Virus record (IMG/VR): IMGVR_UViG_3300002989_000005
Span: 1-53,829 of that record
Direction: 5' to 3' (one strand)
Source: a virus
Taxonomy: Duplodnaviria > Caudoviricetes
Length of the DNA stretch: 53,829 nucleotides
The stretch's first letter is position 1. Each line of letters starts with the position of its first letter. Of this stretch, positions 1-53,829 are shown in pieces. The position numbers and the translations under genes were made by a program. The notes below the pieces were generated by a model that worked only from the letters and a program-made list of their open reading frames with translations, made no database searches and was not told the DNA's origin.

Positions 1-47
1 AGATTTCTCTTGCCTCAGGATTAAGTTTCTTTTATTTACTAAATAAA

Positions 48-165
48 GTGAATAAAATTTTTATAATAGTCTATAATTTAAATAACATCCTTTTTAATGT
101 AAATAATAATTATCTAATGATCATGCTGTACTGGGCTCCCCCCAAGTACAGCATTTTTATTTTTT
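48..165 (+). ncRNA. Candidate small RNA, copy 1 (with promoter)
   Basis: TATAAT at 72-77, AACATCCTTTT at 84-94, hairpin ATGCTGTACT(123-132)...AGTACAGCAT(145-154) with CTCCC loop and T-tract; near-identical to 8175-8285. Confidence 0.5.
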
Positions 166-375
166 GTTTTAAATCTTAAATATAATCATACTTGATTGTG
201 CTAGTTCAATTCCAGTTAAATTTAACTTATCCCTGTTAAATTTAGCTATCCCTTAACATGTCACTTTAACATATTACTAATAGAATTAGGCACTAATGTC
301 CACTTTAGTATAATTTGTAGTTAACTTAATTAAATGGATCTACTGTTAAATCTAATTTGGGTGTGTTATTTTCAA

Positions 376-407
376 TAAAAAAAGCCTTCGCCAATTGACG
401 AAAGCTT
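376..407 (-). terminator. Intrinsic terminator downstream of the left tRNA fragment
   Basis: Minus strand AAAGCTTTCG-TCAATTGG-CGAAGGCTTT followed by a T-run. Confidence 0.7.
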
Positions 408-408
408 T

Positions 409-544
409 GTTCATGGTGCGCCCAGAGGGAGTCGAACCCACGGCCTACAGATTCGAAATTTTACTTTTTATAGCTTTCTATATATTCATACAACTTATTC
501 ATACCAACGCTTTATGTACTATATCATAATATAACATTCTATAG
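409..544. repeat. Left att direct repeat (136 bp)
   Basis: Matches 53694-53829 except at 426/53711 and 443/53728. Confidence 0.95.
414..457 (-). pseudogene. 3' half of tRNA-Arg(UCG), att core
   Basis: Minus strand TTCGAATCTGTAGGCCGTGGGTTCGACTCCCTCTGGGCGCACCA: anticodon loop, T-arm and CCA end; no 5' half. Confidence 0.85.
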
Positions 545-546
545 TT

Positions 547-587
547 TTTTAACACTTATGTGTTAAAAATGTGTTAAAAGTGTGTTA
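547..587. promoter_or_regulatory. Probable integrase arm-binding sites
   Basis: TGTGTTA(AAA) at 559, 570 and 581 (11-bp period) plus an inverted copy at 547-555; same motif at 53626 and 53637. Confidence 0.7.
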
Positions 588-773
588 TTAGATCTGAGCC
601 ATTACCTCATAAATTATTTTTCGTTTATCTTTCAAACTATAATTATTATTGATAGTCAAAATAATATTTCCATCTATTTTTGAACAACTCCATTTAAAAT
701 TTTTATACTTACAATACCCCAGGGTAATTATTATGTTGTTATATATTAATTTAAAAAATCTAACTTTTTTCAT
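588..773 (-). CDS. Small hypothetical protein, SOS-box controlled
   Basis: 61-aa ORF with GGGGG RBS; upstream LexA box. Confidence 0.6.
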   Translation of the reverse strand: MKKVRFFKLIYNNIIITLGYCKYKNFKWSCSKIDGNIILTINNNYSLKDKRKIIYEVMAQI

Positions 774-826
774 TTGATATAGCCCCCCAATATTTTATCT
801 CCTATAATTATTTGTTTGTGTCATTA

Positions 827-867
827 ACAATAGCACTTTATTTTAGCTAAGTAAAGAACATTTGTTC
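827..867 (-). promoter_or_regulatory. SigA promoter with LexA (SOS) box
   Basis: -35 TTTACT (850-855), 17 bp, extended -10 TGcTATTGT (827-835); GAAC-ATTT-GTTC at 856-867. Confidence 0.65.
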
Positions 868-1017
868 CCATTTTAATTTAGTTTTTGTAATATATTTCAT
901 ATTATTTTATATCACACCCTAATTTGATTTTATTTGTCTGCAAAATGAGCCATTATAAATTATGCCAATTACTCCATGTTATACTAATTAATTATGTGTA
1001 TCATGGAGGTATTAGTT

Positions 1018-1248
1018 ATGCAATTTAATGATAGGTTAAGATTTCTTAGACATGATAAGGATTTTACCCAAGATAAATTATCCAAAGTATTCAATATAGA
1101 CAGAAAAACATTAAGCAATTACGAGACCGGAGATAGGACCCCAAGCATATATTTAGTTGTTAAAATGGCTAATTACTTTGATGTGTCTACAGACTATCTT
1201 CTAGGTATAACAGATATCTCAACTCCATACCCTAAAAGACATAAATAG
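1018..1248 (+). CDS. XRE-family HTH regulator
   Basis: RLRFLR...TQDKLS...LSNYETGDRTPS...VSTDYLLG; GGAGG RBS favours the ATG at 1018. Confidence 0.85.
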   Translation: MQFNDRLRFLRHDKDFTQDKLSKVFNIDRKTLSNYETGDRTPSIYLVVKMANYFDVSTDYLLGITDISTPYPKRHK

Positions 1249-1440
1249 TTTTAGTTAACTTATTCTAACACTATATTTTAATATATATAAATTTAATGTT
1301 CCCCTTTTTATTTCCAATTAATTTCGTACTTGTAATATAATTCATATATTTGTATTCATTACCCTTTATTTTTTCATTAAATTTAACTTAATAATATTGT
1401 ATATTGATTAAACCTTTAATGATGACTAATAGCATACTTA

Positions 1441-1468
1441 AAGCCTACCAAATAAGGTAGGCTTTTTT
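1441..1468. terminator. Intrinsic terminator, probably bidirectional
   Basis: AAGCCTACC-AAATAA-GGTAGGCTT followed by a T-run. Confidence 0.8.
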
Positions 1469-1475
1469 ATTTAAA

Positions 1476-1750
1476 TTATATAAAAATTAAAATTATAGCT
1501 AATAAGCAAATGGACAGATCTTCTGTTTCACCAGTCCTTATAAGTTTTGGGCCATAATACTTTTTATTGAAAGGGTAGAAAAATGGTGTGCCTGTTTTAG
1601 TGCAGCTGTCTAATAGTAAATGTATTAAATAGTTAAATCCCAATCAGGAATAGTTGCACCTAATATACCTATAAATGCATACCCTGGAACTAGATTAAGT
1701 AATGGTAAAGTAATAGCTATTCCTGCAGCAACATGGGTTTTCTTTGTCAT
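1476..1750 (-). pseudogene. YdjM-like membrane metal-dependent hydrolase pseudogene (internal deletion and frameshift)
   Basis: MTKKTH...GATIPDWD* then, in another frame, HLLLDSCTKTGTPFFYP...; the central HRxxTHS segment is missing. Confidence 0.75.
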
Positions 1751-1768
1751 TTGTTCCCCTCCAAAACA

Positions 1769-1893
1769 GTATCCACACTAGACATACTTTTGGATACTTT
1801 ATAAACGTATGTTTCTATCCAAAAATATATAAAAAAGAGTACCCAGTGTATTGGATACCCTAACAACCTTTAACCCATTGATTTCAATGGGTT
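1769..1893. repeat. TGGATAC-like repeat cluster plus inverted repeat
   Basis: GTATCCA 1769, TTGGATAC 1790, TATCCAA 1816, GTACCCA 1839, TTGGATAC 1851; AACCCATTGA/TCAATGGGTT at 1872-1893. Confidence 0.65.
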
Positions 1894-1926
1894 TATATTC
1901 CCATTTCAAATCATGATACTATAGTA

Positions 1927-2460
1927 TTATATTAAATATTGTTTTATCTTTTCTTCAATTTCTGTTATTCCAATATATTTCACTTTTTCTTTTTTATTTT
2001 TTTCTTCAACTTCATGCTTAGTTATTATTATAAACTCAAATTTCGCTTTTCTTTCATTTAATATATTAATAATTTCATTTATCTTTTTAGCTTTTGTTCG
2101 GTTAAAAATATCAACTTCTAATATTAATATTATCCCCTCTTTTAGGATAAATATACAATCAACCTTATTCTTTTTTATTTTATATTCCCTCTCCATAAAT
2201 TCTAATTTATCTTTTAACAGAATAACCACATCGGTTATAACCAAACTATGGAAGCTTGGCATTTTTTTTAAATAGTAAACCTTTTTACCCAATACTGGAT
2301 GAATTTCAACCTTTAAAAATTTATTAGTACTTAGTATTTTTAATCTATTTGCAGCTATATCATAGCTTGGGAAAAACAATCTTTGCACTTGATCTATTGT
2401 TACCCCTAGGTTTTTCTCTATAAAATTAATAATATCTATATCCCTATTTGTTAATTTCAT
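1927..2460 (-). CDS. wHTH plus PD-(D/E)xK protein, replication-relaxation-like
   Basis: LTNRDIDII...TIDQVQRLFF...RLKIL N-terminus; EREY...VD...LEVD nuclease-like motif; overlaps the FtsK gene. Confidence 0.6.
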   Translation of the reverse strand: MKLTNRDIDIINFIEKNLGVTIDQVQRLFFPSYDIAANRLKILSTNKFLKVEIHPVLGKKVYYLKKMPSFHSLVITDVVILLKDKLEFMEREYKIKKNKVDCIFILKEGIILILEVDIFNRTKAKKINEIINILNERKAKFEFIIITKHEVEEKNKKEKVKYIGITEIEEKIKQYLI

Positions 2461-3634
2461 TTAACATGCTCAACACATTGTTTAGATCATTTTCAATTAC
2501 TGGAACAACTTCAATAGCTTTCCTTTCAATAATACTATTTTTTATATTTTTAGTTATATCTTCATGTTCTATTGCTAGAGTATGACCTTTGTAAGTATCA
2601 AGGTTTTTACATATAAACTCTCTCTCTTTAAGTAATGTAGCGGAGTTGTCACCCATTACTACCACACTCGTGGAACTATCCTTTATAGTTAAGCTTATTC
2701 TAGTTGTAAGTTGTGCTTTAATATCTGTTGGTATACTATCTGCGGTAGGTTTCTGCAATGAAGTAATGAGGAATATCCCACTACTGCGGCCTACATTTAC
2801 TAAGTTTTTTAGAAACCTTAAACATTCGGATTTTAACTTTTTTTCATCCTTACTATCACCCTTGCTTATATTAAGGAAGCTAAATTCTTCTATAACAACA
2901 TAATTATATTTTAATTTGTAAGTTCCTTTTTTGTTGAAATCTTCTACATTATATATTCCTTTAGTGTTATCTATGAGAATTTCTCTCTTTTGAAGTTCTT
3001 CGTCTATAGCCTGTAAGCTGTCTCTTACATCAGATAAAGATTTACTATATGATATTACCTGTTTGCAATTTTGGAATACACCTAGATCATTTTTTCTAAC
3101 TTGTAATAGGTGTATAGTAACGTTCGAATTGTAAATCAAATTAGTCAGTATAGCTAATAATAATCTACTCTTACCAGTTCCAGTATCTCCACCTATCAGT
3201 ACGTGAGGAAATTTATTAAGATTTACAATTACGTTTTCTGAATGTGTATATCCAATATAAATCTCATAAGGTTTTAAATACATAGGTTCATATCTTATAT
3301 TTTCAAAAGGTTTTGTTATAAAAATAATTTCTATCATACTTTTATTTTCAAGTCTCTTAAATTCCATATCTTTTGCACCTGTATTAGTAAGAAATGTATC
3401 CTTTAGTTTTTCAATATTTTCTAGCCCTATTCCATAAGGTACTCCAACCCTAAGTTTATACCCATAGTCTAGATCATTGACCTTTCGTACCCTTAAGCTC
3501 TGTTGTTTATTATTAAATAACCCAGCCTTTTCTACTATTTCTCTAAAATCACTTTTCACTTTTCTTTCTTGAAAATTATATAGCTTTAAAATACCCAATA
3601 CACATCCTGTGCACGTTGCTAACTCCCAGTACAT
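2444..3634 (-). CDS. FtsK/SpoIIIE-family ATPase
   Basis: PHVLIGGDTGTGKS Walker A, VVIEE Walker B, GRSSGI...Q.P motif, N-terminal hydrophobic anchor. Confidence 0.9.
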   Translation of the reverse strand: MYWELATCTGCVLGILKLYNFQERKVKSDFREIVEKAGLFNNKQQSLRVRKVNDLDYGYKLRVGVPYGIGLENIEKLKDTFLTNTGAKDMEFKRLENKSMIEIIFITKPFENIRYEPMYLKPYEIYIGYTHSENVIVNLNKFPHVLIGGDTGTGKSRLLLAILTNLIYNSNVTIHLLQVRKNDLGVFQNCKQVISYSKSLSDVRDSLQAIDEELQKREILIDNTKGIYNVEDFNKKGTYKLKYNYVVIEEFSFLNISKGDSKDEKKLKSECLRFLKNLVNVGRSSGIFLITSLQKPTADSIPTDIKAQLTTRISLTIKDSSTSVVVMGDNSATLLKEREFICKNLDTYKGHTLAIEHEDITKNIKNSIIERKAIEVVPVIENDLNNVLSMLNEINK

Positions 3635-3645
3635 AAATACACCTC

Positions 3646-3735
3646 CTACATTAATGCGGACATTATAACCACAGAGAGAGAGAATATAAGAGTAATAATA
3701 AATGATTTATAAGTAATTTCATGTAATCTTTTCAC
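3646..3735 (-). CDS. 29-aa single-TM peptide (not in ORF track)
   Basis: GAGGTG RBS, GTG start, MKRLHEITYKSFIITLIFSLSVVIMSALM; fills the operon gap. Confidence 0.55.
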   Translation of the reverse strand: MKRLHEITYKSFIITLIFSLSVVIMSALM

Positions 3736-3746
3736 ATTTTCACCTC

Positions 3747-3944
3747 TTATAATTGAAATAATGTTTTAATATTATTAAATAAACCTGACATTAATCCTGC
3801 CACTATCCCAACTATCATTAAGATGGCTGCAAAATTTATTATTGTTGCCATATCCTGCTTTTTAGCACCTACTAATATTTGCTCGATAACTACTACTACT
3901 AACCCTACGCCACCCAGTTTAAAGAGTAAATTCATATCTAACAT
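3747..3944 (-). CDS. spoIIIAC: SpoIIIAC/AD-family membrane protein
   Basis: D..LLFKLGGVGLVV.VI.QIL..AKKQDMA...LF..IKTLFQL closely follows the SpoIIIAC pattern. Confidence 0.8.
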   Translation of the reverse strand: MLDMNLLFKLGGVGLVVVVIEQILVGAKKQDMATIINFAAILMIVGIVAGLMSGLFNNIKTLFQL

Positions 3945-3945
3945 A

Positions 3946-4044
3946 TTAATTCCATCTCCTTTTAATATAAATTTTATAGATAATTAATGCACCTATGCAT
4001 ATGAATGCAAATCTTATAAAACTGTCTATACTATTTGGTAACAA
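3946..4044 (-). CDS. 32-aa single-TM peptide (not in ORF track)
   Basis: GAGG RBS, TTG start, ...FIRFAFICIGALIIYKIYIKRRWN. Confidence 0.5.
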   Translation of the reverse strand: MLPNSIDSFIRFAFICIGALIIYKIYIKRRWN

Positions 4045-4066
4045 TTCCAATAACCTCAAATCAAAA

Positions 4067-4237
4067 TTACTCGGCTCTGGCATTCCATTCCCCCTGATCT
4101 AAATGCTTAATGTAAAATTCAATAGCATTTTTCACAAACTTAGATTTTTCCTCACATGACTCTACGTATATAAATAATCTAGTATCTCTAGTTTTACTAT
4201 TGAAACTTACTTGAACTGTCTGTGAATCTTTCGACAT
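4067..4237 (-). CDS. 56-aa ribbon-helix-helix-like protein (not in ORF track)
   Basis: MSKDSQTVQVSFN...KSKFVKNAIEFYI; alternating beta strand and S-x-F-V helix motif; AGGTAGGG RBS. Confidence 0.6.
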   Translation of the reverse strand: MSKDSQTVQVSFNSKTRDTRLFIYVESCEEKSKFVKNAIEFYIKHLDQGEWNARAE

Positions 4238-4356
4238 CTTTTACCCTACCTTTCATTCATCCTTTAATATATAGTATGGATAAATTATAGAAAGATTCCA
4301 ATATTTTAAAATATAATTTTATATTTTTGGATTAATTGCATAAAAAAAGATATGGT

Positions 4357-4557
4357 CTATTCTGAATACCATATCTCATTTACTGTTTTATTTAATTTTT
4401 TAGCAGTTTCAAAAGCAACATCCAATGTAGGCTTACTCACGCGTGTTTCCCAGTTGGAATATGTTGTGTGATTTATCCCTAACATTTTGGAGAAATCTTT
4501 TGAATTCATAGCATATTCCCTCATCCTGATTTCCTTAAGTCTATTCTTAAGCCCCAT
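4357..4557 (-). CDS. XRE-family HTH regulator
   Basis: LKNRLKEIR...TYSNWE...P.LDVAF..AKKL...VNEIW. Confidence 0.85.
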   Translation of the reverse strand: MGLKNRLKEIRMREYAMNSKDFSKMLGINHTTYSNWETRVSKPTLDVAFETAKKLNKTVNEIWYSE

Positions 4558-4577
4558 ATAAACACCTCATCATTAGC

Positions 4578-5387
4578 TTATGTTAATTCCAACAGTTGTT
4601 TTTTCTTTGCATCAAATTCTTCCTGAGTAATAATAGCATTATCTAGTAAATTCTTATACTTTAATATTTCATCGGCATTAGATGTTATACCTACGTTATT
4701 ATATTCTTCTACCACCTCTTGACTATTACAAATCAATTGTAATAATGATAAACATTCTTGTGCTGAGTTGTATAAAGATTTATATACGAAGCCACTTTTT
4801 TTAGTTGCAGTTGTCAGAAACTTAATATAAACTACTGGATTATTCATGTTGTTAATTGTAATCTTTATTTTCAGGCTATTGCATATTGATCTACTTTTCC
4901 TGCCAGTTACGCCACCAACAACTGCAGCTGCACCTCCCAATAATACTCCACCTACTAAAGCTCTACCTAATCCCCCCTTAGTAATGGATTCTTCATCTTC
5001 TAATAGTTCAAAATCAACAATATCACTATAGTTGTAGATTTTAGGATGCTTTTTGCCACCAAATAAACCATCAGGTATAAGCCACTTTTTTTGGTTATCA
5101 TCAAATTCTATAAATGTGCTAAATTTCTTTGTAGGGATAAATGACAAAAGTTCTGACTGCTCTACATTTTGAGTAATTATTGCGGCATCAGTCTTTACTT
5201 GTCTATCAATTATTGCAATCTTTATTTCTTCTGCTGTCATCATTAAAACTGGTTTAGCTGTACGAAGTCCCCCGCATTTTTTAAAGCATTCACGGCATAT
5301 CCATCCCTTATTCTTAATTGCGTTTCGGTTTAAACCAATCTCATTGTCACAAATTGAACATATTGCTTTTAAGCTAAAAAATCCCAT
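4578..5387 (-). CDS. Zn-finger/PH-like/SHOCT moron protein (DUF4428-like)
   Basis: CxxC...CxxC, Gly-zipper hydrophobic segment, C-terminal ADEILKYK.LLD..IITQEEFDAKKKQLL (SHOCT). Confidence 0.8.
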   Translation of the reverse strand: MGFFSLKAICSICDNEIGLNRNAIKNKGWICRECFKKCGGLRTAKPVLMMTAEEIKIAIIDRQVKTDAAIITQNVEQSELLSFIPTKKFSTFIEFDDNQKKWLIPDGLFGGKKHPKIYNYSDIVDFELLEDEESITKGGLGRALVGGVLLGGAAAVVGGVTGRKSRSICNSLKIKITINNMNNPVVYIKFLTTATKKSGFVYKSLYNSAQECLSLLQLICNSQEVVEEYNNVGITSNADEILKYKNLLDNAIITQEEFDAKKKQLLELT

Positions 5388-5596
5388 ATCACCATCGCCT
5401 CTCTTGCATTTATATTCTACTTAACTTCCATATATCCTTTTTATAAAAAAATAAGCCTATAATCAGTATTTAAATTTAACTAAATTTAATTGAGTTTTAA
5501 TTAAATTTCTCCAGCCTCAGGCATAAATTTCTTTTATTTACTAAATGAACTGATTAAAATTTAATTTTTACTACATCTTCTTCTTAATCTAATTTT

Positions 5597-5758
5597 CTAT
5601 TGCAATAAATCTTTTCTTAGTTTTATCATTAATTCATCCAATTGTGAGTGTGAAAGCATTCTTATTAAGGATTTAGCAACTACCTCTGCTTGTCGTTCTT
5701 TTAGACATTGAATTCCTTCTTTAGTTTGCGGATAATTTACAACTACTTTAATTGCCAT
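5597..5758 (-). CDS. 53-aa hypothetical protein (not in ORF track)
   Basis: AAGGAGG RBS; MAIKVVVNYPQTKEGIQCLKERQAEVVAKSL...; downstream of the LexA-like gene. Confidence 0.7.
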   Translation of the reverse strand: MAIKVVVNYPQTKEGIQCLKERQAEVVAKSLIRMLSHSQLDELMIKLRKDLLQ

Positions 5759-5806
5759 TATACCCTCCTTTACTTTTTACAAGCCTTATAATTTTTTTCT
5801 TAAATC

Positions 5807-6055
5807 TTAATAGGTTTTGCTATTATCTTCATGAAACCACTCCTCAGGATATCTTATAATATGTAACGTTCTTGGCATATTCTCATTTTTAGCGACATAA
5901 CCTTTTGTTTGCAATCGATCTAAATGCCCTTGTATTGTTGATGTTGATCTTTTGTTTAAAGCTGTTGCCAATTCCCTCACCGTTGGTGAGTATTTATTAT
6001 CAACTATAAAGTCATCAATTGCTTTTAGGACCTCATTTTGCTTTTTAGTAATCAT
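5807..6055 (-). CDS. Stand-alone LexA N-terminal DNA-binding domain
   Basis: TKKQ.EVL..I..F.....YSPTVREL.....STSTIQGHL.RL..KGY......PRTL; no S24 peptidase domain; GGGAG RBS favours the ATG at 6055. Confidence 0.85.
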   Translation of the reverse strand: MITKKQNEVLKAIDDFIVDNKYSPTVRELATALNKRSTSTIQGHLDRLQTKGYVAKNENMPRTLHIIRYPEEWFHEDNSKTY

Positions 6056-6080
6056 TTGCTCACTCCCTTTATTTAACTTA

Positions 6081-6109
6081 ATTATAGCGAACAAACGTTC
6101 TAATGTAAA
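6081..6109 (-). promoter_or_regulatory. SigA promoter with LexA box in the spacer
   Basis: -35 TTTACA (6104-6109), 17 bp, -10 TATAAT (6081-6086); CGAAC-AAAC-GTTC at 6088-6100. Confidence 0.8.
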
Positions 6110-6196
6110 GAGTAAAATAATGGTTGTTACAATTTAAAAATAAATAGTAAATAACTTAAGTTATGGTTAAACTAATAAAAAAGAGAGGTGTCAAAA

Positions 6197-7003
6197 ATGG
6201 CTGTAGCTCATAAAACAGTAATTAGCTTTGGACTTGTTGCTATACCAATTAGTATGTATACAGCAACTCAGGACAACGACATACATTTTAATCAATTACA
6301 CAAAGAAGATAATTCGAGAATAAAATACAGAAAATCTTGTAGTCATTGTGGTAAAGAGATCACAACAAAAGATATTATCAAGGGATATGAATATGATAAG
6401 GATCATTACGTAGTTGTAACGGATGATGATTTAGAAAAGATAAAAACTGAAAAAGAGAAATCAATACAGATAATGCACTTTGCACAATTAAATCAGATCT
6501 CACCAATTTATTATGATAAAACATATCAAGCTGCTCCTTTAGCTGGTGGTGACAAAGCATTTGAATTACTACGTGCTGCACTTATGAGTGAGCAGAAAAT
6601 CGCAATAGGTAAGACAGTAATGGGAACTAAAGAAACATTACTTGCTATAATTCCCCGCGAGGATGGAATATTAATCTCTACAATGTATTATCAAGACGAA
6701 ATTAAAGACCTTGCTAAGAGCTACAATAAGCCTGACTTAGTAGAAGATGAGGTCACAATGGCTAAGGCATTAATTAACTCTATGATTACTCCTTTCGAGC
6801 CTACTAAATATAAAGATGAGTATCAAATGAAGTTACGAGATTTACTTGAAACTAAAATAGCAGGTAAAGAAATTGTTGCTGCTAAATCTGAAACTCCAGG
6901 TAATGTAATTAATTTAATGGATGCACTTAAAGCAAGTATTGAACAAAATAAAGTTAAGGAAACTCCTAAGACGCCACGTAAAAGAACTCCCAAAGGCGCG
7001 TAA
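6197..7003 (+). CDS. ku: Ku DNA end-binding protein
   Basis: ISFGLVAIP..MY.AT....I.FNQLH......IKY...C..CG......IIKGYEY...Y.DEY...NVINLMDALKAS and a basic tail. Confidence 0.95.
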   Translation: MAVAHKTVISFGLVAIPISMYTATQDNDIHFNQLHKEDNSRIKYRKSCSHCGKEITTKDIIKGYEYDKDHYVVVTDDDLEKIKTEKEKSIQIMHFAQLNQISPIYYDKTYQAAPLAGGDKAFELLRAALMSEQKIAIGKTVMGTKETLLAIIPREDGILISTMYYQDEIKDLAKSYNKPDLVEDEVTMAKALINSMITPFEPTKYKDEYQMKLRDLLETKIAGKEIVAAKSETPGNVINLMDALKASIEQNKVKETPKTPRKRTPKGA

Positions 7004-7935
7004 TGGATCTATTTGAAAGTAAAGATATTAAACCTATGTTGATTGGTGAAAATCAAGAAGCTTTTGATAGCCCCGACTATATTTACGAGTTAAAACTAGA
7101 TGGTGAAAGATGTATTGCTTATTTGGATAAAGACGTTACAGAGCTGCGCAACAAACGAAATATGAAGATGCTTACTAAAGTACCTGAGCTTTCTAGTATA
7201 CACAAACAAGTCAAACAGCGTTGCATACTGGATGGTGAATTAATCGTTATTAAGGATGGTAAGCCAGATTTTTATGAGATTCAGCGGCGATCACTTATGT
7301 CCAACAGCTTTAAAATTCAACTTGCATCATCTAAATTACCAGCCACTTTCACCGCCTTTGATATTCTCTACTATAACGATCACTCTGTAATAGGTTTACC
7401 TTTAATGGAACGTAAAAAATTGCTAGAAAAGGTGATTAAGGAAAATGAGCGAATTGCTATTTCCCGATATATAGAAGAACAAGGAATTCAGTTTTACCAA
7501 CTTGCTAAGCAAAATGACCTTGAAGGTATTGTTGCTAAAAGAAAAGATAGTAAATATTATCTCGACAAGAAAACTAAGGACTGGATTAAGATAAAATATC
7601 TATTGGATGATGATTTTGTGGTGTGTGGATATATTTTAAAAGAGCATGGCATAATTAGCATTGTACTTGGTCAATATTTTAAAAAGGAATTAATATATAA
7701 AGGTCATGTTACATTGGGAATATCAACAGAAGATTTCCAAATAATAAAATCTACACCCGAAAGTTCACAACCTTTTAATGTATTACCTTCTGGAAATGAT
7801 AATGCAGTATGGATTGAACCTATGCTTGTATGCATAGTAAAATTCATGATGAAAACAGCAAATGGTGGTTTGCGACAACCTGTATTTAAAGGTCTTCGAG
7901 ACGATAAAGACCCTAAAGAATGTACTGTAAATTAG
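7003..7935 (+). CDS. ligD: ATP-dependent DNA ligase (LigD ligase domain only)
   Basis: YELKLDGER, LDGEL, AFDIL, EGIVAKRKDSKY, WIKIK, LRQPVFKGLRDDK; stop/start overlap with ku. Confidence 0.92.
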   Translation: MDLFESKDIKPMLIGENQEAFDSPDYIYELKLDGERCIAYLDKDVTELRNKRNMKMLTKVPELSSIHKQVKQRCILDGELIVIKDGKPDFYEIQRRSLMSNSFKIQLASSKLPATFTAFDILYYNDHSVIGLPLMERKKLLEKVIKENERIAISRYIEEQGIQFYQLAKQNDLEGIVAKRKDSKYYLDKKTKDWIKIKYLLDDDFVVCGYILKEHGIISIVLGQYFKKELIYKGHVTLGISTEDFQIIKSTPESSQPFNVLPSGNDNAVWIEPMLVCIVKFMMKTANGGLRQPVFKGLRDDKDPKECTVN

Positions 7936-7946
7936 TGGAGGTAATT

Positions 7947-8153
7947 ATGGATATGAAAAAAGTCAAAGAATTTTCTACGGATGCTATCTATGAGATTAAA
8001 CAAATGGTAACTATTATTGAGGACCAAACACAGGAAATTGATGAATTAAAGGATAAACTTGAGGATTGCCAAATAGAGGATTTAAATGTGTATCCAAATT
8101 GTGCTACAGAAGAAATTGAATTTGATAGTGAATATGACTTTTACGATAAATAA
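7947..8153 (+). CDS. Small very acidic hypothetical protein
   Basis: GGAGG RBS; D/E-rich coiled coil with an acidic-aromatic tail. Confidence 0.7.
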   Translation: MDMKKVKEFSTDAIYEIKQMVTIIEDQTQEIDELKDKLEDCQIEDLNVYPNCATEEIEFDSEYDFYDK

Positions 8154-8174
8154 CTTTGGTATCTGGTATTTAAT

Positions 8175-8285
8175 GTGAATAAAATTTCTATGATAGTCTA
8201 TAATTTAAATAACATCCTTTTTAATGTAGATAATAACGAACTAATGCTGTACTGGGTTCCCCCCAAGTATAGCATTTTTATTTTA
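8175..8285 (+). ncRNA. Candidate small RNA, copy 2 (with promoter)
   Basis: TATAAT at 8199-8204; hairpin 8244-8275 with TTCCC loop and T-tract; homologous to 48-160. Confidence 0.5.
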
Positions 8286-8384
8286 CTGGGATTGAAAAGA
8301 GTATAGTTTTCTTTTAAAACAAATCTTATAAAAAGCGAAAAAACTATGCCACTATATAAGCGCATAGTCTTTATCTTAATTTTC

Positions 8385-8678
8385 TCAAATAGAAAATTCT
8401 TTGGTCCTAATATATCCATACTTTTTATTAAATACAGTTATGAGATTAGTCTCTTCATTCTCATGATATATATCAGCAATTCCACTATCAATAATTGCAC
8501 CATCAATTGGAATTCCTATGACTTCCTTATTCCCAATGAAATAAACATAGTCATCCTTAACTTCAATGTCTTTAACTACAATACTTGTTTCTCGGTTATC
8601 ATTGGTGCAATTAGCAAAACATGTAATGCCTATAATATTAGCTTTAAACTCTTTTATGAATGGTATAATTGGATCCAT
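8385..8678 (-). CDS. Hypothetical protein
   Basis: 97-aa ORF with GGGGTG RBS. Confidence 0.7.
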   Translation of the reverse strand: MDPIIPFIKEFKANIIGITCFANCTNDNRETSIVVKDIEVKDDYVYFIGNKEVIGIPIDGAIIDSGIADIYHENEETNLITVFNKKYGYIRTKEFSI

Positions 8679-8838
8679 GAATTCACCCCTTTTATTTATG
8701 CAATTATTATATATAATATTTTAAAATTAATAAAATATTACTTATTCTTTATAAAATTCTAAATACTTTTATGTTCTTTAAAATTTTACAAAAAAATTAA
8801 AAAGCACCAGGGCTCAGAGCTATTAAATATGTTTACCT

Positions 8839-8982
8839 TTACTCCAACTTACATGAATAATATTGAAAAATAAGCTTGTCTAATTCTTGACTTACCAAAA
8901 TAACTTCACTATCAATAAGGCTATCAGTAGCTAGTACTAACTTTTCTAATTTACTTCTAAGTAATTCCGCTTGCTCACTCAT
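8839..8982 (-). CDS. Spo0E-like aspartyl-phosphate phosphatase (not in ORF track)
   Basis: MSEQAELLRSKLEKLVLATDSLIDSEVILVSQELDKLIFQYYSCKLE; SQELD signature; GAGGGG RBS. Confidence 0.85.
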   Translation of the reverse strand: MSEQAELLRSKLEKLVLATDSLIDSEVILVSQELDKLIFQYYSCKLE

Positions 8983-9106
8983 AATTTATTCCACCCCTCA
9001 CAAAACTCACAATTTCTATAATAATACATCTTAAATCCAATTGCAACATAAACTTCTAAATTTTAGTAAAAATGGAAAGCTCCAAGGCATCCCTCAGAGC
9101 TTCTAA

Positions 9107-9304
9107 TTATTTTCTAATTTCTATATCAATATTCTTTATAGTCTTATTCATTTTTTTCTTTAGTAAGTTACCATAAAACTTTGCAATAAAAGGAAATAAA
9201 GTTTTAAGTGTATTATAAAAGTTCAATTTTCTATCAAGTTTCCCTAATTCGGTATCATATTTCTTCAATATTTTATTTTTATAAATAACATCAGAACTAT
9301 TCAT
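9107..9304 (-). CDS. Small basic hypothetical protein
   Basis: AGGGAGG RBS favours the ATG at 9304. Confidence 0.6.
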   Translation of the reverse strand: MNSSDVIYKNKILKKYDTELGKLDRKLNFYNTLKTLFPFIAKFYGNLLKKKMNKTIKNIDIEIRK

Positions 9305-9364
9305 TCTTAAAACCTCCCTTCTATTTATATTATACAACTAATTTTATAAAGCTTCACCTTGTTT

Positions 9365-10399
9365 TTAATCAGATTCTTCATTTGTTGTTTTAAAGTAAAA
9401 TTGATTCGATAACAATTTTTTATTTTCTTCACTTCTACTCAAAATTTTACCATTAATTTTCATGTCGGGGTGAGCTGTTAACAGAGTATTTGTTTCTTTT
9501 ATTATGAAACCGAAAGATTCACGTTCTATAACTAATTCTTCTTCCATATTAAATCCACTTTCTTGAAATTTTTTTGTTAGATCAAACTCTGTTTGTATTA
9601 TAGCAATACTTTCTGCTATATTGGTTTTTTTACCTTGTAGTGTGCAGTTTTTAGTATGATACTCAAAAATATAATTAATGAATTTATCAATTACCTTTAA
9701 AATTATACCAAACCCTGTTGCTAAAATAGCTAAGCTTCCAGATTCTAATCGTACAAATTTTAGTGGTTGATCAATCACTGATAATCCGGCAACTACACAT
9801 AATTTTTCGTATATATTGTTCAAATTCTTGAATGATTCAGCAGCCTCAGTTATTGTATTTCGCTCGTCTAAGAATCTTATGCTTAAAACCTCTTCACTAT
9901 TTGGCTCATACCCATGTGACAAGGTTTGATTAATAGAATTTATATGTCTTACTGAGTCTATAATTTTATCGTATTCATGCAATATTGTAATTATAGATTG
10001 TACTACCTTGATATATTCTTGTGAAAAAGTTCCTTTATCTTTAATTCCTTTAAAAGCATGTATGATTTTATAACCATCCATAATTTTAGTAGCAAAATCG
10101 TCTGTAAGAATATTATCTTTCTCCAATAGTCTTAAATCTTTTAAAACCATTTTAAGTGAGCTAAAATCAATATCAATAAGGACATCTCTAAAATTAGATC
10201 CCTGAGCTTGAGTAGCATTTGTTAAATTAGCTACATTTTGAGCTGCACTTAATCCCCCTCCATAAATGAGGCTAAATGAACTAGCACACCATGCATAATG
10301 TATTGTAATAGCCTTTCTAAATCCAATTATTATTTCATCTAATTCGTGCAATGCCACCTCTTTATTGTTGTTTTCATCTACAATGTCATTAAAAATCAT
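9365..10399 (-). CDS. Hypothetical moron protein (344 aa)
   Basis: Long ORF with its own promoter and structured leader; family not recognised. Confidence 0.8.
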   Translation of the reverse strand: MIFNDIVDENNNKEVALHELDEIIIGFRKAITIHYAWCASSFSLIYGGGLSAAQNVANLTNATQAQGSNFRDVLIDIDFSSLKMVLKDLRLLEKDNILTDDFATKIMDGYKIIHAFKGIKDKGTFSQEYIKVVQSIITILHEYDKIIDSVRHINSINQTLSHGYEPNSEEVLSIRFLDERNTITEAAESFKNLNNIYEKLCVVAGLSVIDQPLKFVRLESGSLAILATGFGIILKVIDKFINYIFEYHTKNCTLQGKKTNIAESIAIIQTEFDLTKKFQESGFNMEEELVIERESFGFIIKETNTLLTAHPDMKINGKILSRSEENKKLLSNQFYFKTTNEESD

Positions 10400-10480
10400 T
10401 TGTTATTTCCCCCTAATATCTTGTACTCCATCAAATAGCACTGTATACTAGAGCTATATTCAATGAAATATACTTTGTTT

Positions 10481-10554
10481 AAGAAGCCACCGTTTGATTA
10501 GTCGTCAAAGTGGTTTCTTTTTATTATTGTAACCTTTTTTACAAAACAAGACAA
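10481..10554 (-). promoter_or_regulatory. SigA promoter plus 5' hairpin
   Basis: -35 TTGTCT (10549-10554), 17 bp, -10 TACAAT (10526-10531); hairpin AAGAAACCAC...GTGGCTTCTT at 10481-10519. Confidence 0.6.
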
Positions 10555-10616
10555 GATTACCAAAATATAAAAAAGCCCTAAAGCTAGATTTTTCTAACCT
10601 CAGGTCTTTAAGATTA

Positions 10617-11522
10617 TTAAGCTTTTTCGGTTAATCTCTTTATTAATGATATACTTTTATCTGCTAATTTGGGGCTTCTTGGAGTAGGATGTAATTCTTT
10701 CAATCTTTTTTTAATTTGGTCATAGCTTTTCCCATCTTCCATCATATAACCAACTCTACCTTCAATGTCTCTTATACTATCTACGTCCTCATATGATATG
10801 TAATTTCTAATAGTATCATTCTTTTTTAACTCTAATCCTAAAAAATATGCTATTTCTTTTGCTGTTTTACCAAATAATATATTATAAATATAATTTGTTT
10901 CTGTTGCGTATGGATGATGATAGCTATCCTCTACTAAATCCCCACGAGCTATAAAATATTTAATAGTATCCGTAGTTTTTAACCTTTCCTTTTTACTCAT
11001 TAATCTTAATATATATCTTTCAGTATCCTCACTACTTAGTATAAAATCTTTCATTCTAAAGTAGTCTCTAATTACTTTTTTATAAATTATTTTTGATTTT
11101 GTATCTTTCATTAAATTGATTAAAAGTGAGTATCCTTGTTCCGATAGAATATATAAATTTGTTGCATTTCCTATTTGTGCCTGAGTATAAATGCCTAGTT
11201 TTTTAAGGTTTGAAAACAGGTCATTTGAACTTGCCTGTTTTAAATCAAGTATATCAATGCCAAATTCAAAGTATTTATCGCCACTATCTAGGATTATATT
11301 ATTATTAATTAATTGATTGATGGATTTAATTTTATTTTTGATTTCTTCTTTGTTGTTTGCATCTTCCACATGCAATTGTGCTATTTGTGACACAGTTAGT
11401 ATTTTTTGTCCTTGTCCAAATCCTCCATACAACTCTTTAATTTTTACAGATGCATCAGAAATCATAACCTCTCCTGTGCAGGTTATCTCCCATTTTAATT
11501 GTTCATATACTTCGTTATCCAT
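10617..11522 (-). CDS. ORF6N-domain antirepressor-like protein
   Basis: GQKILT...IAQLH...INQLINNN...F..GID.LDLK...YILSEQGY..L...M....DYF. Confidence 0.7.
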   Translation of the reverse strand: MDNEVYEQLKWEITCTGEVMISDASVKIKELYGGFGQGQKILTVSQIAQLHVEDANNKEEIKNKIKSINQLINNNIILDSGDKYFEFGIDILDLKQASSNDLFSNLKKLGIYTQAQIGNATNLYILSEQGYSLLINLMKDTKSKIIYKKVIRDYFRMKDFILSSEDTERYILRLMSKKERLKTTDTIKYFIARGDLVEDSYHHPYATETNYIYNILFGKTAKEIAYFLGLELKKNDTIRNYISYEDVDSIRDIEGRVGYMMEDGKSYDQIKKRLKELHPTPRSPKLADKSISLIKRLTEKA

Positions 11523-11611
11523 AATTCCTCCTTATTTTATTAAATTTAGGTTTGTCCTAATTATGTAATTTATAACTTAGTATACCATAAATTCTAAATT
11601 TTAAATGAATA

Positions 11612-11643
11612 AAAAAAGACCTCAAGGATTTCTCCCTGAGGTT
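11612..11643 (-). terminator. Terminator after the lysis cassette
   Basis: AACCTCAGGGA...TCCTTGAGGTC followed by T7 on the minus strand. Confidence 0.75.
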
Positions 11644-11651
11644 AAAATAGA

Positions 11652-12110
11652 TTATTGTGTTGCTACAATAGTTGCTACCGGATCCGTAACTGGTAAACTT
11701 TCAACTTCAATTTTAACATCTGCTTCATCTGTAACAGGATCATAAGCTGGTGCTAATAAAGTTTCAACTTGATTATTAACCTCTCCAACTACTGATTCTC
11801 TAAAATGATCTAATTGTGATTGCGTTAATGTTGGGAACTTGGCTAATAATAATTTATCAAACATTGTAGCTTTTAAGGTGCCAGCACTTGGTATTAACTT
11901 AAATAGCTGTTCTACTTGATAAAAGATTCCCTTAGCTACTAGTGCATGAGAATTATAAGTATCTACGCCTATTTTGACCGCCTCAGCCTGTTTCTTTTTA
12001 CTAAGGTATGAAAACACCATTGTAATTAAGGCTGTCGTAGCAAGCCCTAGTATAGTAAATAAACCATTGAATAATATTGTAGAAATTCCATTTAATAATG
12101 TATTTGTCAT
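11652..12110 (-). CDS. Holin (LL-H-like)
   Basis: Single N-terminal TM segment, basic residues after it, VEQ...G..K motif; adjacent to endolysin. Confidence 0.7.
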   Translation of the reverse strand: MTNTLLNGISTILFNGLFTILGLATTALITMVFSYLSKKKQAEAVKIGVDTYNSHALVAKGIFYQVEQLFKLIPSAGTLKATMFDKLLLAKFPTLTQSQLDHFRESVVGEVNNQVETLLAPAYDPVTDEADVKIEVESLPVTDPVATIVATQ

Positions 12111-12126
12111 TAATATTCCCCCTAAA

Positions 12127-12834
12127 TTATATTAGTATTTTAAATGATTCAAAACCTTTAGCTTTTAACTCTGCTATTCTTGCGTTTGCATTTGCTTCAT
12201 CCGAAAAACTACCTGTAATAACTCGATATGTTTTATCACTTGCAACTACTTTTGGAATAACAACTACTGGTTTAATTACTACCACTGGTTTAACTATTAC
12301 TACTGGGACTGGAATATCTTTACCAGTAACTCCTTTTACAATTGCATTAGCTAACTTTGTGACATTGTATTTATTACAATCTGTTTTAGTATCACAGAAG
12401 AAAGGTTCAACCAATATAGCTGTAGCCTTTGTATATTTAAGCACATATAAATTAGTCCTTGAAATACTACCTCTATTAGTAAATCCTAGCATTGCAATTT
12501 GTGCTGCTATTCTATCTGCATAAACTTTCCCAGTTGCTGAGATATATTCAACCTCACAACCCTGTGCCACGTTAGTTTTAAAAGCATTTACATGACAAGA
12601 TATAACTAAGTCTAAACTTAAACTATTTGCCTTGTTGACCCTATAGGCTAGACTTTGCGCTAAGGTTAACCCTGATTGTGTAGGAGTAATATTATATACG
12701 GTATGCCCTAATTTTTGAAACCCAGCTATTACTAGCGCCCCATATTGTCTATTTACTGTTGTTTCTACTAAATAACCTGCGGCACCAGTATCACCACCAT
12801 TTAGTGTATGACCTAAATCAATTCCTATTCTCAT
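12127..12834 (-). CDS. Endolysin: N-acetylmuramoyl-L-alanine amidase (Amidase_3) plus SPOR domain
   Basis: IGIDLGH...E, SCHVNA, AILVEPFFCD; Pro/Val/Lys linker; YRVITGSFS...NA......LKAKGF. Confidence 0.93.
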   Translation of the reverse strand: MRIGIDLGHTLNGGDTGAAGYLVETTVNRQYGALVIAGFQKLGHTVYNITPTQSGLTLAQSLAYRVNKANSLSLDLVISCHVNAFKTNVAQGCEVEYISATGKVYADRIAAQIAMLGFTNRGSISRTNLYVLKYTKATAILVEPFFCDTKTDCNKYNVTKLANAIVKGVTGKDIPVPVVIVKPVVVIKPVVVIPKVVASDKTYRVITGSFSDEANANARIAELKAKGFESFKILI

Positions 12835-12853
12835 ATTTTCCTCCTCCATCTAT

Positions 12854-13261
12854 CTATCTATTAAATAACCATATAAAAAGTCCTATAATATTACTTCCTA
12901 TAACCGTAATTGCTATCCATTTAGTTTTTGTTGCATTTTCGGCAGGGAGTGATTCTATATGAGTTACTTTCTTTTTAGTATCTTTTAGATCTGCGCCTAT
13001 ATTATTTATGTCAACGGTTTGCTTGTCGGTAACAGTCTTTAAATTAAATGCTAAAATTTCCGTTTGAGTAGCCTTATCTAAAGTTTTAGCCACAGAGGAA
13101 GTTATACTAGCTAAGTTAGCCATAATCTGAGCTTGATATATTTCAGCCTTCCCGTTATCTTTGTCCATTTTATTTATAATTACTGAGTTATTTTCTGATT
13201 TCTCTTGTAACTTTGTAACGTCTTTTTCTAATCTATCTACTCTATAATTATCATCTGCCAT
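12854..13261 (-). CDS. Lysis-associated coiled-coil protein with C-terminal TM (XhlA-like)
   Basis: GGAGG RBS then ATG at 13261; RVDRLE coiled coil, KWIAITVIGSNIIGLFIWL. Confidence 0.7.
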   Translation of the reverse strand: MADDNYRVDRLEKDVTKLQEKSENNSVIINKMDKDNGKAEIYQAQIMANLASITSSVAKTLDKATQTEILAFNLKTVTDKQTVDINNIGADLKDTKKKVTHIESLPAENATKTKWIAITVIGSNIIGLFIWLFNR

Positions 13262-13363
13262 TATAATTACCTCCAATTTTTTATTCTCATCATTTGTTGG
13301 AGGATATATTAAAAAATATGTCCTTCTTGATTTGCCCCCATTAAATGGAGGCATTTTTTTAAC

Positions 13364-13390
13364 TTATAACCACCAAAGCCACCAAGGCAT
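13364..13390 (-). CDS. Trp-rich leader peptide MPWWLWWL
   Basis: GAGGAGGTGAG RBS (13396-13406), ATG CCT TGG TGG CTT TGG TGG TTA TAA. Confidence 0.6.
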   Translation of the reverse strand: MPWWLWWL

Positions 13391-13417
13391 ATATTCTCAC
13401 CTCCTCGATTTTGGGCA

Positions 13418-13443
13418 TAAAAAAGACACCCTTTCGAGTGTCT
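13418..13443 (-). terminator. Intrinsic terminator
   Basis: AGACACTC-GAAA-GGGTGTCT followed by a T-run. Confidence 0.8.
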
Positions 13444-13565
13444 ATATTGTGTTATTCAATTATTACGCTAATTACGTAGTATATTCCTATTGACATTTAT
13501 ATCCATTATTACGCTAAACTAAGCAATATCAACGGTTAACAACTACTAACAATTATTAACAATTA

Positions 13566-13781
13566 CTATTGCGCAACAACTATTTCTTCATATAATTCTT
13601 GCAAACAATTATTATCTTTTGCCTTTTGAATTATTTTTTCTAAAATATCAACATGTCTTTTGTTTTCATCCTCTTCATCCAGGAGATTATATTTTTTTAG
13701 TAACATACAACGTCGAACATACGATAGCTCTACGAAACCATAAGTTAAATTTTTAAAGTTTATATTTGGATAATCTTTCAA
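13566..13781 (-). CDS. Hypothetical moron protein
   Basis: 71-aa ORF, AGGGGG RBS, TTG start. Confidence 0.6.
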   Translation of the reverse strand: MKDYPNINFKNLTYGFVELSYVRRCMLLKKYNLLDEEDENKRHVDILEKIIQKAKDNNCLQELYEEIVVAQ

Positions 13782-13831
13782 TGTTTTGCCCCCTTTTTAT
13801 TCAAAGGAAAAGACACCCAAATTGGATGCCT

Positions 13832-13999
13832 TTATCTTCTTAATTTCTTTAATTCTTCTTTTTCTTTTTCATCTGCAATGAGTTCGCGCATTTTTGCAGA
13901 AACCCAGGGCGAAACTCTAAGTCCTAATTTCTCTGCATATATGCGAAATTCTTCGTAAAGCTCAGGTGGAATTGTAATATTAACTGCTTTTCTAGCCAC
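13832..13999 (-). CDS. 55-aa RHH (CopG/Arc-like) protein (not in ORF track)
   Basis: MARKAVNITIPPELYEEFRIYAEKLGLRVSPWVSAKMRELI...; GGGGTG RBS, GTG start. Confidence 0.75.
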   Translation of the reverse strand: MARKAVNITIPPELYEEFRIYAEKLGLRVSPWVSAKMRELIADEKEKEELKKLRR

Positions 14000-14200
14000 A
14001 TAAACACCCCCATATAAGGGGTATTATACATTAAAATGTACAAACTGTCATAATCACACGCATAACTATTTGCTTATGTGTGTTAGTACGTGTAATATTC
14101 CTAAGTAGTCAGAATATCTATATAAATTTCATTAATTTCATTTAGAAAAAGGGTAATAAAAAAGCACTCATATTTGAGTACACATCATTACCCTTTTAAA

Positions 14201-14359
14201 TTAAACTACTGGTTCTTCTACTATCGGATTACCATATCCATCAAGTCCTATTGCGGATAAGTCTGCTAAAACTGCTTCTTTGCATTGTGGTAGCACTTGG
14301 TCAATTGTTCTTCTATGTGCCATTATTAAAGCTACATAAGCATCTATTAAAGATTGCAT
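14201..14359 (-). CDS. CD1375-like small tail-region protein
   Basis: AYVALI....RTIDQV.P..KEAV...L...GLDGYG; AGGAGG RBS favours 14359. Confidence 0.7.
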   Translation of the reverse strand: MQSLIDAYVALIMAHRRTIDQVLPQCKEAVLADLSAIGLDGYGNPIVEEPVV

Positions 14360-14396
14360 TGTATCACCTCCTAAAAGTAATTTTAAAAGCCAAAAC

Positions 14397-14522
14397 CTAA
14401 GCATTATCTGCATCAAGCAAGGCTTGAACTGCGACTTTGAATTGCGGAAGTATAGTATCTATAGTTCGCACCCCTGCCTTTATAAGTTTATAGTAAGCTG
14501 TTATTAATGCATTGTCATCCAT
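14397..14522 (-). CDS. Second CD1375-like paralogue (41 aa, not in ORF track)
   Basis: MDDNALITAYYKLIKAGVRTIDTILPQFKVAVQALLDADNA. Confidence 0.7.
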   Translation of the reverse strand: MDDNALITAYYKLIKAGVRTIDTILPQFKVAVQALLDADNA

Positions 14523-14750
14523 TTATACCGCACCCCCTAATTGATTTTCATAGATAGATACAGTTAAGTCTAGTTGTGTCATTTGATTACCTTGTATATC
14601 TGCTAATTGTTTTTCTAAAGGCTTTATATCTGAAAATATTAAAAAATTACCTTCTGTAATATTCTGTTCTTCAATCAAAAACTTGTCTTTATTGGCATCA
14701 ATTTTAATTTGCCTATCTTCTATTGTTGTATATTGTATTTTTAATATCAT
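14523..14750 (-). CDS. Tail fibre-associated small protein
   Basis: AGGAGG RBS favours the ATG at 14750; LIEEQNITEGNFLIF motif. Confidence 0.65.
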   Translation of the reverse strand: MILKIQYTTIEDRQIKIDANKDKFLIEEQNITEGNFLIFSDIKPLEKQLADIQGNQMTQLDLTVSIYENQLGGAV

Positions 14751-14761
14751 AAAATTACCTC

Positions 14762-15820
14762 CTAATCTAAAGTAGTTGTTCCAAAGGAGAAACCAGATAT
14801 AATACCACAAACTATAAAATTTTGTACTTGCGTATTTGTAAATGCGTCTGCACTCCATTGGTAAATTTGAATTAAATCTCCAGCATTTATTGTAAAATTT
14901 TCTGTATATGTTGTAAATGTTATATCAGTTTTTGTTCTTTGTGTACCTCTTGCAACACCATTAATATAAATATTTGAATAGCCTGTTAATGGGTTTCCTC
15001 CATTTCTAAAATCATATTTAACTGTAACAATACCACCAATATTTATTAATATTTCTTTAACTTTTGTTGGTGTTGTAGTAGCAGTGGGTGTTTTTAATGG
15101 ACTTGACATAAGTAAAGGATTAACACCACTTGAGCAAATTAATTTATTTACTTTTCCACTTCCAACTGAACCATCATAATAACCAGATGGAATTGCTTGG
15201 TCTATTCCACTAGGTGAAATAGTTTGTCCACTTTTTACAGGAAGTAAAGCCGTTACTGTTCCACCAACTGTGTAACCAGCTGGAACAACTTTCGTGCCAC
15301 CTTGTGTTGTTAATGTAGTTGTTGGACTTGCATTATTTGTCATAGTTCCTATTATATCTCCTGCATCTGTACTTGCCGTTTTACCAGTGAGAAGGTCAGA
15401 TGCTATTGCGTTTCCTGAACCACCTTCACCCTGTAATATAAAATTTGTTCCATCATACCTAAGAGTATATATTCCAGTAGCTTTTAAATTTATTACATCA
15501 GTTCCATTAGATTTTTTAATACCTTTAGCACCTTTGCTATCCCAATTCAATGTGCTTACTCCTGTACTATCTATATTAAATTTTACGCTTACTGCCATTC
15601 CTACTGTGAGTGCTGAAATTGTAGGTGATGCAATTACATAAGTATTTACTGTTCCTGTAGTTGTTGCATATGGTATTTGCTTCGTGTAATCAGCCGAGTG
15701 TGACTCTGCACTATTGCCATCAGCAAAAATAACATTAGCTGCAATTGTCTTTGGGTTTATATTATCCCAATCATCATTATTTGCGTTTCTTTGGGTCATT
15801 TGAATATTTTTATCAGCCAT
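14762..15820 (-). CDS. Tail fibre / receptor-binding protein
   Basis: T/G-rich, YTLRYDGTNFILQGEG, A.ASDLL.GKTA, IPSGYY repeats; position after baseplate genes. Confidence 0.8.
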   Translation of the reverse strand: MADKNIQMTQRNANNDDWDNINPKTIAANVIFADGNSAESHSADYTKQIPYATTTGTVNTYVIASPTISALTVGMAVSVKFNIDSTGVSTLNWDSKGAKGIKKSNGTDVINLKATGIYTLRYDGTNFILQGEGGSGNAIASDLLTGKTASTDAGDIIGTMTNNASPTTTLTTQGGTKVVPAGYTVGGTVTALLPVKSGQTISPSGIDQAIPSGYYDGSVGSGKVNKLICSSGVNPLLMSSPLKTPTATTTPTKVKEILINIGGIVTVKYDFRNGGNPLTGYSNIYINGVARGTQRTKTDITFTTYTENFTINAGDLIQIYQWSADAFTNTQVQNFIVCGIISGFSFGTTTLD

Positions 15821-15835
15821 TTTATCATCCCTTTC

Positions 15836-16135
15836 TTATAAAATTTTATACCAAAAATCAGCTGGAATATAGGAAGTCGGAGCACTCAATGAAGTTGTTA
15901 TTGTGTTAGTTATTAAAATAACTTCATCATCAGTAATATACCAAAAGTCATTACTTACTGGATTAATAGGAGGATTGCTTCCTGTAGTGATCTTTATTTC
16001 ATTATTCAATCCCATATCATTAACAAATTGACTTAATTTTGTAGGCATATCTAAAATATTTGATTTTACATGAGTATGTCCAACTAAACTTACAGCATTT
16101 CCGGTTTTATCTTGTAAGGTATCAAGATACTTCAT
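15836..16135 (-). CDS. Tail fibre-associated protein
   Basis: GHTH, PTKLSQF.ND, two DFWY motifs. Confidence 0.65.
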   Translation of the reverse strand: MKYLDTLQDKTGNAVSLVGHTHVKSNILDMPTKLSQFVNDMGLNNEIKITTGSNPPINPVSNDFWYITDDEVILITNTITTSLSAPTSYIPADFWYKIL

Positions 16136-17151
16136 TAACCTATCACCACCACTCGATATTGACCAGTTGTTGGTGCTGTTGCAAATAATACTTTTATGCT
16201 GTTAGCATCAATTCTTTGCCAATCAGTAATAACTGCATTAAAAGGGGTTACTGTTTCTGTAAATGTTACATTTATATCAGTAGTACCTAAATTATGAGTA
16301 ACTGTAAAAGATGTTGATGTTCCATCACCTACACTTATTGAGTACTTCTTAGTAACTGTTGTAAGTCCTAAATCGGCTATAGTAACAACTACATTTCCGC
16401 TTAAAGCATGCCCATTAATTGTAGTCACTTTATCAACTTTATTTCCCAAGTTTGTAGTCATTGTGGTTGCAAAGTTAGCATCATCACCTAATGCATTAGC
16501 TAGTTCATTTAAAGTATCTAATGTTGCAGGCGACGACGCCACAAGTGCAGCTACTTTAGTATCTACATATCCTTTAGTTGCTTTTTGACTAGCTATTTTA
16601 ATGTCAGAGTTAGCAACCATTGTACTATCTACATCAATATATGATGTATTGATTTTTAAATTTAAAGCAGTTTGTTGAGCAGTAGACACTGGCTTATTTG
16701 CATCAGCAGTGTTTTCAGCACTTCCTAGCCCTACATCAGCCTTTGTAGTCCCATGTGGATTAGTTCCCGTTGGGTGTACATATAAATTTGCTCCTGTAGC
16801 TATACCATCTAATTTTGTTTTTAAAGCATTAGTAAAAGCAATTTCCATAGCATCTAAAACAATTGTATTGCTATGTGCATGTTTTTTAGTTATTGCATCA
16901 GCAACATTTGTGCTCAAATTATTATCATCAATAATTGAGGCACAAGCATTTATTAAAGCAACAATAGAAATTCCGGTTAAAACCTGTCCCAAATCAATCC
17001 AAGCAGATCCATCCCATCCATAATAATTATTATCTGTTGTATTAAAATATATTTGTCCTGGACCTGGACTTGCTGGAGCTGTTGCTAGATTTTGCAGTTT
17101 AGCATTTTGAAGTTCGTTTTTATTTAAGTCTATATTCGTTATAAATTTCAA
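16135..17151 (-). CDS. Tail fibre protein
   Basis: NPHGTTKADVGLG..ENTAD.NKPVSTAQ, SPATLDTLNELANALGDD.NFATT, VTHNL motifs. Confidence 0.85.
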   Translation of the reverse strand: MKFITNIDLNKNELQNAKLQNLATAPASPGPGQIYFNTTDNNYYGWDGSAWIDLGQVLTGISIVALINACASIIDDNNLSTNVADAITKKHAHSNTIVLDAMEIAFTNALKTKLDGIATGANLYVHPTGTNPHGTTKADVGLGSAENTADANKPVSTAQQTALNLKINTSYIDVDSTMVANSDIKIASQKATKGYVDTKVAALVASSPATLDTLNELANALGDDANFATTMTTNLGNKVDKVTTINGHALSGNVVVTIADLGLTTVTKKYSISVGDGTSTSFTVTHNLGTTDINVTFTETVTPFNAVITDWQRIDANSIKVLFATAPTTGQYRVVVIG

Positions 17152-17170
17152 TTAAACTATCACTTCCTTT

Positions 17171-17500
17171 CTAATTCAAGTAAGCATAGCCAGAAAATCC
17201 AGCTGTAAAAATTAATTTAAGTACATTATCATCTACATATTCCACATCTCCCGCTACTAAAGACCCAGCACTATCAACTATAGTAACACTTGGTCTTTTA
17301 TTTAAATTATGTGTTACCACCCAGGTAGGTTGACTTGATAACTGAGTGTGCATATATGAGCTATCACCGTTAACAATAGCATTTGAAGTTCCATCACCAA
17401 TAAAAATTTCCTTTGTATCTGTGCAAAATCCAAACTCAGCTTCTAATAAAACCGGCAAATCAACTTTTAACCCTCTTTTTACTTGAATAGTTTGTGCCAA
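17171..17500 (-). CDS. Tail structural protein (Mtd-N-like head plus HNL domain)
   Basis: IQVKRG....LP.L...EFGFCTDTKE.FIG; W.V.HNL.K.PSVT.VD. Confidence 0.75.
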   Translation of the reverse strand: MAQTIQVKRGLKVDLPVLLEAEFGFCTDTKEIFIGDGTSNAIVNGDSSYMHTQLSSQPTWVVTHNLNKRPSVTIVDSAGSLVAGDVEYVDDNVLKLIFTAGFSGYAYLN

Positions 17501-17513
17501 TTATTTCACCCCT

Positions 17514-18338
17514 TTAAGTTTCTCTAAACCAAAAGTCTATATTTGTCGGTGTAGTAGGTTCTGCTGTACCTTTATAAATTTTGGGTATTGCACTTATCTG
17601 ATTTGCTAAGTTTCCAGCAATATCTCCACTAAGCGTACCTTTTACATTATTAAACCAAGTATTAAAATCACTTTGAAACTGTGATTCTATATTATCAATC
17701 TGACTTTGTTCACTTACGGTCATGGCACTATACCAATTATCAAATGTTTGTTTTTTGTCTGCAGTCCAAGTCGTAAAATCTCCATTATAATCAAGTTGTT
17801 TTGTGGTATACCATGCTTGATATTGAGTGAATATTGCGGTTGTGTCTGCTTGAATCAAACTATTTACCCAGCCACAATAAGTAGTATTCATTCTTAAATC
17901 TGTTATAACAGCTTGAGTAATACTTGTTATTCCATTACTAATTAATATATCTGCAATTCCTAGCTCATAACCATCTGCATCCCTCTGTAAAGCTAAAGCA
18001 ATTGGCAAACTTGCAAATGTACCTTTTTTTATTACTGCACTTATAAGTCTTCCTACTGTATCAAATCTTATCACTACCCTGTCTGTACGTTTTAAAACAC
18101 CATCAGCAACAGATATAGGCAATATTAAATCACTGTCATTAATATATACATATCCATTAATCCAAGCCTTACCAGCTTTAATAGTAACCGTCATATTACT
18201 ATTAGATATAACTTGCAAATTCGTTGAAGGATTAGGGAATACACCATTTGTTATTAGACTACTAAAAAATGCAGCAAAATCCGAAGCTTTATATTTTCTA
18301 TCCCCGGCTACACTATTAAAAAAACTTGATTTTTCCAC
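17514..18338 (-). CDS. Baseplate/structural protein
   Basis: SFFNS..GDR.Y.A.DFA..F..L..NGVF...G.AWINGY...R.DRVV.R motif common in Firmicutes siphophages. Confidence 0.8.
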   Translation of the reverse strand: MEKSSFFNSVAGDRKYKASDFAAFFSSLITNGVFPNPSTNLQVISNSNMTVTIKAGKAWINGYVYINDSDLILPISVADGVLKRTDRVVIRFDTVGRLISAVIKKGTFASLPIALALQRDADGYELGIADILISNGITSITQAVITDLRMNTTYCGWVNSLIQADTTAIFTQYQAWYTTKQLDYNGDFTTWTADKKQTFDNWYSAMTVSEQSQIDNIESQFQSDFNTWFNNVKGTLSGDIAGNLANQISAIPKIYKGTAEPTTPTNIDFWFRET

Positions 18339-18353
18339 ATTATCACATCCTTT

Positions 18354-19532
18354 CTATACAAAATTTCCGCCATCAATACTTGTTATTTCCGGACTACCTC
18401 CAGTGCTGCTACTACCGGAACTAGGTTTTTGTTTTGACATATTTTTAATTTTATCTAATATCGTTGGAATGTTGTTGCCAAAAGTAATATTAATCCGAGG
18501 ACCCGCCTCTTCATATACCTCTTCTACTTCTGTAATTCTAGAATCTAAGGTTAGACCCCATTTTTTACTAACATAAGTAACTATATCTCCCAAGTCGAAA
18601 TCCACTTTATAAGTTAAATTACTGTTCGAATTTATAGTGCTATCAAAAGTTTGTATTTCTTTTGTTTCTACGAGTGTTTCATTGCCTTTTCCTATAAGCA
18701 AATTATTGTAATCAGTATTGCTCATTACAGTTGAGACACCATCTATATCTTCTGTATTAGCTAAACTCTTTTGGTCATTAAATACCTCGAATCTGTCAAG
18801 ACCACTACTATTACCTACAGCTATTAATTTTCTTTCAGTGCCTTCACCAATACCTCCTACGAGTGCTAAATTTTTATAGTTATTTAAGCTATCCGTGTAT
18901 TCTTGTTCAAGCACATTCTCAAATTCCTTAGAAAATATACATCTTGGATTAACTGATTGATTAACAGATTTATCAAGTCCTTTATATACCTCAAAATCTA
19001 ACATTTTATTAGGTATATCCAAATTAACTCTGAATCCTAAGTTACTTATACTAGATAAACTTTCAATTTCATCAAGTAAATTTGCATAAGATGCCTGATA
19101 ATCAACTACTTCAGTAAAACTATTTAAAGGTCCTAACATTAAATTAGGAAGGATCCTATTACTATCTACCGGAGCAATGGAGTTTTTATTTACCAGGGTC
19201 CTCATTGCTACCTCAGTTGTAACATTTAATATTTCTGTCCCCCAAATAATTCTACGATTTAAATATCCGGTAAGAAATTTACCTTTTACAACCAATATTT
19301 CCTTACCCTCAGCATCTTGTTTTAAATTTCTATATTCAATGTATCCCGCCTCAGTATCCCCTTTTTTGTAAATAATATTTTCTCTAGATAATAAACTTAA
19401 ACTTTCAGGAGTTAATGCACAATTCAATTCAAACTCACCACATTTTAAGTATCTGCGGACCCATCTTAGAGATGCAAAATTATCAATTATTCCTTGAAAC
19501 TCCAAATTCCTATTAAATATATATAACTCCAT
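18354..19532 (-). CDS. Minor tail protein (ReqiPepy6 Gp37-like hub)
   Basis: SL.W.RRY...GEFEL...Y.VDFDLGDIV...RITEVEE..E; follows Dit. Confidence 0.85.
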   Translation of the reverse strand: MELYIFNRNLEFQGIIDNFASLRWVRRYLKCGEFELNCALTPESLSLLSRENIIYKKGDTEAGYIEYRNLKQDAEGKEILVVKGKFLTGYLNRRIIWGTEILNVTTEVAMRTLVNKNSIAPVDSNRILPNLMLGPLNSFTEVVDYQASYANLLDEIESLSSISNLGFRVNLDIPNKMLDFEVYKGLDKSVNQSVNPRCIFSKEFENVLEQEYTDSLNNYKNLALVGGIGEGTERKLIAVGNSSGLDRFEVFNDQKSLANTEDIDGVSTVMSNTDYNNLLIGKGNETLVETKEIQTFDSTINSNSNLTYKVDFDLGDIVTYVSKKWGLTLDSRITEVEEVYEEAGPRINITFGNNIPTILDKIKNMSKQKPSSGSSSTGGSPEITSIDGGNFV

Positions 19533-19535
19533 CTA

Positions 19536-20417
19536 TTACACCCCCAAGTATTGAGGTTGATAATAAATTGATACTTCTAAGTTATCTAATCCAGAACTTG
19601 CATCATATCTCATAAGATTATCTCCAGTCTTTAATTGGAGAAATGTGCTTTCAAAATCTATATAATTAAAAATATTAGTGGTTATTCCATTTACAGTGGA
19701 TTCTATTTTTTTAGCACCAAAATAAGTTGATACTGTAATTACTTCACCCGCTACCATGCCTTTAGTGATTCTTATAAATTCTCCTGTATTCACATTCAAT
19801 AGACTTGGATTGGTAAGCGTTGCAAGTGCTTTAAATTCAACTCTCATACCACATTCAACATCTCCGGTATTATTTGTATTAACAATTAGACTTGGAGCTC
19901 TATACCCAAATTCTATGCCACCATCAATTAATTCTAATCCATCCGATCCATCTTCAGAAAAACTAAAACTTCCTATCCATAGTGCGATTTCTTTTTTAGA
20001 TTCTATTAAATCCGTCCAGAAAGGATTATTTGCAGTTAAGCTTATTAGACCTTCAGAGGCTGAACTATCAACATCAACAAAACAAGGAATTTTATTTAAA
20101 ATACATTTTACTTTTCTTTCTTTTACACCATCTTTATAAATTAAATATCCTTCACCGTTCTTTGGATTGAATATTCTATTCATTTTAATTCTAAGATTTA
20201 TTAATTCTTCTTCTGTGCTGCAAATTAAACCAACTTCTAATGTAATATCCATTATGTCTAACGTATTGCCTAAGTAATTTTTTCCATCTTGACTCATACC
20301 CTTAGAGTTATAAATATTTACACTTTCACTTTGTGTAAATCCTTGTAATACTAAAGGGGCTGAATTAGTTAGTGTTAACTCATCCCCCAAGGTATTCATA
20401 TATGTTAAAGTTCTCAA
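19536..20417 (-). CDS. Distal tail protein (Dit)
   Basis: Follows the tape measure gene; NPK.G.G.L, L.A.NPFW, F.QL..GDN. Confidence 0.85.
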   Translation of the reverse strand: MRTLTYMNTLGDELTLTNSAPLVLQGFTQSESVNIYNSKGMSQDGKNYLGNTLDIMDITLEVGLICSTEEELINLRIKMNRIFNPKNGEGYLIYKDGVKERKVKCILNKIPCFVDVDSSASEGLISLTANNPFWTDLIESKKEIALWIGSFSFSEDGSDGLELIDGGIEFGYRAPSLIVNTNNTGDVECGMRVEFKALATLTNPSLLNVNTGEFIRITKGMVAGEVITVSTYFGAKKIESTVNGITTNIFNYIDFESTFLQLKTGDNLMRYDASSGLDNLEVSIYYQPQYLGV

Positions 20418-20428
20418 ATTTTCACCCC

Positions 20429-23116
20429 CTAAAAATTAAATGCTAATTCTTGCAACGCTCTTTTGTTTTGCCTTGCTATTTCGCTTGGACTTAAAGCAGT
20501 TGGACTATATATATTAACCGTTTGGGTTATTCCTTGCTTAGTATTTGATGTATCGACACTATCTTGTGTATTTTTTGTGCCTATACTTGTTATATTGGCA
20601 TTAGTATTAACTTTCATATCACCAGTCAAGGATTTAATTGAGTCTATTACCTTAAACTTATTGGCATCTATACCTTTTGCCATTCCATTCATGAAATCAG
20701 GCATCCAACTTTCATAATCTGTGAGTGGTCCTTCATCCGGCACCGAGAAATGCAAGAAACTTTTAATTTTATCAGCTACACCACTAACTGCACTCGTAAT
20801 ACCACCAATCATACTAGTTATCCCATTAATCATTCCTTGTATCATATCTTTTCCATAACCTAACATCTGTGCTGGAAGAGCTTTCAAAAAAGCAATTGCA
20901 CTATTAAAACCGTTTTTAACTACAGTTCCAATTGTGCTCATTATAGAACTTATACCGTTTTTCAATCCATTAAAAGCGTTTGTTCCTAAGGTTTGTAATG
21001 TTCCAGGAAGACCTTTAAAGAAAGTAATAATACCATTAAATATATTAATCCATCCATTCACTGAGCTTGTAACGATGGAAACTATAGCATTTTTTAAGGC
21101 ATTAAAACCATTTGATGCTGTAGTTTTGATGCCATCCCATAATGAAGATAAGAAACTTTTTAACCCATTCCAAATATTTTTAGCACCTTCTACAATTCCA
21201 GTAATTAAATTACTTATCGTAGTTTTTATAGATGTCCAAACATTTGATGCAGTAGTCTTAATACCATCCCATAGATTGCTCATAAAGGTTTTAAAGCCAT
21301 CCCATAATGTTTTTGCACCATTAACTATATTATTAAATGCGTTGGTAAGAGCAGTAGCTATTATGCCAATAATACTACTAAATATTTGTTTTATTCCATT
21401 CCAAATTTCAGAAAAAGAATCTTTAAGTTTATTAAATATTTTTACAGCATTATCTCTTAATTCCCCAAAATTTCCTGTTACTAAATCTAAAATTAAAAGA
21501 ATAGTACCTAAAAATATAGTTTTAATTGCATCCCACACACCAGTGAAAAATGTTTTTACTCCATTGAATATCCCTTTTATTCCTTCTATAAGAAATCCAA
21601 ATTTATCATTTACAAAAGTAACTATTGCAGTTACGAGATTTGTAAAAATAGTTTTAATGCCATCCCATACATTTGAGAAAAAAGTTTTAATTCCATTCCA
21701 AATATTTTCAGTAGTAGTTTTAATAGAAGTCCATACATCACTAAAAAATGTTTTTATACTAGTAAATACACTACTTACTGTAGATTTAATACTATCCCAT
21801 GCACTAAATAAGAACGTTTTTATTGTTGCCCAGACTTCAAGCGTCTTGGCTTTTATAACGTCCCAATGTGTTACTATTTCATATATGCCAATACCTAATA
21901 AAACTAGAGCAGCTATTATCAAACCTACTGGACCCATTGCAACTTTTAAAGCTACTCCAAATGCGGTTGTTGCGACGGTTGCAACTGTAGTGGCTACGGT
22001 AGAAATTCCTGTTGCTATTGCTCTTGCTTTATCGGCTGCAATTAATAGCCAAATTTGAACAGTTTCAGCCATATCCAAACCCTTTTTTACAAGTAAAATA
22101 CCATTATGGACCAGTAATGCAGCACTCGTTATGAGTATATATCCTTTATGGATTACCCAGGCAACACCTAATAATTCAAGACCAGTTTTTATTAATCCTA
22201 GATTATCTCTGATAGTTGTTATTACATTACCTATAATTGGAGCTATTGTCTGAACAGAACTGATTATTCCATCCGTAGCTGTTTTTATTACGCTTTGTAT
22301 CTTAGGCATATTATCATTAACCCAAGAAACTAGTTTCATAAAATAAGGCAACACAACGGTTCCAATACTTTGGCCTAGACCTTCCAAATTTAATTTTGCA
22401 ACTCTAACTTGATTTGCAAAACTTGTACTTAATGTCTTTCCAAAATCACCTTGTGCATCAGCGGTTGTTTTCATTAAATAATTATATCTAAGTGTTGTTT
22501 GTTCTCCTTGTGTCATCTGTGCGTATGGTTTTTTAATACCTTCTGCCAGTGCATAGGAACTTAAATTAGCAACACTCATATTTATACCCAATGCTTTTAA
22601 TGGCTCTGTCTCCCCACTAATACCACTACGTAATTTCTCCCACATATCCTTAGTATCAACATTATAGAAAGAGGACATATCACCTGTTAATTGAACTAAG
22701 TTTTTAGACATATTGGCACTAGAGGTTTCACTTACACCACTGCTCTTAAGCATTGCTCCCATAAAGCCAACCCATTGTGTACTTGCTGTTTTACTTATTC
22801 CAGCACTTGAAGCGGTTGTACTTGCCCACGCTTCGATAGCTTTACCACTAGTTTTAAAAGTTGTTTCCACAACGTTTTGTGCTTCACTTAAATTGCTTGC
22901 ACTTTCTGCAAAATCATATGCCTTTTTTATTAAACTAGTAATTCCAAGGCCTATTCCTAAAGTAGCACCTAATTTTAATGCGGAACTACCTATTTTACCA
23001 AATGCAGTATCAAATATTGAATTGGTATTTTTCGCTTTTTTATCAAAGTCATCAAGTTGTTTTGTTACACCATTATCTTTTAACAATATTTCACCGAAGA
23101 GCTCAAAAATTTGCAT
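20429..23116 (-). CDS. Tape measure protein
   Basis: 895 aa, W/F 11-residue repeats, LHFSVPDEGPL motif. Confidence 0.93.
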   Translation of the reverse strand: MQIFELFGEILLKDNGVTKQLDDFDKKAKNTNSIFDTAFGKIGSSALKLGATLGIGLGITSLIKKAYDFAESASNLSEAQNVVETTFKTSGKAIEAWASTTASSAGISKTASTQWVGFMGAMLKSSGVSETSSANMSKNLVQLTGDMSSFYNVDTKDMWEKLRSGISGETEPLKALGINMSVANLSSYALAEGIKKPYAQMTQGEQTTLRYNYLMKTTADAQGDFGKTLSTSFANQVRVAKLNLEGLGQSIGTVVLPYFMKLVSWVNDNMPKIQSVIKTATDGIISSVQTIAPIIGNVITTIRDNLGLIKTGLELLGVAWVIHKGYILITSAALLVHNGILLVKKGLDMAETVQIWLLIAADKARAIATGISTVATTVATVATTAFGVALKVAMGPVGLIIAALVLLGIGIYEIVTHWDVIKAKTLEVWATIKTFLFSAWDSIKSTVSSVFTSIKTFFSDVWTSIKTTTENIWNGIKTFFSNVWDGIKTIFTNLVTAIVTFVNDKFGFLIEGIKGIFNGVKTFFTGVWDAIKTIFLGTILLILDLVTGNFGELRDNAVKIFNKLKDSFSEIWNGIKQIFSSIIGIIATALTNAFNNIVNGAKTLWDGFKTFMSNLWDGIKTTASNVWTSIKTTISNLITGIVEGAKNIWNGLKSFLSSLWDGIKTTASNGFNALKNAIVSIVTSSVNGWINIFNGIITFFKGLPGTLQTLGTNAFNGLKNGISSIMSTIGTVVKNGFNSAIAFLKALPAQMLGYGKDMIQGMINGITSMIGGITSAVSGVADKIKSFLHFSVPDEGPLTDYESWMPDFMNGMAKGIDANKFKVIDSIKSLTGDMKVNTNANITSIGTKNTQDSVDTSNTKQGITQTVNIYSPTALSPSEIARQNKRALQELAFNF

Positions 23117-23120
23117 TTAG

Positions 23121-23438
23121 CTACCTCCTTCCCTGATCCATAGCCTTTATTTTTTCAGCTTCTTTTAATATTTCCGCTACATCTAATTTTTGTGGTGTTG
23201 GAGCAAACGCCTTCTTTTTATAATCTTCAAAGTTTGTATAATGTTCCGAATCCATATTCCCATAATCTATTAAGTATTGTTTATACAACTTATCCTCAGC
23301 ATCTTTTAAATAAGCACCTCTGATTTGTTCAAGGCCATCATCTATATCCATATCCATAATATAATTCAAACTATTATATCTATTTAACAGTAAATCTAAG
23401 CAGTCAACATCATCTATTTGACTGCTGTAGATAAAAAA
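23121..23438 (-). CDS. Frameshift extension of the tail assembly chaperone (gpT-like)
   Basis: The -1 frame is open from the slippery site through the annotated 82-aa ORF. Confidence 0.75.
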   Translation of the reverse strand, partial: FFIYSSQIDDVDCLDLLLNRYNSLNYIMDMDIDDGLEQIRGAYLKDAEDKLYKQYLIDYGNMDSEHYTNFEDYKKKAFAPTPQKLDVAEILKEAEKIKAMDQGRR

Positions 23439-23749
23439 CTTCCTACACCTTCTTGACTCATTAACTCCTTAAATAAGCTTATCAATTCTGTTAAACCCAG
23501 ATCTTCAATTTCTTTAGCAGTTTTTCCAGTTAAATCAGCCAAGAGTTTATTTATTTCCTTTTCTGCAGATCCAATATTTTCAACAAATATCATAAGCAAA
23601 TCTATTTGCATTGCTTGTTCCGCTTTAGCCTTATTTTCCTCCGTAAGTCCAGTAACATTTTTTGATACTTTCTTAATATCTTCTTTCACGTTCATCTTTT
23701 TTAAAATCCTACTCAAACTAAATAAATCCGCAGTTTTTAAAGTTCTCAT
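23414..23749 (-). CDS. Tail assembly chaperone (gpG-like)
   Basis: Between major tail and tape measure genes; slippery end. Confidence 0.85.
   Translation of the reverse strand: MRTLKTADLFSLSRILKKMNVKEDIKKVSKNVTGLTEENKAKAEQAMQIDLLMIFVENIGSAEKEINKLLADLTGKTAKEIEDLGLTELISLFKELMSQEGVGSFLSTAVK
23432..23438 (-). other. Programmed -1 frameshift heptamer T TTT TTA
   Basis: Lies a few codons before the chaperone stop codon and joins it to the downstream frame. Confidence 0.75.
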
Positions 23750-23808
23750 TAATTTATACCTCCAAAATTTTAATAGAAAAAAAGCACCCTGTTGAAGGAT
23801 GCTTTAAA

Positions 23809-24687
23809 TTAATTATTTATTACTGTAGTTGCTGGGAATGTTGCTAATGCGCCACCACCAAGTGATGAAACTTGATTTCCAACTATATCAGATGAATTAT
23901 ATGCTATTGTAACCGCTTGCCCTGAAGTTGGTTCAGTAGTAAGAGTAATCGCTACTATGCTAAGATCATTTACATCTCTTACTGCAGATGTTATTATATT
24001 TGGTTCACCAAGTACAGTAGCTACAAAATTTACGACCGGTACAGTTGTTGCTATATTATCATTAAAATCTAAACGTATTTTCCCATTACTAATTATAGGA
24101 TTAGATACTAAATAAGGGGCTGCTGATCCGGTTGCTTTTGGGTATCGAATTTCGTAAGGCAAAATAGTTGGAGTGAGTGGATCAATTGTTCCTGTAAATG
24201 TAACTGGAAGAATATTATCACTTGAATCCTTGGACGCAAATTTAATACCATCACTCGATAGAGCATTTTTTAATATAATTATTACTGGCTTTGATGACCC
24301 AGAAATCTTTCCCACTATTGCTATATTATCTATGTAATCAGATAATAATATTTCTGTTTTGCCTGTGATTATATCATAGCTTGGGTTTGTGGTTGTATCA
24401 ACTGTAGCCATAAGTGCCATCTTAATTATATCTGTTGTTAACTCTAAAAAGTTAACGAGTAAAGTTACGTCAGTTGAAGTTACTCTTGTTAATCCTTTTA
24501 CTACACCATGAAGTCCATCAACTTTTATATCACGTGTAACTGATTTAATTGTGAATGTATTTCCACCACTGGTTGCACCAATTAGTGCTTCATTAGCAAG
24601 CCCATAATTTTTATAGACTGCGCCAGCATCAATCATAAGATTGTCAGGAGTCTTAGTTGTAAATCCTACTGTATTTGTACTATTCAT
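23809..24687 (-). CDS. Major tail protein with C-terminal beta-sandwich domain
   Basis: L..DAGA.YKN...GAT.GG..F...I.VDG...KG; ~100-aa beta-rich extension. Confidence 0.85.
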   Translation of the reverse strand: MNSTNTVGFTTKTPDNLMIDAGAVYKNYGLANEALIGATSGGNTFTIKSVTRDIKVDGLHGVVKGLTRVTSTDVTLLVNFLELTTDIIKMALMATVDTTTNPSYDIITGKTEILLSDYIDNIAIVGKISGSSKPVIIILKNALSSDGIKFASKDSSDNILPVTFTGTIDPLTPTILPYEIRYPKATGSAAPYLVSNPIISNGKIRLDFNDNIATTVPVVNFVATVLGEPNIITSAVRDVNDLSIVAITLTTEPTSGQAVTIAYNSSDIVGNQVSSLGGGALATFPATTVINN

Positions 24688-24701
24688 ATTTGTACCTCCT
24701 A

Positions 24702-25085
24702 TTATTTATAATAAACTGTTACTAAATATCTTAATTGCCTTCTTTGAATATATGGAATAGGGTCCAATAATTCTAGCCGATATGGTTTATCCCTATTTAT
24801 TGATGTATTCATAATTGCATCATTATGTTGAGTTCTATTTAATGATTTATGGATGGCATCAGTTAACCCCTCAATTTCTGTAATGTCTGTATCCTTATCA
24901 TCCCAAATGTCTATAGTTAACAAATTATTATCTGAAAAACTATTATTGGGAAGAATATTAGGAAATTTAATTTCTGCATAGGGGTAAACTTTAGCCACTC
25001 CCTCTTGATCTGTAGGGTAGTGGCCAACAAATGTATTTATAATAGACTCTATTTTAGAATTAATCAATGCATAAACTTCTAGCAT
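24702..25085 (-). CDS. Tail terminator/completion protein
   Basis: YPY, IDIWD, RR.LRY motifs; synteny. Confidence 0.75.
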   Translation of the reverse strand: MLEVYALINSKIESIINTFVGHYPTDQEGVAKVYPYAEIKFPNILPNNSFSDNNLLTIDIWDDKDTDITEIEGLTDAIHKSLNRTQHNDAIMNTSINRDKPYRLELLDPIPYIQRRQLRYLVTVYYK

Positions 25086-25423
25086 TATTTACCACCCATT
25101 TTCTGTTTATAAATTCTATTAGCTACCAATGCCAACTTTGGTATAGAGTTCATTGCTCCAGGTTCTAAATAAGGTTGTGCCATTTGCTTAGAACTACCTT
25201 TTTCAACGAATAAACCATAAGGAGCATCCTTAGTTACACCTACATAGACACCAACGTCACCATCCATTACCTCATCAACTATACTTTCACGTAAAAAACC
25301 AGTTAGAACAGGGCATAAATTCTTGGCTTCTCCTGTTACTAAAGTTCCAACGCCTATACAAAATTCCTTTTTACAGAGTTTCATTGCGACTAATACCGCA
25401 TTTTTATAACTTTTATAAGCCAA
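25085..25423 (-). CDS. HK97 gp10-like protein
   Basis: PV.TG.LR.SI...Y..FVE.G...M.AQPYL.P. Confidence 0.85.
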   Translation of the reverse strand: MAYKSYKNAVLVAMKLCKKEFCIGVGTLVTGEAKNLCPVLTGFLRESIVDEVMDGDVGVYVGVTKDAPYGLFVEKGSSKQMAQPYLEPGAMNSIPKLALVANRIYKQKMGGK

Positions 25424-25730
25424 AAAGCATCACCTCCATATATTCATCGTCCCAAGGAATAGCTTTAACTTCTAAACTTAATGTTTTATCGTATTTATCA
25501 ATATATTTAATAATGGTTCCTATTTTAATATCTTTATCAAAATAGTCTACATAAATTCGCTTATTAACATCTATGTCATAACCATAATTTTTAAATAGTA
25601 ATGCCCGGCTATAAGGTTGGACATCACACATTATATCTTTTACCCATGCTAATACACCTGGAATAAATATACCATTAACCTTAGTTCCAAGAGCCTTATT
25701 ATATATACCTACTTTATAATTCTTAAGCAA
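25413..25730 (-). CDS. Head closure/adaptor protein
   Basis: Synteny; CDVQP motif. Confidence 0.7.
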   Translation of the reverse strand: MLKNYKVGIYNKALGTKVNGIFIPGVLAWVKDIMCDVQPYSRALLFKNYGYDIDVNKRIYVDYFDKDIKIGTIIKYIDKYDKTLSLEVKAIPWDDEYMEVMLFGL

Positions 25731-26052
25731 TTGGATTCACCTCTTTGCAATGCCTGACACCAAGCATTTTGACATAAGGTGGAGGTAATAAAGCTTTTAC
25801 ACTTTCAGATAAACCAGTAACATAAGTTCCACTACGACTACCCTGTCCAAAAGATTGTAGCCCTTCATTCCCTCTCTTATTAACACATAAAGTTACATAT
25901 TCAATAACTGCATCATCATAGCCAGTAGCATCTGTTATTAAATCATTATTCATATAAGCTACTATTAAAGTTGTTGCTTTCCTTATATAAATACTTAATA
26001 AATTTACACTAACATTAGATCCTAATATTTCTTGTAAATCTTCAATTACCAT
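25723..26052 (-). CDS. Head-tail connector (SPP1 gp15-like)
   Basis: NKRGNEGL.S..QG.RS..Y. Confidence 0.8.
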   Translation of the reverse strand: MVIEDLQEILGSNVSVNLLSIYIRKATTLIVAYMNNDLITDATGYDDAVIEYVTLCVNKRGNEGLQSFGQGSRSGTYVTGLSESVKALLPPPYVKMLGVRHCKEVNPIA

Positions 26053-26086
26053 AATTACCTCCCGCTAAAAATAAAAGGGAAGGAAA

Positions 26087-26263
26087 TTACTCCTTACCCT
26101 TTTTGGCTGCCTTTTCTTCAACTTTAGGTGCTACTGTTTCTGAGCTAATATCTTCTAGAAATTCTTTTCTAGTACATTCAGTATATCCTCTGGTTAATAA
26201 TGTTTCTTTTTCTTTCTCAGTTTGTACAATTTTATGGACATTAAGTTTTTTAAGTTCAAACAT
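26087..26263 (-). CDS. 58-aa head-associated protein (not in ORF track)
   Basis: AGGAGG RBS; MFELKKLNVHKIV...LLTRGY.E; directly after the capsid gene. Confidence 0.7.
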   Translation of the reverse strand: MFELKKLNVHKIVQTEKEKETLLTRGYTECTRKEFLEDISSETVAPKVEEKAAKKGKE

Positions 26264-26275
26264 TTAAGCTACCTC

Positions 26276-27226
26276 CTAAACAAGTGTCTCTTTAATATTT
26301 ACTTTTAATGTTACATACTTATTATCCATGATAAACAAATCATGATATTTACGATAATCTAATTTCCAAGCTACTGCATTTTGGTTTGTGTTAGGATCAA
26401 AAATTCTCATTGTATCTGTCTTGCATACAGCAATAGCAGTATTTTGCGCCATGATGATCCAGTTTATATTTTTTGCATCTACAGCTGGCGTAAATCCAAA
26501 GTTAGTAGAACCATCTGCAAATACATAAGCGGTTTTCATTAGTGCACTTGGAACCTCAATTATTGGGCATTTATCAATTTTAGTTACTTCAAGATCAAGA
26601 TTTGCACCAGTTGTCATAGTACCAGGTTGCATGCAGCATAATCCACCAACTTGTAACTGTTTAGTAATTTCAGAACTATTTTCTAAAACATTGAGTGTAA
26701 GAATTGACATTACTACTAATAGTTGTACACCAGTTCCAATTACATCCTGAACTGATGCAATATCCGCTCTTATTCTAGTAAGAATATCAGCTATTACTGG
26801 AGTATATCCATAACTAACACAATTACCAGCCTTTGCTATAGCTAATGTTGCAATTTTACTAAGCCTAAAAGCATCAACTTCTGGAATAACTTTTACCCTT
26901 TGAAATTCTCCCATTAGGTTACTAGCTGAAGCTACAAAATTTGTTTCATTTACATCTTGAGCGTCTAAAGTAAAGCTAGTTGCACGATCTTGTCCCATAA
27001 CAAATGGTTCAAACTCTAGTGATGCAGCGCCATTTTTAAATCCTGTAGTTCTATCATAGTCTCCCAATCCATCCATATTTAGTTTGGGAACACGGACCGT
27101 CTTTCCTCCATTATAGCTTACTAATCCGGCATTACCTTCCATAAATCCTGTAACTGCTCCGGCTACTACTTGTTTATCTAATTCCTGTTGAAATAATTCT
27201 GCATATGCTAATACGTTTACTGGCAT
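26276..27226 (-). CDS. Major capsid protein
   Basis: GGKTV.VP.....GLGDYDR, QDR...F.LD..DV.ETN, VIPEVDAFR, YRKYHDLF. Confidence 0.9.
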   Translation of the reverse strand: MPVNVLAYAELFQQELDKQVVAGAVTGFMEGNAGLVSYNGGKTVRVPKLNMDGLGDYDRTTGFKNGAASLEFEPFVMGQDRATSFTLDAQDVNETNFVASASNLMGEFQRVKVIPEVDAFRLSKIATLAIAKAGNCVSYGYTPVIADILTRIRADIASVQDVIGTGVQLLVVMSILTLNVLENSSEITKQLQVGGLCCMQPGTMTTGANLDLEVTKIDKCPIIEVPSALMKTAYVFADGSTNFGFTPAVDAKNINWIIMAQNTAIAVCKTDTMRIFDPNTNQNAVAWKLDYRKYHDLFIMDNKYVTLKVNIKETLV

Positions 27227-27278
27227 TTATATTACCTCTTTCTTTTTATAAAGTGCTTTTTAAGGAAGCCTGAAACCT

Positions 27279-27899
27279 TTATTTCATCCACTTTGCAATA
27301 TCTGCCCTTATTTTTTCATCCCCTGTTAAAGTTGTTGTTTTATCAGGAGGAGTATAACTATTACCTTTTGCAAATTCTAATTTAATTGCTTCATCATGTG
27401 CAGCCATAGTTGCCATTAATTTCTCTAAATTTTTATCTGTTGTTTCTTGATCTTCACCAATAAAATATCCAACTAAATCGGCTGGAAGTTTTTTCTCAGA
27501 TGCATACTGTAAAGCCTTATTAGTAAGGTCCTTATGTGCGCTATCAGCTAACATTTTAGCAATGGTGGCATTAGTTACAGCATTCGCTTTCTCCTGCTCT
27601 GATTTATATTTCGCGAACTCAACATCTTTAGGATCCGCTTTTGGGAATCTCTTTGTAACTTCATCATCAACTAGTTTTGTTAAATTATTAGTTTTCCAAG
27701 TTTCTAAGCCTTTTGTTGAATGTTTATCTTTTTCCGAATCCATGAAACTTTTAAAATCTACATTAGTATTTGTTAAACCTTTAAATACCTCTAAAGTCGG
27801 TTGGACCTTTAAACTATCCATATAGGTTTTTACTTCATTTCCCTCTACATTGTTAGTTGTTAAATATTCTTGTACCTCTGCAAAATTTTCTATTGGCAT
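27279..27899 (-). CDS. Capsid scaffolding protein (DUF4355-like)
   Basis: Charged helical protein immediately upstream of the capsid gene. Confidence 0.8.
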   Translation of the reverse strand: MPIENFAEVQEYLTTNNVEGNEVKTYMDSLKVQPTLEVFKGLTNTNVDFKSFMDSEKDKHSTKGLETWKTNNLTKLVDDEVTKRFPKADPKDVEFAKYKSEQEKANAVTNATIAKMLADSAHKDLTNKALQYASEKKLPADLVGYFIGEDQETTDKNLEKLMATMAAHDEAIKLEFAKGNSYTPPDKTTTLTGDEKIRADIAKWMK

Positions 27900-27996
27900 A
27901 TTAATAACTCCTTTTGCCCCTATGGACTTCTTTTACAAACCCTAGACGCATTTTATTTTTGGGTATAATAAAAACACCTATAATTAAATAAGTGCT

Positions 27997-28371
27997 TTAT
28001 TTATTATTTGTTCCTAAAACTTCTCTTTCGATTCTGTCCTCTACTCTCCTATTCATCCACATTAAAGCTTCTTCAACATGCGTTAGTGCAACCGTATTAT
28101 CCCTTGATGCAAATGCACCCTTTTGAAAACATTGTAGCCTATGTCTTACTATTTCAAGCAGATCAGTGTCAAGCACACCATGTATTGAACCTTCTAATTT
28201 TCTGGCACCATTTTGAAGTTGAATTTCTGTGTGAAAAACCTTTGCTTCAATTGAATCCTTATCGATACTAGATATTAAATATTTGTGGTTAGCACCACCT
28301 GCACCTTTTTCATCTATTGCATATACATTGTTTAATTTTTCTCTTTTTTGCATTGTTGATAAATGTAACAT
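27997..28371 (-). CDS. tad1: Tad1 anti-Thoeris signal-sponge protein
   Basis: [69 protein letters not shown] match the Clostridium botulinum prophage Tad1 sequence as I recall it. Confidence 0.88.
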
Positions 28372-28432
28372 TACATCACGCCTTTCTTATTTTTGGGTAT
28401 AAAAATAACTACTAACATAAGTTAATAGTTTC

Positions 28433-28576
28433 TTATTTTAATTCATATTGCTTTATTGAAAAACATTTACCAAACCACATATTCCATATTGATACATACT
28501 TTTTATCGTCTTGGCCATAAGTAGTATCATACTTAAGAGGTAATAATTGTTTTAAATACCATAATAGCTTATTCAT
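28433..28576 (-). CDS. 47-aa aromatic-rich hypothetical protein (not in ORF track)
   Basis: AAAGGTGGG RBS; MNKLLWYLKQLLPLKYDTTY...VSIWNMWFGKCF. Confidence 0.7.
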   Translation of the reverse strand: MNKLLWYLKQLLPLKYDTTYGQDDKKYVSIWNMWFGKCFSIKQYELK

Positions 28577-28629
28577 ATCATTCCCACCTTTCTTATTTTT
28601 GGATATAAAAAAAGTACCCTTTACGGATA

Positions 28630-29052
28630 CTAAGTAACTTTATTTAATTTCTTTTGCTCTTTAGCTAATTTTCTAGCAGTTGACTCATCTTTTACCTTTT
28701 GCATTGATGCATGAAGTTTAGCTTTAGCTTCTACATTCTTTAACTCTGCGGCAGCTCTTTTAGAACCGGATATAATTTTTGCTGCTTTAGCTTTCTCATT
28801 CATATTAAGGACCTTATTATCCCATTGTTCTTCTTTTGATATAACTGGTATACCATCTACTGAAATAATATTCTCTCTTTTATTTTCTAAATGATTTCCA
28901 CCACATATAGGGCAAACTTTTTTCTTTCCAAATATAAAATAGAAAATATAGACAACTCCACCAACTAACCATAAACAATTGACTAAAAACCATCCTATAC
29001 TAAACTTCTTAGCTGGCATTACATTTTGATTACAACTTTCGCAATATTTCAT
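28630..29052 (-). CDS. Zn-ribbon membrane moron protein
   Basis: CxxC, hydrophobic hairpin, CxxC (LITAF-like layout), basic coiled-coil tail. Confidence 0.75.
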   Translation of the reverse strand: MKYCESCNQNVMPAKKFSIGWFLVNCLWLVGGVVYIFYFIFGKKKVCPICGGNHLENKRENIISVDGIPVISKEEQWDNKVLNMNEKAKAAKIISGSKRAAAELKNVEAKAKLHASMQKVKDESTARKLAKEQKKLNKVT

Positions 29053-29113
29053 AACAACATCACCTTTCCATATATTACTAAAAGTATATCATATGTTACG
29101 CATGATGTAATTA

Positions 29114-29983
29114 TTAATTTATATTTTTATTTTTCAACCAATCTGCATAATTAGTATAATCAATTAAACTTTTGGTTTCATTATCCTTACGCTGGGTAGG
29201 TGTCCATCCCTCATAAGGTATATTTATAAGGCAACATCTACAATTTGGATGTAATGGTGGTTCTGGATGGTCTTCATCTATTCCCCAAACAATTCCATCT
29301 AAGTCAGCATCTTCAGGAGCAGTAAGCATATCTAAAGTAGCTGACCACATTACTTGCTTAACGCCTGTGCTTTTACCAATATCATAACTAGCTTTGTTGT
29401 GTACTCTTGCATTTTCAGTATTAACTAACCTTTGACTCTGATAAGCGGTAACGTTAAAAGTGTTTTTAATTTCCCTCGCTACTTTATCAATTGTTGTTTT
29501 ACCTTGCATAGCATCAGTTAAACTAGCCTGTAATTTATCAATCATATCGGCTTTATTTTTCCAAATTCTATCAGAAAATAACTCGCCTTTATACTTTGCA
29601 TTTACTGCACTATCAACAAATTCTTTTTTTAAAATATCAAACTTTAAATCAGTTTTAAACCCTGAATCTATAACATAAGCATTTTTATAATAAGTATCTT
29701 TAAAAACATTTTCCAATATGTCAGTAACTTTATTTACTTCATCAGTGCCTAACTTTTTTCCCATATCCTTTAGTATTGTTTTGACCCCTATATCAGCTTT
29801 CTGCAAAGCATCCATTTTCAATAATCCATCCATACCATATTCAATAAAGATTGTTCCCAATAAAATATTTAAGGTATCTAATTCAGATTTTTGTGCTGCA
29901 TATACTGGCTTCATTTCTTCATCAGTATAGGCTTCACTATCAATCTTGATTTGTTCTATCATTTTACGATATTCTTCGTTCAT
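29114..29983 (-). CDS. Minor head protein (SPP1 gp7 / Mu gpF-like)
   Basis: FSDRIW.N, RLV.TE.AR, ATLD..T, PPLHPNCRC. Confidence 0.9.
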   Translation of the reverse strand: MNEEYRKMIEQIKIDSEAYTDEEMKPVYAAQKSELDTLNILLGTIFIEYGMDGLLKMDALQKADIGVKTILKDMGKKLGTDEVNKVTDILENVFKDTYYKNAYVIDSGFKTDLKFDILKKEFVDSAVNAKYKGELFSDRIWKNKADMIDKLQASLTDAMQGKTTIDKVAREIKNTFNVTAYQSQRLVNTENARVHNKASYDIGKSTGVKQVMWSATLDMLTAPEDADLDGIVWGIDEDHPEPPLHPNCRCCLINIPYEGWTPTQRKDNETKSLIDYTNYADWLKNKNIN

Positions 29984-31374
29984 TACTTAATCACCACCAA
30001 TGGATCAACCACTACAGGAGGATTTAATAAACTATTACCAATACTATTAACTTTAGTTTCAGCAGCTATCTTTTTTAATTCTTCTTTTGCATTATCTACA
30101 AAGCTCAATTGAGCAACTGCAGTTTCTGTACTTAATTTAGGACCAAGTTGTGCTATCATCTGCGCTGCTATGAAATCGTCACTTGGAATATTAGGTGTAT
30201 ATTTTATTTTTATATCCTTATAATCATATTTTGTACTTTTTAAATTATTAAAAAAATAAAATAACAAACGAATCCTTTTTTTAATGCAATTAGACAAAGC
30301 CCTCTGATTAAGCTTGCATTTTTCTTCCAGTGAAATTAATTTAGCCCTTAAAGCCAGTGAACTCGTATTTGAAGTAGCCTTTTCATTGGTATCAATGTGT
30401 GCAGCAATCTTATACATTAGTTTCTCTAAGGTTGTTAAAGTATTTTGAATAAAAACATCATTAATTTCTTTAACCAACCACTTTGCATCACCATCACCTT
30501 TAAATTGAATAATTCCTGATTTCTTCATTTTAGGTAAGTCTGTTTCATCTACCTGAGCATTTTTAAAAGCAAGATAAGCATTTCTAAACTCTGTTATCTC
30601 CTGTGAAATATCGCTTAAATTAGTTTCGTACGCGTCCTGTAAAGTTTTTATGTCATGATATACTGAATCCAACCAACCTTCTTCGCTTAAATCAGCGATT
30701 CCCACAGGAACTTCTCCAAATAAATGTGATTGTCTTGGACTTCCAACTATCTCTGTAAATGTTTCATCACAGTGTATTATTTCACTATCGGTATAAATAT
30801 CAATATACATTTTAGGATCAAATTTATCTCTAAATATATGCAAGAAAAATATTATATCCCCACAGTTATCAGTAAATGCAAACCCATGACGAGGTGAAAT
30901 TACTCTACTGCAAAAATCAGCATTCTTATCTAAGTAATATAATTCATAGGCAGTAGAATATATAAGCATATTCTTAGCTAGGTTAGAATCATGGTCTTCC
31001 TTCCAGTGTGCCAGATTATACTTCAAAGTATCAACTATATTATCATCACTGGATCTACTTATATAGGTAATATCATTCCCTACTGAGTAACTAACTTCTT
31101 CTTTTATAAATCGTTTAACGAAATTAGTATTAATTCTATTATTAAATCTATCATTAACAAAATTATAATTTCCAGCACCTTCAGCATCAATAAAATTATC
31201 AATCATAGGATCATCAAAAGCGCCACCTTGTGTGGCATTAAAAGATTTTCCAGTATCAGTTATACCGCAATAGTAATAATACATTTTTTGATATATATGC
31301 CACTGCATTTGGAATCTAGCAAATACCTTTTCCAGTATTTCTTTATTCGATATTAAATCAAACAATTTTATCAC
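29983..31374 (-). CDS. Portal protein (SPP1 gp6-like)
   Basis: H.FG.VP, L.DAY....SD...EI..FRNAY, WL.K.IND, S..ALR.KL. Confidence 0.9.
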   Translation of the reverse strand: MIKLFDLISNKEILEKVFARFQMQWHIYQKMYYYYCGITDTGKSFNATQGGAFDDPMIDNFIDAEGAGNYNFVNDRFNNRINTNFVKRFIKEEVSYSVGNDITYISRSSDDNIVDTLKYNLAHWKEDHDSNLAKNMLIYSTAYELYYLDKNADFCSRVISPRHGFAFTDNCGDIIFFLHIFRDKFDPKMYIDIYTDSEIIHCDETFTEIVGSPRQSHLFGEVPVGIADLSEEGWLDSVYHDIKTLQDAYETNLSDISQEITEFRNAYLAFKNAQVDETDLPKMKKSGIIQFKGDGDAKWLVKEINDVFIQNTLTTLEKLMYKIAAHIDTNEKATSNTSSLALRAKLISLEEKCKLNQRALSNCIKKRIRLLFYFFNNLKSTKYDYKDIKIKYTPNIPSDDFIAAQMIAQLGPKLSTETAVAQLSFVDNAKEELKKIAAETKVNSIGNSLLNPPVVVDPLVVIK

Positions 31375-31398
31375 TTCCTTTCTACTGACCTATAATAG

Positions 31399-31623
31399 TT
31401 ATATTCTTTTTAATCCGAATTCCTTTAGACGTTCATCTGTGAGAATGCTAAAATCTAATCCATCCGTATAAAATAAAGCCTTGCACCTAAATGCTCCTCT
31501 AAGGCTATCAGCTATATTTTGCATCTCATCCTCGCATATTGGTTGCGAACATTTAATAAAAATAATATCATTTTCTTTAGGACTTAATTTATCTACTTGA
31601 ATTTTAATTTGATTATCTAGCAT
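31399..31623 (-). CDS. Hypothetical protein
   Basis: GGAGG RBS, start MLDNQ; between terL and portal. Confidence 0.7.
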   Translation of the reverse strand: MLDNQIKIQVDKLSPKENDIIFIKCSQPICEDEMQNIADSLRGAFRCKALFYTDGLDFSILTDERLKEFGLKRI

Positions 31624-31627
31624 TTTA

Positions 31628-33340
31628 TTACCTCCCAAACAATTTATTTTTATCCATAAAACTAACTTTATATATTACTTTAATATCATTTATTCTATTA
31701 GAAAATTCTGCGGTTATATCCGGTGCATCATCATGTTCTGAGAAATTCTGTCCCGCAAAATCCATTATTTGATTTTGGAAGGGAACATCTTCAGAGTTAA
31801 ATATAATACGACCATTATTAACATCAGAAACTATAGTATTAATTTTTTCGTCTTTGTTCTTTTGCTGCATTTCATTAACATAAGTGAAATCTCTTAGCTT
31901 AAGGACCTCATCCAAAGCTATTAATTCTTTTATTTTAACTACATCAGCCCCACTATAGGTATTTTTTTCAATACATATATGTGTTATATCCGTATAATCA
32001 GTTAAAAGTTTAAGTGTATGTTTCATATACCCATCAAACTCAACTTTTAATATTTCACCTTTACGAACATACTTAAAATTATTATCAGCTAAAGAACCAA
32101 CTAAGAACCCATAAAAATCTTCTTTTTTCTTATTCTTATTATCAGTTCCAGCGGGATCCATACAAAGCATAGTTTTAATAAATGTATGGTCCTCAATTTC
32201 TATAGGTGTTTGAGTTACTATGGATTTAAAGTTTTTAATACCAATTTTACTGGCATCATTTTGTAATTCTTGTTTAAATCCAATTTCATCAGTATAATAA
32301 TCTATTGCCAACTTCGCACAATTCCATTTATCAGGCCATGAAATAGGATATTGCATTTCAGATTCATGTTGATAATAAAACTCTATTGCCGCTGCTTTGG
32401 AATCTTCATATATATCACTAAAATATATTTTCTTGAACTTTTCCCATAATCCTGTGGTATAAAGTTTATCTATATCATCAACTAGGACTGCTTTTCTAAC
32501 AATAGATGTATACTCCTTATTTTTAAGAATCCGAGACATAAAACAATCGCGGTGAAGAATAGTTCCTAATACTATAAATTTTGTGGCCATTTTGATTTTT
32601 ACACCATCACGATAAACAGCCTCATCACCCGCAAACTTTGCATCATCCTGCCACGTTCTATATTTCTTTTCTCTTGATTCAAAAGTTATAATATCTGACT
32701 TACCTTGATAATCATCAGCTATAATACAAAATGGCCTATCATTTTTATACTTTTTACCACGGATAGAAGAGGTAGACGATATTGCCTGTATCTTTGTATG
32801 ATTAGTAAGCTCAAGTTCTAATTTATTTACAGTATAATTTCTTGTATCTATTAATTTTCCAAAACCTTTTATAATATATTGATTTTCCTCAAATGCTTGC
32901 CTTGTTGTTGCTATAAAGTCAGTGGCATCCTGTTCGACCTTACCACATACGAGTGTGTAGGGCGATATTTCATAAGCATGAAGCCAAGTAGATACTGCAA
33001 AATCTAATATTGTAGTTTTTGCACTTCCTCTAGGCTCTGCAGCTGCAAACTTATCAAACTCATCCGTTATGAATATTCTTTCAGCCTGCTCCCATAACTC
33101 GTAATGTATTGGCGCCAATTTTCTAGCAACATTACCAGGCTTAGGTGTAAATGTGTCCTGAAGAAAGTATTTGCAGAAAAATGCTACTGACCGCTTACCT
33201 ACTGACCAGGCTAGACCATGAAACCCAAATAGATTATTATTATTTTCATGCATCAATTCGCTAGCTCTAATAGAACCATATAATTTTTTTAAGTATTGGA
33301 ACAGTAGTCTCCTATTTTCTTTACTTTCATCATAATCCAT
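31628..33340 (-). CDS. terL: Terminase large subunit
   Basis: PRGSAKT Walker A, IIADD, GTILH, F.QE.QN, MDPA, HDDAPD. Confidence 0.93.
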   Translation of the reverse strand: MDYDESKENRRLLFQYLKKLYGSIRASELMHENNNNLFGFHGLAWSVGKRSVAFFCKYFLQDTFTPKPGNVARKLAPIHYELWEQAERIFITDEFDKFAAAEPRGSAKTTILDFAVSTWLHAYEISPYTLVCGKVEQDATDFIATTRQAFEENQYIIKGFGKLIDTRNYTVNKLELELTNHTKIQAISSTSSIRGKKYKNDRPFCIIADDYQGKSDIITFESREKKYRTWQDDAKFAGDEAVYRDGVKIKMATKFIVLGTILHRDCFMSRILKNKEYTSIVRKAVLVDDIDKLYTTGLWEKFKKIYFSDIYEDSKAAAIEFYYQHESEMQYPISWPDKWNCAKLAIDYYTDEIGFKQELQNDASKIGIKNFKSIVTQTPIEIEDHTFIKTMLCMDPAGTDNKNKKKEDFYGFLVGSLADNNFKYVRKGEILKVEFDGYMKHTLKLLTDYTDITHICIEKNTYSGADVVKIKELIALDEVLKLRDFTYVNEMQQKNKDEKINTIVSDVNNGRIIFNSEDVPFQNQIMDFAGQNFSEHDDAPDITAEFSNRINDIKVIYKVSFMDKNKLFGR

Positions 33341-33675
33341 TTTGTCACCTACCCTAGTTGGTTATTTAAGTAATATCCATAAGTTAATTTTCATATAAAT
33401 TAAGTCTCCGGAGATAATTTACACAAAGGAGAGTGGATATACAAATGATAAATCGCTGTAAGCCTATATCTTGGGAACTTCAAGAAATAAGAGTTATGCT
33501 ATTCCCCCCATTTATAATCTTTACTATTAAGAAAAAAATGAAGAAATAGTTTAACCCAAGTAAAAAGTTTTAATATTTGCTTGCATTGAAATTTAACATT
33601 TATTAAGATGCCTTTTATTAGGTGTCTTATTTCCATCCATAAAAAAGGAGCCCATTTAAGAGCTCTTCATTTCCG

Positions 33676-34233
33676 TTACTTATACAAGCTAATTACCACT
33701 GCAATTAATGATATTACCAAAGCACCGCATGATACAAAAAGTGCATGCCTTTGATATTTCACCTCTGGTTTCTCTTGTCTTTCTTTTACACCCAATTTAA
33801 ATATCCTTGTCTCATTTTTTATATATTCCCCTGTGCTCACTAATATATCTTGTTTTAAATCCTCAGGTAATATCTTTAACTTAGTGTAAAATTCCATCCT
33901 ACCAGTAATAAGTTGTTTGAAATACTCATTATTGAATAAATCGATGGATTTACTAATTGATTCGCACATAATGTCTACTTCAGAAATTCTATACCGTATG
34001 TTCATCTCATCCTGTTTTTTATACAATTCACTAAATGTGTATTTTATAAATTTTTCAACTTCGTCTTTATAGAATTCATTCAATTTTTATAGTAAAGCTT
34101 TGTTACGTGTTCCATTTACCAGAAAATCACCCAGATTAGGAACTATAGATTTTATCACAGATATATTGAATTTCTTTTTTTCATCTTCAATTTTTTTATT
34201 AGCAATCTCTATAATATTTTTACTCTTTCTCAA
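33676..34233 (-). pseudogene. Moron with C-terminal TM interrupted by an in-frame stop
   Basis: GGGGG RBS and TTG at 34233; frame continuous with the 135-aa ORF except for TAA at 34087-34089. Confidence 0.65.
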
Positions 34234-34314
34234 TTTGTAACCCCCATTCCATATACTTGTTTCTATACAAAATGAGTGTTTCCTCTATTTATCGTACAAA
34301 TTAAAACAGATATA

Positions 34315-34506
34315 TTATCTCCTCTGAGTTAATGCCCCTTTATGTCTTATATAACTAGGGTGCTTCATACAATCATTCATATTAAATGAATTATCTAATA
34401 TAAAATCAAGTTCCTCGCAACCACGTTCCTTATTACATTTGTTGCAAGGAGGACAAGTGCAAACAATCTTTCCATCTTTCCACTGCGTATATAATGTTAT
34501 TTTCAT
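34315..34506 (-). CDS. Small Cys-rich hypothetical protein
   Basis: CTCPPCNKC; GGGGTGG RBS. Confidence 0.65.
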   Translation of the reverse strand: MKITLYTQWKDGKIVCTCPPCNKCNKERGCEELDFILDNSFNMNDCMKHPSYIRHKGALTQRR

Positions 34507-34518
34507 ATACCACCCCGC

Positions 34519-34680
34519 CTAATTAATTTTCTTTGGATATAGGATTTTTCCAATTTCACATATTTGATTAATAACAAAGGTCATAATTTTATTTTTTAAA
34601 AAGCGAGGTAACAGACTAATCTTTTTTACTGTATATACTGTTAGCCTTAATACTGCAATTCTTATTCTTAAAACTGACAT
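34519..34680 (-). CDS. 53-aa basic hypothetical protein (not in ORF track)
   Basis: GGTGGTGA RBS; MSVLRIRIAVLRL...; fills the operon gap. Confidence 0.5.
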   Translation of the reverse strand: MSVLRIRIAVLRLTVYTVKKISLLPRFLKNKIMTFVINQICEIGKILYPKKIN

Positions 34681-34696
34681 AGCTTTCACCACCAAA

Positions 34697-34891
34697 TCAT
34701 TTAATAGATTTTCTTATATTAACAAATGTTTGTATAGCTCCTTGAATGTCCTTTGCCATTTTATCAATATGTTCAGGGGTACTCATTTCATCAAGTGTCT
34801 CTTTAAATGCTTGCTTGAGTTCTGGATTCTTAGCAAATATCTTTCTTATGTTTTCCTTGGATTGTTCCAACTCAGCTTTTTTATCTATCAT
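34697..34891 (-). CDS. Hypothetical protein
   Basis: AGGTGA RBS; 64 aa. Confidence 0.65.
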   Translation of the reverse strand: MIDKKAELEQSKENIRKIFAKNPELKQAFKETLDEMSTPEHIDKMAKDIQGAIQTFVNIRKSIK

Positions 34892-35204
34892 ATTCTCACC
34901 TGCCTTGAAAAAATATAAAAAAATAATTTATGTGATTCCCTTTTAGACTTAAAAAATATTATAAATAATTGTATAGCCTAACCCCAGGGATTTCAGAAAT
35001 TCCCAAAATAGAAGGGTACCCCTATACTCACTCTAAATATGAATAAACTATTAATGTCGTGAAATAAACCTTTAACGACATTATTACTTATGCTCTAACG
35101 TAGTCATATAGCCATTCGTTCAATATACGCTAACTATTAATGACATTACTTGCTATATATGTTAACAATGTATTAACAAACTATATATAAACTATTAACA
35201 AATG

Positions 35205-35594
35205 CTATTCTTCATCAAACTCTTTAAGTTCTTTGTCCAATACATCCACTGTTACGTTGTCCTTAGGGTCTCTGCCATCATTGATTTCTATTTTAGTAGC
35301 ATTACTATGTGACTTATCAAGTATCTTTGAAGAGGCATCAAACCGTATCTTCTCATTGCTTGAGTACATTAGTTTCTGTAATGTATTTAATGCTTTAACA
35401 GATAGGTAAGATATCATACTCTTACCTTGAGTTAAAAACTCTTGTTGACACTTGCCCACCTCAGCCTTAAACTCTTCTAATTCTATCCATTTATAAATGG
35501 TATTTCTAGTAACTCCTGCTTTCCTTGCCATCTGGCTAATATTCCCACCTGTAGACTTACACAGTACTGCTTTAATCTGTCTCTCATCCAACAT
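35205..35594 (-). CDS. terS: Terminase small subunit (HTH)
   Basis: LDERQ..A...A...GV.RNTIYKW....EF; first gene of the late operon. Confidence 0.75.
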   Translation of the reverse strand: MLDERQIKAVLCKSTGGNISQMARKAGVTRNTIYKWIELEEFKAEVGKCQQEFLTQGKSMISYLSVKALNTLQKLMYSSNEKIRFDASSKILDKSHSNATKIEINDGRDPKDNVTVDVLDKELKEFDEE

Positions 35595-35731
35595 CTAATC
35601 ACCTCCTATATAGTAAACACTACGCATAAAAAGGACACCAGTTGTCCACCAGTGCCCTTTGATTAACTATTTATTGTTATATACTCTATTATACACTATA
35701 TACTGTCAAATCTACTGCCATATTTATGCCA

Positions 35732-36172
35732 TTATTTTATAGCATTTATTCCGTGTAATTGAATTGCAAATGTTCTAATAGCTTGGGTCTTAGCTCTGTA
35801 AAATGTTCTTTCACTACAGAAAGTATGTTTAAATAATGTTTCCTCTCTATAACCTAATATATAATAAGCTCTTAATATTCTCTCATCATTACTTGGAAGT
35901 CTAGCCATTACCTCATCCATTTTCTTAATTATCTTTTTAGTTAGAAAATACTCTTTTTTCTTTACTTGGAACATATACATCTTATTTATTAATTTATCAT
36001 CAGGTAACTGAGAACTGTCTCCTTTTGGCATATCTGAATATTCAATAGCTTTCATTTGACCTGCATTTAGTTCTGCATTAATTTCTCTTATATCCATTTC
36101 AAGATTTATCAATGATGTTTTAAGATTATTGTAATTAATTAAAAAGTCTACAGCCTCTCTTATATAATCCAA
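35732..36172 (-). CDS. RinA/ArpU-like late transcriptional activator
   Basis: L...D..IL..YY...SERTFYR.K..AI..FA; last early gene, upstream of terS. Confidence 0.8.
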   Translation of the reverse strand: MDYIREAVDFLINYNNLKTSLINLEMDIREINAELNAGQMKAIEYSDMPKGDSSQLPDDKLINKMYMFQVKKKEYFLTKKIIKKMDEVMARLPSNDERILRAYYILGYREETLFKHTFCSERTFYRAKTQAIRTFAIQLHGINAIK

Positions 36173-36373
36173 ATTTATCCTCCTTAGCTTCTTAATTTAT
36201 TTTAATTTTTCAATACGTTCCTGAATCATTTTTTTCTCTGCCTCTAGTTGAGCTTTTAGTGTCCATTTCTTTTGGTTAACAGCATTTCTGATATTTATAT
36301 TAAGCTGATCTATTCTACCTAAGTACATGTCCTTAACATCTATTCTCATATAAATTACCTCCATTTTAGGTCC

Positions 36374-36620
36374 GTGTATACTTGTGTATGTTTTTGTGTA
36401 GCCTTTTTGGGGCTATCACTGGTCTGTGTATACTTGTGTATGTTTTTTGCCTATTGTATATATATATACGTATTACATATACATATACTTACATATATTA
36501 TTACTTGTATGTACTTTACCCTTAAAAGTATACACAAGTATACACGATATAGAGATACCAACACTTTGAAGGCTATAAAACATACACAAAAGCATACACT
36601 AACTATACACAACTATACAT
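36374..36620. repeat. Probable replication origin with inverted iterons
   Basis: GTGTATACTTGTGTATGTTTTT at 36374 and 36426; inverted ATACAC units at 36529-36620; AT-rich (TA)n centre. Confidence 0.75.
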
Positions 36621-36890
36621 TTATTTTTACTATTTTATTTAATAATGTAATATATAAACATTTTAGATATATTTAACATATTCCGATAAATGGTAATAAT
36701 TTTAATTTTCTTTACTCACGCACCTAATTATTTCCTTTTATCCATTACAATATTTTCAATAATTATTACTTTTATTCTCTTCACCATATAATCATTTGGT
36801 GATTTTTTAGCTATTTTTGTGATATAAATATCCATTTTGATGATTTTATAGCCATTATCGTGATATTATATATCATTTTTGTAATCCGTA

Positions 36891-37421
36891 CTATTCATTA
36901 AGCAATATAATTTTTTTATAGTTGGATTCATATGATTTTGCAGTTTGTTTTTCATTCCATTTATTTATAAAATCAATAAGTTCTCCAAGGTTTACTGCAT
37001 CATCATCATACTCAAAATCCTCATACATGTCTTCACTAGAACTTTCTAAAGCACTATCTATATCTATTGTAAAAGGTATTTCATTACATCCATAACACCA
37101 TTTTGGTAATGTTAAACCTTCATCTTTATAATAGTCATTTAGTTCATCTACATCAGAAAAATATCTATCTGCATTATCGTCATATAACCATTCTAAACCA
37201 TGTTCACTATATTTAATTTTTGTACCATTTAGAAAATGTTCCGCTGATAAACAAGTATCGCAAATTGTTCTACTTTTATCCACATGACCGCCACAAACTC
37301 TACAATTAGAAACTTCAACTTTCACCTCTTTACAACAATTGTCAGCACTTATTTTATTCAAATATGCGACACCACACTTTTCACATTTCCACGCTTTAAT
37401 TTCTTTTGACATGTTTACCAT
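36891..37421 (-). CDS. Cys-rich hypothetical phage protein
   Basis: Several CxxC motifs; AGGAG RBS. Confidence 0.75.
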   Translation of the reverse strand: MVNMSKEIKAWKCEKCGVAYLNKISADNCCKEVKVEVSNCRVCGGHVDKSRTICDTCLSAEHFLNGTKIKYSEHGLEWLYDDNADRYFSDVDELNDYYKDEGLTLPKWCYGCNEIPFTIDIDSALESSSEDMYEDFEYDDDAVNLGELIDFINKWNEKQTAKSYESNYKKIILLNE

Positions 37422-37590
37422 CTCCTTAAATTTTGTTTCCGAATATTCTCAGATTCCATAGCTCTAAATATTTAACATTTTATATACTTAATCTGCATAT
37501 ATTAATTACTGGCACTGGTAAGTGTTAGGGCCCTCTTCTTTTTTATATTTTACAGATTTCCAATATAAATAAGAAGGGAGGTGAAGTCTA

Positions 37591-37722
37591 TTGAAAAATG
37601 ATGAACACTATATAATAGTTAACATCCAATTTTCGATAAAGTTCGATTTTATAAAATTGAATATATTGGATATTTTCACACTGTCAAAGGCAGTTTATAA
37701 ATTAATATCTAATTTATTATAA
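37591..37722 (+). CDS. 43-aa peptide opposite to the early operon (not in ORF track)
   Basis: AGGGAGGTGA RBS, TTG start, MKNDEHYIIVNIQFSIKFDFIKLNILDIFTLSKAVYKLISNLL. Confidence 0.55.
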   Translation: MKNDEHYIIVNIQFSIKFDFIKLNILDIFTLSKAVYKLISNLL

Positions 37723-37776
37723 TTTTTGAGAATTCTTAACATTAAAACTGGTGTCAACAATTTCTCAAACTCTGCA

Positions 37777-40119
37777 CTAATCCTTAACAAAAGGATTGTA
37801 AACATTATTGCATTCAGTTATATTTACTTGATGATCTTTATCTAATAATCCAATACCCTTCCAGTACAGCCCACCGCTAGCTCTACCTTTCTCAAATTCC
37901 TTTTCAATCATTTTCTTGGAAAACTTATTCACAGATAACGTATATTCTTTGTTTTCTTTACACCAAATCTCATAAGTTTTGAACAAATCGGACACATTTA
38001 CCCTCACGGTTTCACTGGATGCCACTATGCACTCGTCACCTATAAATCGCTGTATAGGATCCGAATCAACTCTATATTCATCCACACTCGCTTTAACAAC
38101 ATCTGGAATATGTTCGCCCTCTTGCTGCCATTTCAAACAACCTTCTATCGCCCAGTTAAGTATTCCGCTCATTTCAGGCATTAGTTTATTTTCAAAGAAA
38201 TTTACGTCCTTATCTTCCTCAGTAAATTTATATTTAAAAGGAATTTTTCTAACTCTTCGCCAAATACCCTCATCGTCGTTATTAATTTTCGGCATATGAT
38301 TAGTTGACATCCAGAGTTTGAAAGTTGGTTTCAAGTTGAAACTTGACTCATATAAATTTCTGACCTTAACAGTTTCATCAGCACCACTTGTTAAACTTTT
38401 CAATAGTCCTTCATCAAAGGACTTGGACCCTTTCATCTCATTTACATTTACAAACCTTTTTCCTATTAATCCTGCGATTTCTTCTCTGGTGCCTTCATCT
38501 CCTATTTTCTCCATTAAACTTTTAGAGTCTAAGCTATCGGCATAATCTCCCATGAACCTCATAATAGTTTTTATAAAGGTACCTTTACCATTTGCTCCAT
38601 TACCGTGAAGTATATAAAAACACTGTAAATTTGCATCACCGGTCATAGAGTAACCAATGCTTTTTTGAATATAACTAATTAACTCCTGGTCCCCCATAAA
38701 TATTTTTTCAATAAATCCTATCCAATTTGGACACTGAATCTCTGGATCATACTCTACGTTTACAACCTTTGTTATAAAGTTTCTCCTATCATGTTTTTCT
38801 AACAGCCCAGTTTTAAGGTTTAAGGTGCCATTCTTTATGTTTAATAAGTAATTATTTTTATCAGTTTCAGTTATAATTACGCTGTTTTGTGTCATTGCCT
38901 GATTAATCATAGCCTTTATTTTTCCATCAGATTCACTTCTAAGGACATATTTTTTAATAGAATCTTTTAACTTTTCTTTTTTTGCTTGTTCATCATAAGG
39001 CAAGCCTTCTAGGGATATACCATCACCCTCTGCCTGTAATTTTCTTATTACTTTTCTAGCTAGGCCTTCAATCTTACCCACAAAATCAAGCTCCCAGTGT
39101 TTGCTAGACCACAGTAACCAACTTTTACGGACTGGATTATATCTAATGTTTTTACCGTAGACGGCCATTAATCTTTCAGCATTACCAACATCGCTGAAAT
39201 TATAATTAACAAGACTCTCCTCAGCGGCATCATCATACTCATATATTGATGTAGAATTTATCATTTCTTCTATCTCGTCTTTACCATTACCAGCTATAAT
39301 GAAATCTGTAATATCTTCTTTATCTAGAACACCTGGTATCTCCGGACGTTTAACATATTCGGCAACCTCATGAAGCTCTTGCGCAATATAATTTGCATGT
39401 GCTATACCTGGATCGTCATTATCATTAAAAATTACGACCTTGGCTCCTTTGAAAACTATATTATAAGATTTTTTCCATTTAGGTTTTTGTCTGCTAGTTG
39501 ATGCTCCATCAAAGTTACAACAACAAGGGAACCCTAATGCAGTAAGGTTGTCCGCATCTTTTTCACCTTCTGCAATATAGACTTCCTCCCCTGCAGCTAT
39601 AGCCTTTAAAATTAGGGGAAGATTATATATCACTGGTTCGCAACCTTCAAATTCTTTTTTTACCGGGTTTATTTTCTTACCTAAATTTTTCGTCCATTCA
39701 TTGCTACCTGGATAAGTTTCGTAATGCATTCCGTCTTCTAATCCCCAGACTATGGCATCACCTATTTTTCTTCTCTGAGTAAAGTTTTTCTTTTTTTCTT
39801 CAGTAGCCTTGAACCTCACTTTTTCAAATAAAACATCACCATTACTACTTTTATATTGGTATATTCTTTCAAATCTATTATCATAATCACCTTCAGGTAA
39901 TGGTCTATCAAATAAATCACTCATCTTTAGTCCTGCTGCTTCTAGTATTTCACCAATGTCGCATCCGGCATGACAGCTCATGACAGTTTTGCCCTCTCTA
40001 TCGTCATGCCAAATCGACAAACTAGCTTCCTTATCTGGATGCGCAGGACAAATAGCTATATATCCTTTGCCTTTCTTCTTTACGTTTTTAAACTTAGATA
40101 AGATAATGCTAAAGTCCAT
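37777..40119 (-). CDS. Primase-helicase (Zn-binding, TOPRIM, D5/SF3 helicase; P4-like)
   Basis: CPAH.D...SL..CHAGC, EGEKD, DNDDPG, G.GANGKGT, TNH.P...D.GIWRR. Confidence 0.92.
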   Translation of the reverse strand: MDFSIILSKFKNVKKKGKGYIAICPAHPDKEASLSIWHDDREGKTVMSCHAGCDIGEILEAAGLKMSDLFDRPLPEGDYDNRFERIYQYKSSNGDVLFEKVRFKATEEKKKNFTQRRKIGDAIVWGLEDGMHYETYPGSNEWTKNLGKKINPVKKEFEGCEPVIYNLPLILKAIAAGEEVYIAEGEKDADNLTALGFPCCCNFDGASTSRQKPKWKKSYNIVFKGAKVVIFNDNDDPGIAHANYIAQELHEVAEYVKRPEIPGVLDKEDITDFIIAGNGKDEIEEMINSTSIYEYDDAAEESLVNYNFSDVGNAERLMAVYGKNIRYNPVRKSWLLWSSKHWELDFVGKIEGLARKVIRKLQAEGDGISLEGLPYDEQAKKEKLKDSIKKYVLRSESDGKIKAMINQAMTQNSVIITETDKNNYLLNIKNGTLNLKTGLLEKHDRRNFITKVVNVEYDPEIQCPNWIGFIEKIFMGDQELISYIQKSIGYSMTGDANLQCFYILHGNGANGKGTFIKTIMRFMGDYADSLDSKSLMEKIGDEGTREEIAGLIGKRFVNVNEMKGSKSFDEGLLKSLTSGADETVKVRNLYESSFNLKPTFKLWMSTNHMPKINNDDEGIWRRVRKIPFKYKFTEEDKDVNFFENKLMPEMSGILNWAIEGCLKWQQEGEHIPDVVKASVDEYRVDSDPIQRFIGDECIVASSETVRVNVSDLFKTYEIWCKENKEYTLSVNKFSKKMIEKEFEKGRASGGLYWKGIGLLDKDHQVNITECNNVYNPFVKD

Positions 40120-40133
40120 GCGCTACCACCTTT

Positions 40134-40781
40134 CTACACTTTTGTTCGAGTTTCTATGAAACCCTTGTGGACTAATATATTTCTAATACCATACTTCAAA
40201 GTATTGTATATCTCACTGCCTGCAAATTCTTTGCCTATCGGTCTTATGACTGCATTAAATTCAGCTTCTACTCCCTTAAGTCTTTTATAAAGGGTTGCAG
40301 GTTCATAATGAGACCTATAGTTTCCTTTTCTTATATTTTCATCGAACCTTTCATCTTCTAGTAGTATGAAAAATTTGATATCATATTTATTTAATGCTGT
40401 AAGCTCTTGTTTCATTCTGTTGTAGTCGGTTTTTAAAACCTTGGCTAGATATTTTTCTCCAAATAAATCAATTATTTCTTGATTGATTTCATTTATATTG
40501 GTCTTATTGTCCTTTAAATTCATGGCCAACTCATCTATGCAAAATTTCCTTTCTATTACCAATTCATCCGTAAAATAAATATCTCTAGTTTGTCCCATAA
40601 AGCTTCCCAAAGGGAGATAGCAACCGTAATCACCATAGTCAAGTTTTTGTACTTTATACTTTTTTTTGCTTTTATTGAACCAATCAATAATATGATCATT
40701 CGCTTGTTCACGCGTATCTACTAGAACGACCATGTTTTTCAATAATTCATTTACTTCTTTATCCGTGAATTTATAGTGCAA
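40134..40781 (-). CDS. ERCC4/XPF-family nuclease
   Basis: VDTREQ, L.YGDY, IERK..DEL. Confidence 0.88.
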   Translation of the reverse strand: MHYKFTDKEVNELLKNMVVLVDTREQANDHIIDWFNKSKKKYKVQKLDYGDYGCYLPLGSFMGQTRDIYFTDELVIERKFCIDELAMNLKDNKTNINEINQEIIDLFGEKYLAKVLKTDYNRMKQELTALNKYDIKFFILLEDERFDENIRKGNYRSHYEPATLYKRLKGVEAEFNAVIRPIGKEFAGSEIYNTLKYGIRNILVHKGFIETRTKV

Positions 40782-40800
40782 AACTATCCCTCCTTATTTT

Positions 40801-41223
40801 TTAAAATGGAATGTCCCCATTATCTATAGGTGTTGCATCATTACCCCAATCATGATCTCCAGCATTTGGTTTCTCCCCCTGAGTATTATTTGTACCAGTT
40901 ACTTTATCACCCCACTCAAGGAAATCAACTTCATCAGCAATCACTTCAGTGACATATCTTCGAGTGCCATCTTTAGCCTCATAATTTCTTGTCTGAATAC
41001 CTCCTGAAACTCCAACTAGTTTACCCTTTGTTACATAGTTTGCAGTAGCCTCTGCAGTTTTCCCAAATACTACTACTGGTATGAAGTCCGCTTCGGGTTG
41101 CCCCTCTCTTTTAAATCTTCTATTTATTGCAATAGTGAATGTTGCTACTGCGGTTCCTGTTCCCTGTGCAAATTTTAACTCTGGATTCTTCGTCAATCTT
41201 CCAACTAAAGCAACTTTATTCAA
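40801..41223 (-). CDS. ssb: Single-stranded DNA-binding protein
   Basis: NKV.LVGRLT..PEL...ADFI..V.F.K.AE...DIPF. Confidence 0.95.
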   Translation of the reverse strand: MNKVALVGRLTKNPELKFAQGTGTAVATFTIAINRRFKREGQPEADFIPVVVFGKTAEATANYVTKGKLVGVSGGIQTRNYEAKDGTRRYVTEVIADEVDFLEWGDKVTGTNNTQGEKPNAGDHDWGNDATPIDNGDIPF

Positions 41224-41298
41224 TTTTCAATTCCCCCTTTATTTTCAAACTTTTCTATTACCAAATAGGTTCCGTGAACTGTGATTTTAGTTCCTAAT

Positions 41299-41487
41299 TT
41301 AATGTGTTTTTTCATCAACCGTATCCGTTGCTTGAAGGTCTTGAACTGTTCGACTATTACAATCTGCAATTTCTTCACCATCCTTAGGTACTGGAATATC
41401 ATGATCACAATTTTGACATTTCCAAGCTCTTGAACTATCGGCTGAATACCATCGCGTGAAGCAATGAGGACATATTCTTTTCTGCAT
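41299..41487 (-). CDS. Small Zn-ribbon protein
   Basis: CPHC...WYSA....W.CQNC; coupled to the upstream stop codon. Confidence 0.7.
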   Translation of the reverse strand: MQKRICPHCFTRWYSADSSRAWKCQNCDHDIPVPKDGEEIADCNSRTVQDLQATDTVDEKTH

Positions 41488-42428
41488 TATAGACGCTCAT
41501 TCATTTTGCTTATTAAGTTTGAAATAGCATTTTTACATTTCTCATGCATCTCAGGGTAATCCTTTTTTATTTCATCCATTACTTCTAATTCATTTCTAAA
41601 AATATTTTGAAGTTCATCAAAGTAGATTTTAAATTTAATAACCGGCTGAGTAGTATTTTGGCTTGTCTTATTCCTGAGTTCTTCAAGTTCTTTTTGAACC
41701 TCCTCAGGTATTTTCTCAATTATTACTGGCTCAGCTGTTATAACATCGATGGGCTTAGCTTTTAACTGAGATTCAAGTTCATCAATTTTGCGTGCTGAAC
41801 TATCTAAATCGCCTTGTATTTCTTTAAGTGATTCCTGGAGACTTACAACCTCTTCATCATTTCCAGCAGCTTTCGCTTCTCCAATGAAACTTTGAAGCTT
41901 TGCAATTTCATCACTTGATTTCTTTTTTTCTTCTTTTAGCGAATCCTTAAGTTTTTTTATATTCTCTTTAGCTGCTTCTTTCGATTCTCTTAGAAGATTA
42001 TCAACAATAAACTTTTCGTCTCCTGCCTTTTTTAATGCATTTGAATATGCCTCTTTTTCATTTAAGGCTTTATCCCTATCTTTTATTGCTTGTTGCAATT
42101 CTCTTGTTGAAATATTCTCAACATCATTCTCTTTTACAAAGGTTTCTCTCTCCCCAGATGGAACGTCTAAGAGTAAAAACAATTTGTTTGTACCCAAATT
42201 CCAACCCGCATTGGAATTTGAATATTCTTCTGATATTTTCATAAACTTTCTAGCAGTTTCTTGGCTAAATTCTACTTTATTTTTTAAGTAATTTCCCCAT
42301 TCTCCATGGGCTAAGCTTTCTTTTACAGATATAAGTCTTTTGCCAATTTCTATTATATTTTGAGCCGTCTGTTGCTTTAAAATTAATATTTCAACGGTTA
42401 ACGTATCTATGTTTTGAATTTCATTCAT
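41487..42428 (-). CDS. DUF3102-domain coiled-coil protein
   Basis: IIEIGKRL..VKE.L.HGEW..YL...VEFS..TA..FM. Confidence 0.85.
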   Translation of the reverse strand: MNEIQNIDTLTVEILILKQQTAQNIIEIGKRLISVKESLAHGEWGNYLKNKVEFSQETARKFMKISEEYSNSNAGWNLGTNKLFLLLDVPSGERETFVKENDVENISTRELQQAIKDRDKALNEKEAYSNALKKAGDEKFIVDNLLRESKEAAKENIKKLKDSLKEEKKKSSDEIAKLQSFIGEAKAAGNDEEVVSLQESLKEIQGDLDSSARKIDELESQLKAKPIDVITAEPVIIEKIPEEVQKELEELRNKTSQNTTQPVIKFKIYFDELQNIFRNELEVMDEIKKDYPEMHEKCKNAISNLISKMNERL

Positions 42429-42447
42429 AATACTTCCTCCTCATAAT

Positions 42448-44391
42448 TTAAGCTGGAATGGATATCTTATTTTGGCTTCTTACTTTTTTCTTAGTTAATA
42501 TTTTAGCTTTAAAAACTTTAACAAATTCATCTAAATATTTACTTTTAAACTTATTGTCATAACCCTGAACTTGAATAACAACATCTTTTTCGATTTCCAT
42601 AGTAGCAAATGGCATATCCGGATTTTCAATATTACGTATTAATAGTAAGACTATTTGTCCTTTTGAATATTTAGTCATATATCTCTGATTGTAATCCCCG
42701 ACGCAATGTTTAAGAGCTTTGCCTTCCCTAATCAATTCTTTTGTACTTGAGGCAGGTCTAATCATTAACCCATTATGTTCGAAGCAATATTTCTCTAGTA
42801 ATGGTAGCCTTTCGCTTATCTTACAATCCATTAATGCATCTGCTTCTGACTCTATTCTTGCAATCATTTCTTGATGGGATTTATGCAACTCTTTGGGGAA
42901 AAGTACACGATCATCTTCAAAATTCATTTCGAGTGTTTCACAACCGTTTAGGTAGTCTCTCCAAGTTCTTATAATATTGGACATATGCTCATCTGCGTGG
43001 TATTGTTTTTCAAGATAATTAATTGCCCTTTCAAACGATGTATGCTTGGTTACCTCTTCGAGACAACCATAGTTCGTGCCATACTTTCTGACCCAATTTA
43101 AAATATGTTCTGTAAATGTCTGTCCTTCCTTCTTGGCTTCTCTGTATTCTTTTAGTTCGCTCCCCTTGATATTTACTTTTTGAAGAAAAGTAATGTCACC
43201 CTTTCCAACGCCCAAAATTTCTATGATGTTTTTACCGTTTAATTTCACTTCATTTGAACTAACCCCATATCGGGTTAAAGATTCATTGACTAGATTAAAT
43301 AATGAAAGTTTTGTGAGATACTCAATTGATGGATATTCAAGGTACCTATCCAAGTACGCCAATACATTGAATAGACCTGCATGAGTTGCATAAGCACCTA
43401 TTGCGCTATATTTCCATGGAGTATCCACTAATAGTGATTCAAGGCCTTTTGTATATAAAAAATAGCTTCTAATTATTCTGTTGTTTTTCAATCGGTGCCA
43501 ACTTGGAGCCTCCCAACCGCTAGGCCTATACGCACTTTTCCATTCAAACATAAAAATAGTTTTATTTTTAATTACATATCTTGCTTCTTCGTAGTACCTA
43601 GTTTCCGGATTTTTATAATGATCAGAGTAATTCCTATATATTGTGAAGCATCTTACGATTATCGCTCCTTCTAATTTTCCTTCGCCCTTTTCAATAATGG
43701 CCATTGATGAATCGTCGCTAACGTGCTTAGATTTCCCTATAGCCTTAAACATGATTTTGCTTTTGCACCTTGGACATTGTCCGCGTAGATTATGTTTGGC
43801 TTCTAACACTTGAACATCCGAATTACAAACAGTGCACCGTCCATTTACTTTTTTCTTATCGCGCTTATAATAAATATATCTACTCGAAAGGAGAGGAACT
43901 TCATTGATCCATTTATCAATGTCCTTTGGTAATTTTTTAATTTGCGCCATAACAGCTGATGTCTGCATCTTAATTTGGTCATGACGCTTGTTGTTCTTGT
44001 TAAGTCTCACTTCCTTTTGAAAATCCTCTAATGCAGATAATGTATCAGACGCACCATTTTTAAAAAATTCGCCTCCACACGTTTCAGAGTCATCATCTGC
44101 CATCATTATCGATTGTCGTTGCCAACCCCAATCAAGCAAACTATCCAACATACAAGTTGACCATTTCTCTTCTTGGATTTTATCTGTAATAAAATCTCTT
44201 CTATTCGCAAACACTCGGAATTCAGGTTTTTTATTTTTGGTACTAAAAAATGTAACGGTTAATATTTCCTCTCCCAATTCACGTTCTTTGGTTACCCTCG
44301 CAATAGCAACATATTTGATACCACTTCTTTTAGTTTTTATGGGTTCAGGATATTCCTCAACCGGTATCATACTTAATTTTACCTTTTGCAT
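42448..44391 (-). CDS. PcfJ-domain protein
   Basis: DY......L......LFPK.L...H, EL.REG..L.HCVG.Y, R....P..PF.T.E, Q..G..N. Confidence 0.88.
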   Translation of the reverse strand: MQKVKLSMIPVEEYPEPIKTKRSGIKYVAIARVTKERELGEEILTVTFFSTKNKKPEFRVFANRRDFITDKIQEEKWSTCMLDSLLDWGWQRQSIMMADDDSETCGGEFFKNGASDTLSALEDFQKEVRLNKNNKRHDQIKMQTSAVMAQIKKLPKDIDKWINEVPLLSSRYIYYKRDKKKVNGRCTVCNSDVQVLEAKHNLRGQCPRCKSKIMFKAIGKSKHVSDDSSMAIIEKGEGKLEGAIIVRCFTIYRNYSDHYKNPETRYYEEARYVIKNKTIFMFEWKSAYRPSGWEAPSWHRLKNNRIIRSYFLYTKGLESLLVDTPWKYSAIGAYATHAGLFNVLAYLDRYLEYPSIEYLTKLSLFNLVNESLTRYGVSSNEVKLNGKNIIEILGVGKGDITFLQKVNIKGSELKEYREAKKEGQTFTEHILNWVRKYGTNYGCLEEVTKHTSFERAINYLEKQYHADEHMSNIIRTWRDYLNGCETLEMNFEDDRVLFPKELHKSHQEMIARIESEADALMDCKISERLPLLEKYCFEHNGLMIRPASSTKELIREGKALKHCVGDYNQRYMTKYSKGQIVLLLIRNIENPDMPFATMEIEKDVVIQVQGYDNKFKSKYLDEFVKVFKAKILTKKKVRSQNKISIPA

Positions 44392-44402
44392 ATCTCTTCC
44401 CC

Positions 44403-44774
44403 CTAAAAATCAAGTTCAACGTTAAATTCAACGTTTGGCTTTTTTTCTTTAATTGTAGGTACTTCCACTATAGTTTCATTGACCTTAGACGCTGGATTCA
44501 TAATGGTTGATTCAATTCCGAAATACTTTAGTACTATTCCAAAACCTTCTTGATCTGTTAGAGTCGCATGATTACCAACTTTCTTTTTTGCAGCAACTTT
44601 GCTCATTTCCTCGAAACTTTTACCGATTGTTTTCCCCTCCTGCATAATCTTTTCTGCATTGCTATGATTGTTCTGAAGGTGCTGGAGAAGAAAGTCTCCG
44701 ACAACCTGAATACAAGGATCATTTTTGCTACTAGCTATTTCAGTTTTTATTTTTTCAATTGCTTTTTCTAACAT
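44403..44774 (-). CDS. PcfK/AcrIIA9-like protein
   Basis: KT......M...A.K........LTD.E.F..V..YF; directly upstream of the PcfJ gene. Confidence 0.65.
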   Translation of the reverse strand: MLEKAIEKIKTEIASSKNDPCIQVVGDFLLQHLQNNHSNAEKIMQEGKTIGKSFEEMSKVAAKKKVGNHATLTDQEGFGIVLKYFGIESTIMNPASKVNETIVEVPTIKEKKPNVEFNVELDF

Positions 44775-44776
44775 TA

Positions 44777-45271
44777 TTAATTACCTCCAATAATATTTAA
44801 TCTTGCAAATTCTCCGAATAATTCAAGGGCTTTTGTATTATAAATTATTGCTGCCTTTTCCTCGGATTCATGCAGCCCTAGGTATATGTTTTCACCATCC
44901 TTACAGATATTAACTTGCCATTTCTTACGTCTTATGTGCCACGCTACACCTTTGTACTTTGAAGATGTATTCTTATGCGATTTTGTGTTGAAACAATTTT
45001 TCTGATTTGTTGTTATCCTAAGTTTAGATTTTCTATTATCTAAACCATTCCCATTGATATGGTCAACTATTTCTCCTAATTTTGCATGCATAATTTCTCT
45101 ATGCATCTTAACTCCCGTTCTTTTGTGAGCGCTAATTTGAACGTTCCTTTTAGCGTAAAAAGTTGAACCATTTTTCTTTTTATCTGCATACCATTTAAAT
45201 TGATTTAATCTTTCATAGTCTTCATCATCTACTAATGCCACCTGTCCTTGCGTTAAAAGAATTTCTCTCAT
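44777..45271 (-). CDS. HNH-AP2 homing-type endonuclease
   Basis: MHR.I...VDHINGNGLDNR...LR; SS.YKGV.W...W...I....YLG....E.AA..Y. Confidence 0.9.
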   Translation of the reverse strand: MREILLTQGQVALVDDEDYERLNQFKWYADKKKNGSTFYAKRNVQISAHKRTGVKMHREIMHAKLGEIVDHINGNGLDNRKSKLRITTNQKNCFNTKSHKNTSSKYKGVAWHIRRKKWQVNICKDGENIYLGLHESEEKAAIIYNTKALELFGEFARLNIIGGN

Positions 45272-45282
45272 ATCAATTGCCC

Positions 45283-48200
45283 CTAACCATTAAAAATAAT
45301 CTTGCTACCTTGATCCCCGGTGTCTATTACTTCAATAAGCTGAGGAAATCTTGCTTTGAAAGCAGGATCATGAGAAATTGACAATATTCTCATTTCCGGG
45401 TAATTTACATGTATAGTTTCCAACGCATCGCAATAGGCTTGTACTCCTTCTCCATCCAAGAATGGACATTCATCAATGAACATCATGGCTAATCGTATTC
45501 CCACTCTATTGGCTTTCAAATCAGCTAGACTAAATGCTACAGCAAGTGAAACTTTTACTTTCTGTCCACCGGACCTACTTAGATATGGCATGGTGCCTCT
45601 TTGATAATCAGAAATCCAAATTTCTAATACGTTAATTTCTTTACCACTTTTTAATGACTTATCCATCCTCATTTCAATGGACATTTTGCCACCAGTCATT
45701 TGGCTTAGTATTTCATTCGCCTGTGCACTAAGTTCTGGAACCACACTTCTAACGATTTGGAAAGGTATCCCATCGATAGAAAAAGCTCTTACTAATAAAT
45801 TGTTTTTTATAGTCATTGAAGCAACTCCTGCGAGCTTTACTACTTTGGATTCTTTTTCAGTTTCAATCAGTATTAATTCATCAATCTTTGATAAATCAAC
45901 CCTTATCAAAACCTCAATGTTTGTTAACTCATTTTTGTAGCTTTTAATTGCATTCTCTTTTGCAGAAACATCACTATCCGTAATAGCTACAATTTCCATT
46001 TCATCAGCTAAACGGTCTCTATCAACTGTTAAATGAAAAACATCAGCTTCCTTAACTGTTATTTCTTTGTCCAATACATCTAATCTTTCATTTGTAGTTG
46101 TTAATAATTGCTTAGCTATAGGTAATTCATCCTTACCCTTGTACCAATGTTCTAGCGTTGGCATTGCCTGTTCTAAAGTTGGCAACTCTGAAATCTCTGC
46201 TTGGAGCACTTTATATTCATCCTCTAAAGTCACTAGTTTTGTTTCTAAACTCTCTAGCTTTTTTCTAAGTTCAGCCTGTATCTCTAGTTCATTTTTTAAC
46301 ATTTCATCTTTACCTGAAAGACTTAATAACTGTTCTTTTTTCTTTCTTATTTCTATAACTTTTTTACCAGTGCTTTCATGTACCACAGGGCTATAGTCAT
46401 GAGCCATTACCTTTTCAGATATTATTCTATGCGTTTTACTAATTGCAATAAATGCATTAAAATCAATTGATTCACAATCCTTCTTATCATTTTCTAATCC
46501 TTCAATTTTATTTTTAGATTCCATTGCATCTTTAAGAAAATTGCATGTAGGCTTTTCAATGAGGCAATTACTATTTTCAATTAGTTCAGCTTTCTTTTTA
46601 CAACTATTTAATTCCGATTCTATTTTCTCCCACTTATTCTCATAGTTTTTCTGAGCCATTTTATGTTCTTGGAATGCCTTTGATTGCTCCTGTTCCAAAG
46701 ATAACAATTCAAGCTTTGCTTTATCCATTACCCCTAACTCTTTCTCTAATGTTTCAAGTGAATCTACCGCTAATTGCAAAACTTCTTTATTTTTCAAGTC
46801 AACCCTTAGAGTATTTATCTTCCTATCATTTACTATTGTCTCGACTCCAGTCTTCTTTATATCTAAACTTACAGAAACAACCTCAGACTGTTTATTGTTA
46901 ACCAAAGTCTGTCTAGCCTTAAGCATTGTTATTTTGTCTTTAGTGGTCTCATATTCACTAATTTTAAGAAGTATAGTTTCCTCTTTATCAACTACCTTTT
47001 GAGCCTTTTCTTTATCTAGAGTAAGTTTTATTTTTTCAGTACTCCTAACTCCAATATCTGTAGTAATTGATATAATTTTCTCTGTTAAAATTTTTAATTC
47101 AAACTGAATATCTTTTAGCTTTTCAAGTTGAGATTTAAGCTCTTTCAACTGTTCCTCTTCCTTTAAAATTGATTGAAACATCATTACTTTTTCAGAATTA
47201 TTGCCTTTTAAACTTTCCTCATACACTGCTTTTGTACTTAATTTTTGGTCCAATGAAGCAATCTCATTTTTAAGGGTATCAACCTTTTTATTTTGTATTT
47301 TCAATTCTGCCTTAGCGAGATCATTCAGTTTGTCATAAATTCCTAAACCAAGGATATTTCCCAATACTTGCATACGATCCGCTTTGTCAGCTTCTAAAAA
47401 TACACCGTAATTATCTTGCATAATCAGAGCACAACTCTTAAATGTTAGAGCATCCATCCCAAGTAGATTTAATATTTTGGTCTGGGTTAGAGTTTTGTTA
47501 TCCTCACTAAAATCTTTCCATTCAGTTTCTACATATCTTTGAAGTGCCAATGTAGTTTTTCCTGACTTAACTCGAGTTCTTATAACCCTCCATTTATCTG
47601 CGCCCATTAGGAATTCAAAGGTCATAGCACCACTTTTTACAGTATCTCCGTTACTTATCCATCCAGTAAGCTCACCCTCACGAGGCTCTTCATACAAACA
47701 ATCTGCTATTGCATCCATAAAAAATGAGCTCTTACCTATCCCATTAGGACCATTTACAGTGGCAAAACTTATCTTAGTAAAGTCAAATTCCTCCTGCAGA
47801 TAACTTCTATAATTCTTAACCTCTAATCGTAATGGCTCAAATACTCCACTCAATTTTCCAGTTGGAAGGGATGCACTCACAGTTGTAATCATCGGTCTTG
47901 ATAGTTCCAAAATATCTTTTATATCATCTTCAGGTACCTCTTTCTTAAGTAGCCATAATTTCAAATTATCCTCTACGGTATCATTTTCATTCAATGCATT
48001 TTTATCTACTGTGACCAAGATTTTCTCCGGTCTTATTTCACTTACATAAAAAGCTCCTGCTGCGTACAATGCTTTCTCTAAACTTTTCCTGCTAAACTGC
48101 TTATTCAATTCATCACTGCAGCTATAAATAACTCTGATTATTTTATTCTTAATTAATTCTAAGTTAGCCCATGAATTTTCACATAATCCATTATTGAGGA

Positions 48201-49080
48201 ATTCCAAAACTCCTTCGTCCTCCCATTTCAATGTCAAAAACTCTCTTGATGGTGTGTTTATAAATTTTGAATTTAACTGCATTGAATCATCATCAAAGTC
48301 ATGAATATAGAAACCTTTCTTTTGTCCCTCTTCATTAAATGAAATAGCATTTGGTGGACCAGAGTAATAGACAGGCCTACCACAGTTAGGAATTGATTGT
48401 GCTTTATGAATATGCCCAAGACACACTAAATCATAATTTGAAGCTTCAAGTGCTGCAGTGGGGATTACAATATCACTATTCATGAATAATGCTTCACCGT
48501 TTCCAGTAGTAGACCCCATTACCGTATAATGACTCATGAGTATTAAGGGGAAAGCTTTTATAGCATCTATTCCAATACCCATAATTACCTCGCCCAGCGC
48601 TTCACTAATGGCTTTGTTTTCATCCTCGAAATCCATGCCGGGGAATAGTGATCTAAAATATCCTTTATCCATTCCAGGAACTGCTGCAACTTGAATGCCA
48701 CCGGCTTTAGTATTTATAGTTAAAAGCTGAGGTTCTGTAATTACAATTAAATTATCTATATTCATCTTTCTAATATTTTCGAATGCAGCCATGCTATCGT
48801 GGTTTCCAGTTCCCCACATCAGAACCGTTGGAGCTATGGAACATAAACTTCTAAGCCAACTTGTCGCAAATATTATTTCCTTGAGCATTTCATCGGCCCA
48901 TAATTTACTCTTATTAAACAAATCTCCCGAGATTACTATAATGTCTACATCTTCTTCAAGCGCCTTATCCTCGATAAAATTCATACATTTAATGGTGTCC
49001 ATCATTCTAGCATTTTCACCATTAATTACTGGTCCGTTTAACTCTCCAAGATGAATGTCTGCAGTATGCAATATCTTCAT
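45283..49080 (-). CDS. Fused SbcD (Mre11-like) and SbcC (Rad50-like) nuclease-ATPase
   Basis: ADIH, SGD, GNHD, LGHIH phosphoesterase motifs; GPNGIGKS, coiled coil, C....TC hook-like site, SGGQ, FIDE, SH in one 1265-aa ORF. Confidence 0.92.
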   Translation of the reverse strand: MKILHTADIHLGELNGPVINGENARMMDTIKCMNFIEDKALEEDVDIIVISGDLFNKSKLWADEMLKEIIFATSWLRSLCSIAPTVLMWGTGNHDSMAAFENIRKMNIDNLIVITEPQLLTINTKAGGIQVAAVPGMDKGYFRSLFPGMDFEDENKAISEALGEVIMGIGIDAIKAFPLILMSHYTVMGSTTGNGEALFMNSDIVIPTAALEASNYDLVCLGHIHKAQSIPNCGRPVYYSGPPNAISFNEEGQKKGFYIHDFDDDSMQLNSKFINTPSREFLTLKWEDEGVLEFLNNGLCENSWANLELIKNKIIRVIYSCSDELNKQFSRKSLEKALYAAGAFYVSEIRPEKILVTVDKNALNENDTVEDNLKLWLLKKEVPEDDIKDILELSRPMITTVSASLPTGKLSGVFEPLRLEVKNYRSYLQEEFDFTKISFATVNGPNGIGKSSFFMDAIADCLYEEPREGELTGWISNGDTVKSGAMTFEFLMGADKWRVIRTRVKSGKTTLALQRYVETEWKDFSEDNKTLTQTKILNLLGMDALTFKSCALIMQDNYGVFLEADKADRMQVLGNILGLGIYDKLNDLAKAELKIQNKKVDTLKNEIASLDQKLSTKAVYEESLKGNNSEKVMMFQSILKEEEQLKELKSQLEKLKDIQFELKILTEKIISITTDIGVRSTEKIKLTLDKEKAQKVVDKEETILLKISEYETTKDKITMLKARQTLVNNKQSEVVSVSLDIKKTGVETIVNDRKINTLRVDLKNKEVLQLAVDSLETLEKELGVMDKAKLELLSLEQEQSKAFQEHKMAQKNYENKWEKIESELNSCKKKAELIENSNCLIEKPTCNFLKDAMESKNKIEGLENDKKDCESIDFNAFIAISKTHRIISEKVMAHDYSPVVHESTGKKVIEIRKKKEQLLSLSGKDEMLKNELEIQAELRKKLESLETKLVTLEDEYKVLQAEISELPTLEQAMPTLEHWYKGKDELPIAKQLLTTTNERLDVLDKEITVKEADVFHLTVDRDRLADEMEIVAITDSDVSAKENAIKSYKNELTNIEVLIRVDLSKIDELILIETEKESKVVKLAGVASMTIKNNLLVRAFSIDGIPFQIVRSVVPELSAQANEILSQMTGGKMSIEMRMDKSLKSGKEINVLEIWISDYQRGTMPYLSRSGGQKVKVSLAVAFSLADLKANRVGIRLAMMFIDECPFLDGEGVQAYCDALETIHVNYPEMRILSISHDPAFKARFPQLIEVIDTGDQGSKIIFNG

Positions 49081-49223
49081 GCTAATATCCCCCTCATTCT
49101 CGTAACTATTAATATATCTAATTTCTGAGAAACCTTTATTGTCTGCTTATCCATTAAGCCTTTAGATTTAATTGCCTTATCAAGTTTCTCTTTCATAACA
49201 TCAATCTTTACATCAATATCCAT
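49077..49223 (-). CDS. Second Spo0E-like protein (48 aa, not in ORF track)
   Basis: KIDVMKEKLDKAIKSKGLMDKQTIKVSQKLDILIV; ATGA overlap with the sbcCD start. Confidence 0.8.
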   Translation of the reverse strand: MDIDVKIDVMKEKLDKAIKSKGLMDKQTIKVSQKLDILIVTRMRGILA

Positions 49224-49348
49224 TATTTACACGCCTCCAAATCCAATACTCTCTCAGTTAATTCATGATTTTCAGCTATTAAATTTTTGTTTTGTTTTTC
49301 GAGTTCATCAATTTTCTGCTCAAAGGCCTTTCTTAACTCACTTCTCAT
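49223..49348 (-). CDS. 41-aa coiled-coil protein (not in ORF track)
   Basis: MRSELRKAFEQKIDELEKQNK...; overlaps both neighbouring ORFs. Confidence 0.55.
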   Translation of the reverse strand: MRSELRKAFEQKIDELEKQNKNLIAENHELTERVLDLEACK

Positions 49349-50396
49349 TTTTACCTGTCTCCTTTGCTTTTCTAAACGCTGCAAGCACTTCTTTTTGACA
49401 GTCAGGGCAGTATATTTCCCCTTGGAATTTAGTTTTAGAATATGTGATTATTGCATCTGCGGTCCATTGTTCGTCTATTCCTTCAATAGCAAGTCCACAT
49501 TTACCACATGCAACATTTGGCACATCTTCTATTATTTCAGCATCTACAGATGGAATATCTTCATTGTTTTCACCTGTAGATTCATCATTTGAAACACTGT
49601 CTGAATCAGTGGGGGCTTCTATTTGTTTAGTGCTTGGACTTGGTCCAAACAAAGAATTCAAACTATTTGCATACTGATTTATCATTACATTTTTAAGCTC
49701 TGGATTGTCTAAGTTAGGAACGTAATGGGCAACTATAAAAGGTTTTTTTAATTCGTCCTTTGTATAAGTTGGCTTTATGCTCATTGCTTCACGCAGTGCT
49801 CTATTAAGTGCCTTGGTTTCACACTGTCCACGTTTATGAGATAGAAACTGTGTTAACTGTTTTTCCACTGCATCTGCCTTTTCTTTGTCTGTTGCATTAA
49901 CTGGTTTTTTATTTTTATAAACTTTTAAATTTTTCTTTTGTTCAATATATTCAGCTTTTAAATCATCAATAATTATTTCCTTAGTAGCAGTTAATGTTCT
50001 AAATTGACCAGATGCTTCTGGGACTGAAATCACAACTTCGTGGGCTGTATCCCTTGTATCATACTCAACCACTTTTCCTATTGCCCTAGCCATTTCTATG
50101 GCTGTTTGGTGCGTACTTGGAATTATAGCTTTTGAAGATATTATTTTAATTCCTGCAGCACTCATTAACTTTGAAAGAGCTGTTTTATTTAGTGCTAATT
50201 TATCAACAGAATTATCTCCATATCCCTTAGTTTGAACATAAACATCTCCACCATTTATATCATTGCTTATTTCAACCTCGTTGATAACGATCTTGTACAT
50301 AGAACTAATCTCCTGCATTGTCTTTACAGGTACCAGTAAATTATATTTGTCTGTTGGATAATTATTTAAAATTGCTATTTCTCTATTTTCTTCCAT
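49338..50396 (-). CDS. Putative recombination/annealing-associated protein with C-terminal Zn finger
   Basis: CETKALNRALR motif, acidic linker, CxxC...CxxC; upstream of sbcCD. Confidence 0.55.
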   Translation of the reverse strand: MEENREIAILNNYPTDKYNLLVPVKTMQEISSMYKIVINEVEISNDINGGDVYVQTKGYGDNSVDKLALNKTALSKLMSAAGIKIISSKAIIPSTHQTAIEMARAIGKVVEYDTRDTAHEVVISVPEASGQFRTLTATKEIIIDDLKAEYIEQKKNLKVYKNKKPVNATDKEKADAVEKQLTQFLSHKRGQCETKALNRALREAMSIKPTYTKDELKKPFIVAHYVPNLDNPELKNVMINQYANSLNSLFGPSPSTKQIEAPTDSDSVSNDESTGENNEDIPSVDAEIIEDVPNVACGKCGLAIEGIDEQWTADAIITYSKTKFQGEIYCPDCQKEVLAAFRKAKETGKNEK

Positions 50397-50574
50397 TACT
50401 TTTCACTCTCCAGTTTGTTGATTTTTTCTTTTAACTCTTTTATTTCCTCTTCCTGTTCCTTAACTATCAGCATATATTCTTCTAATGATTTTGCACATTC
50501 AGTAATTGTGAATTTATAATCTGAAAGTGATTCGACTAATTCTTTAGTTCCTTTTTCATTCATGTAACTACCTC

Positions 50575-50916
50575 CTAAAAATTCTTACCTGAAGCAAAGG
50601 CACGTATTGATGGCTTGTCCTTATAATTCATCCTGTTAATTTGAATTTGTATTTTTCTTCTAATGGGCTTAACTGTCTGCTCCAGTTGTGGTACAATTAT
50701 CTCGAATGTTTTTTTAAGATACTTTTCTTTTTCCCATGGATCCATTGGTGTGGATCCATTTTTCTTTCTCAGCTTCAATAAAATATCTACTTTCATTTCT
50801 GCAGCTAACAGTTGAATGGCTGCAACTTCGATAAACTCAGTAGCAGCATAATTGAAATTTTGCTCTGCTTGTTTTAAATCCATAATAGCTTCGGTGATTC
50901 CACTATTTCTCTTCAT
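50575..50916 (-). CDS. YaaL/DUF2508-like protein
   Basis: L.QAEQNFNYA..EFIEVA..QL.AAE.K...LL. Confidence 0.6.
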   Translation of the reverse strand: MKRNSGITEAIMDLKQAEQNFNYAATEFIEVAAIQLLAAEMKVDILLKLRKKNGSTPMDPWEKEKYLKKTFEIIVPQLEQTVKPIRRKIQIQINRMNYKDKPSIRAFASGKNF

Positions 50917-50927
50917 TTATATCCTCC

Positions 50928-51125
50928 TTAATACCCCTCAATTTCTCTAATTTTATCTTCATATCTTTTAATATTTCTTTTAGCATCCATCGTTGCGCTG
51001 TGTTCTACTCCATGACTAAATTTAAGTAGTCCTCTAAGACGTTCTCTCTCTCTTTCTAAATTTTCTTTCCAAAACAGTAAATCGACTTTAGATAATTTTT
51101 GATTAAATGATGCGTTGCTTTCCAT
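50928..51125 (-). CDS. Hypothetical protein
   Basis: AAGGAGG RBS; 65 aa. Confidence 0.7.
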   Translation of the reverse strand: MESNASFNQKLSKVDLLFWKENLERERERLRGLLKFSHGVEHSATMDAKRNIKRYEDKIREIEGY

Positions 51126-51269
51126 TGGTGCCTCCTTTATTAATTTATTTTAGTAAGCATTGCGCTTATTTTGAAATGTTGTCATATTGCGATATTCATT
51201 GAATATATTAAAGTGTGAAGTATTGGGTTTTTTAGATATGAAATAAATTTTTATTTAGGCTTCTCAGCC

Positions 51270-51512
51270 TTATAATTGTTTTTTCTCAGTAGTTATTTTT
51301 TCTAACCATTTCATAAACATTTCTCTGTTGATCAATGTTTTTATGCCTACCTTAAATGCTGGAAAATCATTTGTGAATGTTAACTCTGTTAATTTTTCTC
51401 TACCTATACCACTTACCTCTGCAGCTTCTCTTATAGTCAGTGTTAATTTTGGTTCCTTAGGCTGCATACATTCCTTTAGCATTTCTTTTAACTGATCCTT
51501 TGTAATCTCCAT
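51270..51512 (-). CDS. xis: Excisionase (HTH_17)
   Basis: LTI.EAA...GIG...L......FP.FKVG.K.LI.R..F..WL. Confidence 0.85.
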   Translation of the reverse strand: MEITKDQLKEMLKECMQPKEPKLTLTIREAAEVSGIGREKLTELTFTNDFPAFKVGIKTLINREMFMKWLEKITTEKKQL

Positions 51513-51746
51513 TTACTCCGCCACCTTTACATCAGGGAAGAAAACTGCCTGGACACTTTCTGAAAGTGCATCTGCTATTTTCTGCATTGCTTCTCTTGAT
51601 GGATTTGTTCTATTGTCATTTTCTAAATTAGAAATATAACTGGCTGTTAATCCTGTTAATTCTGCAATTTTATAAACTGAAAATCCAAGTTTATTTCTAT
51701 AAAACTTTATCTTGGTCAACTTGTTCACCTCCGCTTCGTGTTCCAT
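51513..51746 (-). CDS. Cro-like XRE regulator
   Basis: HTH, divergent from the repressor; real start probably the TTG near 51719 after GGAGGTGA. Confidence 0.85.
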   Translation of the reverse strand: MEHEAEVNKLTKIKFYRNKLGFSVYKIAELTGLTASYISNLENDNRTNPSREAMQKIADALSESVQAVFFPDVKVAE

Positions 51747-51909
51747 GAGAATACAATATCATGTTCTATGAGAATATGTAAAATGTAGCATGTCCCTTTA
51801 GAACTCATTAGAATAAATTACCATGTTCTGTGGGAATATATCTCTCTATTTCTTCTATTTACTATTGACTTCATATTCTAATAGCATATAATGTATTCTA
51901 GGAGAACAT
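51738..51909. promoter_or_regulatory. Genetic switch: six 17-bp operators and divergent promoters
   Basis: Variants of ATGTTCT-N3-AGAACAT at 51738, 51761, 51790, 51823, 51873 and 51893; TTGACT-16-TATAAT at 51865-51892. Confidence 0.8.
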
Positions 51910-51963
51910 AATTTATACTTTAATAGTAATTAATACTTTAAGAATATATCGGAGGAATTATAT

Positions 51964-52395
51964 ATGATACTCGGTGACAATATAAAAAAAATAAGAGAAT
52001 GGAAAGAATTAGGATTAAATGAACTAGCAAGAATTGCTAATATGAACGCTAGCTATCTTTCAGCAATCGAGCAAAATAAAAAGACTAATCCATCTGTTAA
52101 AACCTTAGAAAAAATTGCTGATGCACTTGGTGTTTCTTCTAAAGATTTTTTTAGGACCGAACCAATGAGTAATGAAGAATCTTTAATGGAATCATATGAG
52201 TCAAGTAGAGAAAATAGAAATATTATTCCTACCAAGTTTACAAAGATATACGAAGCACGTGAGTATTTAGAAATGCATCAAATATTAGCAGCTGAAGGAT
52301 TTGATTTAAGCAAAATGAATGATGAAGATGTCCTAGACTTTGCAAATGAAATGTTAAAACAAATGAAACTTATAAGCTATAAATATAAAAAATAA
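51964..52395 (+). CDS. Immunity repressor (XRE, ImmR-like, no peptidase domain)
   Basis: N-terminal HTH, acidic helical C-terminus; upstream of int. Confidence 0.88.
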   Translation: MILGDNIKKIREWKELGLNELARIANMNASYLSAIEQNKKTNPSVKTLEKIADALGVSSKDFFRTEPMSNEESLMESYESSRENRNIIPTKFTKIYEAREYLEMHQILAAEGFDLSKMNDEDVLDFANEMLKQMKLISYKYKK

Positions 52396-52416
52396 GTTTA
52401 TGAAAGGGATAGTACT

Positions 52417-53583
52417 ATGGCACGTAAGATAAATATTGAAATAAACGGAAAAGAATATTATAGGATAACTTCTTCTTTTGGGAGAGGTAGTGATGGGAAA
52501 TTAATCAGAAAAGCATTTTATGGTGATTCTAAAAAAGATGCTGAAGCTAAACGAGATGAATATAAACTAGGGATGAAAAATGGATTAAACAAAGATTTTA
52601 AAAATGTTTCATTTGGTGATCTAGTACATTCATGGTTATTCGAGACAATAAGAATATCAAATAAAATTAAGCCCTCCACCTTTGAAAGATATGAGGGCAT
52701 TTATCGTAATTATATTAAAGATAGTATATTGTATGGACTAAAGCTAAGTGAGTTAAAATCTATTCAGATACAAAGATATTATAATAAATTACTTAAAGAT
52801 GGTAAAAGCAGTAATGTAATTAATAATCTGAATAAGTTAATTAAATATTTTTTAAATTATGCAGTTGACGAAGGATATTTAATTAAAAATCCCTGTAATG
52901 GTAAAACAATTGTTATACCTGGAGAATCTGTAAAAGAGACAGAGGTTAGACCATTTACTGATAATGAAATTATTCTTTTAAGGGCTGTATTAGATAGCCA
53001 TAGACTAAAGGCATTATTCTTATTGGATTTAGCTACTGGATTACGACAAGGCGAACTCTTAGGGCTTAAATGGTCTGATATAGATATGATTAATAAAGAA
53101 TTGCATGTAAAAAGAAGTTTAAAACAAGTAAGTATAATATCCGCGGATGGAACTAGAAAACGTAAAACCATTGAGCAAATACCCAAAACAAAGGGTTCCA
53201 TAAGAACTGTTCCTATTCCTAATAATTTAATAAATATATTAAAGGCTCACAGCTCTATTCAAAAACAAGAAAAACTTAAAGCTGGATCATCCTATAAAGT
53301 TAGTGATTTTGTATTTACTACTGAGGTTGGTACCACGATTGATGCTAGGAATATAACTAGGCAATATGAAAGATTATTAATAAGGACTAAAATAGATTAT
53401 AGGAAATTCCATTCTATGAGACATACTTATGCTACAAAGTTATTTGAAAGAAATGTTAAATTAAAAACTGTATCTAAATTATTAGGTCATAGTAGCATAG
53501 CAATTACTGCTGATATTTATACTCATGTAATGCCAAAAGAGAAAAATGATGCTGCTAATTCTATTGATGATTTATTTGATTAA
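52417..53583 (+). CDS. int: Tyrosine integrase
   Basis: TGLRQGELLGL.W, PKT..S.R, FHSMRHTYAT, LLGH, T..IY.H. Confidence 0.96.
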   Translation: MARKINIEINGKEYYRITSSFGRGSDGKLIRKAFYGDSKKDAEAKRDEYKLGMKNGLNKDFKNVSFGDLVHSWLFETIRISNKIKPSTFERYEGIYRNYIKDSILYGLKLSELKSIQIQRYYNKLLKDGKSSNVINNLNKLIKYFLNYAVDEGYLIKNPCNGKTIVIPGESVKETEVRPFTDNEIILLRAVLDSHRLKALFLLDLATGLRQGELLGLKWSDIDMINKELHVKRSLKQVSIISADGTRKRKTIEQIPKTKGSIRTVPIPNNLINILKAHSSIQKQEKLKAGSSYKVSDFVFTTEVGTTIDARNITRQYERLLIRTKIDYRKFHSMRHTYATKLFERNVKLKTVSKLLGHSSIAITADIYTHVMPKEKNDAANSIDDLFD

Positions 53584-53625
53584 TGTGAGGGAAACAACAT
53601 CTTTTTATTTTTTATACTTTTCTAG

Positions 53626-53645
53626 TGTGTTAAAAGTGTGTTAAA
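53626..53645. promoter_or_regulatory. Probable integrase arm-binding sites
   Basis: TGTGTTAAA at 53626 and 53637. Confidence 0.7.
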
Positions 53646-53652
53646 TAAAAAA

Positions 53653-53688
53653 TATAGCGAGTTTTACATTTCTGTAGAACTCGCTATA
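53653..53688. terminator. Hairpin terminator between int and att
   Basis: TATAGCGAGTTTTACA-TTTC-TGTAGAACTCGCTATA with a T-tract on the minus strand. Confidence 0.75.
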
Positions 53689-53693
53689 TCAAC

Positions 53694-53829
53694 GTTCATG
53701 GTGCGCCCAGCGGGAGTCGAACCCACGACCTACAGATTCGAAATTTTACTTTTTATAGCTTTCTATATATTCATACAACTTATTCATACCAACGCTTTAT
53801 GTACTATATCATAATATAACATTCTATAG
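53694..53829. repeat. Right att direct repeat, containing the tRNA-Arg 3' half (53699-53742)
   Basis: Matches 409-544 up to the window end. Confidence 0.95.

Follow-up and report, generated by a model that had tools for sequence, protein, structure and literature searches.

What function can be served by a reading frame of eight codons, half of them for tryptophan, that stands at the head of a phage lysis operon? The question is raised by a viral stretch of 53,829 nucleotides (IMG/VR record IMGVR_UViG_3300002989_000005), referred to here as the window, which comes from a temperate phage of the Clostridiaceae, Clostridium type. Its minus strand carries, in order, an intrinsic terminator, a Shine-Dalgarno sequence (SD), the Trp-rich mini-ORF, a leader of 102 nt and a lysis cassette encoding an XhlA-like tail-anchored protein, an Amidase_3 endolysin and a holin-like protein. 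Lysis timing decides the burst size of a phage, and lysis is known to be controlled by dual-start holin/antiholin pairs, by holin concentration and by late transcription. No description of a Trp-rich upstream ORF (uORF) in a phage lysis cassette was found in the openly accessible article texts searched, and the element is of a kind undescribed for phage lysis. A conserved Trp-rich mini-cistron heading the lysis operon would add a translational or micropeptide layer to lysis control.

Organization of the lysis operon and its leader

All features described below lie on the minus strand, and the terminator, the SD and uORF, both hairpins, the anti-SD, the ATG of the first lysis gene at 13261 and the 102-nt leader were all located, to the base, where the sequence-only reading had placed them. 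The operon is preceded by two small genes. The first encodes an RHH (Arc/CopG-like) protein of 55 aa (13832..13999) that matches RHH_5 with an E value of 7.7e-4, under the Pfam cut-off, and phrog_3180, an Arc-like repressor, with an E value of 6.6e-4; a homologous gene is found upstream of the hairpin and uORF in the related loci L046 and L175 too. The second encodes a 71-aa protein (13566..13781) carrying a GAAD (GTPase-associated adaptor) domain (PF19976; score 29.0 bits, cut-off 23.6). The region's best sigma-A-like match in a consensus scan, ATGACA-17-TATAAT (11 of 12 positions, 14023..14051), lies just 5' of the RHH gene and is a candidate promoter, possibly marking the start of a separate RHH-to-lysis transcription unit. 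A consistent sigma-A consensus match was found neither from the terminator to the gene nor, as a conserved feature, just 5' of the hairpin.

The intrinsic terminator, confirmed just upstream of the uORF at 13443-13419, consists of an 8-bp stem with a GAAA loop (AGACACTC-GAAA-GGGTGTCT) and a T-run. Its sequence is 83-91% identical to that of relatives whose neighbouring protein is 40-68% identical, and within one Clostridiaceae genus this hairpin occurs commonly. A conserved spacer (ATG-YNM-AAA, A-rich; 13407..13418) leads from the T-run to the SD. The ATG of this spacer is not a consistent start, its ORFs being 4-24 codons long in differing frames: MQKR-stop in L046 and MQKN-stop in L193 (four codons each), and five codons in L194. 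A longer hydrophobic peptide beginning at this ATG (19 aa in the window) was considered and rejected because neither its frame nor its length is conserved among relatives. The near-perfect SD of the mini-ORF, GAGGAGGTGAG (13396..13406), lies 12 nt after the T-run, in what would be the 5' part of the message, and is followed by MPWWLWWL and a stop (ATG CCT TGG TGG CTT TGG TGG TTA TAA; 13364..13390).

Ten nucleotides past the uORF stop begins hairpin A, TGCCTCCAT/ATGGGGGCA (13333..13353), with 9 bp including one G-U and a UUA loop; it is followed by AAAUCAAG, which has no U-run, on the sense strand. The imperfect hairpin B (13299..13326) comes next. In the predicted fold, the first lysis gene's SD, UUGGAGG (13276-13270), pairs with an anti-SD, CCUCCAA (13303-13297), the two together occupying 13270..13303. 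The sequence-only reading had cautioned that hairpin A might instead end an antisense RNA. This does not apply to hairpin A, in which the sense-strand G-U becomes a C-A mismatch on the plus strand, and has some basis for hairpin B, which pairs better on the plus strand (12 pairs, then a T-rich tail).

The first lysis gene encodes a protein of 135 aa (12854..13261), modelled as one long helix with a coiled coil and a C-terminal membrane span. The protein, whose family is rare, is XhlA-like in position and architecture. Of 14 members of the family, three match the Pfam XhlA family (PF10779), at E values no better than 0.074, and the protein of the window is not among them; the modelled resemblance to XhlA is one of architecture only. 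Behind it are found an endolysin with Amidase_3 and SPOR domain matches (12127..12849) and a holin-like membrane protein of 152 aa (11652..12110; phrog_14669, E 1.6e-17; phrog_608, holin, E 3e-4), and a terminator identified by the terminator scan ends the operon (11619..11642). An Rfam search of 12500-14500 with E values up to 10 returned chance-level matches only, far under the gathering scores. The window contains no tRNA genes and thus no phage link to tRNA-Trp. No RNA datasets are listed with this stretch, which is found in two DNA runs only, both possibly the source sample.

Conservation and probable translation of the mini-ORF

The Trp-rich mini-ORF upstream of the lysis genes is a real element, beyond chance. 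Trp makes up 1.06% of the 10,637 residues in the long minus-strand ORFs of the phage, and the probability of at least four Trp among seven codons is 4e-7 by a naive binomial. Both strands of 146.6 kb (the window and the first related loci) contain 258 mini-ORFs of 30 codons or fewer with an SD and start; two or more Trp among the first eight residues are found in four of them, all upstream of a gene of the XhlA-like family. The corresponding count is zero among 264 mini-ORFs from 15 endolysin-related viral loci, while 205 mini-ORFs from ten Clostridiaceae endolysin loci plus L046 include two unrelated ones with two Trp (MRVWLNRW and MKLWWNRGISLH), elsewhere positioned. The exact motif ATGNNNTGGTGGNTNTGGTGGTT has 19 matches in IMG/VR, all without an SD and in other contexts. 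The pattern GAGGTGA-N3-7-ATGNNNTGGTGG has at least 118; in 36 of the 80 examined the ORF has at most 30 codons, and among those examined the terminator and intergenic context are found only in the contig of L046, the remaining matches having been placed by eye in coding or GC-richer sequence. The SD is very strong. Its duplex with the ribosomal anti-SD is predicted at -17.5 kcal/mol, as against a median of -11.4 and a maximum strength of -17.7 for 36 long ORFs of the window, and the uORF SD is stronger than that of the downstream gene in all seven loci compared, by 2.3-7.0 kcal/mol.

An SD-led mini-ORF rich in Trp or other aromatic residues is found at the same place in eight loci, namely the window, L005, L046, L003, L010, L175, L179 and L195, a small sample in which the window and L005 are near-identical. 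The peptides of the seven other loci are MPWWFWWL, MPWWLWLLLH, MFWWWWF, MWYWYIFF.., MFWFWFM.., MFWFYWFY.. and MVAMFFWWLWL, and the adjoining XhlA-like proteins, where known, are 30-98% identical. The sequence-only reading had allowed that the uORF might lack conservation or be the stump of a longer gene; it is conserved upstream of homologous lysis genes and is no such stump. Upstream sequence of 150 nt or more is available for 17 loci of the XhlA-like family: seven have the mini-ORF, one (L004) has a degenerate form and nine have none; L195, which stops before its downstream gene, is outside this count. All mini-ORF loci belong to a single clade of ten rows with a support of 96/97. The mini-ORF goes with the XhlA-like gene and not with the type of endolysin, which varies across loci among Amidase_3 with SPOR, Amidase_3 with PG_binding_1, Amidase_3 with SH3_3, and Amidase_2. 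Cultured phages gave no match by blastn of the region or by tblastn of two family proteins, and further alignment-based search identified no more distant members of the XhlA-like family in IMG/VR.

At least two TGG codons are present in all eight loci (four of eight codons in the window), and three relatives keep just two Trp with Phe or Tyr alongside. In every locus the TGG codons are read in the frame set by an SD and start codon. L010 and L179 differ by three synonymous codon changes and one in-frame indel of 3 nt, and synonymous Leu changes separate the window from both L175 and L005. Replacements of Trp by Phe or Tyr require two base changes each and retain aromaticity. The synonymous changes and the in-frame codon indel argue that the mini-ORF is translated. 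L004 keeps AGGTGA-N6-TGGTGGTGG with no canonical start. Fusion of the uORF to the gene by read-through was also considered. The two share a frame in the window (129 nt apart) and likewise in L005 (132 nt), where further stops intervene, and are out of frame in L046 and L003; spacings of 68 and 76 nt also occur among the loci. The differing frames and the extra stops of L005 exclude both read-through and fusion. The conservation of such an element shows that function can be hidden in ORFs far under annotation thresholds.

Explanations for the mini-ORF

The explanation favoured here, tentatively, is that of a translated, cis-acting leader mini-cistron that tunes expression of the lysis genes. 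Transcripts reading through the terminator (13443-13419) would carry the A-rich tract, followed by the strongest SD of the region. At this SD ribosomes would load to translate 7-15 codons beginning with a Trp/aromatic cluster, and they would terminate some 10 nt ahead of a stable hairpin; the first lysis gene would use its own weaker SD, predicted to be sequestered in the window. Ribosome capture, together with slow movement across rare Trp codons or an aromatic nascent chain, may then determine the amount of lysis message that survives and the extent of its translation, by protection of the message, by access to the second SD, or both, and with no terminator/antiterminator switch of the trp operon type. 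The RNase set of the host is assumed here to be that of Bacillota generally. Translation of the ORF, its action in cis and any part played by Trp supply are inferences.

Besides the anatomy of the locus, the peptide-level conservation and the relative SD strengths, a 5' block that drives other first cistrons is observed. This block of hairpin, T-run, AATGCAAAA and strong SD is common to prophage leaders with other first cistrons; in one Clostridiaceae genus, prophage lysis operons share a leader made of this terminator, the A-rich tract and the strong SD. The SD of the block drives the XhlA-like gene directly in L177 and L178 and a Phage_holin_4_1 gene in L199. It precedes a start-stop, ATG TAA, in L190 and, with long spacing, in L194, and an ORF of six codons in L193. 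In L202 a non-Trp mini-ORF is followed by a hairpin, an anti-SD:SD stem and then a holin. As a start-stop cannot work through a peptide, the shared role lies most simply in cis. The Trp-rich version thus appears to be one form of a wider Clostridium prophage leader module in which a terminator and a strong SD precede a mini-ORF or start-stop, followed by a hairpin and by a second, frequently masked SD.

Folding of the leader bears on how such a mini-cistron might act. Hairpin A and the CCUCCAA:UUGGAGG stem are present in both the MFE and the centroid structures of RNAfold, and the leader has a folding z-score of -2.4, with six of 200 shuffles folding equally well or better. Sequestering of the gene SD is predicted in the window (P(unpaired) 0.22-0.29), in L005 (0.10-0.12) and in L010 (with the leader folded alone), and also in L202, an unrelated holin leader; it is not predicted in L175 or L179, and the folds of L003 and L046 are ambiguous in this respect. 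A stable hairpin stands 7-19 nt past the uORF stop in five of seven relatives folded. These hairpins are unrelated in sequence and mostly lack U-runs, and the post-uORF leaders, 34-143 nt long, are likewise unrelated among relatives. Against the cis-acting mini-cistron stand the unsequestered gene SD of L175 and L179 and the finding that no structure consistently ties uORF occupancy to the gene SD. When the ribosome footprint is masked at the uORF start, the last Trp codon or the stop, P(unpaired) of the SD in the window hardly changes (0.22, 0.21, 0.24, 0.31), and the fold is essentially unchanged; masking has no effect in L005, mixed effects in L003 and the opposite effect in L010, and in L046 it opens the SD, P(unpaired) rising from 0.13 to about 0.6. 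The ribosome-masked folding called for by the sequence-only reading reveals no consistent effect on the downstream SD. Moreover, pure ribosome parking in cis leaves the retention of Trp and aromatic residues across proteins 30-40% identical unexplained, since start-stops and non-Trp mini-ORFs serve elsewhere.

Such retention is what would be expected if the peptide itself were the product, a reading that is judged rather unlikely. A peptide of 7-15 residues opening with fMet and Trp or other aromatics would be a lysis-cassette product that partitions into the membrane interface and acts in trans, perturbing or depolarising the membrane or modulating the XhlA-like protein and the holin, and so helping to set lysis time; alternatively, it might reach neighbouring cells as a signal when lysis sets it free. 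Selection appears to bear on the character of the peptide, as the aromatic hydrophobic N-terminal cluster persists through changes of length and tail. On an interfacial hydrophobicity scale, the seven uORF peptides examined fall within the top 14 of 940 SD-led mini-ORFs for membrane-interface seeking. The mini-ORF has the strongest SD of the operon, hairpins flank the ORF on both sides in five of seven loci, which would suit a stable mini-message, and the mini-ORF is tied to the XhlA-like gene rather than to the endolysin. The mccA gene provides a precedent for a functional gene of seven codons followed by a hairpin (PMC4231749). On the other hand, a peptide aimed at a specific target would not usually be 7-15 residues long with unrelated C-terminal tails, such lengths are too short for a membrane span, and homologous leaders carry start-stops or non-aromatic mini-ORFs. 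Ten ORFs scanned at the ends of the window (1927-10399 and 50575-53583) encode no receptor, exporter or modifying enzyme, and no TPR/RRNPP-type protein. If real, the micropeptide would be the smallest lysis-cassette product known, timing membrane failure together with the XhlA-like anchor and the holin.

Sensing of Trp-tRNA, the mechanism proposed by the sequence-only reading after trpL and rtpLP, is improbable. Stalling at the Trp codons would select between hairpin B and the SD-sequestering stem and so couple lysis to Trp supply. The presence of two or more Trp codons in eight of eight loci, despite the rarity of the residue, would fit such a sensor. Hairpin B and the SD stem are indeed mutually exclusive, as had been claimed, in the window and in L005, hairpin B losing to the SD stem in RNAfold; moreover, the anti-SD of L003 lies inside the uORF, and masking of the uORF raises SD accessibility in L046. 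A ribosome anywhere on the uORF of the window, however, misses both hairpin B and the SD stem (P(unpaired) 0.22 to 0.31), and the footprint misses the sequestering duplex in L005 too. The conservation of stems that the proposal called for is lacking, hairpins A and B being conserved no further than the near-identical L005. The terminator scan of the window detected no sense-strand terminator between the uORF and the gene, related leaders use a start-stop or a non-Trp mini-ORF, and the downstream genes have no link to Trp metabolism. With variable leaders, no U-run, inconsistent masking and Phe/Tyr swaps, a trp-like switch by competing hairpins is unsupported, and the occurrence of Phe or Tyr beside two Trp points to a property of an aromatic peptide at least as much as to Trp-tRNA sensing.

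It is distinctly improbable that the element works as untranslated RNA, with the polypurine SD, and perhaps the GGTGG repeats, forming a ribosome- or 30S-binding stabiliser similar to STAB-SD, or a protein site, and the short ORF incidental. The SD is the most conserved part, and L004 retains its motif in the absence of a canonical start; as TGG has no synonymous codon, constraint on RNA and on peptide is inseparable at these codons. Against this reading, an in-frame start lies 0-1 codon before the first TGG in seven loci (three codons, MVAM-FFWW, in L195), synonymous changes are found at Phe, Leu and Val along with the in-frame codon indel, and changes of TGG to TTY or TAY preserve aromaticity, not sequence. 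It is highly improbable that the ORF arose by chance or is what remains of a longer gene, for although short ORFs are frequent in AT-rich DNA and the uORF of the window is in frame with the gene 129 nt away, the ORF occupies one position in eight loci, as against two unrelated matches among several hundred background mini-ORFs, and no relative has a longer gene there. The system is compact (about 200 nt), and simple mutants could separate the cis and peptide roles of a bacterial uORF.

Relation to known leader elements

The enterobacterial trp operon leader is an amino-acid-sensing leader peptide with transcription attenuation. The present locus likewise has a short SD-led ORF with tandem Trp codons upstream of operon genes. 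It lacks the downstream terminator/antiterminator pair, however, its sole terminator being upstream of the uORF, and in the window the masked folds suggest that the position of the ribosome on the uORF does not decide the fold of the RNA. Further differences are that the leader RNA is unconserved, that Trp is partly replaced by Phe or Tyr, and that lysis genes, not genes of Trp biosynthesis, follow.

The erm and cat leaders represent translation attenuation by stalled ribosomes; we know of no drug or metabolite link for a Trp-rich lysis leader. Polycysteine short ORFs of mycobacteria are described as controlling a sequestered downstream ribosome-binding site through stalled ribosomes (10.1101/834739). 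Shared with this type are the run of rare codons in a tiny ORF and the downstream ribosome-binding site predicted to be in a duplex in the window, L005 and L010. Unlike that type, the footprint in the window misses the duplex, which is absent in L175 and L179 (opening of the duplex by a stalled ribosome is plausible in L046 and L003), and the ORF of the window is SD-led and not leaderless as in the polycysteine case.

Minimal start-stop ORFs and the bar minigenes of phage lambda are SD-led ORFs of one to few codons, the physiological role of which is uncertain. ATG TAA stands at the homologous position in L190 and L194, whereas the ORF of the window encodes a conserved aromatic peptide. Type I toxin-antitoxin systems were rejected as a parallel, the peptides having 7-15 residues against the about 18 or more of a membrane span.

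The xhlA-xhlB-xlyA cassette of PBSX encodes a small membrane protein that acts together with a holin and with an amidase endolysin (PMC5589764). The 135-aa protein shares its position and its build of coiled coil and C-terminal anchor. In the present operon, in contrast, the holin-like gene comes after the endolysin, and the protein has no significant sequence match to the XhlA family.

The mccA gene of the microcin C operon is a 7-codon gene at the operon head, where ribosome binding governs the fate of the message; its hairpin is an intrinsic terminator, and the heptapeptide is the substrate of the adjacent MccB (PMC4231749). Here too a tiny ORF heads an operon and is followed by a hairpin, and mccA demonstrates that such ORFs can be real genes. 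In contrast with mccA, hairpin A has no U-run, lysis genes and no adenylating or modifying enzyme adjoin the ORF, and the context is that of a phage and of another host.

STAB-SD elements and the stabilisers of phage SP82 are 5' mRNA stabilisers of Bacillota that work through an SD or ribosome. The locus resembles them in having a very strong SD after a stem-loop, in the putative 5' part of the message and in a host of Bacillota type. A Trp-rich ORF is not needed by such stabilisers, in contrast to what is found here. In the Bacillus subtilis hbs mRNA, RNase J1 is reported to be blocked by ribosomes that initiate at a strong SD (PMC5737220). As 5' stabilisers need no conserved downstream structure, they would fit the variable leaders that follow the mini-ORF.

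The lysis region and its phage

The window, a 53.8-kb IMG/VR virus record with an estimated completeness of 94% and a G+C content of 31%, encodes an integrase and a cI-like repressor and carries the majority of its genes on the minus strand. The host most likely belongs to the Clostridiaceae, because the closest genome relatives of the endolysin sequence are found in Clostridium and Clostridiaceae. At 6188-7935 on the plus strand, Ku (PF02735, E 6e-49) adjoins an ATP-dependent DNA ligase, a non-homologous end-joining pair carried as phage cargo.

On the minus strand, a terminator (14181-14164) closes the tail-fibre genes and is followed by the best promoter-like match of the region (ATGACA-17-TATAAT, 14051-14023), a gene for a 55-aa RHH (Arc/CopG-like) protein (within 13832-14051) and a gene for a 71-aa GAAD (GTPase-associated adaptor) domain protein (13566-13781), in whose place the related locus L175 has an unrelated 88-aa ORF. 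Then come an intrinsic terminator (13443-13419) and an A-rich spacer, the Shine-Dalgarno sequence (SD) GAGGAGGTGAG (13406-13396), the upstream mini-ORF MPWWLWWL-stop (13390-13364), a 102-nt leader, the gene for the 135-aa XhlA-like protein (13261-12854), an Amidase_3+SPOR endolysin, a 152-aa holin-like protein and the terminator ending the lysis operon (11642-11619). Since an RHH gene precedes the hairpin and mini-ORF, with the best promoter match before it, the lysis cassette may form a transcription unit of its own, under RHH control and with attenuation at the internal terminator. RHH genes occupy this position in three of eight mini-ORF loci, namely the window, L046 (about 2232-2400) and L175 (684-893). 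That of L046 is apparently frameshifted at an A-run (about 2330-2400), where the other frame encodes a C-terminus resembling the window RHH protein and ends at a TGA beside the hairpin; the frameshift may be either genuine or an artefact of sequencing.

No Pfam or PHROG family was found for the 135-aa protein. AlphaFold gives a single long helix over residues 4-134 (mean pLDDT 78.5), predicted to be a coiled coil plus a C-terminal membrane span. Pfam XhlA matches three of 14 family members (best E 0.074), and the label "XhlA-like" refers to build and position only. In PBSX, the membrane protein XhlA is required along with the holin XhlB and the amidase XlyA, as stated in PMC5589764. The family is rare, with 14 proteins among 5.8 billion clusters and 20 representatives (E up to 1e-3) among 1.84 billion. 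The ten representatives whose origin was looked up come only from metagenome-derived sources (JGI/IMG, ENA, Logan), and no member was found among GenBank phages. DNA of relatives was taken from IMG/VR, metagenome contigs and Clostridiaceae genomes.

Distribution of the mini-ORF and its leader module

An SD-led mini-ORF with an opening Trp or aromatic cluster occupies the corresponding position in L005 (MPWWFWWL, 305-331), L175 (MPWWLWLLLH, 1383-1415), L046 (MFWWWWF, 2442-2465), L003 (MWYWYIFFSTIRY, 2898-2939), L010 (MFWFWFMSMVSGTNL, 1684-1731), L179 (MFWFYWFYSMVIL, 1992-1951, minus strand) and L195 (MVAMFFWWLWL), the last found via the shared hairpin on a contig that ends before the downstream gene. 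L004, a 195-kb viral contig, keeps AGGTGA-N6-ATC TGG TGG TGG without a canonical start. This remnant (TGGTGGTGG) lies 150 nt upstream of an XhlA-like gene (2977-3390) that stands alone: no endolysin adjoins it, and the gene after it runs in the opposite direction. Among the 17 family loci whose upstream DNA was long enough (L006, L008 and L011, with 94 nt or less, were excluded), the mini-ORF is present in seven, degenerate in one and absent from nine. In a tree of 16 proteins, every mini-ORF locus falls in one clade of ten (support 96/97), which also includes L177 and L178, both without it; the outgroup of six has none. Protein identity among mini-ORF-bearing loci ranges from 30% to 98%. The mini-ORF tracks the XhlA-like gene, not the endolysin, and the endolysins are of four domain architectures.

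The terminator hairpin, T-run and AATGCAAAA-like tract of the window are 83-91% identical to those of L046 or L003, whose neighbouring proteins are just 40% and 68% identical to those of the window. Of 30 genomes from one Clostridiaceae genus, 15 carry the hairpin motif, taken as GCACTCG-NAAG-NGTGTC plus a T-run with up to two mismatches (loci L188-L209). It has 23 occurrences in all, and the reversed control gave 0; many of these places are ordinary ends of phage and non-phage genes alike. Behind the block of hairpin, A-rich tract and strong SD, the first cistron varies: the XhlA-like gene directly (L177, L178), a Phage_holin_4_1 gene (L199), an ATG TAA start-stop (L190, good spacing; L194, 11-nt spacing), MWISIG-stop (L193), or a non-aromatic mini-ORF of 7-10 codons (L202). 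The last is followed by a hairpin, an anti-SD:SD stem and a Phage_holin_4_1 gene, which shows that such anatomy also exists apart from the Trp-rich version. Within the XhlA-like clade, it is the Trp-rich peptide that has been retained. In L199 (about 1524-1976), an ATG directly past the T-run shares the reading frame of the holin gene and would extend the holin by 11 Lys/Glu-rich residues (MRKYKEKEGIN-MDKG...), a double ATG resembling the dual-start holin/antiholin arrangement.

Possible modes of action

The best reading, held tentatively, is that the mini-ORF acts in cis by capturing ribosomes at the head of the lysis message, because its position is common to start-stops and unrelated mini-ORFs. 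Its SD duplex, computed with a generic anti-SD, reaches -17.5 kcal/mol, the level of the strongest among the 36 long ORFs of the window (median -11.4), and in all seven loci compared the mini-ORF has a stronger SD than the gene downstream of it. A cis role explains peptide-level conservation only by half. A micropeptide acting in trans would account for it better, and mccA, a 7-codon gene followed by a hairpin (PMC4231749), offers a precedent; it is nevertheless unlikely, as no partner for the peptide is apparent and the variable peptide length fits it poorly.

The sequence-only reading, all of whose coordinates are correct on the sequence, had proposed that Trp supply gates lysis through competing hairpins, an idea that now appears improbable. 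Trp fills four of the eight mini-ORF codons against 1.06% of residues in the long ORFs of the phage (naive P 4e-7). Hairpin A (13333-13353) and the CCUCCAA:UUGGAGG stem over the gene SD are present in the MFE and centroid folds; hairpin B, supposed to alternate with the SD stem, is outcompeted by it. Three of the four defining features of a trp-type attenuator are absent. The leaders past the mini-ORF (34, 44, 85, 75, 102, 105 and 143 nt) are unrelated in sequence, the window/L005 pair excepted. A stable hairpin 7-19 nt past the stop nonetheless recurs in five of seven loci (z-scores -1.7 to -5.7) despite unrelated sequences, which suggests a structural role; in the window, L005 and L179 it has no U-run behind it on the sense strand, which distinguishes it from an attenuator terminator. 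For the gene SD, folding predicts sequestration in the window, L005 and L010 but an open state in L175 and L179. When a ribosome footprint was masked at the mini-ORF start, last Trp codon or stop, P(unpaired) of the gene SD changed from 0.22 to 0.21, 0.24 and 0.31, respectively, in the window, from 0.12 to 0.17, 0.17 and 0.13 in L005, from 0.13 to 0.63, 0.61 and 0.54 in L046, from 0.35 to 0.16, 0.30 and 0.49 in L003, and from 0.72 to 0.40, 0.59 and 0.75 in L010; no ribosome-driven switch is common to the five loci.

Hairpin B pairs better in antisense to the lysis genes (window 13299-13326, plus strand; L005 368-398), with 12 pairs including G-T and then a T-rich tail, and might terminate an antisense RNA that spans the SD and the beginning of the XhlA-like gene. 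Plus-strand promoter matches nearby are weak only (9/12; 13133-13161 and 13029-13057).

An untranslated RNA element is a shade less probable than the Trp sensor. TGG has no synonymous codon. In codon comparisons read straight from the locus sequences, three synonymous differences (TTT/TTC, TTC/TTT, GTT/GTA) and an inserted in-frame TAT codon separate L010 from L179, and the window differs by synonymous Leu codons from L175 (CTT/TTA) and L005 (TTA/TTG). Replacements of Trp by Phe or Tyr take two base changes apiece and retain aromaticity. The start codon is in frame throughout, with the first TGG zero or one codon later in seven loci and three in L195. Judged from these codons and from the strength of its SD, the mini-ORF is likely translated. 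A chance ORF or gene remnant is very improbable, comparable Trp content being found in 0 of 258, 0 of 264 and 2 of 205 other background mini-ORFs, the two unrelated and with two Trp each.

Full-text searches of a literature collection that lacks most subscription journals and supplementary files turned up no account of phage lysis cassettes with a Trp-rich upstream ORF; what is new here is a bacterial leader mini-ORF, a known class, in a phage lysis setting, where none has been described. Under ribosome capture in cis, the strong SD would hold ribosomes at the head of the lysis transcript, and rare Trp codons or an aromatic nascent chain would lengthen their dwell. The captured ribosomes might shield the read-through transcript, which would resemble the protection of hbs mRNA, where ribosomes at a strong SD block RNase J1 according to PMC5737220. 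Alternatively or in addition, they might govern the accessibility of the second SD, in likeness to the polycysteine short ORFs, for which control of access to a second SD is reported (10.1101/834739).
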